Notes: generated from the sequence alone by a model not told the origin. 64,000 nucleotides of DNA from an uncultured Thermoleophilia bacterium (GCA_963702475.1 CAVPCT010000003.1:160001-224000); one strand, 5' to 3'; shown: positions 1 through 64,000, numbered from the stretch's first letter. Numbers and translations: made by a program.

Positions 1-2
1 TG

Positions 3-788
3 GCGTTCACCGACCAGGCCAACGCCAACGGCATCCTCGGCTTCGCGCGGGCGCGCGACGCCGGCTTCGACGCCTGCCACTTCAACCTGCACAAGACATT
101 CAGCAGCCCGCACGGCTGCGAGGGTCCGGCGAGCGGCGCCTACATGGTCACCGACGAGCTGGCGCCGTACCTGCCGGTGCCGGTCGTCACCAAGGAGGGT
201 GACCGGTACCACCTCGACTACGACCGGCCCGAGAGCATCGGCCGCGTGCGCGGGTTCCTGGGCAACTGGATGGCGGTCATCCGCGCCTACGCCTGGATCC
301 GCAACATGGGCCCCGAGGGCCTCAGGGAAGTGGCCGAGATCTCGGTGCTCAACAACAACTATCTCGACAACTTGCTGATGGCCGTCAAGGGCGTCAGCCG
401 GCCGTACGCCGAAGGCCACCGCCGGCTCGACCAGGTGCGCTACAGCCTGGAGCAGCTCAAGGAGGACACCGGCGTCGGTACCGAGGCCGTGCGCGACCGC
501 ATGATCGACTTCGGCATCCAGAGCTTCTGGATGAGCCATCACCCATGGGTGGTGCCCGAGCCGTTCACGCCCGAGCCGTGCGAGACCTACAGCAAGGCCG
601 ACCTGGACGAGTGGGCCGCTGTGATCAAGCTCGCCAGCGACGAGGCGTACCAGGACCCGCAGACGGTGCTCGACGCGCCATACGCGCAGCCCATCGACCA
701 GATGCGCCGCACCGAATCGATGGAGGACCCGGACCAGTGGGCCTTCACGTGGCGCAAGTACAAGAAGAAGTTCAAGGACGAGACCTGA
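3..788 (+). CDS. gcvPB: Glycine dehydrogenase P-protein subunit 2-like (5'-truncated by window edge; divergent)
   Basis: Frame 3 reads DQANANG...GFDACHFNLHKTFSSPHGCEGP (PLP-lysine motif NLHKTF), then NNNYL and EPCET...DL, matching GcvPB. Confidence 0.88.
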   Translation, partial: AFTDQANANGILGFARARDAGFDACHFNLHKTFSSPHGCEGPASGAYMVTDELAPYLPVPVVTKEGDRYHLDYDRPESIGRVRGFLGNWMAVIRAYAWIRNMGPEGLREVAEISVLNNNYLDNLLMAVKGVSRPYAEGHRRLDQVRYSLEQLKEDTGVGTEAVRDRMIDFGIQSFWMSHHPWVVPEPFTPEPCETYSKADLDEWAAVIKLASDEAYQDPQTVLDAPYAQPIDQMRRTESMEDPDQWAFTWRKYKKKFKDET

Positions 789-976
789 GTTGAGGGGCGG
801 CGGGCGGGGGCGCCGGCGGGCGAAGCAGCCGCGCCCGCCCCGCCGCCTCGGGCGGGCGGATCCGCGGCGCAGCCGCGCCCTCCCGTCGCCGGCGGCTACG
901 GCGGCGGGCCGGGTCGGATATCATGGCCCGGCCGCCGCTTCCGCGGCTGCTGTCAGCGACGACGAAAGGCGGCAGC

Positions 977-1462
977 GTGCCCTCTCAACCTGCCAAGCCC
1001 ACCTTCCGCATGGCCCAGGCCGCCGGCCTGACCCTCTTCGTGGTCACCCTGGCCGTGCTCACGGCGCTGTTCGTCACGTTCGCGGGCAAGGGCGTGGCGA
1101 ACCTGCAGCAGGTCGCGCTGCTGTTCTGTACGGCGGCCGCCATCCTGGCAGTCGCCGGGATGGGCTGGGACGCCGTGGACCTCTGGCTGCGGGGCCGCAA
1201 GATGACGCCGTACAGCGTGAAGATGTTCCGCTCGCTGGTGTTCGTGGCCGTCCTCGTCGCGGTGGGGAGCAGCTTCCTTGCGCGGACGACGGCCCCGGTG
1301 CTGGTGCTGGCGCCGTCCATGATCGTGTACCTCTTCGTCGCACGGCGGCCGGCCACGGGCGCCCCTGCCGCCGGCCGCGGCGCGGGCGCCGCAAGACCGG
1401 GCGCCGCTTCTGCGGGCTCGGCCAAAGCGCGCCAGCGACGCGGAGGCAAGAAACGTAAGTGA
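977..1462 (+). CDS. Hypothetical membrane protein (about 4 TM, basic C-terminal tail)
   Basis: Hydrophobic segments; AAAGG before GTG 977; stop overlaps next start (GTGA). Confidence 0.7.
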   Translation: MPSQPAKPTFRMAQAAGLTLFVVTLAVLTALFVTFAGKGVANLQQVALLFCTAAAILAVAGMGWDAVDLWLRGRKMTPYSVKMFRSLVFVAVLVAVGSSFLARTTAPVLVLAPSMIVYLFVARRPATGAPAAGRGAGAARPGAASAGSAKARQRRGGKKRK

Positions 1463-2673
1463 GCCCGACCGTCGCTCGCAAGAGGCTCGGTCTCATCGTC
1501 AATCCGGTGGCCGGGGTCGGCGGCCGCGTCGGCCTGAAGGGTAGCGACGGTCCCGAAGTAGTGCGGTCCGCGCTCGAGCGGGGCGCCGTGCGCGACGCGC
1601 CGCGTCGCGCACGGCAGGCCCTCGAGCGCCTCGCCCGCCTCAAGGACCACGTCGAGGTGCTCACCTGGCCCGGCGAGATGGGCGAGGACGAGGCGCGCGC
1701 CGCCGGCTTCGAGCCGCGCGTGCTGGGCTCGTTCGACGGGCGGCGCTCGTACGTGGCCTGCGAGCTCGAGCGCGTCCCAGGCAGGCCGCCGGATCTCCAC
1801 TGCCCCGACTTCGTATTCACCACCGCCGACGACACGGCGCTGGCCGCGCGCGACCTGCTGGCCGCCGGCGTGGACCTCATGCTGTTCGCCGGTGGAGACG
1901 GCACCGCGCGCACCATCTGCGGAGCCGTCGGCGACGCCGTCCCCGTCATCGGTGTCCCGGCGGGCGTCAAGATCCACTCGGCGGTGTACGCCACCACGCC
2001 GGCCGCGGCCGGCGACGTTGCGGCGCTCTACCTGCACGACCGCCCGGCGGCCGTGCGCCTGCGCGAGGGCGAGGTCATGGACATCGACGAGGACGCCTTC
2101 CGTGAGAACCGCGTCTCGGCGCACCTCTACGGCTACATGACCGTGCCCTACGCCCGCGGCCTCACCCAGAGCGCCAAGGCCGGCGGCGTGGCCGGCGAGG
2201 AGCGTGCCCTCAACGATGTGGCCGAGGACGTGGTCCGCGGCATGGATGCGGACGCGCTCTTCATCATCGGCCCCGGAACCACCACGCGCACGGTGCTGGA
2301 GCGCCTCGGCCTGCCCAAGACGCTGCTCGGCGTCGACGCCGTGCGCGGCGGCGAGCTGGCCGGGGCCGACCTCACGGAGGCGGAGCTGCTCGCGCTGCTC
2401 GACGCCGCCCCCGCGGCCCGCATCATCGTCACCGTGATCGGCGGTCAGGGGCACATCTTCGGGCGAGGCAACCAGCAGATCAGCCCCGCCGTCATCCGCC
2501 GCGCCGGCGTCGCCAATGTCACCGTCATCGCCACTCAGACCAAGCTGCTTTCGCTGGAGGGCCGCCCCCTCCTGGTGGACACCGGTGATGCCGAGCTCGA
2601 TCGGGAGCTCTGCGGCTACGTGAAGGTGGTCACCGGCCTCGGCGAGCGCACCATGTACAAGGTCGGTCTCTGA
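1459..2673 (+). CDS. ATP-NAD kinase / AcoX-like family protein
   Basis: GLIVNPVAG..GGRVGLKGSDG, AGGDGTAR, GVPAGVKIHS, GGQGHIFGRGNQQ motifs. Confidence 0.85.
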   Translation: MSPTVARKRLGLIVNPVAGVGGRVGLKGSDGPEVVRSALERGAVRDAPRRARQALERLARLKDHVEVLTWPGEMGEDEARAAGFEPRVLGSFDGRRSYVACELERVPGRPPDLHCPDFVFTTADDTALAARDLLAAGVDLMLFAGGDGTARTICGAVGDAVPVIGVPAGVKIHSAVYATTPAAAGDVAALYLHDRPAAVRLREGEVMDIDEDAFRENRVSAHLYGYMTVPYARGLTQSAKAGGVAGEERALNDVAEDVVRGMDADALFIIGPGTTTRTVLERLGLPKTLLGVDAVRGGELAGADLTEAELLALLDAAPAARIIVTVIGGQGHIFGRGNQQISPAVIRRAGVANVTVIATQTKLLSLEGRPLLVDTGDAELDRELCGYVKVVTGLGERTMYKVGL

Positions 2674-2899
2674 GGCGCGCGGCGCGCGCTGTTGCCGCCG
2701 CTCCACGGGACAGGCCACGAGCTCCACCCCGGCGACTGGCCGGCGATCGTCGCGGCCCTGGCCCCGCACACCGAAGGGTTCGGACCCGGGGGCTGCTCTC
2801 CGGGTAGGGACCCTGGGGTAGACGGCCGTCCCATGTCGCCCGGGACGAGAACGGCCGACGTACCAGGGTGACGATGTTCCGCACGCCGGAGGGCCGGAC

Positions 2900-3958
2900 A
2901 TGAGGACGGATTGGGCGAGCATGCTGATGGAAGAGACGGGTCCGCCGCCCGACGGCCTCGGAGCGGCGTTCTGGACCGTGCCGCACCTCCCGACGGAGGT
3001 CTCGCAGCGCGTCAACGTCGTGTTCGAGGTGCTCTCTCACCTGCCGCTGCGGCAGCCCGTGGTCGTGGTGTCCGAGGTCGGCATGACGCTGGCGCTCAAC
3101 GCGCCGCTGCTCGAACTCACCGGCGGCGCGGCCGCCGACCTCCTCGGCCGTCACTGGACCCAGGCGATGCCGTCGTGGACCGACAGGGCGAGGAGCTTCC
3201 GCCGCGAGGGGGTCCAGGTGTTCGAGGACTACCTCGCACGCCGCGGCGGCGACCCCCAGTGGGTGCGGGTCTCTCTTGGGCCGGTGCATCGCCGCGGGGA
3301 GCCGCGGCCGGTGGCCTACGTGCTCTTCATCACGAGCCCCGACGCGGAGACCATCGACCACGACGAGGTGCGCCGCCTGCGCAAGAGCTTGGCACTGTAC
3401 GCCGAGCTCCAGTCCGACTACGTCGTGGAGATCGACGGCGACGGCATCATGAGGTTCGCGAGCCCGTCGTTCTGCCGGGCCGTGGGCGCGGCCGAGAGCG
3501 AGCTGCTCGGCCGTCCCTTCCTCTCCCGCCTCCGAGAGGAGGACCGCACGGACGCGCACGCAGCCCTGGCCCGGGCTCGCCGGCCGCCGTTCGCCGGCGA
3601 GATGCGGGCCAGCCTTGCGGCCGCGCCCGGGACCTCGGTGACGTGGCAGGTCGACACCGTGGTCGGCACGGGCTACTCGGGTCTCGACCTGGTCGGCCGT
3701 GTGGACGCCGTGGGCCGCGCTCCGGAGAGGATCGTCGCTCCGGTGGCGGCACGTGCCGACGCGGCCCACGCGCCTTCCGACCCTCGCCTTGACGACATCC
3801 GCGAGCGCCTGGACGCCCTGGTCCCCGGCGATCGCGCGTCCTTCACGGCGCTGGCGCGCGCCGTGGCCGCCGCTGCCGGTGCGGAGTGCGTGCTCTACAA
3901 CGTGCTCCAGGGGGACACCATCGAGCCGGCGGTCGGCTGGCTTCTGCCGCCGGCCTGA
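2900..3958 (+). CDS. Tandem PAS-domain protein ending in a partial GAF-like segment
   Basis: Two PAS-like repeats (LNAPLLELTG..DLLGRHW; IDGDGIMRFASPSFCRAVG..ELLGRPF); no output domain. Confidence 0.7.
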   Translation: MRTDWASMLMEETGPPPDGLGAAFWTVPHLPTEVSQRVNVVFEVLSHLPLRQPVVVVSEVGMTLALNAPLLELTGGAAADLLGRHWTQAMPSWTDRARSFRREGVQVFEDYLARRGGDPQWVRVSLGPVHRRGEPRPVAYVLFITSPDAETIDHDEVRRLRKSLALYAELQSDYVVEIDGDGIMRFASPSFCRAVGAAESELLGRPFLSRLREEDRTDAHAALARARRPPFAGEMRASLAAAPGTSVTWQVDTVVGTGYSGLDLVGRVDAVGRAPERIVAPVAARADAAHAPSDPRLDDIRERLDALVPGDRASFTALARAVAAAAGAECVLYNVLQGDTIEPAVGWLLPPA

Positions 3959-4188
3959 GCGGCGGCCTCCCCACCCTCGGCCGGTCTCCTCAGTCCGCCC
4001 AGCAGTCCCCCCGCCGCCGCAAAACCTCCGCAACGAGAAATTCGACGCTGGATTCTCCGTCCCAAAGTTGTACAATATGCCTCACAAGCGGCTGTGGAGG
4101 GAGTACCGCTGCTTGCGCGCGCCCAGCGCCGGGTGCGTGTGAGCCCCTTCGCGGCTAGTCCACGGGGCGCCGAGGAGTGAAGCTCACC

Positions 4189-5493
4189 ATGAAGGTTCTC
4201 ATCGTCGGGACCGGCGGCGTCGGCGAGTCGATCGCCCAGATCGCGAAGCGTCGCGCCAACTCGTCGGAGTGGCTGGAGAAGGTGGTCCTGGCCGACTACG
4301 ACCTGGCCAAGGCCCAGGCCGCCGCCGACAGGCTCAAGGACCCGCGGTTCGTGGCCGAGAAGGTCGACGCCTCCGACGCCGACCAGGTCGCCGCGCTGGC
4401 GCGCGGCATGGACATCGATATCATCTGCAACCTCTGCGCCCCGGAGTTCAACCCCAGCCTGCTGCAGGCTGCGCTCAAAGCCGGCACGCACTACCTGGAC
4501 ACCGCCATGACCGTGTCCGAGCCTCACCCCCAGGGCGAGATCGGCCCAACGCACGTCAAGCTCGGCGACAAGGAGTTCCCGCTCGGCCCCGAGTTCGAGA
4601 AGACCGGCAAGCTCGCCCTGGCCGGGTTCGGCGTCGAGCCCGGCATGGCCGACTACTTCGCGCGCTACGCCGCCGACCACTTCTTCGACGAGATCGAGGA
4701 GATCGGTATCCGCGACGGCTCGAACCTCGAGATCCCGGGCGCCAAGGGCATCGCCTTCGGCTTCTCCATCTGGACCACCATCGAGGAGTGTACGCAGCCG
4801 GCCATCATCTGGGAGAAGGACAAGGGCTGGTACACGGTGGAGCCGTTCGCCGAGCTCGAGAAGTTTTTCCTGCCCGAAGGCATCGGCGAGGTCGAGATCG
4901 CGCACGTGGAGCACGAGGAGGTCATCAACCTCGGTCGCTCGGAGGCGCTGCTCAAGGGCAACAAGAAGGCCACGTTCAAGTACGCGCTCGGCGACGAGTT
5001 CATGGAGGCCATGGAGATCTTCAAGTCGATCAACATCGACAAGAAGGAGCCGATCAACGTGAAGGGCGTGGAGGTCGCGCCGCGCGACGTCATCGCCGCC
5101 GCCGCCCCCGACCCCAACGAGATCGGCAAGAAGTACGTGGGTCAGACTGCCGCCGGCACCTGGGTGCGCGGCAAGAAGGACGGCATGGTCCGCGAGGTCT
5201 ACCTCTACCAGATCGCCGACAACCAGGAGTGCGTGCAGAAGTACGGCACGCAGGTGGTCGTCGCGCAGACCGCGTTCACGCCGGTCGTCACGCTGGAGCT
5301 GCTTGCCGGCGGCAAGCTGCAGGGCTACAAGGGCAACCCCGAGGCCGGCGTGCACGTGCCCGAGGAGTTCTGCGCCGACGACTACGTCGCGCTCATGCCG
5401 GAGTACGAGTTCCCCGGCGGCCTCATGGAGATGGACTCGGAGTACAAGCGCCACAAGGACCACCACGACCTCACGACGCCGCTCGCAAAGTAG
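4189..5493 (+). CDS. Saccharopine dehydrogenase / carboxyspermidine dehydrogenase family oxidoreductase
   Basis: Rossmann VLIVGTGGVG, HYLDTA, GFGVEPG, FSIWTTIEEC, HVEHEEV; GAGGAG RBS; TACAAT at 4071-4076. Confidence 0.85.
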   Translation: MKVLIVGTGGVGESIAQIAKRRANSSEWLEKVVLADYDLAKAQAAADRLKDPRFVAEKVDASDADQVAALARGMDIDIICNLCAPEFNPSLLQAALKAGTHYLDTAMTVSEPHPQGEIGPTHVKLGDKEFPLGPEFEKTGKLALAGFGVEPGMADYFARYAADHFFDEIEEIGIRDGSNLEIPGAKGIAFGFSIWTTIEECTQPAIIWEKDKGWYTVEPFAELEKFFLPEGIGEVEIAHVEHEEVINLGRSEALLKGNKKATFKYALGDEFMEAMEIFKSINIDKKEPINVKGVEVAPRDVIAAAAPDPNEIGKKYVGQTAAGTWVRGKKDGMVREVYLYQIADNQECVQKYGTQVVVAQTAFTPVVTLELLAGGKLQGYKGNPEAGVHVPEEFCADDYVALMPEYEFPGGLMEMDSEYKRHKDHHDLTTPLAK

Positions 5494-5521
5494 CACCGCG
5501 GCGACCGCCGTAGGCACAGAG

Positions 5522-5571
5522 GGCCGGAGGGCCGGCCGTCCCGATCCCTGGGGGCGGCCGGCCCTCCGGCC
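5522..5571 (+). terminator. GC-rich hairpin downstream of the dehydrogenase gene
   Basis: 17-bp perfect inverted repeat ggccggagggccggccg / cggccggccctccggcc. Confidence 0.65.
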
Positions 5572-5899
5572 GTACGGGGACTTGATCCGCGGGCAGTCGC
5601 CTGCGGCGGGCGCCCCGGTCTACTGCCGGCATGCCTGGACCAGGTCCTTGCCCGTGCGCTTGGCCGAGTAGAGGGCGGCGTCGGCACACGCCACCAGCTC
5701 GTCCGTCTCCTCCGCGGTGGCGGGGTACGCGGCGACGCCGATGGGGGCTTGCCCGCCGCCGCGTCCTCGGCAGCGAGCAACAAGGATATTTGTCTTTATG
5801 GTTGAGTTACTTCATGAGTGGGAAATATGACGCCAAGCGCGGCGCGGGTTTGGATCGCGGCTCGCAAGGCGTTCAAACCAGACTCAAGGAGGATCCAAG

Positions 5900-6521
5900 G
5901 TGTCACTACCATCGACCACAGGCAGACGTTCCTTAGGGCTTGCGAGCGCCATACTACTGGTGGCCGTGGCCTTCCTGGTCTTCTCGGTCAGCGCGCGGGC
6001 GGACACGCTCACGCTGGCAGGAGGGTACACGGAGCTGACGACTGATCCGGGGACGACCAAGGCCCTGGTCGCCAACAGGATCTTGCCGTTGCCGGTGCTT
6101 CCGTCGTGGGTCGTCCCGACGCAGGTGGACGGAAAGCTGGCTCTTCGCTACCGCTTCTACATCACGGGCGGGCAGATCGACTCGGCCACCCTGGCCGGCG
6201 AGATCAGGCACTCCGGCGGTCTGAAGTTCGCCAATCTGACGAACGGCAAGTCCCTCACGGTCCGCGACTTCACCATCGATACCGTCAACCGCCAGCTCAC
6301 CGCGTACAGTTCCGGCGCTTGACGTGCGCGCCCCGATCCTCGACCTCGACCTGTCCCGCGTGAAGGTGACACCGGGGTCCGTCTACACGAAGGTCGGCCC
6401 TGTGCCGGCCGCACTCACCGGCATCGCTGCGTCGGTGCTGAACGATAAGCTCTCCACCAGCCTCTTCGCCGCTGGTCTCCCGATCGGCACGGCGAACGTG
6501 TACGCGCGCTTCGCCAGGTAA
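5900..6521 (+). CDS. Secreted beta-rich protein (possibly HtaA-like), split by a +1 frameshift at about 6308
   Basis: Signal peptide; ITGG..GEIRHSGGL; removing A6308 joins 5900-6322 and 6324-6521 (..AYVPALDVRAPILDLDL..); AAGGAGG RBS. Confidence 0.6.
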
Positions 6522-6829
6522 CACTCGCCAAGGCCCCATGCACGGGGGCGGTCCGTCGCACGAGCCCTCGGGCACGGTTTCGGATCGTCCCCCGTCGCGC
6601 AGGGCCGCGCAGCCCGCTCGGGCGGCGAGCTCCGCGAGGTGCGATCGTGGCGCGCCGTAGCGGATCTTCACCACGCGTTCAGGGCTGAGCGGCACGAACG
6701 TCATGTCCTTGCCGGCATCCGAGCGGCTGGACTCGGAGTTCCGGGGAGTGCGGAGCGTCGCTTTCCCTCGCGTCGAGATCGTCCCGAGCCGCCAACGCTC
6801 CCTGTGAGCGAAGGTCTCCCGCGGCCGCG

Positions 6830-7069
6830 CAGATGATGCACTCCGGGCTCCCGAGAGGTTCGCCGGCGATGCGCGCGACCTCGGCTAGCCCCTTATCGTA
6901 CTCGATGCTGGCGGCGAGCTGCCGGCCGGCACGCAGCAGCACGCGCAGCGCGTCGAGCGCCGTGTCGCGCTCGGCCAGGAGCGCGCGCGGTCTCGGCGCA
7001 CAGGCGTTGCTCCTCGGACGGTCCGCTCCTGTGCCCCGCGGACCCGCCGGGTGGGATGGTCTCCGTCAT
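6830..7069 (-). pseudogene. Remnant of a GAF-domain sensor N-terminus
   Basis: Frameshifted MTETIP..EEQRLCAE / LLAERDTALDALRVLLRAGRQLAASIEYDKGLAEVARIAGEPLGSPECII, after which similarity is lost. Confidence 0.4.
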
Positions 7070-7170
7070 CAGGCCCCCGGAACGGTCTGCTTCGGCCATC
7101 GTCTTGCGGAGTATCAGGCTTCGTTGTGGGGTGACCGCAGGCTCGCGTCGTGCGAAGATGCGCACACAGC

Positions 7171-7268
7171 GGAGCGGCTCGTGGTCCGGTGACCACCGCG
7201 GTCTTCAAAACCGTCTGCGGGGCAGTGCTCCTGTCCTGGGTGGGTTCGACTCCCATGTCGCTCCGCCA
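7171..7268 (+). tRNA. selC: tRNA-Sec (anticodon UCA)
   Basis: 8-bp acceptor GGAGCGGC/GTCGCTCC, 6-bp D stem gtggtc-cggt-gaccac, anticodon loop CTTCAAA (7203-7209), long variable arm, T loop TTCGACT, terminal GCCA. Confidence 0.95.
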
Positions 7269-7424
7269 GCGCGCGCCTTTCCTGCCGGTCTTCCTGCGAT
7301 GCTGCGAATGGACCCAGGCGGCCGCGGCCCGGCGCGGCTGGGGAAACCAGCCGCCACGCTGTAGCATCCTGTCGGTGGGCGTGAACACGCGCAGACGGTG
7401 GCCGGCCTCACGGGGTCCCGGCCG

Positions 7425-8666
7425 ATGAGTGGTCCGGCGCCGGAGAGCCGCTCGGCTGTAAACCGGTCGCGGGTGTGCCGCCGTTCCTGTCTTCGCCGCC
7501 AGCTCCTGCTCACGTTCGTGCTGGTCGGCGCGGCCGTCACCCTCGCCGCGATCGCCCTGCTCACGGCCCACAGCGGCGCGGATCCCGGCTCCCGGGCTTC
7601 CGCGATCCCGGCGGCGAGCCCGTCTGCGAGCGGCTCGCCGCCGTCCGAGGTCCGCACGGTCGCGCTCGCCGACGTCACGGTGCACCGCGGCGAGCGCGTC
7701 CGCCTGCGCTACCGTATCGACGACCCGCTCTGGCGCACGTGGGCGGCCGAACTGCAGGTGCTCGCCGCCTCGGGCGACGCGGTCAAGACGCAGGGTCTGG
7801 GCGACGTCGTTACCGCCGGCTCCGTCCACACCGCGAGCTTCCCCGTGCGCATCCCGGTCGGCAGGTACACCTGGGTGGTGCACGTGCACGACGCGCAGGG
7901 CTCCGTGGAGGCGACATCCACGGCCTCGCGTCTCACGGTGCTGAAGGCGCTGCCGCCGCCCGTCCCCGGCGCCAAGGCGGTTGCGGCCGCCGTCAAGTGG
8001 GTGTCTGGCCGCCACTCCCGTACCGGGGTGGCCGTGGTGGACAGCCGCGGGGAGCTGCACGGCTGGCACGAGCACCTGCCGTTCACCGGTGCCAGCCTCG
8101 TCAAGGCCATGCTGCTGGTGGCGTACCTGCGCAAGGAGCCCCACCCCGCCGGCCTGGACGCCGCCGCCACGCTGATGATCTACAAGTCGGACAACGCGGC
8201 GGCCCACGCCGTCCAGGGCGCCGTCGGCATGTCGGGCATCACGAAGGTCGCCAGGCTCGCCGGCATGCGCGACTTCAAGGCCGGCGGCTCGTGGATCGAC
8301 TGCAAGGTCTCGGCCGCCGACCAGGCGCGCTTCTTCTACGACTACCTGAAGTACGTGCCGGCTTCGCGCCGGTCGTTTGCGCGCACGCTGCTCAACGGCG
8401 TGGTCTCGTATCAGCGCTGGGGCATCCCGGCGGCGGCCGGCCCCGATGGGTGGAAGGCCTTCTTCAAGAGCGGGTGGCTGGAGATGGACAACGTGTTGAT
8501 GGTCCAGGCCGCCTGGGTCGAGAAGAAGGGCGTCAAGTGGGCGGCCGCGGTGCTGACCGAGGAGAACCCCACCAAGTCGTACGGCTGGGACACGCAGAAG
8601 GGGTTCGCCGGGCTGCTGCTCGGGCACCAGCCCACGCCGGCGTACCTGGCGCGGGTGCTGGAGTAG
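7425..8666 (+). CDS. Membrane-anchored serine hydrolase of class A beta-lactamase/PBP fold with N-terminal Ig-like domain
   Basis: SxxK (ASLVK), SDN, KSG motifs; N-terminal TM helix; start uncertain. Confidence 0.75.
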   Translation: MSGPAPESRSAVNRSRVCRRSCLRRQLLLTFVLVGAAVTLAAIALLTAHSGADPGSRASAIPAASPSASGSPPSEVRTVALADVTVHRGERVRLRYRIDDPLWRTWAAELQVLAASGDAVKTQGLGDVVTAGSVHTASFPVRIPVGRYTWVVHVHDAQGSVEATSTASRLTVLKALPPPVPGAKAVAAAVKWVSGRHSRTGVAVVDSRGELHGWHEHLPFTGASLVKAMLLVAYLRKEPHPAGLDAAATLMIYKSDNAAAHAVQGAVGMSGITKVARLAGMRDFKAGGSWIDCKVSAADQARFFYDYLKYVPASRRSFARTLLNGVVSYQRWGIPAAAGPDGWKAFFKSGWLEMDNVLMVQAAWVEKKGVKWAAAVLTEENPTKSYGWDTQKGFAGLLLGHQPTPAYLARVLE

Positions 8667-8774
8667 GGCGCCCGCGACCCAAGCGCGGCCGCCCGTTGCG
8701 TGCCCTGGCGCGTAGGACCCGGGCGCCCGTCGCGCGAAGCACGCGCCGGCGGGCCGCCGCAGGCCCTCCCGTCG

Positions 8775-9293
8775 TCACTCCGGGTAGTCGATCTCCTCGA
8801 TCGTGAGGTCGCGGTCGCCCTTGGGCCGCCGCCAGTGCACGGTCGCGCCGACGCGCGCATCGAGGAGCGCGGCGGCGAGCGGCGAGACGTAGCTGATCTT
8901 GCCCTGCTCCGGATCGGCCTCGTCCTCGCCGACGATCGTGAACGTGAGCCTGCTGCCGTCCTGCTTCTGGGTGACGGTGACGGCCGCGCCGAACTTGACC
9001 ATGCGGCGCGGCTGGCGCTTGGACTCCACGAGGATCGCCGTGTCGAGCCGCTTGGTGAAGTAGCGCAGGTCGCGGTCCACGTACTCCAGCTCCTGCTCGG
9101 CGAGGCCGTTGTCCTCCTCGCGCTCGGCCTGGGCGAGCAGCACCAGGCGCCTCTCCTCGAGCTCGCCGACGCGCTGCTCCAGCAGGCGCCGCCCGGCCGG
9201 CGTCACGTAGTTGGGGTGGTCACTGATCTGACGTTCCGGGAGTCCCTCTTCAGGCATTCCCCCGTCGGGTTCCTTGACGAATGCTCGGCTCAT
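8775..9293 (-). CDS. GreA/GreB family transcription elongation factor-like protein
   Basis: MSRAFVKE, NYVTPAG, FTIVGEDEADPEQGKISYVSPLAAALL. Confidence 0.85.
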   Translation of the reverse strand: MSRAFVKEPDGGMPEEGLPERQISDHPNYVTPAGRRLLEQRVGELEERRLVLLAQAEREEDNGLAEQELEYVDRDLRYFTKRLDTAILVESKRQPRRMVKFGAAVTVTQKQDGSRLTFTIVGEDEADPEQGKISYVSPLAAALLDARVGATVHWRRPKGDRDLTIEEIDYPE

Positions 9294-9468
9294 CGGTCCT
9301 CGTGGACGTCGGTTTGGGTGAGGGCGGGACCGCCCGTAGTGGCCTACCGGAGAGGTTCGACGCGCAGACACGTCCTCCCCCCGGTTTACTCCCCCAGTAC
9401 GGTGAGGGTACAAACCCAGCGAGAGGCGGCCGGGAGCCGTGGATGTGAACCGACACCGAGGTGGAACG

Positions 9469-9993
9469 ATGCTGGACCCGAAGATACAGGACGCCCTGAA
9501 CGCGCAGATCAACTGGGAGTTCTACTCCGCGTACCTGTACCTCTCCATGGCGAGCCAGTTCGCCGAGAGCGGCATGCCTGGAGGCCAGAGCTGGATGACG
9601 GTGCAGTACCAGGAGGAGATCGCACACGCGCGGATCATGTTCAACTACGTGCTCACCCGCGGCGGCAGGGTCCTGCTCGAGCAGATCGACAAGCCGCGCA
9701 TCGAGTGGCCGGACGGCCTCAGCATGTTCCGGGACGCGCTGGAGCACGAAGAGGGCGTCACGGCACGCATCCACGACCTCGCATCCCTGGCCCTGGAGCT
9801 CAAGGACCACGCCACGTACAACTTCCTGCAGTGGTTCATCGCCGAGCAGGTGGAGGAAGAGGAGACCGCGCAGGACATGGTGCAGAAGTTCCGCATGGCC
9901 GGCGAGCACCCCGCGGGCCTGTACCAGCTCGACAAGGAGCTGGCGACGCGCGCGTACAACGAGCCGTCGCCCCTGGCTGCGACCGGCGCGTGA
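9469..9993 (+). CDS. ftnA: Non-heme ferritin
   Basis: QINWEFYSAYLYLSM, QYQEEIAHA, EHE, FLQWFIAEQVEEE ferroxidase residues. Confidence 0.92.
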   Translation: MLDPKIQDALNAQINWEFYSAYLYLSMASQFAESGMPGGQSWMTVQYQEEIAHARIMFNYVLTRGGRVLLEQIDKPRIEWPDGLSMFRDALEHEEGVTARIHDLASLALELKDHATYNFLQWFIAEQVEEEETAQDMVQKFRMAGEHPAGLYQLDKELATRAYNEPSPLAATGA

Positions 9994-10038
9994 GCACCTG
10001 CCGCGGACGCCGGCGGGCAGCGCGGCCGCCCGCCGGCG

Positions 10039-10566
10039 TCAGAGCGGCCGCACGAGGATGAGGCAGGGGTTCTCCGGCCCCCAGACCTGCGGCAGCTCCT
10101 CCAGCGGGACGAAGCCGAGCGCCTCGTAGAACCGGCGCGTAGCCGCGTACCCTGGGTCCGGGTCGCTCGGCGCCAGCGTCTTGACGTGCAGCAGGGTGCA
10201 GCCCTCGGCGCGGGCGTGCGCGGCCGCGCGCTCCACGAGCGCGCGGCCTATCCCGCGCCGGTGCTGCTCCGGCAGCACGGCCAGCACGTGCACCTCCGCG
10301 GCCCGAGGGCTCGTCGGCTTCAGCGTGAGGAAGCCGACGACCTCGCCCTGCCGGGCGGCCGATCCTGGTCCGTGCTCGCCGGTCGCGCCCGGTGCGGAGG
10401 CGGGCGCGCGCACGACGAACGTGGGCAGGCTGGCGGCCGCGGCGGCGTAGTCCAGCAAGGCGCTCTCGATGCCGAACCAGGCCGGAAGTGTTCGGAGGAT
10501 GCGTTCCGCCGCGTCGCCCTGGCCGCGGAGCGGCCCGTCGACGCGGTGCGGAGCGTCGTCGCTCAC
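10039..10566 (-). CDS. GNAT family N-acetyltransferase
   Basis: ILRTLPAWFGI, AVLPEQHRRGIGRAL (motif A), FYEALGF; start overlaps permease stop. Confidence 0.82.
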   Translation of the reverse strand: MSDDAPHRVDGPLRGQGDAAERILRTLPAWFGIESALLDYAAAAASLPTFVVRAPASAPGATGEHGPGSAARQGEVVGFLTLKPTSPRAAEVHVLAVLPEQHRRGIGRALVERAAAHARAEGCTLLHVKTLAPSDPDPGYAATRRFYEALGFVPLEELPQVWGPENPCLILVRPL

Positions 10567-11327
10567 GTGACGTCGCGGCGCAGGGAGATGAAGACCGCCG
10601 CGACGGCCACGACGGCGATGTATCCCACGCTGACGAGGAACGCCTGCGGCCTGTCCAGACCGGGGACCGTGGCCAGAGTGTCTGCGCTCTGCTGGCTGAC
10701 GTTGCTCACGGTGACCTGGTTGAACATCTGGAACGGGAGCCAGTTGCCCACGGCGGGCTTGAGCGCGGCCACGAGCGGTTCGGCCACGAGCGCCCAGATC
10801 AGCGTCACGGCCACCGTGACGGCCTGGAGCCGAACGAGGGCGCCGAGCGCCACGCCGAACGCCGTGATGAGACCGGCGACCACGATCTGGCGGGCGTAGT
10901 CGCCGGCCGTCGCGCCGCCGCTCGCGTCGATCTCCACGCCGCGGACCACACCGCCGAGCTCGATGGTCGCGTACACGAGCGCGACGGCGAGGAGCATCAT
11001 CACCATCCCGACGGCGGCGTACACGGCGAGCTTCATGACCATCACCTGCCACCGTCTGGGGGTGACGAGGTAGGAGTACGTGATGGTGCCGTGCCGGTAC
11101 TCGCCGGTCATCCCGAGGATGCCGAACACGAGGAGCGCCAGCGGCACGAGCGTGCTGGCGGTGTTGAGAAGGCCGGCGATGCCGTCCTGCTCCAGCCACT
11201 CCTCCGGCACCAGGGCGATGAGCAGCACGAGCGGCACGAGGACGACCACGAGGACGACGAGGAACAGCACCAGCGTCGTCCTGGTGCTGCGCAGCTTGAG
11301 GAGCTCCGCGCGCGCCAGGGCGATCAG
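10563..11327 (-). CDS. ABC-2 type exporter permease
   Basis: RAELLKLRS, GEYRHGTI...TPRR, about 6 TM, C-terminal RRDV; apparent CTG start at 11327. Confidence 0.85.
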   Translation of the reverse strand: MIALARAELLKLRSTRTTLVLFLVVLVVVLVPLVLLIALVPEEWLEQDGIAGLLNTASTLVPLALLVFGILGMTGEYRHGTITYSYLVTPRRWQVMVMKLAVYAAVGMVMMLLAVALVYATIELGGVVRGVEIDASGGATAGDYARQIVVAGLITAFGVALGALVRLQAVTVAVTLIWALVAEPLVAALKPAVGNWLPFQMFNQVTVSNVSQQSADTLATVPGLDRPQAFLVSVGYIAVVAVAAVFISLRRDVT

Positions 11328-12361
11328 GAGTCGCCCCCGGGACGAGGGGCAGACGAGCGCGCGCCGGCCTGCGGCGTGAGCCCGGCGCCACTGTCCTGAA
11401 CGGCGGATCCCGTTTCTGAGGCCGGCTCCGGCAGCGCCGGCTGGCCGGCGCCTGTGGCCGGCGCCGGGTCGTCGCGCCGCGTGCCGGCGATCTGCAGGAA
11501 GAGGTCCTCGAGGCTGGGCTGCTCGGTGAGGAGCTCGTGGACCGGCAGCCCGCAGGCGTGCGCGAGGTCGCCGACCTGTGCGGCGCTGGGGCCACGCACG
11601 GCGAGCGCCTCGCCCAGACAGTTGACGGCCGCGCCGTTGGCGCGGAGCGCGGCCTCGAGATCCTGCGCCCTGGGCGAGCGCACGCGCACCACCGGCTGCG
11701 CCGAGGCCGTCAGGGCGCTGATCGGTCCCTGCGCGAGCAGCCTGCCCTCGCTGAGGATGAGCACGTCGTCCACGGTCTGCTCGACCTCGGCGAGCACGTG
11801 GCTGGAGACGAGTACGGTGCGCCCCTCCGCGGCGCGCCCGCGCAGGAACGTGCGCAGCCAGCGCATGCCCTCGGGGTCGAGGCCGTTGGCCGGCTCGTCG
11901 AGGATGAGCACCTCGGGGTCTCCCAGCAGGGCGGCCGCCAGGGCGAGGCGTTGCTTCATGCCCGTCGAGTAGCCCTTGACGCGGCGCTGCGCCGCGACGT
12001 CCAGCTCGACGAGGCCAAGGACCTCGTCCACACGCTCGTAGGGGATCCCGGCGCCGGCCGCGATCACGCGCAGGGCGTTTTGTCCGGAACGGCCGGGGTG
12101 GAAGCCGGAGGCGTCGAGCAGCGCGCCCACCCGCTTCGCAGGGGCGCGCAGCTCGCGGTACCGGCTCCCCAGGATGTGCACGCTGCCGGACGTCGGCCGG
12201 ACGAGGTCCAGGATCATGCGCAGGGTGGTGGTCTTGCCGGCGCCGTTGGGGCCCAGCACGCCGGTGATCGAGCCGGGTTCGATGGCGAAGGTGACGTCGT
12301 CGACGGCGAGCACGCGTCTGCCGAAGCGCTTGGTGAGATGCTCGGCCTCGATGACGGCCAT
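11324..12361 (-). CDS. ABC transporter ATP-binding protein
   Basis: GPNGAGKTT, YSTGMKQR, LILDEP; GGAGG RBS. Confidence 0.92.
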   Translation of the reverse strand: MAVIEAEHLTKRFGRRVLAVDDVTFAIEPGSITGVLGPNGAGKTTTLRMILDLVRPTSGSVHILGSRYRELRAPAKRVGALLDASGFHPGRSGQNALRVIAAGAGIPYERVDEVLGLVELDVAAQRRVKGYSTGMKQRLALAAALLGDPEVLILDEPANGLDPEGMRWLRTFLRGRAAEGRTVLVSSHVLAEVEQTVDDVLILSEGRLLAQGPISALTASAQPVVRVRSPRAQDLEAALRANGAAVNCLGEALAVRGPSAAQVGDLAHACGLPVHELLTEQPSLEDLFLQIAGTRRDDPAPATGAGQPALPEPASETGSAVQDSGAGLTPQAGARSSAPRPGGDS

Positions 12362-12429
12362 GACTTCCTCCCGTCGCGGTCCGGCTCCGAGTCTACACGA
12401 CGGCAGGCCGGCCTCGCGGGCGCCCCGCC

Positions 12430-13398
12430 TCAGCCCACCGCGAGCGTCTTCTCGTACACGAGGTGCGCCCCGCGCACAGGCCGCATGCCCACGGAGCCGT
12501 ACAGCTGCATCGCCCCTGTGGGGTTCAGCGTGTCCACGCCGAGGTAGGCGACCGGCAGGCCGCGACCACGCAGCTCCGCGAAGGACTGCAGCAGCAAGGC
12601 GCGACCGAGGCCCCTGCCGCGCCAGCCGCGGCGCACCGCCAGTTCGTCGATGTACCCGCCCAGAGGAGTCGGGAAGGCCAGCAGCCCGCCGGCCACCTCG
12701 TCGCCGTCCCAGGCCACCCACCAGAGGCCGGGGTCCAGGTCGGGCCGGCCGAAGCGCAGGGTCTTCCAGTCGTCCAGGTCCATCAGTTCGGGGTGCCAGT
12801 GATCGAGGAACGCCTCCTGTACGGCGGCGTGCACCGCGGCTTCGTCCCGGTCCCTGCGGAATGTGCGCACCACGATGCCTTCGGGCCACACGGGCGCCGG
12901 CGGCGCCTCGTCCAGCGGCGCCTGCAGGCGCGCGAAGCTGCGCACGTGCTCGTACCCCCGCCGTTCGAACAGGGCCAGGCGCAGGTCCTCGCTCTCGTGT
13001 GCGAACGCGTTCAGTGTGGCCGCGGCCGGGGCGTGGCCGGCGGCCGTGGCCGCGCATCTCGTTTCGGCCGCGTCGAGCAGGAACTCCTCGAGCCCTCTGC
13101 TCTCGTGTCCGGGGTGGATGCTGTGCCCCGTCACGAACATGTCCGGCGGCCGCTCCTGGTACACGAACCCGTAGGCGGCCGCCGCGCCGTCGGCCGCCGA
13201 GACCAGCCACAGATCGTGCAACGGGTCCAGGCGCGGCAAGGACCACTCCTCGAGCACATCGGCGACGGTGGAGTCGCTCTCCCCGTGGCGCGTCAGGTCG
13301 ATGGTGCGCTTGAGGGCGGCGACGGCCTCGGCGTCATCGCGCCGGGGGGGACGGACGGTGTAGCCGGGTGGGGGGACGTGTCGACCGGGCGGGCTCAT
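12430..13398 (-). CDS. Tandem GNAT acetyltransferase (MshD-like fold)
   Basis: Two GNAT halves (HPGHESRGL; VRRGWRGRGLGRALL..LGVDTLNPTGA); TAGAAT 8 nt before ATG. Confidence 0.8.
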   Translation of the reverse strand: MSPPGRHVPPPGYTVRPPRRDDAEAVAALKRTIDLTRHGESDSTVADVLEEWSLPRLDPLHDLWLVSAADGAAAAYGFVYQERPPDMFVTGHSIHPGHESRGLEEFLLDAAETRCAATAAGHAPAAATLNAFAHESEDLRLALFERRGYEHVRSFARLQAPLDEAPPAPVWPEGIVVRTFRRDRDEAAVHAAVQEAFLDHWHPELMDLDDWKTLRFGRPDLDPGLWWVAWDGDEVAGGLLAFPTPLGGYIDELAVRRGWRGRGLGRALLLQSFAELRGRGLPVAYLGVDTLNPTGAMQLYGSVGMRPVRGAHLVYEKTLAVG

Positions 13399-13604
13399 GC
13401 AGCACGATTCTACCGGCCGTGCGACGCGCGTGACGCGGCGAACGCGGCTTGACGCTCTGCCGTCTCCCGCACGGGGAACGATGACGGGAGCGGCGGGACC
13501 GGCGGGAGGGACGCCGGGAGGCGAAGATCAGACCGGCGCTCCAGCGGCCACGGACGTCGCCGCCGGCCGTCGCGACCGTCGTCGGGGCCTGCGGGGGCAG
13601 CAGA

Positions 13605-13640
13605 GCGGCGGGCGGCGACCGGGAGGTCGCCGCCCGCCGC
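13605..13640 (-). terminator. Hairpin downstream of ychF
   Basis: 16-bp perfect stem gcggcgggcggcgacc-ggga-ggtcgccgcccgccgc. Confidence 0.6.
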
Positions 13641-13696
13641 GGCCTGTCTGGTCGCAGAGCAGGTCGCGGGCGCGGCCGCGGTACGGCCGCCGCGCC

Positions 13697-14797
13697 TCAG
13701 CCGGTGTGCATGAAGTTGATCACGTCGCCGTCCTGCACGACGTACTCCTTGCCCTCGGTGCGCAGCAGGGCCTTCTCGCGGGCGGCGTGGAACGACTTGA
13801 GCGCGATGAGGTCCTCGATGCGCACCACCTGGGCACGCACGAAGCCGTGTTCGATGTCGCTGTGGATGCGGCCCGCCGCCTGCTTGGCGTTCCAGCCCTT
13901 GGGCAGTTGCCAGGCGCGCGACTCGCTGCTGCGGAAGTCGCCGGTGAAGAACGTGACGTAGCCGAGCACGTCGTAGGCGGCGCGGATGAGCACGTCCACG
14001 GCGCCGGCCTCGCCGGCGCCGAGCTCTGCGCGAAAGAGCGCCGCCTCCGCGTCGTCCAGATCGGCGAGCTCGGCCTCGAGGCGCGCGGCTACGGCGACCA
14101 CCTGGTCGCCCCTGCCGCGCGCCCACTCGACGAAGTCGGCCTGCTGCTGCAGTACCGCCGTCACGTCGGCGTCGTCGTCGGTGTTGAGCACGAACAGGAT
14201 CGGGCGGTCGCTCACCAGCGCGAGCTCGCGGAACAGCGCGGCGTCTTCTGGCGCGCGCGCCAATGCGCGCGCCAGCACGCCCTCCAGCAGGCTCGCGTGC
14301 AGGCGCTCGAGCACCTCCAGCTCGTGCTGGGCCGACCTGTCGCCGCTGCGCGCCGCCTTCTTCGTCTTGTCGAGGCGGCGCTCGACCAGCTCCAGGTCGC
14401 TGAGCACGAGCTCAGTCTCCACGAGCTCCACATCGGCCGGCGGGTCGGTGCCCTCGCGCACGTGCGCGACCTCGGGGTCGTCGAAGGCGCGCACCACGTG
14501 CGCCACCGCGTCCACGCCGCGGATGTCGGCGAGGAAGCGGTTCCCCAGGCCTTCGCCGCGGCTGGCGCCCTCAGCGAGCCCGGCGATGTCGACCACGTCG
14601 ATGGTGGCGTTGACCTTCTTGGGCGTCTCCAGCACCTCGTGCAGCCGGTCCAGCCGCTCGTCGGGCACGGCCACCACGCCGACGTTGGATTCGGCCGAGG
14701 TGTAGGCGTAGGCGGTCGCCGCGGCGTGGCCGTGCGTCAGGGCGTTGAAGAGCGTCGTCTTGCCTACGTTGGGCAGACCCACGATGCCGAGTTTCAC
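13697..14797 (-). CDS. ychF: Ribosome-binding ATPase YchF
   Basis: GIVGLPNVGKTT, DIAGL..GASRGEGLGNRFL, AAGRIHSD, EGKEYVVQDGD. Confidence 0.95.
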   Translation of the reverse strand: MKLGIVGLPNVGKTTLFNALTHGHAAATAYAYTSAESNVGVVAVPDERLDRLHEVLETPKKVNATIDVVDIAGLAEGASRGEGLGNRFLADIRGVDAVAHVVRAFDDPEVAHVREGTDPPADVELVETELVLSDLELVERRLDKTKKAARSGDRSAQHELEVLERLHASLLEGVLARALARAPEDAALFRELALVSDRPILFVLNTDDDADVTAVLQQQADFVEWARGRGDQVVAVAARLEAELADLDDAEAALFRAELGAGEAGAVDVLIRAAYDVLGYVTFFTGDFRSSESRAWQLPKGWNAKQAAGRIHSDIEHGFVRAQVVRIEDLIALKSFHAAREKALLRTEGKEYVVQDGDVINFMHTG

Positions 14798-15783
14798 GGG
14801 TGTGTCTCCAGTTTGCTGGTGAGCAGGGTCTCGAGCAGGCGCGAGAGCTGGCGGAGCTGCTGCTTCACGCGGCCGGGGTGGCGGCCGTCGATGTACGGTA
14901 CCGTGTCGCGCGCTGCCCGGCGCCCGCCCGCCGCCCCTTCCTCGGCGTCCCACGCCCCGGAGGTGAAGGTCGCCGTCGCGATCCCCAGCGCCGCGAACGG
15001 GTCGTCGTCGCCCGGAGTGCGCGCCACGCCGGCCGGCAACCCGTCGTCAGCCGGCCCGGAGGCGAGCTCCAGGCCCTGGCTCTGCGCGGCCGCCAGGACG
15101 TCGTCGCGCAGCCACGTCGGCCCGCTTGGCGCGCTCGTCACGTTGATCTCGGGTCCGCCGGCCGGCGCGTCCAGGTTGATCATGCCGAGGATCGCCTTGC
15201 GCTCCACGGGTCGCAGCCGGCTCACGTAGTGCCGCGAGCCCACCTCGCCCTGTTCCTCCGCGCCGAAGGCCACGAACACCACTGTGTAGGGTGTCACCTG
15301 GCGCTTGATGCGCGCCGCCGTCTCGAGCAGCAGCCCGATGCCCGTGGCGTTGTCGGCGTAGCCCTGACCCGCGGCCGCCGAGTCGTAGTGGGCGCCCACG
15401 ACGAGCTGCTTGGCCGACTCGCCCTGCTTGACCGCGATGATGTTGCCCGAGTGCACGCGACCATCGTCGCCGCGGGCGATGAATTCCTGCAGGCGCGGGA
15501 AGTAGCCGTACCGCTGGAAGCTGTCGTACACCGCCTCCCGGGCGCGGATCTCGCCCCACGTGTCGGCGACGCGTCTCGGCACGGTCTCGGCCAGCGTCTT
15601 GGCGGTCACGTAGCCGACCGAGCCGTAGGCCGTCGCCGTGACGGCGGCCGAGGGCCGTCCGGCCTTCTCAGCCGTCTCCGAGCATCCGCCGAACGCGCCA
15701 CCGGCGGCCACGCCGATGGCCACCACCAGCGCGGCCGCGACCGCAATGGCCACCCACGCGCCCTTGGTGCGCAGCGCCGTCAC
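14794..15783 (-). CDS. Exported M28 family zinc metallopeptidase
   Basis: GAHYDS, ADNATG, FGAEEQG, MINLD; N-terminal hydrophobic signal. Confidence 0.8.
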   Translation of the reverse strand: MTALRTKGAWVAIAVAAALVVAIGVAAGGAFGGCSETAEKAGRPSAAVTATAYGSVGYVTAKTLAETVPRRVADTWGEIRAREAVYDSFQRYGYFPRLQEFIARGDDGRVHSGNIIAVKQGESAKQLVVGAHYDSAAAGQGYADNATGIGLLLETAARIKRQVTPYTVVFVAFGAEEQGEVGSRHYVSRLRPVERKAILGMINLDAPAGGPEINVTSAPSGPTWLRDDVLAAAQSQGLELASGPADDGLPAGVARTPGDDDPFAALGIATATFTSGAWDAEEGAAGGRRAARDTVPYIDGRHPGRVKQQLRQLSRLLETLLTSKLETHP

Positions 15784-15784
15784 G

Positions 15785-16369
15785 TCAGAACCCCACAGGA
15801 ACGAGCCATATCCACAGGGCACCGAAGATCAGGCCGTACGTGACGCCGCCGAGCACGTCGCCCAAGTAGTGGACTCCCAGATACACGCGGCTGAAGCAGA
15901 GCACCACGGCCAGGACGACCAGCCACGGGAGCGCCCACGGGTACAGGGCGCCCACGGTCAGCACGGCCACCATCGACATGCTGGCGTGCGACGACGGAAA
16001 CGACTTGCTGTAGGGCAACGGGATCTGCACGGGAAGGTCCGGGTCGGCCACAGGGGGACGCGGGCGGGCCACGACCCGTTTGATGGCGAAGCCCGTTGCC
16101 TCCACCAGCGTCACTGGGACGGCCACGTACAACGCCTTACGCAGAGGTTCGGGCTCGCCGGAGAGCCACGGCAGCAGGCCCACCACGTACCAGAGGATGC
16201 CGTAGTTGGCGGTCAGCGAGAGACCGCTGAGCGGCAGCGTGAACCAGCGCGGGTGGGGCCAGCCGACGGCGGCACGACGCGACAGATCGCGGTCGAGGCT
16301 GTCGATGCGGTCGAGGCGTCCGGGGGCTGAGGGGGGCGCGGCGTCTGTGGAGCCGGAGGAGGGGGGCAT
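15785..16369 (-). CDS. PAP2 family phosphatase
   Basis: KRVVARPRP, SFPSSH, SRVYLGVHYLGDV. Confidence 0.88.
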   Translation of the reverse strand: MPPSSGSTDAAPPSAPGRLDRIDSLDRDLSRRAAVGWPHPRWFTLPLSGLSLTANYGILWYVVGLLPWLSGEPEPLRKALYVAVPVTLVEATGFAIKRVVARPRPPVADPDLPVQIPLPYSKSFPSSHASMSMVAVLTVGALYPWALPWLVVLAVVLCFSRVYLGVHYLGDVLGGVTYGLIFGALWIWLVPVGF

Positions 16370-16429
16370 GGGTATCAGCTCAAGTATACAATCCGGTGGT
16401 TCCCGCCTCTCCCTGCGAGAAAGGTCCTC

Positions 16430-16705
16430 ATGCGCACCACGGTCATCGTCACCGCGCTCGGCCCCGACGGCCACGGCCTGCTGGCCAGGGTCGCCACCAC
16501 CGTGGCCGACTGCGAGGCCAACATCGATGACGTCAGCCAGACCGTGTCCAACGGCATGTTCACCATGATCATGTTCGTCTCGTTCGACGAGACCGAGACC
16601 ACCATGGCCGACCTCAAGGCCGCGCTGGAGAAGACCGGGGAGGAGATCGGGCTGCAGATCCACGTGCAGCACGAGAACATCTTCAAGTTCATGCACCGCA
16701 TCTGA
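16430..16705 (+). CDS. ACT-domain protein (UPF0237)
   Basis: VTALGPDGHG..NIDDVSQTV...QHENIFKFMHRI. Confidence 0.88.
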   Translation: MRTTVIVTALGPDGHGLLARVATTVADCEANIDDVSQTVSNGMFTMIMFVSFDETETTMADLKAALEKTGEEIGLQIHVQHENIFKFMHRI

Positions 16706-16759
16706 GGCCGGCGGCGGGGCCCCTGCCGGCCCGCCGGCCCGTCCCCGCCGGGAGGCGCC

Positions 16760-18124
16760 GTGGTCTTCATCACCGAGCAGGAGATCCTCGAGACCGTCAG
16801 CATGATCCGGTCGGAGAAGCTGGACGTGCGCGCGGTCACCATGGGCATCTCGCTCGACGACTGCTCGGAGCGTGACCCGCGGCGTACCGCCGAGCGCATC
16901 CACGCCAAGATCGTGCAGCGCGCCGGGCGCCTCGTGGCCGTGGCCGGCCAGTTGGAGGAGAAGTACGGCATCCCCATCGTCAACAAGCGCGTCTCGCTGA
17001 CGCCGATCGCCGGCGTGGTGGGCAGCGACGACCCCGCCGCCTACGTGGAGGTCGCGCACGCCCTCGACGCCGCCGCCGAGGAGATCGGCATAGACTTCGT
17101 CGGCGGATTCAGCGCCATGGTGCAGAAGGGGCTCACACGGGGCGACGCGGCGCTGATCGAGGCCATCCCGTCGGCCGTCAGCGGCACGCGTCGCGTGTGC
17201 TCGTCGGTCAACGTGGCGTCCACGCGCGCAGGCATCAACATGGACGCCGTGGTGCGCATGGCCGACGTCATCAAGGCGCTCTCCAAGCTGACCGCGGACG
17301 ACGACTGTATAGGCTGCGCCAAGCTGGTGGTGTTCTGCAACGTCCCCGAGGACAACCCCTTCATGGCCGGCGCTCTGCACGGCAGCGGCGAGCCCGAGGT
17401 AAGCGTCAACGTCGCCATCTCCGGCCCCGGCGTGGTGCGCAACGTCGTGCAGAACAACCCCGAGGCCTCGCTCATCGAGCTCGCCGACCTCATCAAGCGC
17501 ACCACGTTCAAGATAACGCGCGTCGGCGAGCTCGTGGCGCGTGAGGCATCCCAGCTCCTCAACGCCCAGATGGGGATCATCGACCTCTCGCTGGCGCCCA
17601 CTCCGGCGGTGGGCGACTCCATCGCCGAGATCCTCGAGAGCATGGGGCTCGAGCAGGTCGGCGCGCCCGGCACCACGGCGGCACTGGCCATGCTCAACGA
17701 CGCCGTCAAGAAGGGCGGCACCATGGCCACGTCGTCTACCGGCGGACTGTCCGGTGCCTTCATCCCCGTGAGCGAGGATGCCGCCATGGCCAAGGCCGCC
17801 GCCGACGGGACGCTCAGCGTGGAGAAACTCGAGGCGATGACGGCGGTGTGCTCGCTGGGCCTGGACATGATCGTGGTGCCCGGCGACATCTCGCGCAACG
17901 CCCTGGCCGGTATGATCGCCGACGTCATGGCCATCGGAATGATCAACTCGAAGACCACCGGCGCCCGGCTCATCCCGGCCTACGGCAAGAAGGTCGGGGA
18001 CTGGGTGAACCTGGGCGGTCTGTTCGGGGCCGGACCCGTGATGGCGGTGAGCACCGCCGGCAACGACGCCTTCGTAGGCCGCGGGGGACGCATTCCGGCC
18101 CCTCTTCAGAGTCTCACGAACTAG
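16760..18124 (+). CDS. PFL-like protein (UPF0210/DUF711)
   Basis: LDVRAVTMGISL, GIPIVNKRVSLTP, DNPFMAGALHG, GGLSGAFIPVSED, GGRIPAP. Confidence 0.9.
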   Translation: MVFITEQEILETVSMIRSEKLDVRAVTMGISLDDCSERDPRRTAERIHAKIVQRAGRLVAVAGQLEEKYGIPIVNKRVSLTPIAGVVGSDDPAAYVEVAHALDAAAEEIGIDFVGGFSAMVQKGLTRGDAALIEAIPSAVSGTRRVCSSVNVASTRAGINMDAVVRMADVIKALSKLTADDDCIGCAKLVVFCNVPEDNPFMAGALHGSGEPEVSVNVAISGPGVVRNVVQNNPEASLIELADLIKRTTFKITRVGELVAREASQLLNAQMGIIDLSLAPTPAVGDSIAEILESMGLEQVGAPGTTAALAMLNDAVKKGGTMATSSTGGLSGAFIPVSEDAAMAKAAADGTLSVEKLEAMTAVCSLGLDMIVVPGDISRNALAGMIADVMAIGMINSKTTGARLIPAYGKKVGDWVNLGGLFGAGPVMAVSTAGNDAFVGRGGRIPAPLQSLTN

Positions 18125-18210
18125 GGGCCGCTCAACAACGCTACGGCGCTTCGCCGCCTACGGGCGTTAGTCCCGCGCCGCTATCCGGGGCTGCCCGCGG
18201 CGCCGGCACC

Positions 18211-19668
18211 TCAGTGTGAGCTCTGCTCCGCGCCGGAGCCGTCCGGACCGGGATCCGCACCCGCGCCGGCCGCTCCCGCGTCGAGTTCACCGCCGGCCGC
18301 GTCGCCCGAGGTGCCGCTGCCGGTCCCGGACCCACCGTCGGCCGCGCCGCCGGTCTCCGGGCCGGCGCCGTCGTCCCCCGGAGCAGGGCTGCCGGTGCCC
18401 GAACCGCCTGCGGCCGTGCCGCCTGTCCCCGACCGCTCACCGGCGCCGCTCCCGGCGGAGCCCCCAGTTCCGTCTCCGTTGCCGTCTCCGCCGTTTCCAG
18501 AGCTGGTCCCCGTGCCCGACCCGCCCTGGCCGGTGCCGCTCTGCGCGGAGCCACCGGCGGACTCGCCGTAGCCGGCGCCGCCCTGCTGTCCCAGTCCCTG
18601 TCCGGCCGCCGCGGATCCGGCCTGGCCCGTAGGGGCGCCCGACCGCTGGCCGTGTCCGAGGCCTGCGCCGGGACTTGCCCATGAGCCCGGGCCGGCGTCG
18701 CTGCGTGCACCGGCGGTCGCGCCGGGACCCGGCGTGTGCACCACGGCCGCGGCGGGCGCGGTACGCGCGGGCCTGGGCAGCTCGTTGGCGGTCTCGCGCA
18801 CCGCTGCTGCCCCGCCGGTGGCGATGGCCGCCCCCGCCACGACGGCCGCGATCTTGACGCCGGCGGCGCTGCCCACCTTGGCCAGCACGCCGGCCACCGG
18901 TGCGGCCGCCGCGGGGATGGCGGCGGCTGGGCTCCCGGCGGCCGGTGCGGCCGACAGGGGCAGCGCGCTCAGCGCTACCGGAGCGGCCGGCGTGAGTCCG
19001 GCCACGGAGGGCGCCTGCAGCATCGTGGGGACCTTGAGGGCTGGCAGGAACGCCGCCAGCCCGGCTGCGGAGATGGTGGTGCCGGCGGGCGCGGTGTCAC
19101 GGAAGGCGCGCTTGAAGGAGGCCCGCGCCCGATGGAGCAGGACGCGGGCGGTCGCGCGGTTCACGCCCATGACGCCCGCGACCTCGTCGGTCTCGAGGCC
19201 GTGCAGGTCCCGCAGGACCAGCGCAGTCCGGTACCGGGGGGTCAGAGAGCCTAAGGCGCTCTCCACCGCGTGCGTCATCTCCGCCGAGGCGAAGCCGTCA
19301 CGGGCGGACGCGATCTCGCCGGCGTCCTCGAGTGGCGACGTCGGTCGTACCGCCTTCCTGCGCAGGTGGTCGTAGCAGGTGTTCACGGTGACTCGATACA
19401 GCCAGGGCTGCGGGTCTCGCATGCCCTTCTCGTCCGGCGGATGCGTGAAGGCCTTGAGAAAGACCTCTTGTGTGATATCGGCCGCTTCATCGCGGTCGCC
19501 GACGATGCGCGCCGCGAGGTTGTAGGTGCGTGCGTGACAGTCGTCCCAGGTCTGCTGGAACCAGACCGTGTCCGGCCCGCTCGTGTCGTCGATCTCGCGA
19601 TGATGGTCTGCAGCGACTGGCCCGGATTCCACATCACGCCTTTCGTCGCGTGGTCCATGCGCGCTCAC
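18211..19668 (-). CDS. ECF sigma-70 factor with C-terminal hydrophobic helix and Gly/Ser/Thr-rich tail
   Basis: DEAADITQEVFLKA, WLYRVTVNTCYD, LVLRDLHGLETDEVAGVMG..ARVLLHRAR. Confidence 0.85.
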   Translation of the reverse strand: MSAHGPRDERRDVESGPVAADHHREIDDTSGPDTVWFQQTWDDCHARTYNLAARIVGDRDEAADITQEVFLKAFTHPPDEKGMRDPQPWLYRVTVNTCYDHLRRKAVRPTSPLEDAGEIASARDGFASAEMTHAVESALGSLTPRYRTALVLRDLHGLETDEVAGVMGVNRATARVLLHRARASFKRAFRDTAPAGTTISAAGLAAFLPALKVPTMLQAPSVAGLTPAAPVALSALPLSAAPAAGSPAAAIPAAAAPVAGVLAKVGSAAGVKIAAVVAGAAIATGGAAAVRETANELPRPARTAPAAAVVHTPGPGATAGARSDAGPGSWASPGAGLGHGQRSGAPTGQAGSAAAGQGLGQQGGAGYGESAGGSAQSGTGQGGSGTGTSSGNGGDGNGDGTGGSAGSGAGERSGTGGTAAGGSGTGSPAPGDDGAGPETGGAADGGSGTGSGTSGDAAGGELDAGAAGAGADPGPDGSGAEQSSH

Positions 19669-19822
19669 CCAGTGTACCTTTCGACGTTCGGGCGGTCTTC
19701 CTGGAGGCCGCTCAGCGCCGGCAGTCCCGCACTGAGCGGCCTTCAGCTCGCCGAGGCAGGCCGCCCGGGCGCCGCGGGGAGCGGCTCCCGGGCCGGATGT
19801 GGCCTGCTGCCTCGGAACGGGC

Positions 19823-20152
19823 TCAGGCGGTCAGGCAGCTGCCGTCCTGCAGGTGCAGGCGATCCTGGATCTTGTCCTTGGTGCGAAGCTTGATGGCGGC
19901 GACGGCGGTGCAGGAGCCGTCCTGCCGCCGCTTCTGGGCTTGGGCGCCGTTCTGCGCCTTCTGACCCTTCGTGGCCTTCTGGCCGTTCTGCGCCTTGACG
20001 GCGTCACCCGTGGGGATGCACGTCTGCGACGTGCAGGTGGCGTCCTTGAGCCGCTGCCGGTCCTGTTGGCGCGTCGCGGCGCCGGCGGTAGCCACGCTGG
20101 TGACGAACACTGCGGCGGCGGCAACGACCACAAACGTCTTGGCGAGCCTCAT
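19823..20152 (-). CDS. Small secreted basic protein with repeated DGSC-like motifs
   Basis: Signal peptide; RLKDATC, RRQDGSC, HLQDGSC; AAGGAGG RBS. Confidence 0.7.
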   Translation of the reverse strand: MRLAKTFVVVAAAAVFVTSVATAGAATRQQDRQRLKDATCTSQTCIPTGDAVKAQNGQKATKGQKAQNGAQAQKRRQDGSCTAVAAIKLRTKDKIQDRLHLQDGSCLTA

Positions 20153-20194
20153 CGGGGTCCTCCTTGGGTTCGTTTGACCCTGTGCACCCCGTTC

Positions 20195-20220
20195 AACGCA
20201 GCAGCCGGCTCAGCGTTACA
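20195..20220 (-). promoter_or_regulatory. ECF-type promoter TGTAAC-N16-CGTT
   Basis: Minus strand tgtaac gctgagccggctgctg cgtt, about 40 nt upstream of the 20152 start. Confidence 0.6.
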
Positions 20221-20287
20221 CCAAGGCGCGGCGTATCTTTCGTCGGTGCCGGATGGAGGGTCGGAGGGGAAGGGCGAGGTCGCCCTG

Positions 20288-21022
20288 CTACCCGCGGAGG
20301 TCCGTCATCATCTGGCGGATGGCGTCGGCGGACTCGTTCATGCCGAGCGCTCGGGAGATCTTCTCGGCCTCGGCGAGCTGCAGGGCTGCGTCGGTGCGCT
20401 GACCCTGCTCGCGATACCTCGTGGCCTGGTCGATCTCGAACTTGACCAGGTCCTTGAGCATGCGCCGGACCTCGGGGTCGTCGAGGTCGACGACCTTGCG
20501 GCTGGTGGTGACGATGATGTCGGCCAGCGGGACCTTGCGGTCGGGGACGGCCGGGGTCGGCGTAGCGGAGCAGGCGGCCGCGATCCCGGCCGGGCCGGCC
20601 GCTCCCGCCGGGCTGACAGCGTCCTCGTCGTCTGGCGGCCACCACGAGCCACCCGCCGTGCCGCGCAGGTCCTCGCCCGCCCACGCGGGGGCCGAGGGTG
20701 GCGGGACGACGGCGGGAGCGATCTCGCCGGTCGTGTCCTCAGTGAGGGAGACGGGGCCGGCCGGCCGAAACGGGGGCTCGGCGGCGGCCGAGTCGCTTCG
20801 CAGAGCGCGAACGGCCCGTGGCTCCAAGGTGACGTCTTCGACCGGCTCCTCGGCGCGGCCGAGTCCGTCGAACGTGTCCTGCGGCGAGAGGCCGAGGAAG
20901 GAGACGTCGTCCGGCGGCGGCTCGGGCTTGCTTCCGCGCCGCCGGGTGACGACGAGTGCGATGACCAGCAGCATGACCACGGCCGCGGCCACGGCGATGC
21001 CTACGATCTGCACGGTCGTCAT
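20288..21022 (-). CDS. Hypothetical single-TM protein with Pro-rich linker and helical C-terminal domain
   Basis: N-terminal TM followed by RRR; GGAGAGGA RBS. Confidence 0.7.
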   Translation of the reverse strand: MTTVQIVGIAVAAAVVMLLVIALVVTRRRGSKPEPPPDDVSFLGLSPQDTFDGLGRAEEPVEDVTLEPRAVRALRSDSAAAEPPFRPAGPVSLTEDTTGEIAPAVVPPPSAPAWAGEDLRGTAGGSWWPPDDEDAVSPAGAAGPAGIAAACSATPTPAVPDRKVPLADIIVTTSRKVVDLDDPEVRRMLKDLVKFEIDQATRYREQGQRTDAALQLAEAEKISRALGMNESADAIRQMMTDLRG

Positions 21023-21119
21023 GTCGTCTGGGTCCTCTCCCTCGCCGTCAGGTCGGTGTCGCTTGGTGTTCGCTCGTGCCGGTGGGCTTTCCTGTCCGTG
21101 TGCGCCGTACAATGGCAGG

Positions 21120-22151
21120 ATGCTCGACCCCGACACCATCGCGGCCGCCCTCGCGGACCTCCAGGAACCTCCGTACCGGACTCGCCAGGTCTATCAGTCT
21201 CTCACGCGAGGGCTCGTCACGGACTTCACGGAGATTACCACGCTGCCTCTCGCGCTGAGGAGGGCGCTGACCGAACGTCTGTCTCCAGTCACGTTGACGC
21301 CTGTGCGCACCGTCGGTACCCTGCGCGACGCCGCGCTCAAGACGCTGTTCGCCGCCGCCGACGGAGAGCCCGTCGAGGCGGTCCTCATGACCTACCCGAA
21401 GCGGGCGACGGTCTGCGTGTCCACTCAGGTAGGTTGTGCCGTCGGCTGCGCGTTCTGCGCTTCCGGGCGTCTGGGCCTGCACCGCGGGCTCACCGCCGAG
21501 GAGATGGTCGACCAGGTGCTGCACTTCGCGCGCGTCCTGCGGCAGAGAGGACGCGCGGTGACCAACGTCGTCTTCATGGGCATGGGCGAGCCGTTCCACA
21601 ACTATGAGGAGACACTGCGCGCGTGCCGCCTGCTGAACGACCCTGCCGGGTTCGACCTGGGCGCGCGGTCCATCGCCGTCTCCACCGTGGGAGTGGTGCC
21701 CGGCATCGACCGCTTCGCGGAGGAGCCGCTCCAGCTCCACCTGGCCGTGAGCCTGCACGCCGCCACCGACGCGCTCCGCGACAGGCTCGTGCCGCTCAAC
21801 CGCACTCACCCACTCGACGAGGTCTTCGCGGCGTGCGCGCGGTACGTGCGGCGCACGCGGCGCAAGGTGATGTTCGAGTACGTGGTGCTCGACGGTGTCA
21901 ACGACACTGACGAGCAGGCGCAGATGCTGGCGGCGCGCGTGCGGCCGCCTCTCTATCACCTCAATCTGATCGCGTACAACGAGACGGGCGGCGAGTTCAG
22001 GCGGCCTGCGGCCGCACGGCTCGCCGCCTTCAAGGCGCGTCTCGAAGCCGCCGGCGTCGGCGTCACCCTGCGGCGTTCGCCGGGCGAGGAGATCGAGGCG
22101 GCCTGCGGCCAGCTGGCGCTGCGCGCCGCGGAGCCTGCGCCGGGTCCCTGA
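21120..22151 (+). CDS. rlmN: 23S rRNA (adenine2503-C2)-methyltransferase RlmN
   Basis: CVSTQVGCAVGCAFCASG, MGMGEP, SLHA, AACGQL; TACAAT 6 nt before ATG. Confidence 0.93.
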   Translation: MLDPDTIAAALADLQEPPYRTRQVYQSLTRGLVTDFTEITTLPLALRRALTERLSPVTLTPVRTVGTLRDAALKTLFAAADGEPVEAVLMTYPKRATVCVSTQVGCAVGCAFCASGRLGLHRGLTAEEMVDQVLHFARVLRQRGRAVTNVVFMGMGEPFHNYEETLRACRLLNDPAGFDLGARSIAVSTVGVVPGIDRFAEEPLQLHLAVSLHAATDALRDRLVPLNRTHPLDEVFAACARYVRRTRRKVMFEYVVLDGVNDTDEQAQMLAARVRPPLYHLNLIAYNETGGEFRRPAAARLAAFKARLEAAGVGVTLRRSPGEEIEAACGQLALRAAEPAPGP

Positions 22152-22218
22152 ATCCGGCGCAGGCGCCTCGCCGTCGCGGACGGCCGGCCACGGCGAGACC
22201 GGCCGGCCGGCCGGCGCG

Positions 22219-23193
22219 TCAGTCCTGCGTCCAGGCCCGGCGCAGGTGTGCGGCGGCGGCCACCGGGTCCGCCGCCACCAGGGCGATGTCGGTGCCGAGC
22301 TCGAAGCCGGCGAGTGTCCAGAGGCGGGGAGCCAGCTCGAGGTGCCAGTGGAACGGGCCGCGAAGCTCGGCCGGTGCTGTGTGGAGCCAGAAGTTCAGCG
22401 GTGCGCCGCCGGTCGCCGCGTCGAGGGCGGAGAGGGCGCGGCCCAAGGAGTGCGCGAGCGGCCGCAGGTCGGCCTCGCGCACGTCCGGCTGGTGCTCCTG
22501 CGGCGCCAGCCAGAGTTCGGACGAGAAACGCAGCGCGGCCGGCACCCAGGCCGCCACGTCGCCGTCGTACACCAGGCGGTCGCCGGCGTTCTCCAGCTCC
22601 GCGCAGAGGACGCAGCCGCCGTAGCGGTTGCGGAACCGGGCGAACTCGGCCAGCTCCTCGAGCAGCAGCGGCGGCACGACCGGGGTCGCGAACAGCTGCG
22701 CGTGCGGGTGCGGCTGCGACGCACCGGCCACGGCACCGCGGTTCACGATCAGCGTGGCCGCAGCGGCTCCGTCCTCCAGCTGCCACGCGATGCGCCGTCG
22801 CCACAGCTCGAGCGCCTCGAGAAGCTGGTCCTCGCTGAGGTCCTCGAGCTCCGCGCCGTGGCGTGGGGAGTGCACGATGACTTCGTGTCTGCCCTGCAGG
22901 GCCGGGTACTTGTTGGCGAAGGCCCGCACCGTCCAGCCCGGCGAGTCGGCTGCGCCCCCGCCGGGCCTGACCGCGTCCACTTCCGGCGGGGTGAGGCGCT
23001 CGTTGCCTTCGCAGAACGGGCAGGCGCCGGCCGCGCCGGCCGCGCCCGCCCCGCCGGAGACCACGCCGGCCGCCGCGCGGCCGCCGGACGCATCGTGCGG
23101 ACGCGCGGCTCGCGCCGGCGCCACGATCGCCAGCTTGCCGTTGATCGGATTGCGGCGGAGCTCACCGCCGCGCGACTGCTCGCTCTGCTCCAC
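22219..23193 (-). CDS. galT: Galactose-1-phosphate uridylyltransferase family
   Basis: CPFCEGNE, NKYPAL, GASQPHPHAQ (HxHxQ), FHWH, AGFELG. Confidence 0.82.
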   Translation of the reverse strand: MEQSEQSRGGELRRNPINGKLAIVAPARAARPHDASGGRAAAGVVSGGAGAAGAAGACPFCEGNERLTPPEVDAVRPGGGAADSPGWTVRAFANKYPALQGRHEVIVHSPRHGAELEDLSEDQLLEALELWRRRIAWQLEDGAAAATLIVNRGAVAGASQPHPHAQLFATPVVPPLLLEELAEFARFRNRYGGCVLCAELENAGDRLVYDGDVAAWVPAALRFSSELWLAPQEHQPDVREADLRPLAHSLGRALSALDAATGGAPLNFWLHTAPAELRGPFHWHLELAPRLWTLAGFELGTDIALVAADPVAAAAHLRRAWTQD

Positions 23194-23203
23194 GCGCCTG
23201 ACA

Positions 23204-23941
23204 CTAGTCCGAGTCGAGCGAGGCGTCGAGTGTGAGGCGCGGGTCGTCGTCCTTGGAACGGTAGAGCTGGCGCGCGTCGCGCAGCTTGTCGTAGCCGTCG
23301 TCGAGCACCGCTCCCATGTCGCGCCACAGGCACAGGTCCTGCTTGAGGTGCTTCGCCTTGATCTCCTCGGTGCACTCGTCCACCAGCGGGCACGCGAAGC
23401 ACACCTCGTTCTCCACGGCCGTGGCGCCCTTCTTGGACAGCTCGCCCTCGTCGATGCGCCGGTAGGCGTCGAGCAGGAGCTCCTGGACGTCGCCCTGTAT
23501 GGCGATCTGGAAGTGAGGCATGGTTTCGGGCTCGTCGTAGATGAACACGCCGTTGCGCCAGTGGGCGAGCTCGAACACCTGGTCGGTGGTCTGGCGCTCC
23601 ATGACCTCGCGGATCCTGTCCTGGCTTGTGAAACCGGCCTCGATCAGGCGCTGGCCGAGCGGTTTGAGCTTGCGCTGTTCGCGCGAGAGGGAGGAATCCT
23701 CCATCAGGGCCTCGGCGAGTTGTTGCTCACTGATGCACCCCGCCTTGATCAGCCTTGCCCCCAGCTTCTCGTCGGTGATGGGCAGCGAGATGGCCTCCAC
23801 CCGTCCCTTCACGAGGTAGATGAAGCCGTACTCCTCGAAGTCGCGCACCTCGAGGACGCCGGTGGTCGCGTTCTGGGCGAGGAACTGCAGTACGCTGGCG
23901 AGGCTGAACTTGCGGATCGATCCCTGCAGAAGCATGCGCAT
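23204..23941 (-). CDS. DUF4388/PATAN-domain protein with MshEN-like repeats and Cys-rich C-terminus
   Basis: LQGSIRKFSLASVLQFL..TGVL; KLGARLIKAG, LGQRLIEAG; CFAC..C..C. Confidence 0.75.
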   Translation of the reverse strand: MRMLLQGSIRKFSLASVLQFLAQNATTGVLEVRDFEEYGFIYLVKGRVEAISLPITDEKLGARLIKAGCISEQQLAEALMEDSSLSREQRKLKPLGQRLIEAGFTSQDRIREVMERQTTDQVFELAHWRNGVFIYDEPETMPHFQIAIQGDVQELLLDAYRRIDEGELSKKGATAVENEVCFACPLVDECTEEIKAKHLKQDLCLWRDMGAVLDDGYDKLRDARQLYRSKDDDPRLTLDASLDSD

Positions 23942-24038
23942 CCCTCACGGTGACCGTGGTCAGTGGGAGTATCGGCATGCTCGGGCGAAAGGTTAGGCGC
24001 GCAGCGCCCGGGTCTGGCGCGTGTCCGCGCGACCCAAA

Positions 24039-24068
24039 TTGACCCCGCCTCCGGCGCCTCGGTATACT
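24039..24068 (+). promoter_or_regulatory. Housekeeping sigma promoter for the rpmH operon
   Basis: TTGACC-N18-TATACT. Confidence 0.7.
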
Positions 24069-24105
24069 GCGCTTTCTGAGTATCGGCAATCCATGCGAGG
24101 AAGCA

Positions 24106-24240
24106 GTGAAGAGGACCTATCAACCGAACACCCGCAAGCGCAGCAAGACCCACGGCTTCCGCAAGCGGATGAGTACCCGCGCGGGTAGGGTGGTCATCAA
24201 GAAGCGTCGGCAGAAGGGGCGCAAGCGCCTTTCCGCCTGA
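24106..24240 (+). CDS. rpmH: 50S ribosomal protein L34
   Basis: [44 protein letters not shown] (below the ORF-track length cutoff). Confidence 0.97.
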
Positions 24241-24249
24241 CGCCGGCCG

Positions 24250-24636
24250 ATGGCCAGCAAGCGTCCCCGTCTCTCCCGGTCTTCGGACTTCCAGCGCATC
24301 TACAGGCAGGGGACGTCGACGGCCTCCCGCTTCCTCGTGCTCTACTCGTTCAAGCGCCCGCCTGAGGCGGGCGCAGAGGGGCCAAGACTGGGCCTGTCGG
24401 TCTCGAAGAAGCTGGGCGGCGCCGTCGTCCGCAACCGTGTCAAGCGTCTGCTCCGCGAGGCCGTGCAGGCCTGCGCGGGGCGGTTGGCTGAGGAGTACGA
24501 TCTCGTCGTGATCGCACGACCGCAACTGCTCGACCTCATCGCGCGCGAGAGCGTCGGTGAAAAGGGGCTGGTCGGCGAGGCCCTGCGGGAGCTCCTCGCG
24601 CGCGCCGGCGTGCTGCGGGAGGCGACCGAGGCGTGA
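24250..24636 (+). CDS. rnpA: Ribonuclease P protein component
   Basis: [25 protein letters not shown]. Confidence 0.95.
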
Positions 24637-24911
24637 AGGCCGTGCCCGGTGTGATCCTCATCGCGTTGATCAGGGTGTATCAGTACACGCTGTCGCCCAT
24701 GCTCGGCCAGCGCTGCAAGTACTATCCCTCGTGCTCCAACTACGCGATCGGCGCGCTGCGCGAGCACGGCGCCCTCCGCGGCATCGGGCTCGCGGCCTGG
24801 CGCCTTCTTCGCTGCAACCCGTTCACCAACGGCGGGTACGACCCGGTCCCCCCGCGCCACCCCGGCTGCGAGCACGACCATCCCGAGGCCAACGTGAGCG
24901 CGCATGTATAA
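24633..24911 (+). CDS. yidD: Membrane protein insertion efficiency factor YidD
   Basis: [25 protein letters not shown]. Confidence 0.93.
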
Positions 24912-26100
24912 CATCCCGGTCATCAGCCAGCTCATCCTGCTGCTGCACTGGGTCCTCGTCACCATCAACGACTGGCTGGCGTCCCTGGGGCTCGGCTCCA
25001 ACTGGACGTGGGGCCTCGCCATCATCGGCCTCACCATCATCGTCCGGCTCATCCTCTTCCCGCTCACGTGGAAGCAGTTCAGCTCGGCCCAGGCCATGCA
25101 GGCCATCCAGCCGCAGCTCAAGGAGCTGCAGAAGAAGTACAAGAGCGACCGCCAGAAGCTGCAGGCGGAGACCATGGCGCTCTACTCGGCGCACCGGGTC
25201 AACCCGTTCGCCTCGTGCCTGCCCATCATCCTGCAGCTGCCGGTCTTCATCGGCCTGTATGCGGCCATCAAGGGGCTCGGGCCCCTGGAGGCGCCGCAGT
25301 ACCAGGCGTCGGTCGAGGCCCTCAACCAGGCATCCTTCCTGTGGATCCCGCAGCTGGGACTGCCCGACCCGTACTACGTGCTGCTCGTCGTCTACGTCGT
25401 GTCCCAGCTGGTCTCCACCGAGCTCATGCTGGTCAATCAGACCGACAAGTCGCAGAAGATGATCATGCGGGCGATGCCCATCATCTTCGTGATCTTCCTC
25501 TGGAACTTCCCGGCGGGCCTCTTCGTGTACTGGGTCACCACCAACCTGTGGACGATCGGCCAGCAGCTGCTCATCCGCAAGGTGATGAAGCCGAAGACGG
25601 CGGAAGAGCTGCAGGCGCGGCCGGCGAAGCGCAGCCGCTTCATGGAGGCCATCGCCTCAGCGGGCGGCAAGGGCTCGCCGCAGACGCGCGAAGAGCTCGT
25701 CGCCAAGCAGCGCGCCGAGAAGGCTGTCGCGTCCGGCAAGGGCGGCTCCGGCAAGGCGCCCGTCAAGGCTCCGGCGAAGGGCGCCGGGGCGAAAACGGGC
25801 GCGAAGGGCGCCGGCTCGGGTCAGGCGGGTACGAAGAAGCCCGCCGGTCAGGCGGGCGCGAAGCAGGGGGCCGCCGCCCAGAGCGGTGCCGGCCAGGGTG
25901 CCGCCAAGAAGGGCGGCCAGACAGCGGGCCGCAAGCCGCCGCCGGGCAAGGGCAAGCGCAAGGCAAGCTCGCAGGGCGGGAGCGGCGGCCCCTCGGCGCA
26001 GCAGGGCGGCGGTGACGGCTCCCAGACGCAACGGGCCGGCAGCGAGAGCGCCCCGGCCCAGGGGCGGGGCACAGACGCGAGTGACACGGCTGGCGGCTGA
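24904..26100 (+). CDS. yidC: Membrane protein insertase YidC with long basic low-complexity tail
   Basis: [44 protein letters not shown]. Confidence 0.93.
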
Positions 26101-26145
26101 GCCGCCCGCCGCACCAACGCCACAGGTTGGCAAGCGGAGGCATCC

Positions 26146-26889
26146 ATGGCAGAGCCTGACGAGCTCCCGTCTCTCGACGACGGCGAGGAAGAGACCGAGT
26201 TCGCGACCATCGCCGCGGCCGGCACCATCGAAGAGGCGAAGCGAAAGGCGTTGGAGCAGCTCCGCAAGGTGGTCCCTCTGGTCAACGAAGCCGACGTTGA
26301 GTTCGTCGTCGTCGAAGAGGGCAGCAAGGGCGGCTTCTTCGGGCGTGGCAAGGCCGAGGCTCGCGTCGAGGCGCGCCTGCGGCCTGCGTCGGAGCGGGAG
26401 TCGGTCCCGGAAGACGACGGCAGCGAGGTGTCGGTGGGCGCCGAGGTGCTGCGGGACTTCGTGCAGACCACGGTCAGCCTCATGGGCATCGAGGCGCACG
26501 TGAGTGCGTTCGAGAGTGGCGAGGCGGTGCGCGCCGAGGTCAGTGGCGACGACCTGGGCCTGCTCATCGGCCGCCACGGGGCCACCATCGATGCGCTGCA
26601 GTACCTGGCCGCCATCGTGGTGAACGGCGACAGGCGTGACCGCCGGCAGGTGGTCGTCGACGCCGAGGGGTACCGCGCGCGGCGTGAGGCGGCGCTGGTC
26701 TCGCTGGCCGACCGCATGGCTCAGAAGGTCATGCGCGAGGGAACGCCCATCGCCCTGAAACCCATGACGGCCGCCGAGCGCAAGGTCGTGCACCTCCACC
26801 TCAAGGACCATCCGCGCGTGACGACGGCCTCCGAGGGCAGCGAGCCCTTCCGCGCCGTGGTCATCTCCCTGAGGCGACCCGACGCCTGA
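26146..26889 (+). CDS. jag: RNA-binding protein Jag/KhpB (EloR)
   Basis: Jag_N (KGGFFG), KH LIGRHGATIDALQ, R3H ERKVVH. Confidence 0.92.
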   Translation: MAEPDELPSLDDGEEETEFATIAAAGTIEEAKRKALEQLRKVVPLVNEADVEFVVVEEGSKGGFFGRGKAEARVEARLRPASERESVPEDDGSEVSVGAEVLRDFVQTTVSLMGIEAHVSAFESGEAVRAEVSGDDLGLLIGRHGATIDALQYLAAIVVNGDRRDRRQVVVDAEGYRARREAALVSLADRMAQKVMREGTPIALKPMTAAERKVVHLHLKDHPRVTTASEGSEPFRAVVISLRRPDA

Positions 26890-27069
26890 TCCGCGGGGTC
26901 GCCCGCCGCGCGGCGGCGGGCCTTCTGCGGCCGACCGCGGCCGGGTGTGCGAACGCGGCGACCTCGACGAAGCGTCTCCGCCCTCAGGGAGCCGGGCACA
27001 TGCTCCGATACACTAGAGGAGCGCGTCTACCGGCGTGCCGGGACTGGTAGCGACAGGGAGGGGACCCTC

Positions 27070-28062
27070 ATGCGTTTCAAGTCATCAGGTTCGTGGGCCG
27101 CGGTGGTGCTCGCGGTCGCGCTGCTCCTCGTGGCGGCCGCCTGCGGCGGCGACGCCTCGCCGGACTCGGGCGCGAGCGGTGCCGCGGCGCTCGCCGGGGT
27201 GTCGGCGGACCAGGTCGTCAAGGACAGCGAAGCGGCCATGGCCGACATCACGAGCGCCTCGTTCGTGATGGATGCCGGGGTGACCATGCAGGGCGACACC
27301 AGCAAGATCACCGACCCCACGACCAAGGCGCTTCTTGCAGACGGCGTCACGGTGCACGCCGAGGGCGCGAGCCAGAGCGACCCCACGGCGGCCGACATGA
27401 CGCTCAGCCTGGGGATGTCCGGGCAGACGCTGGAGCTCGGGATGAAGACCCAGGGTGCGAAGTCATGGGTCGGGTTCCAGGACCAGTGGTACAAGGTCGA
27501 CGCGGAGAGCGGCAGCAGCCTGGACGAGCAGGCGCAGATCGGCGCCGACCCCAACGCCCAGCTCGAGAGCCTGGGTCTGGATCCGTCCACGTGGGGCCTT
27601 GAGTACACCCTGGTCGGCGAGGAGACGCTGAACGGCGTCAAGGTGTACCACGTCAAGGGCACCGCCGACCCGCAGAAGCTCGCCGACGCCCTGCTCAAGG
27701 CGTCCGAGGACCCCAAGCTGTCCGAGAAGCTCGGCGGCAGCGACCAACTGGAGGGACTCGGCGACAGCCTCGGCCAGAACAAGGCGCAGCTCGAGGAACT
27801 GACCAAGGGGCTCAAGGAGGCCACGGTCGACTACTGGATCGGCGTGGACGACAGCCTCATCTACAAGATGCAGATGACGGGAACGCTCGACACCACAAGC
27901 CAGGAGGACATGTCGGGCGTCGAGGGCATCACGATGAAGCTGACCGTCTCCATGTCGGACTTCGATCAGCCCGTCACGATCACGCCGCCCGAGGACGCGC
28001 AGTCCCTCGACAAGCTGATGGAGCAGATGTTCGGCGGCCTGGGGGCCGGCCTGAGCTACTGA
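27070..28062 (+). CDS. Lipoprotein, LppX/LprAFG-like fold
   Basis: Lipobox LVAAAC; GEETLNG..YH, YWIG, SDFDQPVTITPP. Confidence 0.7.
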   Translation: MRFKSSGSWAAVVLAVALLLVAAACGGDASPDSGASGAAALAGVSADQVVKDSEAAMADITSASFVMDAGVTMQGDTSKITDPTTKALLADGVTVHAEGASQSDPTAADMTLSLGMSGQTLELGMKTQGAKSWVGFQDQWYKVDAESGSSLDEQAQIGADPNAQLESLGLDPSTWGLEYTLVGEETLNGVKVYHVKGTADPQKLADALLKASEDPKLSEKLGGSDQLEGLGDSLGQNKAQLEELTKGLKEATVDYWIGVDDSLIYKMQMTGTLDTTSQEDMSGVEGITMKLTVSMSDFDQPVTITPPEDAQSLDKLMEQMFGGLGAGLSY

Positions 28063-28121
28063 GCTACGAGAGCGCGCGGCACGCCGGGCGGCACGCCGGC
28101 GCGTGGGCGCTCATGCGGGAG

Positions 28122-28164
28122 ACGCGACGGGCCGGCGGTGCACAGCACCGCCGGCCCGTCGCGT
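28122..28164. terminator. Probable bidirectional terminator between convergent genes
   Basis: 20-bp perfect stem acgcgacgggccggcggtgc-aca-gcaccgccggcccgtcgcgt. Confidence 0.7.
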
Positions 28165-28191
28165 TCGTCTCTCGCCGCGCGCCCTTCGCGC

Positions 28192-29700
28192 TCAGCGGTT
28201 CCAGTCGAAGTCGCGCGCCTGCGTCTGCTCCCAGGAGGCGCCGTCGTCGCTGCGCTGCCCCAGGAGTGACTTGCTGAGGATCTCGGGCGCCTTCTGCGCT
28301 GCCACGCTGGGCGGCTCGGGCTCCGCGTGCTCGGCGGCCGGGCTGGGCGCCACGGCCGGCGCCGCGGGTTCCTGATCGTACCCGGCCGGTGCCTTGGCCG
28401 CCCGGCTGATCTGCGCCGGCGCCAGTTGGACGGTGCCGTCGGCGCGCACGCTGGCGTTGGGGCGCAGGTCAGAGCGCTCCTCGTAGCCGCGGTCGGACAT
28501 GCGCACCCCGCCGCTGTCGCTGTCGACCTCGTAGCGGTACCAGCCCATCGACCACAAGAATGTGACCACGGTGGTCTGGCCGTCGAAGCCGACGTTGACC
28601 ATGGGAAGCCCCAGCTGCCCGCTGGTCTCGGCGATCTTGTGCGGTACGGGGCTCACGTTGAGGAGGTCGACGCCCCGTTGGAGCAGCGTGAGGTTGGCGG
28701 CCTCCGCCTCGAGCTCCGCGGCCGTGGGCTCGGGAGGCGCCGCGACCGCCGCCTCGACGACGGGCACGCCGGTCTCGGGCGTGAGCGTGGTCTCGGCCTC
28801 CTCCGCGGGCGGCCCGGCGGCCACCGCAGCGTCGGCGGCGATGATCTCGTCGGTGAGCGCGGGGATGGGCTGCGTGGCCTCGAACACGATGGGCGGAATC
28901 GCGGCCGCCTCGAGCGGTGCCTCCGCGGATGCCTCGGGGTGCGTCTCGGGGCCGCCCGGGGCCGGCGGGCCGGTCTGAAGGGCGGCTTCTTCTTCGCGGA
29001 GCGCGGCGAGCTCGCTGGCGAACTCCGCGGGCGTCTCGCCCCAGGTGCGCTCACCGGGTTCGGAGGCGTCTCCGCGCCGCGGCTCGGCGGTGGCTGTGGA
29101 CGGCGGCTCGGCGGACTCCGGAGGTGCCTCGGACTGCGCGGCGACCGCCAGGGCGGCGGCCGCCGGCACCAGGGGCGCCTGCGGCACGCCTGCCTGCGCG
29201 GCCGGGCCGCCAAGCTGGGCGCGTGTAGCGGCCAGCTGTCCGGCGAGCTCCTGCTTCTCGACGTCCATGCGCGCGAGCTCGGCCTGAAGGCGCTCGATCT
29301 CCGCGTCCTTCTCTTTGAGCGTGCGCCAGAAGGCGTCGCTCTCGCTGCGGGCGTCGCGCTTCTCCTCGGGCTGCGCGAGCTCGGCGGCAGCGACGAAGCC
29401 GGCGGCCGCTGCCGCCGGGACGGAGGCAAGCTCCGGATCGGCTGCGTGCTCCTGCGTCTGCGGGAGCTCTGTGCGCGACTCACGAACGCGTCCGTTGTTG
29501 GCCGGCGTGCTGCCGGTAGCGACCGGCTCTACATCGGCCGCGGAAGCGCTCTGGCCGCAGAGCGAGCAGATGAGGTATTCCTGACCGTCGGCGCCGACCA
29601 CGTTCTGGGTCCATTCGCCTACCAGAAGGGTGCGACCGCACTGGGCGCAGACAGCAGGGTCTGTCTCGTCCTTGCCACGGCCGAAGATGCGTCCGAACAT
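28192..29700 (-). CDS. Hypothetical protein: N-terminal Zn-ribbon, coiled coil, acidic linker, globular C-terminal domain
   Basis: CAQC..CSLC; heptad region LKEKDAEIERLQAEL; WSMGWYRYEVD; GGGAGA RBS. Confidence 0.7.
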   Translation of the reverse strand: MFGRIFGRGKDETDPAVCAQCGRTLLVGEWTQNVVGADGQEYLICSLCGQSASAADVEPVATGSTPANNGRVRESRTELPQTQEHAADPELASVPAAAAAGFVAAAELAQPEEKRDARSESDAFWRTLKEKDAEIERLQAELARMDVEKQELAGQLAATRAQLGGPAAQAGVPQAPLVPAAAALAVAAQSEAPPESAEPPSTATAEPRRGDASEPGERTWGETPAEFASELAALREEEAALQTGPPAPGGPETHPEASAEAPLEAAAIPPIVFEATQPIPALTDEIIAADAAVAAGPPAEEAETTLTPETGVPVVEAAVAAPPEPTAAELEAEAANLTLLQRGVDLLNVSPVPHKIAETSGQLGLPMVNVGFDGQTTVVTFLWSMGWYRYEVDSDSGGVRMSDRGYEERSDLRPNASVRADGTVQLAPAQISRAAKAPAGYDQEPAAPAVAPSPAAEHAEPEPPSVAAQKAPEILSKSLLGQRSDDGASWEQTQARDFDWNR

Positions 29701-29776
29701 CGTCTCTCCCGTGTCGGGGCAGCCCGCCGGGGACGGGCCAATGCACGAACGATGATGATACCAGACGGAGGGAGGG

Positions 29777-30013
29777 CTACTCCTCCTCGTCCGCCTCCTC
29801 GGGCATGGTGTCGTACTGAGCGAGCACGTCCCTGGCTCGCGCGGCCTCGGACTCGGGCACCAGGATGTGGAACGGGTTGACCTCGGGCGTGACGAAGACG
29901 TCTTCGGTGCCGCTCCCGGCGACGACGGCCTCGATCCCGGCGGCCTCCAGGACTCCCTTGACGACGTTCGCCTGGCCTGCGTCGTTCACGGTGGTGACGG
30001 GCACGAGTTCCAT
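29777..30013 (-). CDS. DUF2007-like small protein
   Basis: ANVVKGVLEAAGIEA..ILVPESEAARARDVL; GAGG RBS. Confidence 0.75.
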   Translation of the reverse strand: MELVPVTTVNDAGQANVVKGVLEAAGIEAVVAGSGTEDVFVTPEVNPFHILVPESEAARARDVLAQYDTMPEEADEEE

Positions 30014-30189
30014 GGCTCACCTCGCTGTCCTGGGTCCGGGGCGCCGCGGAGCGACGCAGCCCGAGTATACCCACAGCCATACGATACCTGGCCGTGTGCA
30101 GGGGCGCCGGGACGTGCGCCAAGGCGTCAAGTCCGGGCGCACACCCCCAGAGCCGTCGGCCGGCGCCGGCCGTGTGGGGCACAGGCCGG

Positions 30190-31041
30190 TCAGTCGCCGG
30201 ACCTGAGCCCCTTGAGCAGCTCGACATTGCGCAGGTCGGGACCGTTGCCGTCGAAACCGGGCACTTCAAGGATCCCGGGGATATCCGCGAACGCCGGGTG
30301 GTTGACGATGCCGCGGAACCCATCCAGGCCGATCTCACCCTCGCCGATGTTCTCGTGCCTGTCGCGGTTGGACCCGATCGGCGTCTTGGAGTCGTTCAGG
30401 TGGATCATCTCGAGGCGGTCGAGGCCGCAGGACGCGTCCAGGCGTGCCACGACGTCGTCGAGGCCCTCGGCGGTGCAGATGTCGAAACCGGCTTCGTAGA
30501 TGTGCGCGGTGTCCATGCAGAGGCCCAGCCGGGGGTGACGGTCGGCGGCGTCGATGATGGCCCCGAGCTCGGCGAAATCCAGGCCCATGGTGCCCCCGGC
30601 GCCGGCCGTGTTCTCGAGCAGGATGCGCACGCCCGAGTCTTCGCTCTCGGCGAGCGTCCGCCGCAGGGCGGCCTGCACCCGCGCGAGACCTTCTTCGAAG
30701 CCGGCGCCCTGGTGCGAGCCGATGTGCGTGACGATGGCGTCGGCGCCGAGCTGCTCCGCCGCGTCCACGGCGCCGATCAGCGAGGTCAGCGACTTCTCGT
30801 AGAAGTCGTCGCGCGCGCTCGCCAGGTTGATGAGGTAGATCGTATGGATGACGACGAAGCGGATGGGCGAGTCCGCACGCAGCTCGCGGAACTTCTGCCA
30901 GTCTTTCTCCTGGTAGATCTGCGGTTTCCAGGTCCGGGGGCTCCCGGCGAAGAACTGGATGGCCTCGCAGCCTCTGTCCACGCCGTTGCCGATGGCCTTC
31001 CAGACGCCGCCCGAGGAGTTCACGTGCGCGCCGATGTACAT
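30190..31041 (-). CDS. nfo: Endonuclease IV
   Basis: IGAHV, H..YLINLAS, LLENTAG, DTAH, HLNDSK, DRHENIGEG. Confidence 0.93.
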   Translation of the reverse strand: MYIGAHVNSSGGVWKAIGNGVDRGCEAIQFFAGSPRTWKPQIYQEKDWQKFRELRADSPIRFVVIHTIYLINLASARDDFYEKSLTSLIGAVDAAEQLGADAIVTHIGSHQGAGFEEGLARVQAALRRTLAESEDSGVRILLENTAGAGGTMGLDFAELGAIIDAADRHPRLGLCMDTAHIYEAGFDICTAEGLDDVVARLDASCGLDRLEMIHLNDSKTPIGSNRDRHENIGEGEIGLDGFRGIVNHPAFADIPGILEVPGFDGNGPDLRNVELLKGLRSGD

Positions 31042-31218
31042 GCCGTCACCTCTCTGTCACGTGCGGTCTCGCGGGATCGCGCGCCGCCGGACCTCATCTC
31101 CCCGCGCGTGACGATGGGGAAACGGCGTGCGGGACCACGACGCGACAGGCGACGTCCCGAGGGGTAGAGTGACGGGCGCGGTCTGGGCGGCCGCCACGCC
31201 CACGGCCAAGGAGGAGGC

Positions 31219-31461
31219 ATGGAGGAGCAGGGCCCGCAGCGGTGCGATACGTGCCCGGCGTTCGCGGAGATCCCCGGAGAAGCAGGTGTAGGCACGTGCC
31301 ACTCCATGCCGCCGGTCGCGCTCCAGGGCGAGCAGTTCTTCCGCGGCCCGACTCGGGAGCTGCCCTTCGGCGCGTTCTCCGTGGTCGGCGCCTTCCCTCT
31401 CGTGCGCGCGGGCGACTTCTGTATGGCGCACCCGAAGAACCGGCACCTCACCTCGCGCTGA
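31219..31461 (+). CDS. Small 4-Cys protein
   Basis: AAGGAGGAGG RBS; CDTC..GTCHSMPP..FPLV..DFC. Confidence 0.65.
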   Translation: MEEQGPQRCDTCPAFAEIPGEAGVGTCHSMPPVALQGEQFFRGPTRELPFGAFSVVGAFPLVRAGDFCMAHPKNRHLTSR

Positions 31462-31549
31462 GCCGCCATCCGGCGGTCACGTCCCCGGCCGCACGGCGGA
31501 ACGGGGGCCTCGGCCGCCCGCTCCGCCGGCCTGTGATAGGTTGGCCCAC

Positions 31550-34441
31550 ATGTGCGGCATCTTCGGATTCGCGGGTCCACCCGACCGGCAGCTGCTCGGT
31601 CGCATGGCCGCAGCCCTCCTGCACCGCGGCCCCGACGACGCGGGCTCGTTCGAGGCGGCGGCGGTCAGCCTCGGGCACCGCCGGCTCAGCATCATCGACC
31701 GCGAGGGCGGCCACCAGCCGGTCGCGAACGAGGACGAGACCGTCTGGCTCGTGTACAACGGCGAGGTCTACAATTACCGCGAGCTGCGCACCGAGCTCGA
31801 GGCCTCCGGGCACCGCTTCCGCTCCCACTCCGACAGCGAGGTCATCGTCCACGCCTACGAGGAGTGGGGCCCCGGCTGCGCCGCGCGCTTCAACGGCATG
31901 TGGGCCTTCGCCGTGGCCGACCTGCGCGGCGCCGGGGCCGACGGTCGCGGCGGCAAGCTCGTCCTGAACCGCGACCACTTCGGCATCAAGCCGCTCTTCT
32001 ACGCACGTTCGCCGCGGACGGGGCGGCTGCTCTTCGCCAGCGAGATCAAGGCCCTGCTGCAGGATCCCGAGCTGGTGCCGCAGCCAGACGACCAGCTCCT
32101 GTTCGAGTACCTGCAGCACGGCTTTCACGACCATCGCGCCGAGACGTTCTTTCGCGGCGTGTATCACGTGCCGGCGGCCACGTGGATGGAGCTGCCCCTC
32201 GACGGCGCGGCCGGCGGCGCGCCGGACGAACGGGCCGCTGCGTCCGCGGAGGTGCCGGGCGGCGCCGGCGGCGAAGCCGCTCCGGCGCAGGCCTCCACCA
32301 CCCCGGGCCCGCTCACGTCGCCGCTGCCGAGCACGGCCTACTGGACGCCGGTGCTGGGCACCGACGGTGCCGGCGACCCGGCCGATTTCCGGCGCCGCTT
32401 TCGCGAGAGCGTCGAGCGGCGCCTCGTCTCCGAGGTGCCGGTGGGCTCGTGCCTCTCCGGCGGTCTGGACTCCACCACCATCGTCAGCTTCATGAGCGAG
32501 CTGCTGCAGGAGGACGTGCCCGACGCGGCGTCGCTGCGCGGGCAGCTCAAGACCTTCAGCGCCGTGTTCGACGGCGACCCCATCGACGAGCGCGAGTACA
32601 TCGAGACGGCTGTGGAGAGCACCGGCGCCGACACCACGTACACCAATCCCACCTCGCACGAGTTCATCGGCGAATTACGCGAGTTCGTCTGGCACCAGGA
32701 GGAGCCGATCGTCAGCACCGGCCCGTACGCGCAGTGGTGTGTGATGCGCAGCGCGCGCGAGCAGGTCACGGTGCTGCTGGACGGCCAGGGCGGCGACGAA
32801 CTGCTGGCCGGCTACGTGCCGTACCAGCTCGTCTACCTGCGCCAGCTGCGGCGCGAGGCCGAGTACGGCAAGCTGCGCGACGAAGCCCTGGACGCGCGCG
32901 ACGTGCTCTGGCCGCTGGCCAAGAGGCGCATCGGCCAGCGGCGCAAGCGTCTGCGGGTCCGGCGCCTGCTGCGCCCGTCGTTTCTCGCGCGCGTCAGCGA
33001 CCCCGGGTACGGGCGCTCCCAGGACGACCTCAAGGAGCGCCTGCTCCAGGACCTGCTCACCTACAGCCTTCCGTGTCTGCTGCGCTACGAAGACCGCAAC
33101 TCCATGGCGTTCAGCATCGAGAGCCGCGTGCCGTATCTGGACCAGGAGCTGGTGGACCACATCCTCAGCCTGCCCGAGGACGCCATCATCCGCGATGGCT
33201 GGAGCCGCTGGATCCTGCGCGCGGCGCTCAAGGGCACGCTGCCGGAGAGGATCCGTCTGCGGCGCTGGAAGGTCGGGTTCACCACGCCGGAGATGCGCTG
33301 GATCAAGGCGCGTCGTGCCGCCTTCACCAGCCTGTACCAGTCGCCCTCGTTCCAGGCGCGTCCGTACTGGGACGGCGCCGCCGTGGTCGCCGCGTTCCGC
33401 GCCTGCTGCCGCGGTGAGGTCGAGGAGAGCATGCTGTTCTGGCGCGCGGCCAACGTCGAGCTGTGGCTGCGCGAGTTCGTGGACCGCAGCGCTGTGCTGG
33501 AGGACGCCGATGTGGAGGCGGCGCTCACGGCGCCGGCCGCTGTGGGGCCGCGCTCTCGCGGCTCCCTGGCCGAGGCCGGTGACGCGCGCGTGCCGGCGCT
33601 GCTGGCGGCGGCCGCGGGCCCGCAGGGCCCCGCCGCGGCCGCCGAGGCGCAGCGCCTGCTCGCTGAGTTCGCGCCCAACGAGGAGAAGCACCTGTTCGGC
33701 GCGCTGGACGGCAGCGTCTGGGCGCGCCTGCCGCTCCGCACCGAACTTGTGAAGCGCGGCGACGACCTGGACGACCTGCTGCGTCGCCAGGTGCTGCCGC
33801 ATGTGCGGCCCGGCGACATCGTGGTGATGGCCGAGAAGCCCATCGCCGCCAGCCAGGGCCGCAGCTACGCGCTCGACGAGATCAAGCCGACGGCGCTCGC
33901 GAAGCTGCTCAGCCGGTCGGTGACCAAGACGCCGCACGGCATCGGACTGGGTATCCCCGAGACCATGCAGCTGGCCATCGACGAGGCCGGCGCTCCGCGC
34001 ATCGTCGCCGCCGCGGCCGTGTCGGCCGCCGGCAAGGCCGTCGGCAGGCGCGGCCTTTTCTACAAGGTCGCCGGCGCCGACGTGGAGGCCATCGACGGCC
34101 CCACCTGGAACACGCTGCCGCCACACAACACGCACGCCAAGCTCGGCCCCAAGGACCCGGACGGCGTTGCCGGCCATCTTGCCGCGCTGCTGTCCAATGC
34201 CGTCCACGGCCGTGTGGACTTCGTCGTCATCGACGCCAACGACCTGACGGCGACGGTGCTCGGCGCCTCCCCCGGCACCGACCGCGAGCTCGCGCGGACG
34301 TTGATGCGCGACAATCCGCTCGGCCAGGGCCACGAGCAGACGCCGGTGTGCGTGCTGCGCCCGCTCGGCCCACTGACCGCCGCAGGCGAGTCGACGAGCG
34401 GCGCCTCGCAGGCGCACCGCCCACCGCCCCCGCAGAGCTGA
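31550..34441 (+). CDS. asnB: Glutamine-dependent AsnB-type amidotransferase fused to a C-terminal CofE-like (F420-0:gamma-glutamyl ligase family) domain
   Basis: MCGI, HRGPD, NGEVYN, RDHFGIKPL, SGGLDS, GQGGDEL, RVPYLD; then PLRT..GDDL, GDIVVMAEK..SQGR, IDAND, GQGHEQTP. Confidence 0.88.
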   Translation: MCGIFGFAGPPDRQLLGRMAAALLHRGPDDAGSFEAAAVSLGHRRLSIIDREGGHQPVANEDETVWLVYNGEVYNYRELRTELEASGHRFRSHSDSEVIVHAYEEWGPGCAARFNGMWAFAVADLRGAGADGRGGKLVLNRDHFGIKPLFYARSPRTGRLLFASEIKALLQDPELVPQPDDQLLFEYLQHGFHDHRAETFFRGVYHVPAATWMELPLDGAAGGAPDERAAASAEVPGGAGGEAAPAQASTTPGPLTSPLPSTAYWTPVLGTDGAGDPADFRRRFRESVERRLVSEVPVGSCLSGGLDSTTIVSFMSELLQEDVPDAASLRGQLKTFSAVFDGDPIDEREYIETAVESTGADTTYTNPTSHEFIGELREFVWHQEEPIVSTGPYAQWCVMRSAREQVTVLLDGQGGDELLAGYVPYQLVYLRQLRREAEYGKLRDEALDARDVLWPLAKRRIGQRRKRLRVRRLLRPSFLARVSDPGYGRSQDDLKERLLQDLLTYSLPCLLRYEDRNSMAFSIESRVPYLDQELVDHILSLPEDAIIRDGWSRWILRAALKGTLPERIRLRRWKVGFTTPEMRWIKARRAAFTSLYQSPSFQARPYWDGAAVVAAFRACCRGEVEESMLFWRAANVELWLREFVDRSAVLEDADVEAALTAPAAVGPRSRGSLAEAGDARVPALLAAAAGPQGPAAAAEAQRLLAEFAPNEEKHLFGALDGSVWARLPLRTELVKRGDDLDDLLRRQVLPHVRPGDIVVMAEKPIAASQGRSYALDEIKPTALAKLLSRSVTKTPHGIGLGIPETMQLAIDEAGAPRIVAAAAVSAAGKAVGRRGLFYKVAGADVEAIDGPTWNTLPPHNTHAKLGPKDPDGVAGHLAALLSNAVHGRVDFVVIDANDLTATVLGASPGTDRELARTLMRDNPLGQGHEQTPVCVLRPLGPLTAAGESTSGASQAHRPPPPQS

Positions 34442-34499
34442 CGGCCGCACGCACGGTCGGCCGCAGAGGGCGCCCGACGGGCGTCAGCCGGCCGTGTCG

Positions 34500-35525
34500 C
34501 CCGCAGAGCCGCCAGAAGTGGTACCGGTTTTGGCCGGAGAGGGCGTCCCACGCCATGATGTCCGAGATGGCGAACGTCTCGAGCAGCACGCCTTCCTTGG
34601 CGGAGCTCACAGCCGACCGCCAGTCGCTCACGTTGGCGGCCCATGCCACGGCTCCGCTGTCGACTGCGAAGACGCGCGGCGACTTGACGAGCCGCTTGCC
34701 GACGTTGATGAAGAACGGCTGCAACAGCCGGATCTGGTACGCGACCTGCAGGAGGCTGAGGTAGCGATCGGTCGTCGAGTAGGAGAGGCCGGCGTGGGAG
34801 GCCAGATCGCTCTTGTTGAGAAGTCCGCCGCTGCGGAGCAGGGCAAGGGTCATCAGACGTCCGAACTCGGGCACGGAGGCGATCTCCGAGAGCTGACGCA
34901 GGTCGCGCTCGAGGAACGTCACGCGGTAGCCGTCGTACCAGGCGCGGCGTCTGGGCAGGTCGAGCCCGAGCGTGGCCGGCCTGCCGCCGGCCAGTGCGAG
35001 CTCCCGAGCCGCTTTGGCTGCCTCGGGTGCCGCCGCCGGGAGCACCTGCAGGTACTCCGCGGCGTTCGCGGCCGCGAGCGCCTGGTCGATGGTCGTCGGC
35101 CGCGGCACCCCGATGGACTCCGACCACGAGAGCGGCAGCAGCTCGAGATAGCCTGCGCGTCCGGCCAGGGATTCACTGACGGTGCGCATGCGGAGCAGGT
35201 TCGCGGAGCCGGTGAGGAGAAAGCGCCCGGGACGCTGATCCCGATCCACGGTGAGCTTGACCGCGCGCAGCAGATCGGGCGCGCGCTGCACCTCGTCGAT
35301 CACGGTCAGTCCCTCGGCGCCGGCCACCAGGCCGTCCGGGTCCGAGAGCGCGGCCGCGAGTGTGGCAGGTTCGTCGAGCGTCAGGTAGGTGCCGCCCACG
35401 CGGTCGAGGACCTGCCGCGCGAGCGTGGACTTGCCCACCTGCCTGGCGCCGGTGACGACGACAGCGCGCATGAAGCCGAGCTGCCACAGCACTGTATCGG
35501 TCGCATGCCGGGCCAGCGTCTTCAC
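34500..35525 (-). pseudogene. AAA_14/DUF4143 ATPase, C-terminally truncated
   Basis: TGARQVGKST, IDEVQR, LTGSA, ESLAGR, KRLVKSPR..DSG; similarity stops at YHFWR and the ORF then runs antisense into asnB. Confidence 0.65.
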
Positions 35526-35533
35526 TGCATGTT

Positions 35534-35556
35534 ATTTCACCACATAATGGTGAAAT
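35534..35556. promoter_or_regulatory. AT-rich palindrome (probable operator)
   Basis: ATTTCACCA-N5-TGGTGAAAT immediately upstream of the DUF4143 ATPase start. Confidence 0.6.
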
Positions 35557-35666
35557 TGCAGGCATGACTCAGGCTTGGACGGGCGGCGGGCACGTGCCCT
35601 AGTGACCGCCGCCCGCCCGTCGTGTATAACGAGGCTCGGCGTCGAGGCGGACGGGAGGAGCGGCCG

Positions 35667-36613
35667 GTGAGCATCGTCGCGGTCCACGACTTGAAGAAGC
35701 AGTACGACCCGCCCAAGGGTGTGGTGGCGGTGGACGGCGTCAGCTTCGACATCGCCGAGGGCGAGATCTTACAGCCTGCTGGGTCCCAACGGCGCCGGCA
35801 AGAGCACCACCATCTCCATGCTCTCCTGTCTCCTGCGGCCCAGCGGGGGGGACGCGACCGTCGCCGGGCACTCGGTCACGAGCGACGCGCGGGCGGTCAA
35901 GGAGCTCATCGGCGTCGTGCCCCAGGACATAGCCCTGTACCCGGACATGAGCGCCCGCGAGAACCTGGTGTTCTGGGGCAAGATGTACGGCCTCTCAGGG
36001 GCTGCGCTGCAGGCGCGCGTGGACGAGGTCCTCGAGCTCATCACGCTCACGGACCGGCAGAAGGACCGCGTGGAGAAGTACTCCGGCGGAATGAAACGGC
36101 GCGTGAACATCGGCGTGGCGCTGCTGCACAAGCCCAAGGTCCTGTACCTCGACGAGCCCACGGTCGGCATCGACCCGCAGAGCCGGCGCGTCGATCCTGG
36201 ACGGCATCCTGGCGCTGCGCGACCAGGGCATGACGATCCTCTACACCACCCACTACATGGCCGAGGCGCAGGAGCTCAGCGACCGCGTGGGCATCGTGGA
36301 CCACGGCAGGATGATCGCCACAGGCACGCACGAGGAACTCGTGCGGATCGTCGGCGAGGAGGCGCACGTGGACGTGCGCGTGGACCACTGCCTCGAGGGC
36401 ATGCTGGAGCGCTGGAGGCAGGTGGCCGGGGTCACCGACGCCTCGCTGGACGAGGATCACGGCGTCCTGCTGGTGCAGGACGCGAACGAGGTGCTGCCGC
36501 GGCTCTTCGAGGCCGCCGCTGCAGGCGGCTGCCGCATCACCGAGATCAACGTCACCGAGCCCAACCTCGAGATGGTGTTCCTGCATCTCACCGGTCGGGC
36601 GTTGCGTGAATGA
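35667..36613 (+). CDS. ABC-2 exporter ATP-binding protein (two +1 frameshifts at about 35771 and 36190)
   Basis: AVDGVSF / GPNGAGKST, YSGGMKRR, LDEPTVGIDPQ / YTTHYMAEA spread over three frames. Confidence 0.85.
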
Positions 36614-36631
36614 CCGTCGGCTCGGCCTGAC

Positions 36632-37880
36632 GTGAGACGCATCCTCGCCATCGCCCTCAAGGACCTGCGGAGCACGTTCCGCAACGTGCCCGCGCTCGCG
36701 ATGATGCTGGCGGCCCCGCTCGCGCTGTCGGCTCTGCTCGGCTTCGCCTTCGGTGGCGGCGGCAACTTCTCGATCACCGCCACCAAGGTCGCCGTGGTCA
36801 ACCTGGACACCGCGCCGTCGTCGACGCAGGCGGACATCGGCGGCACCATCGTCGACATCCTCAAGAGCCCGGGACTCAAGGACATCCTCACGGTGACGGA
36901 GAGGCAGTCGGCGGAGGCGGCCCGCGCCGGCGTGGACGACGGCGAGGACGTGGTGGCCGTCATCATCCCGCCCGACCTGACTGCGGCCATCTTCAACCCG
37001 AGCCCCGCCGCCGCGGCCGTCGAGCTGTACCAGGACCCGACGCAGGGTATAGGCCCCGCCATTACCGAGAGCGTGGTCGACCAGGCGCTGCTCACGTTCA
37101 ACGGAGCGCGCGCCGCGGCCGTGGCGGCGCAAGGCGTGGCCACGGCCAGCGGCGACGGCGACGGGGCGGGTGCGGCTGCGCAGAAGGCCGCGGCCGCCTT
37201 CATCCACGGTCAGGAGGGTGGCTCCAGCGGCTTGGACGTCGTCATGCGCCCGCCCGAGCTGCGCGGGGGCGAGGCGTCCAAGGACATCGGGGTCATCGGC
37301 CTCGTCCTCGCCGGCATGATGGTCTTCTTCATGTTCTTCGGGGCCTCGAACGTGGCCCGTACGATCATGACCGAGGAGCGTGACGGCACGTTGCCGCGGA
37401 TGTTCACCACGCCCTCGTCCAGGCAGGTGATCCTGGGCGGCAAGTTCGCCTCCACGTTCTTCACGGTGCTGGCCCAGGCGGTGATCCTGATCGTCTGTGG
37501 GCGCCTGTTCTTCGGTATCGACTGGGGCGCCCTGGATGCCGTCAGCCTCCTCATCCTGGTGGCCGCGGCCGTGGCCTCCAGCCTCGGCCTGCTGCTCGTC
37601 TCCCTGGTGCGCACGCCGGCCCAGGCCGGCGGCATCTCGGCCGGCGTCTTCCTCGTCCTCGCGCTGCTGGGCGGCAACTTCACCGGTACGGCGCAGAGCG
37701 GTACAACGTACGCCGTCGTTCAGCGGTTCACCCCCAACGGCTGGCTGCTGGTCGGCCTCAACGAGACGTTGCGCGGGGGCGGCCTTGGCGACGTGGTCCT
37801 CCCGCTCGTCGTGTCCCTCGCCTTCGCGGTGGTGTTCTTCAGCCGTAGCCGTGCTCAGGTTCAGGAGGCGGTACGCGTGA
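36632..37880 (+). CDS. ABC-2 exporter permease (+1 frameshift at about 37841)
   Basis: IALKDL, EERDGTLPR..TP, GGKF, LGG; C-terminus restored as AVAVLRFRRRYA. Confidence 0.85.
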
Positions 37881-37887
37881 GGCGGCG

Positions 37888-39090
37888 ATGAACCGGGTCT
37901 GGACACTCGCTCGCAAGGACCTGCTGGAGACCCGGCGGGACCGCTTGGCCCTGCTCTTCACGCTGATCATGCCGCTGGCCTTCACGGCCTTCTTCGGCAT
38001 CATGTTCGGCGGAGGCAGCGACAGGCTGCCGCTGGCCGTGTGGAGCGGCGACGCCGGGCCTGCGGCCAAGCAGCTCATCGAGGCCGTGCAGGACGACGAC
38101 GTGCTCAGAGCGCACGCCATGGGCCGGGCCGAGGCGGAGCAGGCCGTGGCCGACAACGAGGTGGCGGCAGCTCTCGAGATCCCGGCCGGCTTCAGCGACG
38201 ACGTGGCCGCCGGCCGGCCGGCTACCGTGACCGTGGTCGGGGTATCCGGGTCCACAGGCGTGCAGACGGCGAGGACCGAGATCGCCGCTCTCGCCGGCCG
38301 CGTCGTGGCCGCCGAACAGGCCGCGCAGGCGGCCGTGGACGCGGCCGGCACCGGCGCCGCGCAGGGTGACGCCACCCCGGAGCAGTTGCGCGAGGCGGCA
38401 CTGCTGATGGCGCGGCCACTGGCGGCGCAGGCCCTCGCGCACCCCGCCGCGACCATCAAGGTCGTCGAGGCCGGCGCCGCCGCCGGTCAGATCCCCACGG
38501 GCTTCGACCTCAGCTCGCCGGGCATGATCGTCAACTTCATCCTGTTCAGCCTGATGACGGCCGGCATCGCGCTCGTCGAGGAACGCAAGAACTTCACCCT
38601 CCAGCGCCTCATGACCACGCACCTGCGGCGCTCGGAGCTCATCGGCGGCAAGGTCGTCGGCATGTTCCTGCTCACCTTCGTGCAGCAGATCATCCTGATC
38701 GCCGCCGGGCAGTTCCTCTTCGGCGTCGACTATCTGCGCGATCCCGCCGCGCTGCTGCTGATGATGGTCGCGCTCTCGTGCTTCGCCGCGACCCTCGGAC
38801 TGCTGATCGCGGCCGTCCTCAAGTCGGAGCAGGCGCTCATCGCCACCGTGGTGCTCACCTCGATGGCAGTGGCGTCGCTCTCCGGCGCCTGGTTCCCGCT
38901 CGAGATCACCGGCGAGACGTTCCAGTTCGTCGGGCACCTGCTGCCCACCGCGTGGATCCTCGACGGGATGCGCGGCATCGTGATGCGTGGCTTCGGCGTC
39001 GCCGATGTCGCGCCTGCGTTCGGCTACGGCCTCGCCTGGGCGGCAGGCCTGTTCGCCGTCGCGATCTGGCGGTTCAGGCTGACGGAGTGA
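37888..39090 (+). CDS. ABC-2 exporter permease
   Basis: KDLLETRRD, EERKNFTLQRL, LSGAWFP, LPTAW. Confidence 0.88.
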   Translation: MNRVWTLARKDLLETRRDRLALLFTLIMPLAFTAFFGIMFGGGSDRLPLAVWSGDAGPAAKQLIEAVQDDDVLRAHAMGRAEAEQAVADNEVAAALEIPAGFSDDVAAGRPATVTVVGVSGSTGVQTARTEIAALAGRVVAAEQAAQAAVDAAGTGAAQGDATPEQLREAALLMARPLAAQALAHPAATIKVVEAGAAAGQIPTGFDLSSPGMIVNFILFSLMTAGIALVEERKNFTLQRLMTTHLRRSELIGGKVVGMFLLTFVQQIILIAAGQFLFGVDYLRDPAALLLMMVALSCFAATLGLLIAAVLKSEQALIATVVLTSMAVASLSGAWFPLEITGETFQFVGHLLPTAWILDGMRGIVMRGFGVADVAPAFGYGLAWAAGLFAVAIWRFRLTE

Positions 39091-39169
39091 GGCTTCGGCG
39101 GCGGCCGCGCGGGCGCCGCGTCCGACCCGCGGCTCCGGACAGGCGCGGGTCGCGGATCGCGCGGTCCCC

Positions 39170-40477
39170 TCAGACCCCGCAGAAACGGATGGCGATGAGC
39201 GCCATCGCGCAGGCGTGGTCGACGAGGTCCTGCACCGGGACGTACTCGTTCTCGCGGTGGGCCGACTCGAAGCCCCCGGGCCCGAACGACACGGTCGGCG
39301 TGCCGAAGCGCGTGAACGTGGCGGCGTCGTGCCAGGAGTCCAGCGCCGAGATGCGGCCCTCGCGGCCGAGCTCGGCGGCCGACGCCAGGGCCAGCCGCAC
39401 GATCTCGTGGTCGAGAGGGACCTCGGCCGGGGCCGTCTCTGCGATGAACGCGACCGTCACGGGGTGCTCGGCGAGCCACGGGTCGGACGCGGCCGCGGCC
39501 TGCAGCCGGGCCGCGATCTCCTCCCGCACTCCCTTGCCGTAGCCCTCAGGGTCCAGCCGCGCGGGCAGGTACTGCGCGTCGCACGTGATCACGCACGAGT
39601 CCGGGTAGGTGACCATCCACTCGCCGGCGTGCATCATGGTCGGCACGATGTCGGGCGGCGCCAGCAGGGGGTGCTGCCCGTCGTCCCGTGCGCGCCAGTC
39701 CTCGCGCAGGCGGCGGATGCCGTCGAGGACGATGCCGGCCTTCTCGATGGCGTTGACGGCGCCGCCCTCGCGCCACCCCGGCTGCGGCATCTCCGCGTGG
39801 CCGGTGCGGCCGGGCACGGTGATGCGCACGTTCTGGGTGCCGCGGCAGGCGGCCCACACGTCGAACCCCGTGGGCTCGCCGGTGATCCCGGCGTCGGCCG
39901 CCACGCCGTGCTCGGCTACGCGGATGCCGCCGGCGCCGCTCGACTCTTCGTCGGTGTTCGTGGCCACCAGCACGTCGCCGTGCAAGCGGACACCCTCAGC
40001 GCGCAGGCACTCGAGCACGTGCACGAACACCGCGATGGCGCCTTTCATGTCGTTGCTGCCGCGTCCGTACAGGCGGCCGTCACGCACGACGGCCTTCAGT
40101 GGGTGGCTCTGCCAGCGCTCGAGGTCGCCGTAGGGTACGGCGTCGATGTGACCGTTCAGCAGCAACGCCCGCCCGCCACCTGCACCCCTCAGGCGCGCGG
40201 CCAGCTGCGGGCGTCCGGCGAAGTCGAGGTCGTACGGGATGACTGGCGACTGTCCTGCGACGAACGGCTCGGGCTCCCACACCTCGACCTCGGCTCCGAG
40301 GTTCCGCAGCCGCGCGGCGAGGATGCCCTGCAGCTTGGCCTCGTCCCTCGCCGGCTCGCCGGCCTCCCTGGCCGTGGTGTCACAGGCGACGAGCTCGCCC
40401 AGCAACCCGATCAGCTCGTCGCGTCCCGCCCCCACGCGCTCGAGCACCCGCTCTTCGATCCGCGTCGCCTCGGTCAT
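39170..40477 (-). CDS. ArgE/DapE (M20) family deacylase
   Basis: LNGHIDAVP, YGRGSNDMKG, DEE, GEP, AHRENE; GGAGGAG RBS. Confidence 0.9.
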   Translation of the reverse strand: MTEATRIEERVLERVGAGRDELIGLLGELVACDTTAREAGEPARDEAKLQGILAARLRNLGAEVEVWEPEPFVAGQSPVIPYDLDFAGRPQLAARLRGAGGGRALLLNGHIDAVPYGDLERWQSHPLKAVVRDGRLYGRGSNDMKGAIAVFVHVLECLRAEGVRLHGDVLVATNTDEESSGAGGIRVAEHGVAADAGITGEPTGFDVWAACRGTQNVRITVPGRTGHAEMPQPGWREGGAVNAIEKAGIVLDGIRRLREDWRARDDGQHPLLAPPDIVPTMMHAGEWMVTYPDSCVITCDAQYLPARLDPEGYGKGVREEIAARLQAAAASDPWLAEHPVTVAFIAETAPAEVPLDHEIVRLALASAAELGREGRISALDSWHDAATFTRFGTPTVSFGPGGFESAHRENEYVPVQDLVDHACAMALIAIRFCGV

Positions 40478-40506
40478 CTGCTCCTCCGGACGTCCCTGTC
40501 TCTGAC

Positions 40507-40640
40507 TCAATCCGTCTCGCTGAGGCCGTACATGTCACGCGCCTGCGCGGGGCTCACGTAGCCGTCGCGCACGTCGGCCTGCACCTCGCTCCGGGACCGG
40601 CGCCGCGGGTCGCCCCAGCCGCCGCCGCTGGAGCGCAGGG
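40507..40640 (-). pseudogene. C-terminal remnant of hydantoinase B/oxoprolinase
   Basis: SSGGGWGDPRRR..VQADVRDGYVS..ARDMYG only; the rest is absent. Confidence 0.6.
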
Positions 40641-40850
40641 CGAACGGGCGCCCGGGCCGCCGCCGCCTGCGGCGCCGCACGGGCGCGTCTCGTCCATCAT
40701 GTCCCGCCTGTGGCAGGAGTGCGATGATGCCCACGAACATCAAGGACCCGGTGACCTGGCCGCCCGCGGAGGCCCGACAATCAGCGGACACAGCCGCGGC
40801 CGGCCGCGCATCCCGCGCGGCCGGCCTCGGCCGTTGTCGCGATGGGTCGG

Positions 40851-41168
40851 CTACTCCGCGCTCGGCTTGATACTGGCGTCCTTGGCCACGGCGAGCTGCG
40901 CCTCGACCTCTATGGCCTTGATGATCCCCGACGGCACGGGGCAGGCCGGGTGCACGAGGTGCTGGGACGCCAGACGCAGCGTCTTGGGCCCCTCGCCGCG
41001 GTAGCTGATCTCCGTGTACGGGTCCACCTCTGTCAGCTCGTCGGCGAGGTTCTGGACGTAGTCACAGTCGGACTCGAACTCGAGTGTCACGCACCGCATG
41101 TCTTTCTGGGTGGCCTTGACGGTGGTGCAGTAGCCGCACACACCGCTGTCGATGGTCGAGGACGCCAT
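40851..41168 (-). CDS. Small Cys-containing conserved protein (DUF6951-like)
   Basis: GVCGYCTTV, ESDC, HPACPVPSGIIKAIEVE; GGGAG RBS. Confidence 0.75.
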   Translation of the reverse strand: MASSTIDSGVCGYCTTVKATQKDMRCVTLEFESDCDYVQNLADELTEVDPYTEISYRGEGPKTLRLASQHLVHPACPVPSGIIKAIEVEAQLAVAKDASIKPSAE

Positions 41169-41252
41169 GTGATCTCCCTGTCAGCGCGTTGAAAACGTCT
41201 GGGCGATGGTACCCGCGGTGTGGCAGACGCATGCGCGCGACGGAACTTGCGC

Positions 41253-41645
41253 GACTGCTGCGGGAAGCGAGCCTGTCCGCGAGTGGCTGCTTGAGCTGTC
41301 GCGTGAAGACCGACGTGCCGTCGGATTCGACATCAAGACGGCGCAGCACGGCTGGCCGATCGGGATGCCGCTCGTCCGAAGGCCCGAGTCAGGTCTGTGG
41401 GAGGTGCGCTCCCATCTCGAAGACGGCATCGCCCGCTGAAGCAGTCGCCGTCAAGTTCGTGATCGCTTCTCACATCGCCCGCGAAACGGAGCGTGGACAC
41501 ATCTCCCAGTCGAAGCTCGCTCGACGCATGACGACGAGTCGCTCCGCGGTAGAGCGTCTGCTGGAGCCGACGAACCCCTCAGTGACCCTGCAGACGCTGG
41601 AGCGAGCCGCGAGCGCAGTCGGCAAGAGGCTCAAGATCCAGCACG
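41253..41645 (+). pseudogene. Decayed RelE/Gp49-like toxin fragment joined to an XRE antitoxin C-terminal fragment
   Basis: TAAGSEPVREWL..DIKTAQHGWPIGMPLVR..LWEVRS*, followed directly by AEAVAVK..SKLARRMTTSRSAVERLL..SVTLQTLERAA. Confidence 0.75.
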
Positions 41646-41784
41646 AGGACCGTCGACTCTCGTCAGGGTTCAACGTCACCCGTCCGGCCCGCTTGTCACC
41701 GGTGCTTCTCGGGCGATTGCACGGTAGCTTCGTTCCCATCCCGTACAGCAGGAGTCCCAGCGGGTCTCGCCCCATGCGCCGGTG

Positions 41785-41809
41785 GGTAAGGTAGTAAGGC
41801 AACCTTACC
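41785..41809 (+). promoter_or_regulatory. Alternating-palindrome operator of the AbrB/PemK module
   Basis: GTAAGG (41786), GTAAGG (41794), CCTTAC (41803). Confidence 0.6.
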
Positions 41810-41828
41810 AACCTCACGGAGGCGGACC

Positions 41829-42065
41829 ATGTCCACGCGAGCGGTGAGCAAGATGACGAGCAAGAACCAGATCACCGTGCCGGCGGCCGTCCGCCGGGCC
41901 CTCTGCCTCGAGAACGGCGAGTCGCTGGTGTTCGCGATCGGCGACGACGGCGTGGTGACGGTGAGCAAGGCAGTGCCGCTGGACGTTCCCTTCGCCGAGG
42001 CGCTGGGCCCCCTGCTTGCGGAGTGGGACTCCGACGAGGACGACGAGGCCTACCGTGACCTTTGA
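41829..42065 (+). CDS. AbrB/MazE family antitoxin
   Basis: SKMTSKNQITVPAAVRRAL; acidic tail EWDSDEDDEAYRDL; GGAGG RBS. Confidence 0.88.
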   Translation: MSTRAVSKMTSKNQITVPAAVRRALCLENGESLVFAIGDDGVVTVSKAVPLDVPFAEALGPLLAEWDSDEDDEAYRDL

Positions 42066-42405
42066 GCAGTGGGACGTGGTCGTGGTGCCGTTCCCGTTCA
42101 CAGACCGGGCTGTGGCACGCCGCCGGCCGGCGCTCGTCATTTCGCGGCCGGCGCCGCTCGGCCCCGTCGTAGGGCACAGCGTCCTCGCGATGATCACCAG
42201 CGCCGGCCACCGGCGCTGGCCTCTGGACGTGCCGCTGAGCGATCTGCGGAGTGCCGGGCTGCCCGCACCCTCCGTTGTGCGCATGAAGCTCTTCACGCTC
42301 GACGACCGCCTCGTGGAGCGCACGGCGGGGAAGCTGACGCCGGGCGATGCTCGGGCCGTGACCGAGTCCCTGGCCGAGGTGCTCGGACCGCTGCCCGGGG
42401 ATTGA
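42055..42405 (+). CDS. PemK/MazF family toxin
   Basis: DVVVVPFPFTD..RRPALVIS..LAMITS..SVVRMKLFTLD; overlaps antitoxin stop. Confidence 0.88.
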   Translation: MTFEQWDVVVVPFPFTDRAVARRRPALVISRPAPLGPVVGHSVLAMITSAGHRRWPLDVPLSDLRSAGLPAPSVVRMKLFTLDDRLVERTAGKLTPGDARAVTESLAEVLGPLPGD

Positions 42406-42601
42406 GGAGTGGCTGCGTACTCTCGAATCCGGCCCGGCGCACCTCGGAGTCGGGGAAGGCGTCCTCACCTCCGTGGGTGCATCGCAGTGTCACTGCGCGA
42501 GCTGGCCGCAACCACGGCGCGCCACGAGGCGCGGCGTCGGCCGCAGCGTGTGGTCCAATCTGCACCCTGTCGCCAACGGCGACATGGGTGATGGTCGTAT
42601 A

Positions 42602-42621
42602 TGTACCGAAAGTGGTACACT
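42602..42621 (+). promoter_or_regulatory. Palindromic operator overlapping a -10 element
   Basis: TGTACC-N6-GGTACA (42602-42619) overlapping TACACT (42616-42621). Confidence 0.6.
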
Positions 42622-42627
42622 TTGTGA

Positions 42628-42756
42628 GTGAGCGGAGCGAGGGAGATCCCATCCTGGACGGCGCAGTACGGCTGGCCCCTCGGGATGCCGCTCATCGGCG
42701 AGTTCGAGCCAGGCCTGCGGGAGGTGCGCTCCCGCGTCGACCTGCACGAGAGGTGA
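42628..42756 (+). pseudogene. Internally deleted RelE/Gp49-like toxin
   Basis: Only a start segment and TAQYGWPLGMPLIGEFEPGLREVRSR remain; paralogous to 41338-41415. Confidence 0.65.
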
Positions 42757-42761
42757 GACGG

Positions 42762-43046
42762 ATGACCAGCAAGCACATCGGCGGCGATTTCGACGACTTC
42801 CTGCGCGACGAGGGCATCCTTGATGACGCCGAGGCGGTCGCGGTCAAGCGCACGATCGCCTTTCAGATCGCCCGAGAGATGGAACGTGAGCACATCTCCC
42901 GGTCGGAGCTCGCGCGACGCATGAAGACGAGCCGCTCTGCAGTCGAGCGCCTGCTTGATCCGATGAACCCCTCAGTGACGCTTCAGACGCTTGAGCGCGC
43001 CGCGAGCGCGGTCGGCAAGAGGCTGAAGATCCAGCTGACCACGTAG
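42762..43046 (+). CDS. XRE/HTH antitoxin (intact)
   Basis: KHIGGDFDDFLRDEG..AVKRTIAFQI..SELARRMKTSRSAVERLLDP..VTLQTL. Confidence 0.85.
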   Translation: MTSKHIGGDFDDFLRDEGILDDAEAVAVKRTIAFQIAREMEREHISRSELARRMKTSRSAVERLLDPMNPSVTLQTLERAASAVGKRLKIQLTT

Positions 43047-43098
43047 GGTGGAGCAGCGGCGGTCCACGCTTGGTCCGACGGATCTGGATTGGGCAGCG

Positions 43099-44535
43099 TC
43101 ACGGCAACGCCGCCACCGCCCGCTCGATGAGCCGCAGAAGCGGCGACGGGAACACGCCGAAGACGATGAGCGCGACGGTGAGGACGGCGAGGACGACGCC
43201 GGAGGCGGCGCCGACCGCCGTCCGCACGCTCTTCTCGTCGGGCTCGCGCACCCACATCGCCACGATGACCCGCGTGTAGTAGTAGATGCTCACGGCGCTG
43301 GTCAGCACCAGCACGATCACCAGCGCCCACAGCCCCGCCCCGGCGCCGGCCGTCACCAGATAGAACTTGCCGATGAAGCCCATCGTCAGCGGCATGCCGG
43401 CCAGCGACAGCAGGGCGACGGTGAATGCTGCGGCCGTCCAGCGGCGCGTGCGCGCGATGCCGCGGTAGTCGTCGATCCACTCGGCCTCGCGCTCCGGTAT
43501 GGACAGCGCCGTGACCACGCCGAACGCGACGAGCGACGTCGCGAAGTAGGCGAACAGGTAGAAGGTGACCGCCACAGGCGCGCGCTCGCCGGCCGCGAGG
43601 AACGCGACCAGGATGTACCCCAGGTGGGCGATGGACGAGTACGCCAGGATCCGCTTGACGTTGTCCTGGCGCAGCGCCAGCAGGTTGCCGGCCACCATGG
43701 AGGCGATGGCGACCGCGGCGAAGACCCAGAACAGCGTCGAGCCTGTGTCCTCGCTCACCGGGCTGAAATAGCGCAGCAGCAGGGCGACCATGGCGCCCTT
43801 GGACACGGTGGCGATGTACGCCGTCACCGGCGCGGGGGCGCCCTGGTAGACGTCCGGTGTCCACATGTGGAACGGGACGACGGCGAGCTTGAAGCCGACG
43901 CCTCCGAGCATGAGGACCACGCCGAGGACGACGACGGCGTCGGCGCCGGAGAGCCCCGACGCCAGGAGCGGCCGCAGGCCCTCGACCGTCATCTGGCCGG
44001 TCTGGGCGTAGACGAGCGCCATGCCGAACACGAGGAAGGCGGAGGTGGCTCCGGCCAGCACCAGGTACTTCACCGCGGCCTCCACCACCTTCTCGCGGTA
44101 GATGGGGTACACGATGAGCGCGTACAGCGACACGCTGAGGAGCTCGAGCCCCAGGAAGAAGGTGGCGAAGTGCGTGCTGGCCACCAGCGTGGCGCCGCCC
44201 AGCGTCGCCGTGAGCAGCAGCACGTAGTACTCCTCCGGCGGCACGCCGCGGCGCTGCAGGTACCGGTACGAGAGCAGCGCCACGGCTGCGGTCGCGCCGG
44301 CCAGCAGGCCGATGTAGAGCAGCGTGTAGTCGTCCATGAGGAGCATCGGCGTGACCTGGCGCTTGGCCTGGCCGGCGGCCACGAAGAGCGAGCCGACGGT
44401 GGCGGCGAGGCCGAGCAGCGTGAGGACGAGCGCCAGCAGGTGCGAGCGGTAGAACGCCGCGGCGAGCATCACCGCCACGGACGCGACCGTGAGCACCAGC
44501 AGGGGCAGCAGGGTGACGAGGTCGGCGGCGGTCAC
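43099..44535 (-). CDS. nuoN: NADH-quinone oxidoreductase subunit N
   Basis: EAAVKY, FKLAVVPFHMWTPDVYQGAP, KRILAYSSIAH. Confidence 0.95.
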   Translation of the reverse strand: MTAADLVTLLPLLVLTVASVAVMLAAAFYRSHLLALVLTLLGLAATVGSLFVAAGQAKRQVTPMLLMDDYTLLYIGLLAGATAAVALLSYRYLQRRGVPPEEYYVLLLTATLGGATLVASTHFATFFLGLELLSVSLYALIVYPIYREKVVEAAVKYLVLAGATSAFLVFGMALVYAQTGQMTVEGLRPLLASGLSGADAVVVLGVVLMLGGVGFKLAVVPFHMWTPDVYQGAPAPVTAYIATVSKGAMVALLLRYFSPVSEDTGSTLFWVFAAVAIASMVAGNLLALRQDNVKRILAYSSIAHLGYILVAFLAAGERAPVAVTFYLFAYFATSLVAFGVVTALSIPEREAEWIDDYRGIARTRRWTAAAFTVALLSLAGMPLTMGFIGKFYLVTAGAGAGLWALVIVLVLTSAVSIYYYTRVIVAMWVREPDEKSVRTAVGAASGVVLAVLTVALIVFGVFPSPLLRLIERAVAALP

Positions 44536-46166
44536 GGCGAGGCCTCCGACGCGGTGCCGCTCGCACCGTCGGCGGCGTCAGCGGTCGCGCCGCCAGCGCC
44601 GGCTTGCACGGCACCGGCCTGTGCGGCCTCAGCCTCACCCCGGTCGAGCGCACTCCCGGCCGTGAGCTGCTGCACGGCGGTCACCGCCTGCCGCGCCGTT
44701 GTGATCACCGGCTGCGGGTAGAACCCGAGCACCACGAGCGCCGCGATCATTGCGCCGAACATGCCCAACTCCCGCGGCCCCAGGTCCGGCATCTTCCAGC
44801 CGTGCGTCTCCTTGCCCTGGAAGGCGCGCTGCATGATCCATAGCGAGTAGACGGTCGCGAACACCAGGCCCACGGCGCCGAGCACGGTCGCCCACTTCGC
44901 CACCTGCCAGGTGCCGGCCAGGATGAGGAACTCGGCCACGAAGTTGCCCAGGCCGGGGATGCCGAGCGACGCCATGGCGAAGAACATGCCGACGCCGCCC
45001 ATCTTCGGCGCCACCCACCAGAGGCCGCCCATCTTGTCCATGTCGCGGGTGTGGATGCGGTCCTGCAGGGCGCCCACCAGGATGAAGAGGGCGCCCGTGG
45101 AGAGGGCGTGGCAGACGAGTTGCAGCACCACGCCCTGCAGCGCCAGCTCGTTCCAGGCGAAGATGCCGAGCAGGGCGAAGCCCATGTGGCTCACGCTGGT
45201 GTAGGCGACGAGCCGCTTCAGGTCGGTCTGCGCGTAGGCCATGATGGCGCCGTAGATGATGCCGATCACCGCGAGCACCATGCCGATGGTGCGGAACTCG
45301 GCGACCGCGTCGGGGAACAGCGGCACCATGAAGCGGATCATCCCGTAGGCGCCGATCTTGATGAGCACGCCGGCCAGGATGACGGAGCCGGCGGTCGGCG
45401 CCTCGGTGTGCGCGTCGGGCAGCCAGGTGTGCAGCGGGAAGGCCGGGAGCTTGACCGCGAAGGCCGCGAAGAAACCGAGCATCAGCAGCATTGCGGTTGA
45501 CGAAGCGAGGCGTGTCCCGAGCAACTGCGTGAAGTCGAAGGTGTACACGCCGGTCTGGCGCCCGTGGATGAAGTACAGGGCGAGGATGGCGAGCAGCATC
45601 AGCAGCCCGCTCGCCTGGGTGAAGATGAAGAACTTGACGGCCGCGTAGACGCGCCGCTCGTGGCCCCAGAGCGCGATCACGAAGTACATCGGGATGAGCA
45701 TCATCTCGAAGAAGAAGTAGAAGAGGAACAGGTCGAGGGAGAGGAACACGCCGGCCAGGGCGGCGACCGTCCAGAGCAGCACGAAGTGGAAGAGCCCGAC
45801 GCGCTTCGTGATGCCGCGCCAGGAGCAGAGCACGGCCAGGAGGCCGAGGGCGAACGTGAGCAGCAGCATGATGAGCGTGAGGCCGTCCTCGGCGACGAAG
45901 AAGCTGATGCCGAGCGACGGGATCCACTCGTAGCGCAGGTGTTCGAGCCAGGCGCCCTGGACGAGGCCCGCGGCGCCGGCGCCGCGGGCCGTGAAGGCGG
46001 CGCGCAGCGTGCCCGCCTCCGCCGCCCAGTGCCAGGCGACGAGCACGAGCGGCGCGGCCGTGCCGAGCACGGCGATCCAGCGCGCCGCCGCCGACGAGCG
46101 GCGGGCTACGAGCCAGGCGAGCGGCGCCGCCACGGCCGGGATGAGGATGTACGCGAGCATGATCAT
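44532..46166 (-). CDS. nuoM: NADH-quinone oxidoreductase subunit M
   Basis: FFEMMLIP, VKLPAFPLHTWLPDAHTEAP, AYTSVSH, PGLGNFVAE. Confidence 0.95.
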   Translation of the reverse strand: MIMLAYILIPAVAAPLAWLVARRSSAAARWIAVLGTAAPLVLVAWHWAAEAGTLRAAFTARGAGAAGLVQGAWLEHLRYEWIPSLGISFFVAEDGLTLIMLLLTFALGLLAVLCSWRGITKRVGLFHFVLLWTVAALAGVFLSLDLFLFYFFFEMMLIPMYFVIALWGHERRVYAAVKFFIFTQASGLLMLLAILALYFIHGRQTGVYTFDFTQLLGTRLASSTAMLLMLGFFAAFAVKLPAFPLHTWLPDAHTEAPTAGSVILAGVLIKIGAYGMIRFMVPLFPDAVAEFRTIGMVLAVIGIIYGAIMAYAQTDLKRLVAYTSVSHMGFALLGIFAWNELALQGVVLQLVCHALSTGALFILVGALQDRIHTRDMDKMGGLWWVAPKMGGVGMFFAMASLGIPGLGNFVAEFLILAGTWQVAKWATVLGAVGLVFATVYSLWIMQRAFQGKETHGWKMPDLGPRELGMFGAMIAALVVLGFYPQPVITTARQAVTAVQQLTAGSALDRGEAEAAQAGAVQAGAGGATADAADGASGTASEASP

Positions 46167-46173
46167 CCCGGCC

Positions 46174-48066
46174 TCACCTGAGCACCACGAACGCGAGCAG
46201 GACGACGAGTCCCACGCCGGCCACGCCGAGGTACAGGCGCAGCAGGCCGGTCTGCGTGGCGCTGAGCGCGCGCCAGGCGGCCACGTTGAGCCAGGCGATG
46301 CCTTCGACGGCCGGCTCCACGAGGTCGTGGCGCGCCCAGTGCGCGAACCACTTCACCGGGATCACGAAGACGTACTCGTAGGCCACGTCGAAGCCCCAGT
46401 CGGCGCGCCACCAGGCCGAGACGCCGGCCACGAACGGGCGCGCGGCGAACGCGTCGGTCCGCGCGCGCCAGCGCAGCCACAGGAGGTACGAGGCGTAGAT
46501 GCCCAGCGCCACCACGCCGATGGTGACGAGCGCCGCGGCCCAGGTCTCGGCCCACGCCCCCTCCGCCCACGGCATGTGCGGCAGGACGGTGTCGAGGAAG
46601 TCCTCCAGCGGGTGGAACCCGAGCAGCCACTCCGGCATCCACACGAGGCCGCCGAGCACGGCCAGCGTGGCCAACACGTAGAGCGGCACCATCTGCCGCC
46701 GGCGCGGCCGCCGCGTGACTTCCGTGTGCTGCTCGCCGAAGAAGACGATCCAGACGAGGCGGAACGAGTAGAGGGCCGTGACGAACGCCCCGATGATGGC
46801 CCCCGCGTAGAACCAGGCGCTGCCGTCCACGCTCCCGAGGCTGGCGGCGATGATGAGGTCCTTGCTGTAGAAGCCGTCGGTGACGAACGGCAGGGCGGCC
46901 AGGGCCGCGGCGCCGACGACGAACGTCCAGAACACGCCCGGCATCTGCTTGCGCAGGCCGCCCATCTTGAAGATGTCGTGCTCGTCCGCCAGCGCCTCGA
47001 TGATCACCCCGGCGCACAGGAACAGCAGGGCCTTGAAGAAGGCGTGCGTCATGAAGTGGAACACGCCGGCCTCCCAGCCCGACACGCCGAGAGCCAGGAA
47101 CATGTAGCCGATCTGGCTCACGGTGGAGTAGGCGAGGGCGCGCTTGAGGTCCTTCTGCACGAGCGCGCTGAAGCCGGCCAGCAGCAGCGTGACGGTACCG
47201 ACGATGGCGACCGTCAGCCGGGCGTCGGGTGCGAGGATGAAGATGACGTTCGTGCGCGCGATGAGGTACACGCCGGCCGTGACCATGGTGGCGGCGTGGA
47301 TGAGCGCGCTGACCGGCGACGGGCCGGCCATGGCGTCGGGGAGCCACGTCTGCAGGGGCACCTGGGCGGACTTGCCCACGGCTCCGCCCAGGATCAGCAT
47401 CCCGGCCCAGACGGCGACGGCGGAGCCGGGCGCCCACTGCGCCGCGGCGGCGTCCATGAGCGGCTGGATCTGCAGCGTGCCGAGCTGGGTGACCAACAGG
47501 AAGAGGCCGGCGATGAGCGCCGTGTCACCCACTCGGGTGACGATGAACGCCTTGCGGCCGCAGTACACGTTCTGCGGGTCCTCCTGCCAGAACGCGATGA
47601 GCAGGTAGCTGCAGAGACCGACGCCCTCCCAGCCCAGGTACAGGAGCAGGAGGTTGTCGGCCAGCACCAGGACGAGCATCGCGGCCACGAACAGGTTCAT
47701 GTACATGAAGAACCGCGTGTAGCCCTTGTCGTGCTCCATGTGCTCGGTGGCGTACAGGTGGATGAGGAAGCCGACGCCGGTGATGACCAGCACCCAGACG
47801 ACGCTGACAGCGTCCAGGTACAGGCCGATGGTGGGGGCGAAGCCGGCGACGCTGAACCAGGTCCACAGGACCTGGTGGTAGGCGTCGCCGGCCGGCGGCG
47901 AGGCGATGAAGCTGCCGCAGACGACGAAGGCGACCAGCGCCGAGAGTCCTACGGACCCGGCGCCGATCCACGCCGTGGCCGTGCGGCTCAGGCGGCCGTT
48001 GAGCAGCGTGAGCACGACGAAGCTCGCGGCGGGCAGGGCGGGCACGAGCCAGAGAAGCTGCAGCAT
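46174..48066 (-). CDS. nuoL: NADH-quinone oxidoreductase subunit L
   Basis: GWEGVG, GKSAQVPLQTWLPDAMAGPSPVSALIHAATMV, THAFFKA. Confidence 0.95.
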   Translation of the reverse strand: MLQLLWLVPALPAASFVVLTLLNGRLSRTATAWIGAGSVGLSALVAFVVCGSFIASPPAGDAYHQVLWTWFSVAGFAPTIGLYLDAVSVVWVLVITGVGFLIHLYATEHMEHDKGYTRFFMYMNLFVAAMLVLVLADNLLLLYLGWEGVGLCSYLLIAFWQEDPQNVYCGRKAFIVTRVGDTALIAGLFLLVTQLGTLQIQPLMDAAAAQWAPGSAVAVWAGMLILGGAVGKSAQVPLQTWLPDAMAGPSPVSALIHAATMVTAGVYLIARTNVIFILAPDARLTVAIVGTVTLLLAGFSALVQKDLKRALAYSTVSQIGYMFLALGVSGWEAGVFHFMTHAFFKALLFLCAGVIIEALADEHDIFKMGGLRKQMPGVFWTFVVGAAALAALPFVTDGFYSKDLIIAASLGSVDGSAWFYAGAIIGAFVTALYSFRLVWIVFFGEQHTEVTRRPRRRQMVPLYVLATLAVLGGLVWMPEWLLGFHPLEDFLDTVLPHMPWAEGAWAETWAAALVTIGVVALGIYASYLLWLRWRARTDAFAARPFVAGVSAWWRADWGFDVAYEYVFVIPVKWFAHWARHDLVEPAVEGIAWLNVAAWRALSATQTGLLRLYLGVAGVGLVVLLAFVVLR

Positions 48067-48069
48067 CCC

Positions 48070-48378
48070 TCAGCCCTTCATCTCGTCGGCCTCGTCCACG
48101 TCCAGGCGCCCGAGCTGCTGCCGGTAGCGGATGGCGATGCCCAGGCCGACGGCCACCTCGGCCGCCGCCATGGCCAGGACGAAGATGAACATCACCTGGC
48201 CGTCGGCCTGGCCCCAGCGGGCGCCGGCCGCCACGAAGGCCAGGCCGGCGGCGTTCAGCATGATCTCGATGCAGGCGAGCACCACGATGAGGTTGCGCCG
48301 CACCAGCAGGCCGGCGAAGCCGATCACGAACAGCACGCCGGCCAGGATCAGGACCGTGTTGAGCGAGACGTTCGCCAT
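48070..48378 (-). CDS. nuoK: NADH-quinone oxidoreductase subunit K
   Basis: RRN..IEIMLNA..GQV..AAAEVAVG. Confidence 0.95.
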   Translation of the reverse strand: MANVSLNTVLILAGVLFVIGFAGLLVRRNLIVVLACIEIMLNAAGLAFVAAGARWGQADGQVMFIFVLAMAAAEVAVGLGIAIRYRQQLGRLDVDEADEMKG

Positions 48379-48977
48379 CACACGGTCCTTCCGGTGTCGG
48401 TCGCTTCGGGCGTTTCGTCCGGAACCGACTCTTCGTCCGGACCGTCGTCCGTCCCGCGAGCCGCGGCCGGGACGTACTCCGGCGCCAGGTCGGCCGGCGC
48501 CGCGTCGGGCTGCGAGGCCACGTGCCGGGCCCCGACCAGGGCGGCGAGCAGCAGCATGCTGGCCAGCTCGACGCCCAGCACGTAGGGCCCGAACAGCGAG
48601 TCGCTGACGGCGGCTGGGCCCACTTCGACGCCGGCCAGGGCGTGGTCCGACAGCCGCACGCCGTACACCACCTCGGCGAGCAGCACGGCCACCAGCACCA
48701 CGGGGCCGATCCAGGCGCGCCGCGGCACCTTCATCTGCTCGTCGGCGCGCACGTTCAGCAGCATCACCGCGAAGATGAACAGCATCATGATCGCGCCGGC
48801 GTACACGATGACCTCGAGCGCGGCCACGAACGGCGCCCCGAGCGTGAAGAAGATCACGGCCACGGCGAACAACGAGACCACCAGGTACAGGAGCGCGTGC
48901 ACCAGGTTGCGTTGTGTCACGACCAGCAGGGTGGCGACAACGGCCACGGCGGCGGCGATGTAGAACAGGACGGTCAC
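48378..48977 (-). CDS. nuoJ: NADH-quinone oxidoreductase subunit J
   Basis: [30 protein letters not shown]. Confidence 0.93.
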
Positions 48978-49696
48978 GGCAGCAGGTCCCTCACGTCGCC
49001 GGGCGGCGCCTCCCGCTCGGCTTCGCCCTTGTCCTTGCCGCCGATGGCGAGCCCGGCCACCTTGTAGAAGTCGTGGGTGTGGCGCTTGCCCGTCCCCGCG
49101 ATCAGCAGGTCCCCCTTCTCGTACACCATGTTGCGGCGGTCGTACTCGCACATCTCCACGTCGGGCGTGAGCTGGATGGCGAACGTGGGGCACGCCTCCT
49201 CGCAGTAGCCGCAGAAGATGCAGCGCGAGAAGTTGATGCGGAACCACTCGGGGTAGCGGCGGCCGGTCTCGTCTTGTGTGGCCTGCAGGGCGATGCAGTC
49301 CACGGGGCAGGCCGCCGAGCACAGGTAGCACGCCACGCAGCGCTCGCCGCCGTCGGGGTCGCGGGTGAGCACGATGCGCCCGCGGTAGCGCGGCGGCAGG
49401 TACACCATCTCCTCGGGGTACTCGATGGTGTCGCGTCTGTGGAAGGCGTGGCCGATGATCGTGCCTATGCCGACCAGCGTGGAGAGTATCGTGCGGCCGG
49501 CGCGCGGCACCAGGCTCTGGCCGCGCCGCGCGAGCTTGCCGGTCACGACGACAGCGGTCGTCAGCGGCGGGTGCGTGACCTCCGGGCCGGCGGCCGCCGC
49601 GGGCCGGCCCTCCGGCAGCCCCGTGACGTCCGGCGACGGCGTCGTCGTCGCGGTGACCTTGAGGTGCATGCGGGTCTGCTCGGCGCTCATCGTCAC
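48974..49696 (-). CDS. nuoI: NADH-quinone oxidoreductase subunit I (N-terminal extension)
   Basis: [12 protein letters not shown] and [12 protein letters not shown]. Confidence 0.93.
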
Positions 49697-49700
49697 CGCC

Positions 49701-50654
49701 TCACTGGAAGCGCGCCACCACGACGGCGCCGGTCACGAGCAGGTTGACGAGGCTCAGCGGCAGCATCGCCTTCCAGCCCAGAGCCATGAGCTGGTCGTAG
49801 CGCGGCCGCGGGAAGGTGGCGCGCGCGATGATGAAGCAGCTGATGAAGATGAACGTCTTGATGAGGAACCACAGCCAGCCGGGCAGCCACGGTCCCAGCC
49901 AGCCGCCGAAGAACAGCGCGGTGATGAGCGCCGATATCAGGGTGATGGCCACGTACTCGCCGACCATGAACAGGCCGAACTTCATGCCCGAGTACTCGGT
50001 GTGGTAGCCGGCCACCAGCTCGCTCTCCGCCTCCACGAGGTCGAAGGGGATGCGCCGCGTCTCGGCCAGGGCGGCGACCACGAACACCACGAACCCGACG
50101 AACTGCGGGATCACGTACCAGACGCCCTGCTGTCCCTCCACGATGTCCTGCAGGTTGAAGCTCCCGGCCATGATGACGACGCCCACAAGCGAGAGCCCCA
50201 TGAAGACCTCGTAGCTCACCATCTGAGCGGCGGCGCGCAGGCCGCCGATGAGCGAGTACTTGCTGTGCGACGACCAGCCGGCAAGCACCACGCTGTACAC
50301 CGCCAGCGACGACATCGCGAGGATGAACAGCAGGCCGATGTTGATGTCGGCCACCACGACGCCCTGGTAGACCGGGACGACCATGAAGGACATCAGCGCC
50401 GTGATGAGCACGATGGACGGCGCCACGATGAACACGGCGCGGTCGGCGAACGGCGGCACCCAGTCCTCCTTGAAGAGGATCTTGAAGGTGTCGGCGAGCA
50501 CCTGCAGCAGGCCGGCGGGGCCGACGCGGTTGGGACCGAGGCGGTCCTGCACGAGGCCCAGCAGGCGCCGTTCGTACCAGATGAGGCCGGCGGCGACGGT
50601 CATCACCACGATGAGCACCCCGAGCACGGTGAGGAGCGACCAGTACCAGGCCAT
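49701..50654 (-). CDS. nuoH: NADH-quinone oxidoreductase subunit H
   Basis: [52 protein letters not shown]. Confidence 0.95.
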
Positions 50655-53562
50655 CACACGGCTCCCCACGTCTGCTGCGGCGGGGCCGGCGGGCGCGGCA
50701 CGATACGGCCGCGCGCCGGCAAGCGCGATGTAGGGCACGCGCGGCAGGCCGACGGGCACGCCGGCGACGCCGTCCGGCAGCGACGGCAGCATGCGGAACG
50801 TGGTGGCGAAGTCCATCCAGGGCAGCCAGAGCGTGACGGGGTCGCCGTCGGCGAGGCCGAGCGCGGCTGCCGCTGCCGCGTTGGCGGCGACGTACGGTTG
50901 CGGGGCGCGAGCGGCGATCCCGGGCTCGCGCATGCTCAGGTCGTCGCTGCCGAAGATGTGGTGCACCGGCACGAGGAGGAGCTCGCCGCCGGGGTGCGGC
51001 GCGAACGGCGGCGGGGCCGGCACGTCCTGCGGCCGGCCGGCGGAGCCGCCGCTGCCGCCGTGGTGCGCCCCGTCCAGCAGGCGCACGCCGCTCGGTCCGC
51101 CGCGCAGCGGGCCCAGGACCTCCTCCTGCAGCTTGTGCAGGCCGTTGTTGGAGTTCCAGCCCGGCGACCACACGCGCGTGAGCAGGGGCGCCGGGGACTC
51201 GCACGGCCGCAGGCCTTCGAGCGAGTAGGCGAGCGGCGCGTCGGCGTCCTGCGACGGCGCCGGCTCCCACATGGTGCGGTCGGCGTCGAGCGCCGTCCGT
51301 CCGCTGTTGCGCTGCGTCTGACGGGCCACCCGGCGTCCGTCCTGCCGCCAGCCGGGCGGCGGCGACGCCGCGGCGACGCCGCGGAACTGCGGCAGGTCGT
51401 GCTCGAGCGCGGCCAGCACGTCGACGTCGTCGACCCAGCCGCGCACCTCCTTGACGTCGCCGCGCAGCATGAGGTCGCGGAGCCAGCGCCACGCCTCCTG
51501 TGTGTCGTCCCGTGGCGGCAGCACCGCGAACGAGCGCTGCGCCCTGCCCTCGTTGTTGACGTAGGTGCCGGTCGAGTCGGCGAAGGTGGGCACGGGGAGC
51601 ACGACGTCGGCGTGGCCTGTGACGGTGTCCTCGAGCGCGGCCAGCACGAGCAGGTCGGGCGCGCGCCGCACCAGGTCGTCGACCAGGAGCGGCGCGGCGC
51701 GCCGGTACAGGTCGTTGCCGAGCATCGCGACCACGTCCACCTCGCCGCGGGCGACGGCGGCGATGGCGTGCGACAGGGGGCGTGCCTCCATCATGCGGAG
51801 CCCGACGCTGTCGACCTCGGGCGCCGTGAGGATGAGGCGGGCGGACTCGCGCGGGGCGGCGAGGACCTCGGCGCGCGGGCTCTCGCCGGGCGCGCCGGCG
51901 CCGCCGTCCGGCCCGACGCCGCCGGCCGGCACCGCTGTCTCGCGCGGCAGCGCGGCCGCCAGCCGCGCGGCCGCGCGCACGAGCGTCGCGGAGCCGCCGG
52001 TCGTGCCGCTGATCACGACAGCCTTGCGGCTGTCCCTCAGCGGTCCGGCCCAGCGCGCCACGCGCGCGCCCTCGTCCGCGGACAGGTCCGGCACCTCGGG
52101 CGCGGCCGGATCCAGCTCGTGCGCGAGCGCCAGCGCCAGACGGGCGATGTCGCCGGGCGTCGCGCGCCAGGCCTCGGCGGCGATCTCGTCGAGCTTGGTG
52201 GCGTACGGCGTCGCCAGCCACAGCTTGCTCGGCTCATGCCGTTTCGCGCGTCCGACGGCGGCGTCGTTCCAGCTGCGGATGTGCGTGCGCTGCTCCTGCG
52301 CCGTCGGCCGCAGCCGGTTCCAGGTGCGCACCATGAGGTCGGCGAGCGGCGCCGTGTTCGTCAGGTCCTCGCCGAGCACCAGCACCACGTCGGCGCCCTG
52401 CACGTCGCCGAGGGCGCCGAGCCGCAGGCCGCTGCGCGCGACCTCGAGCACGACGCCGACCAGCTCGTGGTCGGCGTCGGACATGCCGTCGTAGAAGCAC
52501 GCCGGCCCGACCAGCGTACGCAGTGCGTGGTTGGCCTCCAGCGGCGCCCGCGGCGAGCCGATGCCGATCACGCGGCGGCCCCGTACCAGCGCCGCCGCCG
52601 CGTCCAGGGCGCGGTCGCGCCGCTTCTCCACGGGCTCCTGCCCGCCCTCGGCGGTCGAGCACCGGCGGCCGCCACGCCACGCGCGCGGCGCGGACCCGCT
52701 CGGGCGCGTTGACGTACGCGTAGCCGAAGCGCCCGCGGTCGCAGAGCCACATCTTGTTCACGTCGAGGTTGTAGCGGCTCGTGATGCGCCGCAGCTCGCC
52801 GTACCGCGCCCCGGGGTGCACGTTGCAGCCCAGGCCGCAGTGCTGGCACACCGCCGGCGCCGTCTGCAGGTCCCACTTGCGCGAGTAGTGCTGCGCCAGC
52901 GTCTTGTCGGTGAACACCCCGGTGGGGCAGACCTCCACCAGGTTGCCGCTGAACTCGCTCTCCAGCGTGCCCGACGAGGCCCGCCCGAAGTACACCTGGT
53001 TGCGCGAGCCGAAGGGGCCGAAGTCGTGACCGCCGGCGTAGTCGTTGTAGAAGCGCGTGCAGCGGTAGCAGGTGATGCAGCGGTTCATCTCGTGCGCCAC
53101 GAACGGGCCCAGGTCCTGGTTGCGGAAGGTGCGCTTGAGCCCGTCGTACCGCCGGTAGGCGTGCCCGGTCATCACCGTCATGTCCTGCAGGTGGCACTCG
53201 CCGCCCTCGTCGCACACCGGGCAGTCGTGCGGGTGGCTGAGCATCATCAGCTCGATCATGCGGCGGCGGAACACCGTCGCCTCCTCGTCGAGGATCGAGA
53301 TCTTGATGCCCTCCTGCGCCTCGGTCATGCAGGCCATGGCCAGGTCGCTCTTCTCGCTGCCGTCGCGCGCCGTCCACCACAGGCGCACGGCGCACTGGCG
53401 GCAGGCGCCGATGGAGCCCATCACGGGGTGCCAGCAGAAGAAGGGCAGGTCGTAGCCGAGCGAGAGCGCGATGTCGAGCATGTTGCGCCCCGCCTCCACG
53501 CGGTGCTCGGTGCCGTCGATGACGACGGTGACGAGCTCGCCGGTGCCGCCGGTGCCGCTCAC
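50654..53562 (-). CDS. nuoG: NADH-quinone oxidoreductase subunit G (frameshift at about 52620-52690; 3' end reads in frame into nuoH)
   Basis: [50 protein letters not shown]; C-terminal half [12 protein letters not shown] lies in another frame. Confidence 0.9.
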
Positions 53563-53608
53563 GCCGCCCCCCGGTCGCCGCGGGCCCCGCGCCGTCTCGT
53601 CGCGCCCG

Positions 53609-54952
53609 TCACGCCCACGTCGTCCCGCTCCTCACCGGCAGGCTGGACCCTCTGCGCGGGTAGCTGCAGCCGCCCTCGGCGATGTGCCGCTCGAAGTCCT
53701 CACGGAAGAGCCTGAGCCCCGACGCCAGCGGCTGCACGGCGCCCGGCGCCAGGTCGCAGAACGCGCGGTCGGGGCCCATGTACCAGCACTGGTCCTCGAG
53801 CAGCTCGAGGTACTCCGGCTTGCCGCGGCCCTCCTCGATGTCCTGGAGGAGCTTGACCGTCCACTGCAGGCCCTCGCGGCAGGGCGTGCACCAGCCGCAC
53901 GACTCCTGCGCGAAGAACTGCTGCATGTTGAGCAGCATGCCGATGGGGCAGGTCTGGTCGTCCAGCAGGACGATGGTGCCGGTGCCCAGGCGCGAGCCGA
54001 TGGCCTCCGTGTTGTCGAAGTCGAAGGGCACGTCGATGTCGGCCGCGGCGATGAAGGCCGTCGAGGCGCCTCCCGGTACGACGGCCTTGAGCTGGTAGCC
54101 CGGCAGCATGCCGCCGGCGTGCACCTCGATGAGCTCGCGCAGCGAGGCGCCCACCGGCAGCTCGACGCAGCCCGGCTTCGCCACGCGCCCGGAGACCCCG
54201 TAGATCTTGGTGCCACCCTCGGGCGTGAGGGCGACGCTTCTCCACCAGTCGACGCCGTTGCGCACGATGCCCGGCACGCAGGCGTAGCTCTCGACGTTGT
54301 TGACGACCGTCGGCTTGGAGTACAGGCCCGCCCCGGTCATGTGCGGGGGGCGGGCCCGCGGGTTCGGCCGCAGGCTCTCGAGCGCGTTGAGCATCGCGGA
54401 GGCCTCGCCGCAGATGTAGCGGCCGATGCTCTCGTGCAGGTTGATGTCGAAGGAGAAGCCGGTGCCCATGATGTCCCGACCCAGGTAGCCGCGCCCGCGC
54501 GCCTCGTCCAGGGCGTGCGCGAGTGCGTCCATGGGCTGGTCGTACTGGGCGCGCAGGAAGATGTACCCGGCGTCGGCCTGCACCGCGTACCCGGCGATCG
54601 TCATGCCCTCGATCAGCAGGTGCGGGTTGCGGCCCATCAGGAAGCGGTCCTTGATGCTGCCGGGCTCCATCTCGTCGGCGTTGCAGGCCACGTACTTGGG
54701 CCGCGGCGCGTCGTCGCCGAGCGGCATGGTGCTCCACTTGCGGCCGGTGTTGTAGCCCGCGCCGCCGCGGCCGCGCAGGCCGGAGTCCATGACCGCCTGC
54801 GTGACGTCGCGGGGCTCGAGCTCGTGCAGCGCCCGGTCGAGCCCTTCGTACCCGCCCGCGACGAGGTACTCGTCGAGCGTAGTTGGGCGGCCGTCGGCGC
54901 GCATGGCGCGCGTGAGCGGCCGCTCCCAGCCGTCTGTGCCGCGCGCTGTCAC
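53609..54952 (-). CDS. nuoF: NADH-quinone oxidoreductase subunit F
   Basis: [35 protein letters not shown]. Confidence 0.95.
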
Positions 54953-55416
54953 GGGTACCTCCCCAGCACGCCGGGCACATCGGCCGGCGCCAGCGGCCCG
55001 TGCAGGTCCTTGTCCACCATGATCGCCGGCCCGCGGTCGCAGGCGCCCAGGCAGACGATGGGCAGCAGGGTGAAGCGGTCGTCGGGCGTGGTCTCGCCCA
55101 TGCCCACGCCGAGCTCCTGCTCGATGGCCTCGAGCAGCTCGGCGTACCCCAGCGACCAGCAGGCGAAGCTGTCGCACACCAGCACGATGTGGCGCCCGAC
55201 CGGCCGGCGGAAGAGCATGTTGCCGAACGTCGCCAGGCTGTCCAGCTCCTCGACGCTCATGCCGAGGAACGCGCCCGCGTCGGCCACGGCCTCGTCGGAG
55301 AGCCAGCGCCGCCGGACCTGCATGGCCTTGAGCACGCTGCCGGCCGCCGCCCGGCGGTCGGGGTAGTGCGTCACCACGGTCTCCAGCTCACGGCGCTCGT
55401 CGTCGCTCAGGCTCAC
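54949..55416 (-). CDS. nuoE: NADH-quinone oxidoreductase subunit E
   Basis: CDSFAC...CLGACDRGP. Confidence 0.93.
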
Positions 55417-57203
55417 CGGTCCACGTCTCCCATGACGAAGTCGATGCTGCCGAGGATCGTCACCAGGTCGGCGATCTCGAAGCCGCGTGTGAGCAGCGGC
55501 AGCACCTGCAGGTGCGCGAACGACGGCGTGCGGATCTTCGTGCGGTACGAGGTGTTCTCGCCGTCGCTGATGGCGTAGTAGCTGTACTGGCCTTTGGTGC
55601 CCTCGGTGTAGATGCAGGCCTCGCCGGGCGGCACCACGGGGCCCCAGGTGACGCCCAGGAAGTGCGTGATGAGCGTCTCGATGTCGTGCATGGTGGCCGG
55701 TTCCTTGGACGGCGGTGTGGCCAGCGGGTGGTGTGACTTGTGCGGGCCGTCCGGCATGTGGTCCACGCACTGGCGGATGATGCGCAGGCTCTGGCGCATC
55801 TCTTCCACCCTCACGGCGATGCGGTCGTAGCTGTCGCCGGCGGTGCCGACGGGGACGTCGAAGTCGAACCAGTCGTAGTGGCTGTACGGGCGCTGCTTGC
55901 GCCAGTCCCAGGGGTAGCCGGCGGCGCGCAGGTTGGCGCCGGTGACGCCCCACTCCACCGCGTCCTCCACGGAGATCGGCCCGACGCCGACGGTGCGTGC
56001 CTTGAGGATGCGGTTGTCCATGATGAGGCGGTCGTACTCGTCGAGGCGCGCCGGCAGGTAGTCCAGGTAGTCGCGCACGCCCTCTTCCCAGCCGTTCGGC
56101 AGGCTCTGGGCGACGCCGCCGATGCGGAACCAGTTGGGGTGCATGCGCGCGCCGCAGATGGGCTCGATGACCTGGTCGAAGATGCGCTCGCGGTCCTCGA
56201 ACGTGTAGAAGACCGGCGAGAGCGCGCCGACGTCCTGGGCGAAGGTGCCGTAGAACACCAGGTGGCTGGCGATGCGGAAGAACTCGGCCAGCATGACGCG
56301 GATGACCTGGGCGCGGTCAGGGACCTCGATCCCGCAGAGCTGCTCCACCGTGAGCACCCAGGGGAAGTTGTTGCCCACGCCGCTCAGGTAGTCGATGCGG
56401 TCGGTGTAGGGGATGAAGCGGTGCCACGTCTGACGTTCGCTGATCTTCTCGGCGCCGCGGTGATGGAAGCCGATGTCGGGCAGGCAGTGGACGATCTCCT
56501 CGTCGCGCAGGCCCACGATGACGCGGAACGGGCCGTGGGTGGCGCCGTGCTGCGGCCCGATGTTGAGGTACATGAGCGTGGGGTCGTCCTCGGCGCTCGG
56601 CAGGCCCCACTTCTCGGGCGTGAAGCGCAGGTCCTCCATCCAGTCCTGGTACTGCTCCTCGGGCGCCTCGAACGGCCCGTACTCGGTGCCGCGGGCGGGG
56701 TGCTCCTTGCGCAGCGGGTGGCCCTTCCACCACGGCGGCATGAGGATGCGGCGCAGGTCGGGGTGGCCCTCGACGTGGATGCCGAACATGTCCCAGACCT
56801 CGCGCTCGTACCAGCCGGCGGCCGGCCAGAGGGGCGTGACGGATGCGATGGTCGGCGTGTCGCCGGCGAGCGCCACCTTGAGGCGCAGGTCGGCGTTCCG
56901 CTCGTAGGAGACGAGGTGGTAGAAGACGCTGAAGTCGGCCGCGGGCAGGCCGGCGCGGTGGGCGCGGTAGCGTTCGTCCACCGCGCCGAGGTCGTAGAGG
57001 AAACGGAAGGGGCGCTCGGCCTCGTGCTTCAGGTAGCCGAGCGCCTCGCGCACCAGGTCCTTCGACAGCCAGGCGGTCGGGATGCCGTCGGCGGTGACCT
57101 GCCCCGTCAGCTCCGCGCCGGGGAAGCGGGCGCGGAGCTCGTCGAGCACGTCCGCGGCCGCGGCGGCCGGCGTGGCGCCCGGTGTCTGCGTCGCGGCCGC
57201 CAC
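55413..57203 (-). CDS. nuoC: Fused NADH-quinone oxidoreductase subunit C/D
   Basis: [18 protein letters not shown] in frame with [16 protein letters not shown], final DVDR. Confidence 0.95.
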
Positions 57204-57204
57204 G

Positions 57205-57858
57205 TCACACCTCGTCCGGCGCCCGCAGCTCGCCGGTTCCCAGCACCTGCGGGCGCCGCAGGTCGCGCAGCGACACCTTGGGCGCCTCGGTCACGTTCTC
57301 CTGGCCGACCACCCAGCTGAGCGGCCGCCGCTCGGTGGCGACCTGGGCCTGCAGCAGCAGCAGGCCCTCCATGAGCGCTGTGGGCGCCGGCGGGCAGCCC
57401 TGGATGTACACGTCCACCGGCAGGAACGAGTCCACGCCCTGCACCACGCTGTACACGTCGTACATGCCGCCGGAGTTGGCGCACGAGCCCATGCTGAGGA
57501 CCCAGCGCGGCGCCATCATCTGGCGGTGCAGCTGGATCACGGTGGGCACCATCTTCTTGAACACCGTGCCGGCGACGAGCATCACGTCGGCCTCGCGGGG
57601 GGAGATGCGCAGCACTTCCGCGCCGAAGCGAGCGATGTCGTAGCGCGGTGTGAGGCTCGTGGCCATCTCCACGAAGCAGCAGGAGAGGCCGAAGCCAAAG
57701 GGCCACAGCGAGTACTTGCGCCCCCAGGCGATGAGCGCCTGCAGGCTGCCCATGACGATGCCGCCCTCGGGTCCGGCGACGAGCGGCTGCTCCGACTCCA
57801 GCATGGAGTGGAGGGCGATGCCGGTGCGCGAGGGCACGTCGCCGCGACGGGGGGTCAC
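57205..57858 (-). CDS. nuoB: NADH-quinone oxidoreductase subunit B
   Basis: [28 protein letters not shown]. Confidence 0.95.
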
Positions 57859-58388
57859 GTGAGCTGCTCCCGCTGGAGATCGCCGGCGGTCGCGGCAGGC
57901 TCCGGCCGCTCGAGACCGGACGCGCCCCGCTCGAGCCGCGCGGCGAGGCGATCCTTGCGCCTGCGTCGCCCGGCCGCGCCCCAGTCGAGCCCGCCGGCCT
58001 TCCACAGGTACACGAGACCGGCCAGCAGCAGCGCGACGAACACGACGATCTCGGCGTAACCCGCCCAGCCGAGCTTTCGCGCGTTCACCGCCCAGGCGAA
58101 GATGAACACGGCCTCCAGGTCGAAGATCACGAAGAAGAGGGCGACCTGGTAGAACTCCACACTGAGGCGTCGCGGCAGCGGACCGGCCGGCTCGAGCCCG
58201 GACTCGTACGGCGTGCAGCGGTCGCGCCCGCCTCGGCGGCGCTCGCCGAGGACCGCCGAGAGCACCAGGATGAGCGCGGCGAGGCCCAGCACGAGCACGG
58301 CGTACAGGGCAGCCGGCCAGATGGTGATGGCGACGAGACCCTCCGTGGCAACCCCCTGCCGTTCGTTCGCGTCCTGTGCATCCGCCAT
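57855..58388 (-). CDS. nuoA: NADH-quinone oxidoreductase subunit A
   Basis: PYESG, FVIFDLE, GGLDW. Confidence 0.93.
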
Positions 58389-58457
58389 CCCCTACCATGC
58401 TGGACGCGAGGTTCAGTGCATGGTAGTAGAACAATCACTATCAAGGGCGGAGGCTCC

Positions 58458-58473
58458 TGTCACGTTTCTGACG
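58458..58473. promoter_or_regulatory. Possible CRP/FNR-family box between the divergent nuo and qcr operons
   Basis: TGTCA-N6-TGACG (one mismatch from a palindrome). Confidence 0.35.
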
Positions 58474-58555
58474 CCATTTGCTCTCGATGAAACGGGGTAG
58501 GTGTCTGTCGTCACGGCCGCACGGAGGGATGCGGCCGGGGAGCAGAGGGGGCCGC

Positions 58556-59326
58556 GTGAGGAGCTGTGGGCGTTGGCGACACGAGCGCCGGGGTGTGCCT
58601 CCGGTCGCTCGCTGCGTCGCGCTGACGCTCGTCCTTCTCGCCGCCGCGGTGTCCACCGCCTCCGCCGGGGCGGCGACTGAGGCCACGCCGGCGTCTTCGG
58701 GCTCCCCGGTGGGTCAGCCGGTCTCCGGCGAGGCCGTCTACGTCCAGAACTGCTCGGGCTGCCACGGCGTGAAGGGCGAGGGTGCGTTCGGGCCGCCGCT
58801 GGCCCCGGCGGGCTTCGCCGAGCTGGTCGGCCCCATGGTCTTGCAGGGCGGCATCCAGATGCCGGCGTTCCGCGACGCGCTCACGCAGGACCAGATAGAC
58901 GCCGTCGCGCACTACGTGGCGACCAGCGTGGCCGACCCGGCGTCGCACGAAGCCGAGCTGGGGCGCGGCGGCGAGCTGTACCGCCTGTACTGCTCCGCCT
59001 GCCACAGCGCGACCGGGCGCGGTGGTGCGCTCACCGCGGGGCAGAACGCGCCCAACATCGCTCAGTACCCGGCGGCCGAGGCGCTCGCCGCCATGATCCT
59101 CGGCCGCCGGGAGATGCCGGTGTTCGCCGGCAACACCTTCGACGTCACGCAACAGACCTCTGTCGCGCTGTACGTGGACCGGCTCATCGAGCCCGAGTCC
59201 CCGGGCGGCGCCGGCCTGTGGTACCTGGGGCCGGTGCCCGAGGGTCTCTTCGGCGGGATCGGCCTGGTGATCCTTGTCGTGCTGGCCGTATGGCTGGCCT
59301 GGAAGTCGCGCAAGGCGGCGCCTTGA
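58556..59326 (+). CDS. qcrC: Diheme cytochrome c subunit of the bcc complex
   Basis: CSGCH and CSACH with distal MP motifs; GPVPEG + C-terminal TM; start uncertain. Confidence 0.85.
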   Translation: MRSCGRWRHERRGVPPVARCVALTLVLLAAAVSTASAGAATEATPASSGSPVGQPVSGEAVYVQNCSGCHGVKGEGAFGPPLAPAGFAELVGPMVLQGGIQMPAFRDALTQDQIDAVAHYVATSVADPASHEAELGRGGELYRLYCSACHSATGRGGALTAGQNAPNIAQYPAAEALAAMILGRREMPVFAGNTFDVTQQTSVALYVDRLIEPESPGGAGLWYLGPVPEGLFGGIGLVILVVLAVWLAWKSRKAAP

Positions 59327-60231
59327 GCGGCTCGCCGCCCGTGAACCCGCCCGGCGAGCCGCCGGCCGCGCCGCCGCCACGGCGTCCCTCGGGCCCGCCC
59401 ACGTGGCCGGTCGGCCTCGGTCTGGTCGCGACCATCGCCGGCGCCATCGGGTTCGCGGTGTCGTTCGTCGTCGGCGCCGGCAACGGCTGGATCGGCGGCT
59501 TTCTGGCCGCGGCCCTGCTTGGGCTCGGCGTAGCTCTCGCCTACTGGGGCCGCGACCTGGCCGGCGACGAGGTCATCACCGCGCCGTACCCGGTGCCGCA
59601 CGAGGACCCCGAGGGCCGCGGCGAGCTCGCCGACGCCCTGGAGCGGGACGCCGGCGTGCTCACGCGCCGGCGCTTCCTGTTCCGTCTGCTCATCGTGGGC
59701 GGCGCGGTGTTCGCCTTCAGCCAGATCGTGCTGCTCGGCGCCTTGGGGCCGCGCCCGAAGAACTCGCTGCGCACCACCGCCTGGACGCCGGGCGCCCGTC
59801 TTGTGGACTCGGAGGGCGTGCCCATCACCAGGGACGCGCTGGCCACAGGCGGCACCCTGGTCGCCTTTCCCGAGGGGCATGTGGGCTCGGCCGACGCGCA
59901 GGTGGCCCTCTTCCATTTCGTCAACGGCGACTTCAAGCCCCAGCCGGGGCGCGAGACGTGGAGCCCTGAAGCGTTCGTCGCCTACTCACGGATCTGCACG
60001 CACGTCGGCTGCGTCGTGGCGCAGTACGAGGACGAGTCCCAGCGCCTGGTGTGCCCCTGCCACCAGTCGAGCTTCGACCTGCTCGACGGCGCCAGGGTGG
60101 TCTTCGGACCGGCCGGCCGCCCGCTGCCGCAGCTGCCCCTGGCCATCGACGAGCAGGGCTACCTGGTCGCGCAGGACGACTTCACCGAGCCGGTCGGCCC
60201 GGGCTTCTGGAACGAGGGGTGGCAGGGGTGA
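59323..60231 (+). CDS. qcrA: Rieske Fe-S subunit with N-terminal TM helices and internal Tat motif
   Basis: TRRRFL; CTHVGC..CPCHQS; GPAGRPLP. Confidence 0.92.
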   Translation: MSGSPPVNPPGEPPAAPPPRRPSGPPTWPVGLGLVATIAGAIGFAVSFVVGAGNGWIGGFLAAALLGLGVALAYWGRDLAGDEVITAPYPVPHEDPEGRGELADALERDAGVLTRRRFLFRLLIVGGAVFAFSQIVLLGALGPRPKNSLRTTAWTPGARLVDSEGVPITRDALATGGTLVAFPEGHVGSADAQVALFHFVNGDFKPQPGRETWSPEAFVAYSRICTHVGCVVAQYEDESQRLVCPCHQSSFDLLDGARVVFGPAGRPLPQLPLAIDEQGYLVAQDDFTEPVGPGFWNEGWQG

Positions 60232-61592
60232 GCCGCCGCCGGCTCCTCAACAGCCTGGGTAGCGCTTTCGGCGTACGCCGCTCGCCGCTGCGCCCGGCGG
60301 CGCGCTGGGCCGACCGCAACCTCGGCGGCGGCTCCCGGCTGATCAAGGAGGAGCTGCGCCATGTGTTCCCCGACAGCTGGGCCTTCTTCCTCGGCGAGAT
60401 CGCCCTCTACTGCTTCGTGATCCTCGTGGTCACCGGCGTCTTCCTCTCCCTGTTCTTCGAGGCGTCGCAGGTGCCCACCGTGTACGAGGGCGTGTACGAG
60501 CCGCTGGTGGGGACCGAGGTGACGGCGGCGTACGGCTCGGTACTGGACCTCAGTCTCGAGGTGCGCGCCGGGCTGCTGGTGCGGCAGGTGCACCACTGGG
60601 CGGCGCTCGTGTTCGTCGCCGCCCTCATGATCCATTTGCTGCGCATGTTCTTCACCGGCGCGTACCGCAAGCCGCGCGTGATCAACTGGCTCATCGGCAT
60701 CGTCCTGCTGATCATGGTCGGCATGAACGGGTTGTTCGGCTACTCGCTGCCCGACGACCTGCTCTCGGGGGTGGGCCTGCGTGTGGCGTACTCCATCACC
60801 GAGTCCATCCCGTTCCTGGGGCCGTGGCTGGCGTCCATCATGTTCGGCGGCGAGTTCCCCACTGAGGGCATCATCGCCCGCATCTACCCGGTGCACATCC
60901 TGCTGCTTCCGCTCGGCATCATGGGGCTGCTGGGGCTGCACATGGGCATCATGTGGTTCCAGCGCCACACCGAGTTCCCCGGCCCGTCCCGTGACGACCG
61001 CACCATGGTCGGCACGCCCATGGTGCCCGCCTACGCGCTGCGCACACTGGGCTACTTCCTGCTCATCGCCGGCGTGCTCACCGCATTCGGCGCCTTTCTG
61101 CAGATCAACCCGGTGTGGTTGTACGGGCCGTACACGCCCTGGGACGCGACCACACAGGCGCAGCCCGACTGGTACATGGGCTGGATGGAGGGCGGCCTGC
61201 GGCTCATGCCCGGCTGGGACATCCGTATCGGGTGGTTCGTGCTGCCGGCCGTGTTCTGGCCGGCGGTCATCCTGCCCGGCCTGGTGTTCACGCCGCTGCT
61301 CATCTGGCCGTTCGTGGATCAGTGGGCGCTGCGCGACCACGGCTACCACAACGTGCTCACCTGGCCCACGGAGCGCCCCGGCCGCATGGCGGTGGGCGCG
61401 GGCTTCGTGACCTTTCTCACGGTGCTGCTGCTGGGCGGAGCCAACGACGTGTTCGCCAACGTGTGGGGCCTCGACGTGGTCACGGTGGTGTACGTGCTGC
61501 GCGCCATGGTGTTCGTGGCACCGCCGCTGGTGGCCGCCGCCACCTACGCGGTCGCCCGCGGGAGGGCGGAGCGGTGGGCGAGGGGGCGGTGA
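60228..61592 (+). CDS. qcrB: Cytochrome b subunit
   Basis: VHHWAA..H, HILLLP..H, GYSLPDD, PDWY. Confidence 0.93.
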   Translation: MSRRRLLNSLGSAFGVRRSPLRPAARWADRNLGGGSRLIKEELRHVFPDSWAFFLGEIALYCFVILVVTGVFLSLFFEASQVPTVYEGVYEPLVGTEVTAAYGSVLDLSLEVRAGLLVRQVHHWAALVFVAALMIHLLRMFFTGAYRKPRVINWLIGIVLLIMVGMNGLFGYSLPDDLLSGVGLRVAYSITESIPFLGPWLASIMFGGEFPTEGIIARIYPVHILLLPLGIMGLLGLHMGIMWFQRHTEFPGPSRDDRTMVGTPMVPAYALRTLGYFLLIAGVLTAFGAFLQINPVWLYGPYTPWDATTQAQPDWYMGWMEGGLRLMPGWDIRIGWFVLPAVFWPAVILPGLVFTPLLIWPFVDQWALRDHGYHNVLTWPTERPGRMAVGAGFVTFLTVLLLGGANDVFANVWGLDVVTVVYVLRAMVFVAPPLVAAATYAVARGRAERWARGR

Positions 61593-61663
61593 GCGGAGCG
61601 GGGACAGGCGGCGCGGTGACGCGGACGCGGCGCCCCGCCCGGGCGGCCGCGCCGGCCGGGCGC

Positions 61664-62503
61664 CTACAGCAGGTGGTCGAGCACCGCGGCCGCCAGCACC
61701 ACGGCGAGGTACGGTCCGGACACCTTGAAGAGAGTCCAGGCGCGGCTCGGCGCGGGCGCAGCCAGCAGCCGCGCCACGTAGATCCACAGCACCGCCGTCG
61801 CGGCGAACGCCACGACGGCATACAGGACGCCGTAGAGGCCGGCCGCCCAGGCCGCCGCCACGACGGCCGTGAGCGCCGCGCAGAAGCCCGCGATCAGCAG
61901 ACGGGCCGGCCGCTCGCCGTACCGCAGAGCTGGGGTGGGGATGCCGCTGGCGCGGTAGTCGTCCTCACGGGCCAGGCTGAGGGCCCAGAAGTGCGGCGGC
62001 GACCAGAGCAGGATCACGCCGCACAGGAACAGGACCTGGGCGGAGAAGGCCTGGCCGGTGGCGGCCCAGCCGATGAGGGCCGGGAACACGCCGGCCAGCG
62101 CGCCGGGCACGGAGCTGAGCGCCGTGTGTGGCTTGAGCACCAGCGTGTAGAAGAGCGCGTAGTAGGCCGCGCCGGTCAGGGCGAGCACGGCCGCCAGGGG
62201 GCCGGCGACCGCCCACAGGGCCACCGCGCCGGCCGTGACGGCCACGAGTGCCGTCGTGAGGGCGCGGCCGGGAGGCAGCGCGCCGGAGGCCGTCGGGCGC
62301 CGGCGCGTACGCTCCATGCGCGCGTCCACGGCGCGCTCCAGCACGTTGTTGATGACGGCGGCGCCGGCCACGGTGAGGCCGGTCGCGGCCAGCACGGCGA
62401 GGCTCTGGGCCACGCCCGGCGCGCCGCCCAGCAGCAGCGCCGCCAGGACGGTCAGCAGAAAGAGCCCTACGATGCGCGGCTGCGCCGCCCTCACGTAGTC
62501 CAT
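61664..62503 (-). CDS. ctaB: Protoheme IX farnesyltransferase (heme O synthase)
   Basis: NNVLERAVDARMERTRRRP, YTLVLK, WSPPHFWAL..DDY..GIP. Confidence 0.9.
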   Translation of the reverse strand: MDYVRAAQPRIVGLFLLTVLAALLLGGAPGVAQSLAVLAATGLTVAGAAVINNVLERAVDARMERTRRRPTASGALPPGRALTTALVAVTAGAVALWAVAGPLAAVLALTGAAYYALFYTLVLKPHTALSSVPGALAGVFPALIGWAATGQAFSAQVLFLCGVILLWSPPHFWALSLAREDDYRASGIPTPALRYGERPARLLIAGFCAALTAVVAAAWAAGLYGVLYAVVAFAATAVLWIYVARLLAAPAPSRAWTLFKVSGPYLAVVLAAAVLDHLL

Positions 62504-62579
62504 ACGGCCATTCTCCCGCATAGGTGCGGACTCGTGCGAAGATGTGACCGGGGTGCATGCGGAGGAGGTGAGCGCCGTC

Positions 62580-63608
62580 GTGACGTGTGAGCGGTCCAGA
62601 CAGCCGGCCGGCCGGCGCCGGCTCCTGCTGCTCGTGCTCCTCGCCGTCGTCCTCGCCGCCCTCGTGCTGCCGGCCGTTGCCGGCGCTGCCTCGCCCAACA
62701 TGTGGCGCCCGCACGGCTCGTCCGGCGAGACCATCCGCACACTCGGCATCCAGATGTTCGCCATCCTCGCCGGCGTGGCCGTGACCGTGTGGGGCATCCT
62801 TGTCTACGTGATCATCAGGGGCCGCCGGCGCAAGGAGAGCGAGGTCGCGGACACCAAGGGCAACCTGACCCTCGAGATCGTCTGGACCCTGATCCCGGCG
62901 GCCATCGTCACCGTGCTCTTCATCCTCACGCTGCTGGCCACGCAGCAGATCGCGCGCCCCGACCCGGGGGCGCAGTTCACGGCCGTCGGCCACCGCTGGT
63001 GGTGGGAGTTCGACTTCACCGACCTGGGCTTCAAGACCGCGAACGAGGTGTACGTGGCGGAGGGCCGGCCCACGTCCATCGACGTCGAGTCTGTCGACGT
63101 GATCCACTCGTTCTGGGTGCCGCAGATGGGCGGCAAGGTGGACATGATCCCCGGGCGCGTGAACCACATCTACTTCGTGCCGCTCAGGGAGGGCAGGTAC
63201 CTGGGCGAGTGCTCCGAGTACTGCGGGCAGCAGCACGGCAACATGCGCTTTCTGTTCGTCGTGGTCTCGACGGAGGCGTACTCGGACTGGGTCAACCACC
63301 AGGCGCAGCCGGCCGCGGAACCCACCGGCGCGGAGGCCGTCGAGGGCCGTAAGCTCATCGAGACGGTGGGGTGCGGCGGGTGTCACACCATCCGCGGTAC
63401 CCCGCTCAAGGGCACGTTCGGGCCGGATCTCACGCACTTCGGCAGCCGCAGCGGCATCGCCGCGTACACGCTGCCGAACACCCCCCAGAACCTGTACGAG
63501 TGGCTCAAGGACCCGCAGGCGGTGAAGGAAGAGGTGCTGATGCCGCTCACGCCGCTGCCCGAGCAGTCGCTGTGGCAGCTCGTCGCTTACCTGGAAGAGC
63601 TGAAGTGA
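62580..63608 (+). CDS. coxB: Cytochrome c oxidase subunit II with fused cytochrome c (caa3-type)
   Basis: LEIVWT, DVIHSFWVP, CSEYCGQQHGNM (CuA), CGGCH..GPDL..MP. Confidence 0.93.
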   Translation: MTCERSRQPAGRRRLLLLVLLAVVLAALVLPAVAGAASPNMWRPHGSSGETIRTLGIQMFAILAGVAVTVWGILVYVIIRGRRRKESEVADTKGNLTLEIVWTLIPAAIVTVLFILTLLATQQIARPDPGAQFTAVGHRWWWEFDFTDLGFKTANEVYVAEGRPTSIDVESVDVIHSFWVPQMGGKVDMIPGRVNHIYFVPLREGRYLGECSEYCGQQHGNMRFLFVVVSTEAYSDWVNHQAQPAAEPTGAEAVEGRKLIETVGCGGCHTIRGTPLKGTFGPDLTHFGSRSGIAAYTLPNTPQNLYEWLKDPQAVKEEVLMPLTPLPEQSLWQLVAYLEELK

Positions 63609-64000
63609 GCGACGTCGTCGTCGGGATCCCCGCCGCGCACGAGACCCGCGGCGGCATCGGCAGGTGGCTCACGACCACCGACCACAAGGACATCGGCCTG
63701 CTCTACATCTGCACGTCGCTGGCGTTCTTCCTGGTGGCCGTGGCTTTCGCCATGCTGATGCGCACGCAGCTCATGAAGCCGGGCATGGACCTGCTCTCGC
63801 CGGAGGCCTACAACCAGATCTTCACCATGCACGGCACCACGATGATCTTCCTCTTCGGCATGCCGCTGATCATCGGGGTCTCGAACTACGTGGTGCCGCT
63901 GCAGCTGGGCGCGCGCGACATGGCTTTTCCGCGCGCCAACGCCCTGAGCTACTGGCTGTTCCTGTTCGGCGGGCTGTTGCTGTACAGCAGCTTCCTGTTC
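63605..64000 (+). CDS. ctaD: Cytochrome c oxidase subunit I (3'-truncated by window edge)
   Basis: WLTTTDHKDIG, YNQIFTMHGTTMIF, GARDMAFPR. Confidence 0.95.
   Translation, partial: MSDVVVGIPAAHETRGGIGRWLTTTDHKDIGLLYICTSLAFFLVAVAFAMLMRTQLMKPGMDLLSPEAYNQIFTMHGTTMIFLFGMPLIIGVSNYVVPLQLGARDMAFPRANALSYWLFLFGGLLLYSSFLF

Follow-up and report, generated by a model that had tools for sequence, protein, structure and literature searches.

Pairs of enzymes in which an amide-forming ligase acts first, and an AsnB-family amidotransferase then acts on its product, are known from two systems: Aslfm and AsnH, which convert a D-Asp cross-bridge to D-iso-Asn, and the route to N-acetylglutaminylglutamine amide (NAGGN), in which the ligase/acetyltransferase Ngg is followed by the amidotransferase AsnO. 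The ligases of both pairs are ATP-grasp enzymes, encoded by genes separate from those of their partners. On the lipid-linked stem peptide of peptidoglycan, a carboxylate-activating Mur-ligase homologue, MurT, works together with a class I glutaminase, GatD (PMC3266927), and the pair amidates the D-iso-Glu of lipid II. Meso-diaminopimelate (mDAP) is amidated by LtsA, AsnB and AsnB1, LtsA acting on lipid intermediates according to the abstract of PMC7920481, and the mDAP-amidating homologues are described in PMC8554201 as devoid of the aspartate-binding D and R and as having a characteristic "extra loop". A further fold is that of CofE, the GTP/Mn2+-dependent F420-0:gamma-glutamyl ligase that makes the tail of cofactor F420, and of FbiB's N-terminal domain (PDB 2PHN, 2G9I, 7ULD), where segment G153-C155 of CofE and R234 of the partner chain hold the F420 isoalloxazine (PMC10861534). 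In Chlamydia, the CofE homologue FolC2 (CT611), which acts as dihydrofolate/folylpolyglutamate synthase, complements an E. coli folC mutant; with no cof genes in that genome, it sets a precedent for a CofE homologue whose substrate is not F420 (PMC1971073).

The gene described here, P0001, is that of an uncultured actinobacterium. It lies in the window, the whole 64,000-nucleotide stretch of DNA that was analysed, and its parts are the following.

31550..34441, plus strand: whole gene P0001, an AsnB-type amidotransferase with a CofE-like domain, 963 aa, stop codon included (translation, Pfam, TIGRFAM)
31550..32197, plus strand: class II (Ntn) glutaminase, residues 1-216 (PF13537, PF13522, N-terminal Cys after the initiator Met)
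32198..32335, plus strand: Ala/Gly/Pro-rich low-complexity insert, residues ~217-262, predicted disordered (pLDDT, alignment A4)
32387..33472, plus strand: Asn_synthase, the adenylating synthetase, residues 280-641 (PF00733, TIGR01536, motif conservation)
33482..33667, plus strand: helical connector, residues 645-706 (AF2 helices and pLDDT)
33674..34372, plus strand: CofE-like domain, residues 709-941 (PF01996, AF2, Foldseek, VIA-align, hhalign)
34373..34438, plus strand: Pro/Ser-rich C-terminal tail, residues 942-963, unconserved, predicted disordered (pLDDT, homologue ends)

P0001 thus begins with an Ntn glutaminase and an Asn_synthase domain, which a structured connector of helices links to a domain of CofE fold. 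The preliminary description had reported one uninterrupted ORF, and indeed the translation of 31550-34441 (+) gives 963 residues with a single, terminal stop, while a GC content of 0.93 at the third codon position indicates that the frame is coding. The ORF listing offers an alternative TTG start at 31541; the ATG at 31550 was preferred because it yields the Met-Cys required by an Ntn amidotransferase. All the motifs named in that description were found, namely MCGIFGF, SGGLDS and GQGGDEL in the AsnB part, and PLRT..GDDL, DIVVMAEK..QGR, IDAND and GQGHEQTP in the C-terminal domain; GATase_7, Asn_synthase and F420_ligase profiles all match the protein. The start of the C-terminal domain, previously set at about 33715, is placed here near residue 709-729 (nt 33674-33734). 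The full-length AF2 model (pLDDT 88.9, pTM 0.89) leaves two stretches below a pLDDT of 50: residues 220-249, in the insert between glutaminase and synthetase, which has no consensus in alignment A4, and residues 946-963, in the tail, homologues ending shortly after the motif "...IVR". By contrast, the "Ala-rich linker" of the preliminary description (645-706) is predicted not to be floppy, but to be made of packed helices (655-660, 673-679, 681-688 and 690-706), with mean pLDDT of 88-95 in ten-residue blocks over residues 641-710 of the full-length model. Its sequence is weakly conserved among fused homologues.

As judged from motifs and profile scores, the two N-terminal domains are a complete glutamine-dependent amidotransferase of AsnB type. 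GATase_7 (PF13537) matches residues 43-171 (1.9e-45), PF13522 residues 28-165 (9.5e-39), and Asn_synthase (PF00733) is matched over profile positions 2-354 of 354 (1.5e-71, 242 bits). A Cys directly follows the initiator Met in the N-terminus MCGIFGF, the PP-loop SGGLDS occupies residues 303-308 and GQGGDEL residues 412-418, which places P0001, on sequence criteria, in the AsnB family of class II glutamine amidotransferases. Residues R44/R45, N70-G71-E72 and D95 are (nearly) invariant across 69 fused homologues.

An ordinary asparagine synthetase, to which a CofE-like domain sharing no substrate with it has been added for regulation, oligomerisation or unrelated catalysis, would account for the intact glutaminase and PP-loop motifs, for the housekeeping genes around P0001 in the window and for the nearest relatives without the fusion, AsnB-like proteins of a generic kind from methanogens and Patescibacteria (35-43% identity). 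In line with this, P0001 scores 410 bits against TIGR01536 (asparagine synthase, glutamine-hydrolysing; cut-off 267.1), and the passing of this generic cut-off by the AsnB part also counts against the reading that we favour below. We nevertheless consider such a synthetase improbable. No AsnRS over cut-off was found by profile search of the genome, which suggests that Asn-tRNA is probably obtained via transamidation and that free asparagine is probably unneeded for translation; moreover, at least two further AsnB-family loci exist elsewhere in the genome. Purifying selection on the added domain is strong, many of its polar residues being invariant; the domain also occurs as a stand-alone, enzyme-like protein, and its fusion to AsnB is kept down to ~50% identity. 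Lastly, K376, D384 and R387 of E. coli AsnB, which we take to be the aspartate-binding residues, correspond to Asp501, Cys509 and Arg512 of P0001 in a phmmer alignment to 1ct9_A whose segment scores only 13.6 bits, so that, within this weak alignment, K376 and D384 are unconserved. From the AsnRS search and this weak alignment, the AsnB module looks like one that does not make asparagine. It has in common with LtsA, AsnB and AsnB1 the two-domain glutamine-dependent architecture, the substrate class proposed below and, within the same weak alignment, the apparent loss of one E. coli Asp-binding position, a feature described for mDAP-amidating homologues in PMC8554201. Unlike P0001, none of the characterised LtsA/AsnB/AsnB1 enzymes is known to have a CofE-like domain.

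The C-terminal domain is, by profile and by predicted structure, a CofE homologue at the superfamily level (PF01996), as previously proposed. F420_ligase matches residues 729-897 (2.1e-13, 50.8 bits, cut-off 25) over profile positions 2-150 of 218, i.e., two thirds. Although this Pfam match is partial, the fold match to CofE covers the whole domain: for the domain-only AF2 model (pLDDT 89.6), Foldseek returned Af-CofE as its sole match (E 4e-11, TM 0.55-0.60), VIA-align superposed 186 residues on 2phn_A (Z 15.0, rmsd 3.0, the runner-up reaching Z 4.5), and CofE/FbiB are the only PDB entries with this fold to be matched. A profile-profile comparison with true CofE by hhalign gave a probability of 98% (E 3e-13). 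The domain belongs to a subfamily of the F420_ligase superfamily that has a length of about 230 aa and is distinct, uncharacterised and without tie to F420. Its motifs are, in order, PNxxK, R..P.RT, (S/A)EK..A..QGR, T(K/R)TPHGIGLG.P.TM.LA..EAG and RG.FY..AG in the first part, then AIDGPT..TLPP.N, KDPD, IDAND, LG and DNPLGQG.EQTP in the second, with GIGLG, AIDGPT, PP.N and DNPLGQ invariant and peculiar to it.

Identity to CofE is 20-25%, and the retained positions comprise PGD, K41 (the Lys of (S/A)EK), GR (R49), E82, R85, G101 and G108, together with P-x-DPD and the IDAND Asp, which corresponds to D150 in HMMER alignments. Other CofE features are altered: the invariant K45 is replaced by A or I and E47 by Q, and G-V-D-A-S-N shows no conservation in register. 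In a global hhalign alignment, the CofE motif G-R-x-W/F-R-x-G (Af G153-C155) falls in an 11-residue deletion. The helix bearing the invariant A-D-E is lost in another deletion, of ~22 residues, and nothing corresponds to the C-terminal tail that carries R234, subfamily members ending 3-10 residues after "...IVR". The elements by which CofE holds the F420 ring are thus missing from the domain, and, with several residues that are invariant in CofE altered or lost, its activity as a nucleoside triphosphate-dependent ligase is an assumption of the present work.

Such homology could mean that the enzyme glutamylates the tail of a cofactor, be it F420, a pterin or, in the style of chlamydial FolC2, folate, and one locus (L024) does carry a formaldehyde-activating enzyme gene ~2 kb downstream. 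As regards F420, scores were far under the equivalog cut-offs: TIGR01916 (cut-off 180.65) gave 26.8 bits with the full-length protein and 33.3 bits with the isolated domain, and NF009809 (cut-off 274) gave 22-28 bits. P0001 is the sole PF01996 match in its genome, a 4.3-Mb assembly that is 93.8% complete, in which no TIGR01819 or PF01983 match was found for CofC (FbiD) and CofD (FbiA). Two CofH-like matches turned out to be MqnE (479.6 bits, cut-off 434.55) and MqnC (486.6 bits, cut-off 428.1), leaving no FO synthase (CofG/H, FbiC); at this completeness, the absence of CofC, CofD and FO synthase from the genome is likely. The earlier remark that the window holds no F420 genes is therefore correct and extends to the whole assembly, where none exceeded the cut-off. 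In other genomes, the CofE-like subfamily is present both with and without true CofE or CofD, and where true CofE exists it is an additional paralogue. With these biosynthetic genes not found, the scores low and the F420-holding segments deleted, we rejected a role in F420 synthesis, which is very unlikely for P0001. With regard to folate, a canonical FolC (TIGR01499, 278.2 bits, cut-off 162.65) makes a FolC2-like role unneeded; unlike FolC2, the domain lies in no folate gene context, and it has no match to TIGR04132 (putative folate gamma-glutamate ligase) at E<=0.01. Taken over all three cofactors, glutamylation of a tail is highly improbable.

MAGs of Thermoleophilia and Acidimicrobiia share the fusion, which is therefore not an assembly artefact, and it persists across deep divergence. 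Of 8000 candidates that were scored, 595 were relatives at E<=1e-3; among the 120 matches listed, 112 had the glutaminase, the synthetase and the F420_ligase domain together, and both halves were covered at 19 of the 77 loci from genomes (MAGs of Thermoleophilia, Acidimicrobiia and Actinomycetota). At E<=1e-30, the CofE-like subfamily comprises 401 representative clusters, some with cultured Microbacterium proteins mislabelled CofE. Other fusions also exist: among 25 representatives of odd length, six are joined to Amidase_3, and one such cluster has 25 members on separate contigs, 11 of the 15 listed being of 539 aa like their representative; inspection by eye detected no signal peptide in the Amidase_3 fusions. 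Further members are fused to a GNAT domain (P0243), an M20 peptidase (P0244) or a CDP-alcohol phosphatidyltransferase (P0289, four cluster members), and P0327 and P0353 are membrane-anchored.

Gene neighbourhoods point, for the subfamily, toward the cell wall. In the window itself, no cell-wall gene adjoins P0001, whose neighbours are the endonuclease IV gene nfo, an ABC-2 exporter downstream and, four genes away, an ArgE/DapE-family deacylase; the window also holds the oriC-proximal rnpA, yidC and jag, and the murJ of this genome lies on a different contig. Elsewhere, in several lineages, murJ, which encodes the lipid II flippase, lies immediately downstream of a CofE-like gene, on the same strand, at five loci according to Pfam (L213, L214, L199, L180 and L225), the neighbour being a GNAT-MurJ fusion in L214 and exceeding the MurJ equivalog cut-off in L199, and the neighbours in L191 and L219 match MurJ by BLAST. 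These murJ-linked loci have GC contents of 0.36-0.37 and 0.65-0.68. In L195, a Wzx/MurJ-like flippase, an AsnB-CofE fusion and a class A PBP follow one another on one strand; a class A PBP is also a neighbour in L212, a protein with Amidase_3 and PG_binding_1 in L201, and a MurT-GatD fusion adjoins the CofE-like gene in G168. Microbacterium-type loci have the order sigma70, CofE-like gene, (MurJ), one or more ATP-grasp ligases and alanine racemase. This peptidoglycan context comes mostly from stand-alone members and from other fusions, and is clear only for the subfamily as a whole: among the AsnB-fused loci analysed from metagenomes, 13 in number, it was observed at only one (L195), the others neighbouring GNAT, HAD-PlsC acyltransferase, GGDEF-EAL, peptidase, permease or SAM synthetase genes, and many stand-alone CofE-like loci have unrelated neighbours too.

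A different lipid-linked envelope target, for instance the head group of a phospholipid, a teichoic/teichuronic-type polymer or a polysaccharide repeat unit, would be in line with the HAD-PlsC acyltransferase immediately upstream of the fusion (L022, L023, L030, L190), the phosphatidyltransferase fusion P0289, PAP2 phosphatase and GT2 glycosyltransferase neighbours (L207 and L196, respectively), the ABC-2 exporter of the window and the flippase of L195, which scores as Wzx-like and not as a MurJ equivalog. We regard this target as quite improbable, since the HAD-PlsC link occurs in a single clade only and may reflect no more than synteny, while the links to class A PBP, Amidase_3 and PG_binding_1, together with the MurT pattern presented below, are specific to peptidoglycan and the neighbour in L199 is a MurJ by its equivalog score.

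Soluble substrates also have to be envisaged. The CofE-like domain might ligate an amino acid to a small carboxylate and the AsnB module amidate the product, in parallel with Ngg and then AsnO in the NAGGN pathway. GNAT genes directly upstream of AsnB-CofE fusions (L181, L176), the GNAT and M20 peptidase fusions, the deacylase of the window and peptidase and amino-acid permease neighbours (L164, L170, L224) agree with such small-molecule amide or peptide synthesis. The score of P0001 against TIGR03104 (NAGGN amidotransferase) may be taken either way, reaching 282 bits but staying far under the cut-off of 570. The lineages compared showed no pathway partner in common, and the recurrent murJ, PBP and amidase links, the Amidase_3 fusions, the membrane-anchored P0327 and P0353 and the fusion P0289 would all be left unexplained, so that we view this explanation as possible, yet unlikely.

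The distribution of MurT was compared in one sample of 401 Actinomycetota genomes. MurT accompanied the CofE-like gene in 2 of its 24 genomes and was present in 173 of the 377 others, and MurT_C was not found in the P0001 genome. Within its class, MurT occurred throughout six other families (27 of 27 genomes) and in neither of the two genomes of its own family. This pattern is confounded by phylogeny, as the CofE-like gene resides largely in lineages without MurT anyway (4/21 in f18, 2/26 in f9 and 0/3 in f10); as a control, true CofE was also rarer in genomes with the CofE-like gene (4/11 vs. 70/110), and two genomes carry both MurT and the CofE-like gene. MurT/GatD and the CofE-like gene therefore rarely co-occur in Actinomycetota, despite being adjacent in G168. 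The logic proposed for P0001 is that of MurT/GatD, with no homology between them, as P0001 relies on a CofE fold, a class II Ntn glutaminase and an adenylating synthetase domain of its own. It likewise recalls Aslfm/AsnH and Ngg/AsnO, except that its candidate ligase has the CofE fold, in place of ATP-grasp, and is fused to the amidotransferase.

Since relatives in the subfamily lie beside cell-wall genes, P0001 probably tailors cell-wall building blocks, and we tentatively propose, with slightly less than even confidence, that it is a cytoplasmic enzyme tailoring, in two steps, the carboxylates that are free on the stem peptide of peptidoglycan, both substrate and chemistry being deduced from the gene context of the subfamily. 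The preliminary description had offered peptidoglycan, glycopolymer and cofactor acceptors; the first of the three is favoured by the murJ, PBP and amidase neighbours, the Amidase_3 fusions and the rarity of MurT co-occurrence. More generally, its account of the architecture, with a conserved junction and a CofE homologue, was upheld, F420 became very unlikely, and its idea of ligation followed by amidation fits our best reading. From a mechanistic point of view, the substrate would be a precursor not yet flipped by MurJ, either cytoplasmic or linked to lipid (UDP-MurNAc-peptide, lipid I or lipid II). By analogy with CofE, the C-terminal domain might use a nucleoside triphosphate to activate one carboxylate, most likely the D-iso-Glu alpha-carboxyl, amidated elsewhere by MurT/GatD, and join it to an amine, either an amino acid or possibly NH3. 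In the AsnB module, the Ntn-Cys glutaminase would release NH3 and the PP-loop synthetase would adenylate a second carboxylate for amidation, either the diaminopimelate epsilon-carboxyl, as in LtsA/AsnB1, or that of the residue just added. The rigid three-domain packing predicted by the model suggests that both reactions could take place on one bound precursor.

In B-type peptidoglycan, the cross-bridge begins at the D-Glu alpha-carboxyl. A bolder proposal, to which we assign a rather low likelihood, is that CofE-like proteins are an unrecognised family of ligases acting on peptidoglycan precursors at the D-iso-Glu alpha-carboxyl, that the fusion replaces MurT/GatD together with LtsA and that the Microbacterium form starts the B-type cross-bridge. 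If this were true, the AsnB-CofE fusion would be a non-orthologous replacement for MurT/GatD plus LtsA, in which a single Ntn glutaminase would supply ammonia to both a phosphorylating CofE-like domain and an adenylating AsnB domain, and one polypeptide would amidate or substitute lipid II at both of its free carboxylates. The stand-alone form of Microbacterium would then cooperate with the adjoining ATP-grasp ligases, and would be the long-missing starter of the B-type cross-bridge on the D-Glu alpha-carboxyl.

The gene under study (window 31550-34441, +) is translated as a single uninterrupted frame of 963 residues whose only stop is terminal, in agreement with the preliminary description, and all the motifs named there were found in the translation. 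In the ORF listing, the frame extends 5' to a TTG at 31541; read from the ATG at 31550, the protein begins Met-Cys-Gly-Ile-Phe-Gly, and a Met-Cys start is needed by Ntn (class II) glutamine amidotransferases. The GC content of its codon positions (0.73/0.50/0.93, window GC 71%) is a strong coding signature. The three domains expected from the motifs (GATase_7, Asn_synthase and F420_ligase) were all matched:

Domains matched in the fusion protein (Pfam)
Residues 28-165: GATase_6, same stretch as GATase_7, 9.5e-39
Residues 43-171: GATase_7, 1.9e-45
Residues 280-641: Asn_synthase, full profile, 1.5e-71
Residues 729-897: F420_ligase, 2.1e-13, 50.8 bits (cut-off 25), profile positions 2-150 of 218

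A full-length AlphaFold2 model, based on 69 fused homologues, reached a mean pLDDT of 88.9 and a pTM of 0.89, with low-confidence stretches confined to residues 220-249, 575-578, 794-797 and 946-963. The segment 645-706, formerly seen as an Ala-rich linker, is predicted to form four helices (mean pLDDT of 88-95 over 10-residue blocks).

The fusion architecture is conserved. With residues 660-963 as the query and targets limited to 529-1686 aa, 595 of the 8000 candidates scored were found at E<=1e-3; among the 120 matches listed, 112 carry PF00733, PF13522, PF13537 and PF01996, and the remaining 8 are truncated forms (548-852 aa, PF00733 and PF01996). On contigs from one genome per species, 604 stretches matched and 586 of them encode a relative; 77 distinct loci were retained. 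Both halves are covered (matches to residue 932 or beyond) in 19 of these, found in MAGs of Thermoleophilia, Actinomycetota/Actinomycetes and Acidimicrobiales/Acidimicrobiaceae and on one 'Deltaproteobacteria' contig; 57 match residues 1 to ~690 only, at 35-43% identity, and are unfused AsnB-like genes (methanogens, Patescibacteria, others), while one is interrupted by a contig end. The fused genes all come from MAGs. Over residues 1-940, the query shares just 49-53% identity with the Acidimicrobiia-type proteins. A quick maximum-likelihood tree was built from 133 C-domains (kept from 273 after removal of near-duplicates, partial sequences and unclassified architectures); in it, the AsnB-fused domains fell into two groups, one of 15 rows (11 fused, SH-aLRT 98) and one of 40 rows (35 fused), where some 'stand-alone' rows may be fragments. 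An assembly artefact or chimeric ORF was ruled out because the junction is kept in Thermoleophilia and Acidimicrobiia relatives and the full-length model is confident. It should be noted that locus L010 (JBLMXT010000218.1), labelled 'Deltaproteobacteria bacterium', carries a fusion 85% identical to the window gene and is probably a mis-binned Thermoleophilia contig.

The residues of the glutaminase and of the PP-loop are conserved in 69 homologues, and the closest solved relatives of the AsnB module are the hydroxyamidotransferase 7YLZ and E. coli AsnB (1CT9). We take K376, D384 and R387 of the latter to be its aspartate-binding residues; in the alignment to 1CT9, in a weak segment, K376 is replaced by Asp and D384 by Cys, while R387 is kept. 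In a study on Listeria AsnB (PMC8554201), mDAP-amidating homologues are described as having an extra loop and being devoid of the conserved Asp-binding D and R. The fusion protein reached 410 bits with the generic asparagine synthase model (TIGR01536, NCBIfam, cut-off 267.1). That the protein is simply an Asn synthetase to which an accessory domain was added appears quite unlikely. No AsnRS over the cut-off was found in the genome, which suggests that Asn may be formed in a tRNA-dependent manner. The same genome holds at least two further AsnB-family loci, each split over two frames (G000:C5:1056973-1058029 and G000:C1:261591-262779, loci L085-L088), the first piece of the C5 copy reaching 447 bits with TIGR01536; these splits are probably assembly indel errors, or else the genes are pseudogenes.

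The C-domain belongs to a subfamily with a CofE fold. Searching shorter proteins gave stand-alone relatives of ~230 aa with 48-54% identity, from named sources in Microbacterium, Armatimonadota, Thermotogae and Actinomycetota; one cluster has 148 members, and among the 15 listed, whose product name is 'coenzyme F420-0:L-glutamate ligase', each organism that is named is a Microbacterium, either an isolate or an unclassified strain. When 1.84 billion representatives were searched exhaustively with a profile, 1613 proteins reached E<=1e-3, 972 of them E<=1e-10 and 401 E<=1e-30. In the subfamily alignment of 58 sequences (A2), 29 columns are invariant and 27 nearly so, with motifs absent from CofE (GIGLG, AIDGPT, PP.N, DNPLGQ). 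Using the AlphaFold2 model of the C-domain (pLDDT 89.6), A. fulgidus CofE was the sole match in Foldseek (E 4e-11, TM 0.55-0.60; runner-up E 0.39) and ranked first among 48,161 chains in VIA-align (Z 15.0, rmsd 3.0, 186 residues aligned; runner-up Z 4.5), in line with the CofE homology first proposed from motifs. The A2 profile likewise matched only CofE among PDB sequences (26 bits), and hhalign against 14 true actinobacterial CofE/FbiB domains gave 98% probability. In the ESM Atlas, a stand-alone protein matched its own kind only, the clusters bearing the label F420 ligase or Asn synthase. A homodimer prediction (two copies, A2) returned 'no answer' with a score of 0.00, which has no bearing either way.

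From a mechanistic point of view, the residue comparison with CofE was based on family-invariant positions. The subfamily keeps PGD, K41, E82, R85, G101, G108 and P-x-DPD, as well as R49, which is consensus but not invariant among the 14 true CofE domains, whereas positions such as K45 and E47 are replaced. D150 is also kept in HMMER alignments, from which global hhalign differs by two residues in the IDAND residue matched to it. D109, D150, T151 and E208 are presumably the metal ligands of CofE, and position E208 is Lys in actinobacterial CofE. Together with the fold match, these retained and replaced positions mark the C-domain as a true CofE homologue with a remodelled active site, and we infer a putative ligase activity. 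To our knowledge, the CofE fold has so far been tied only to F420 and, in Chlamydia, folate. Our literature searches, under the terms used, gave no account of an AsnB-CofE fusion or of a cell-wall-linked CofE homologue, which accords with the earlier statement that no characterised enzyme of this architecture is known.

An F420 role was ruled out on several grounds. The absence of F420 genes near the fusion, already remarked in the window, extends to the whole assembly (4.31 Mb, 9 contigs, 93.8% complete, 6.5% contamination), where the fusion gene is the sole PF01996 match and no match to CofD (TIGR01819) or CofC (PF01983) was found. Of two CofH-like matches that fell slightly short of the CofH cut-off, one is MqnE and the other MqnC, both futalosine-pathway enzymes that score above their own cut-offs; no FO synthase was found. 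The CofE equivalog model TIGR01916 gave only 26.8 bits, far below its cut-off of 180.65 (NCBIfam). In addition, A. fulgidus CofE holds the F420 chromophore by the G153-C155 segment and R234 of the partner chain, according to its description (PMC10861534; numbering recovered from sequence alignment). When the two profiles are aligned globally, the subfamily shows a gap of 11 residues at the CofE-invariant G-R-x-W/F-R-x-G and another of ~22 residues at a helix with the invariant A-D-E; moreover, members stop a few residues past '...IVR', so that the R234-bearing tail has no counterpart. Co-occurrence with cof genes, proposed as a check, was negative in this genome and mixed in other carriers of a CofE-like gene: true CofE (over the equivalog cut-off) accompanies it in G025, G098, G109 and G120 and is missing from G002, G019 and G034, and CofD was over its cut-off in 1 of 5 carriers checked (G372). 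For comparison, 74 of 121 sampled Actinomycetota genomes have a true CofE, a figure that takes in genomes flagged as unpublished (G001, G018, G048, G082, G088, G120). A CofE-family protein is reported to replace FolC in Chlamydia (PMC1971073). A similar FolC2-like role was ruled out here by the presence of a canonical FolC (278 bits, cut-off 162.65) and the lack of any match of the C-domain to TIGR04132. Glutamylation of a cofactor tail is extremely unlikely. As a separate observation, MqnC and MqnE are adjacent (G000:C5:795827-799433, loci L002 and L003), could be mistaken for F420 FO-synthase genes, and indicate menaquinone synthesis via the futalosine route.

The surroundings of the fusion gene in the window were as follows:

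Genes around the fusion in the window
Upstream side: rnpA, yidC, jag/KhpB, a lipoprotein gene, an unknown 502-aa gene and a DUF2007 protein gene
Upstream, divergent: Nfo endonuclease IV
Downstream side: ABC-2 exporter, ArgE/DapE-family deacylase and DUF6951

The divergent gene had been considered as a sugar isomerase, which was rejected. The rest of the window holds respiratory-chain and assorted genes. Since the neighbours are common to up to 11 Thermoleophilia-type loci and to 0 of 4 Acidimicrobiia-type loci, this looks like plain phylogenetic synteny and gives no functional lead. In Acidimicrobiia-type loci, a LysR gene and a HAD-PlsC acyltransferase gene lie upstream of the fusion (L022, L023, L030), the acyltransferase also in L190. 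That the fusion works on another lipid-linked envelope molecule is very unlikely when this acyltransferase is set beside the peptidoglycan genes found around the subfamily (see below).

Several other features of the window should be mentioned. The row of rnpA, a small ORF, yidC and jag/KhpB (24250-26889) is the usual origin-proximal cluster, so the fusion gene lies ~5 kb from the likely chromosome origin region; elsewhere, the stand-alone CofE-like gene of locus L226 adjoins parB. Between the fusion stop and the ABC transporter (in window 34227-35719) lies a segment of ~1.1 kb that related loci lack: when 11 Thermoleophilia-type loci were searched, 7 matched it, and these only over its last 67-149 bases. 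It may be a lineage-specific insertion. The segment holds a minus-strand ORF of 432 aa (34227-35525, GC3 0.84) with a P-loop ATPase-like N-terminus (GARQVGKST), the 3' end of which runs into the fusion gene over the final ~215 nt of the latter. The ABC transporter ATPase (35622-36609) appears split over two frames, its N-terminal part up to just before Walker A in that of 35622-36233, and Walker A (LLGPNGAGKST) and the remainder in that of 35719-36609, through either a frameshift or an assembly indel. A 976-aa ORF (49701-52631, -), with Molybdopterin-oxidoreductase (NuoG-like, 289-388) and NADHdh (NADH dehydrogenase subunit H, 669-967) domains, may be NuoG fused to NuoH, or else two genes joined by read-through, and 55413-57203 is a NuoC-NuoD fusion. 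Indel errors are probable in other genes of this assembly, whose 4.3 Mb and 6.5% contamination compare with 1.8 Mb, 2 contigs and 98% completeness in the same-genus genome G355; this may reflect a bin with more than one organism in it, or an odd rounding of the listed sizes.

By contrast with the uninformative window, the check for mur genes put forward earlier gave a consistent signal in the subfamily as a whole, where cell-wall genes (MurJ, PBP, amidase) recur. In metagenomes, relatives occurred in 505 of 594 matched stretches; 80 loci were kept and 47 analysed, 13 of them AsnB fusions, leaving aside 19 loci closely related to the window gene (L148-L161, L165-L169), 13 short contigs and L188. 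Within the neighbours scanned, with ORFs called by a simple script, seven loci (L213, L214, L199, L180, L225, L191, L219) have MurJ as the next gene downstream on the same strand, at GC 0.36-0.37 in L213 and L214. The L199 neighbour exceeds the MurJ equivalog cut-off (241.3 vs 235.55 bits), and the downstream genes of L191 and L219 are 72% and 78% identical to it. On one strand of L195, the order is flippase (Polysacc_synt), AsnB-CofE fusion, class A PBP; a class A PBP gene also adjoins the CofE-like gene in L212, as does an Amidase_3+PG_binding_1 gene in L201. In genome G168, the neighbour is a convergent MurT-GatD fusion (L118:5479-7704, +), a 741-aa ORF with Mur_ligase_M and MurT_C (MurT) and a GatD-like GATase_3. 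Microbacterium-type loci have a conserved upstream sigma-70 gene (7 loci, 81-99% identity), ATP-grasp ligase genes (7 loci) and alanine racemase. No unfused AsnB was seen among stand-alone loci with scanned neighbours. In L214 (metagenome contig, GC 0.37), we also observed a GNAT acetyltransferase domain fused to the N-terminus of the MurJ lipid II flippase (1645-3771, +), whose start overlaps the stop of the stand-alone CofE-like gene.

Among 25 representatives of odd length, 14 have PF01996 alone, 6 are fused to Amidase_3 (MurNAc-L-Ala amidase) and one each to Peptidase_M20, GNAT, adenylate kinase, TPR repeats and CDP-alcohol phosphatidyltransferase. The Amidase_3 fusion is real, because same-length members recur on separate contigs: in one cluster of 25, 11 of the 15 listed have 539 aa like the representative. 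No signal peptide was seen by eye in these fusions; CwlM is a cytoplasmic amidase homologue. Two subfamily forms have an N-terminal membrane anchor, also by eye, whose flanking charges suggest a cytoplasmic catalytic domain.

Our preferred reading, held tentatively at somewhat less than an even chance, narrows the ligate-then-amidate scheme of the preliminary description to one of its acceptors: the fusion enzyme may act, from the cytoplasmic side, on a precursor of peptidoglycan. Of the free carboxylates, one would be turned into an amide by the CofE-like domain, the D-iso-Glu alpha-carboxyl being the most plausible site, and another would be amidated by the AsnB module. Two-enzyme ligate-then-amidate pathways exist in Aslfm/AsnH and Ngg/AsnO, Micrococcus luteus carries glycine on the D-Glu alpha-carboxyl, and Microbacterium has B-type peptidoglycan. 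LtsA is reported to amidate DAP on lipid intermediates (PMC7920481), and MurT/GatD to amidate the D-Glu alpha-carboxyl on lipid II (PMC3266927). A soluble amide or peptide as the product, with which the Peptidase_M20 fusion and the window's deacylase could be reconciled, is unlikely beside the recurrent MurJ and PBP neighbours.

The distribution against MurT was also considered. MurT_C (PF08353) was not found in the genome of the fusion. Among 401 Actinomycetota genomes, 24 have a CofE-like gene (including G120 and G174, flagged as unpublished), 175 have MurT_C (including G088 and G318, likewise flagged) and two have both (G153, G168). MurT_C thus occurs in 2/24 carriers vs 173/377 other genomes, and by genus in 2/19 vs 102/229; the naive Fisher tests (p of 1.8e-4 for genomes and 3.3e-3 for genera) overstate the case, since related genomes do not count as independent. 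In the class of the fusion's own genome, MurT is present in 27/27 genomes of families f2, f4, f5, f6, f7 and f8, in 0/2 of the fusion's own family and in 0/3 of f3, which is also devoid of the CofE-like gene. In f35, the single carrier (G185) has no MurT and at least 8 other members have it; in f45, carrier G114 has none, and G168 and at least 9 others do. Counter to this pattern, several carrier lineages are mostly without MurT (f18 4/21, f9 2/26, f10 0/3), and the control gene, true CofE, is likewise less common in carriers (4/11 vs 70/110).

Hundreds of subfamily proteins, among them some from cultured Microbacterium species, bear the annotation 'coenzyme F420-0:L-glutamate ligase', a name that is wrong on the present evidence, or plainly 'asparagine synthase'. 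Since stand-alone members exist in Microbacterium strains that are easily grown and not pathogenic, the subfamily is directly testable. If the peptidoglycan reading is true, these proteins would constitute a new enzyme family tailoring the stem peptide and a second evolutionary solution to the MurT/GatD modification, which controls cross-linking and lysozyme and beta-lactam sensitivity in Gram-positive bacteria, and the chemistry of the CofE fold would be widened beyond cofactor tails.
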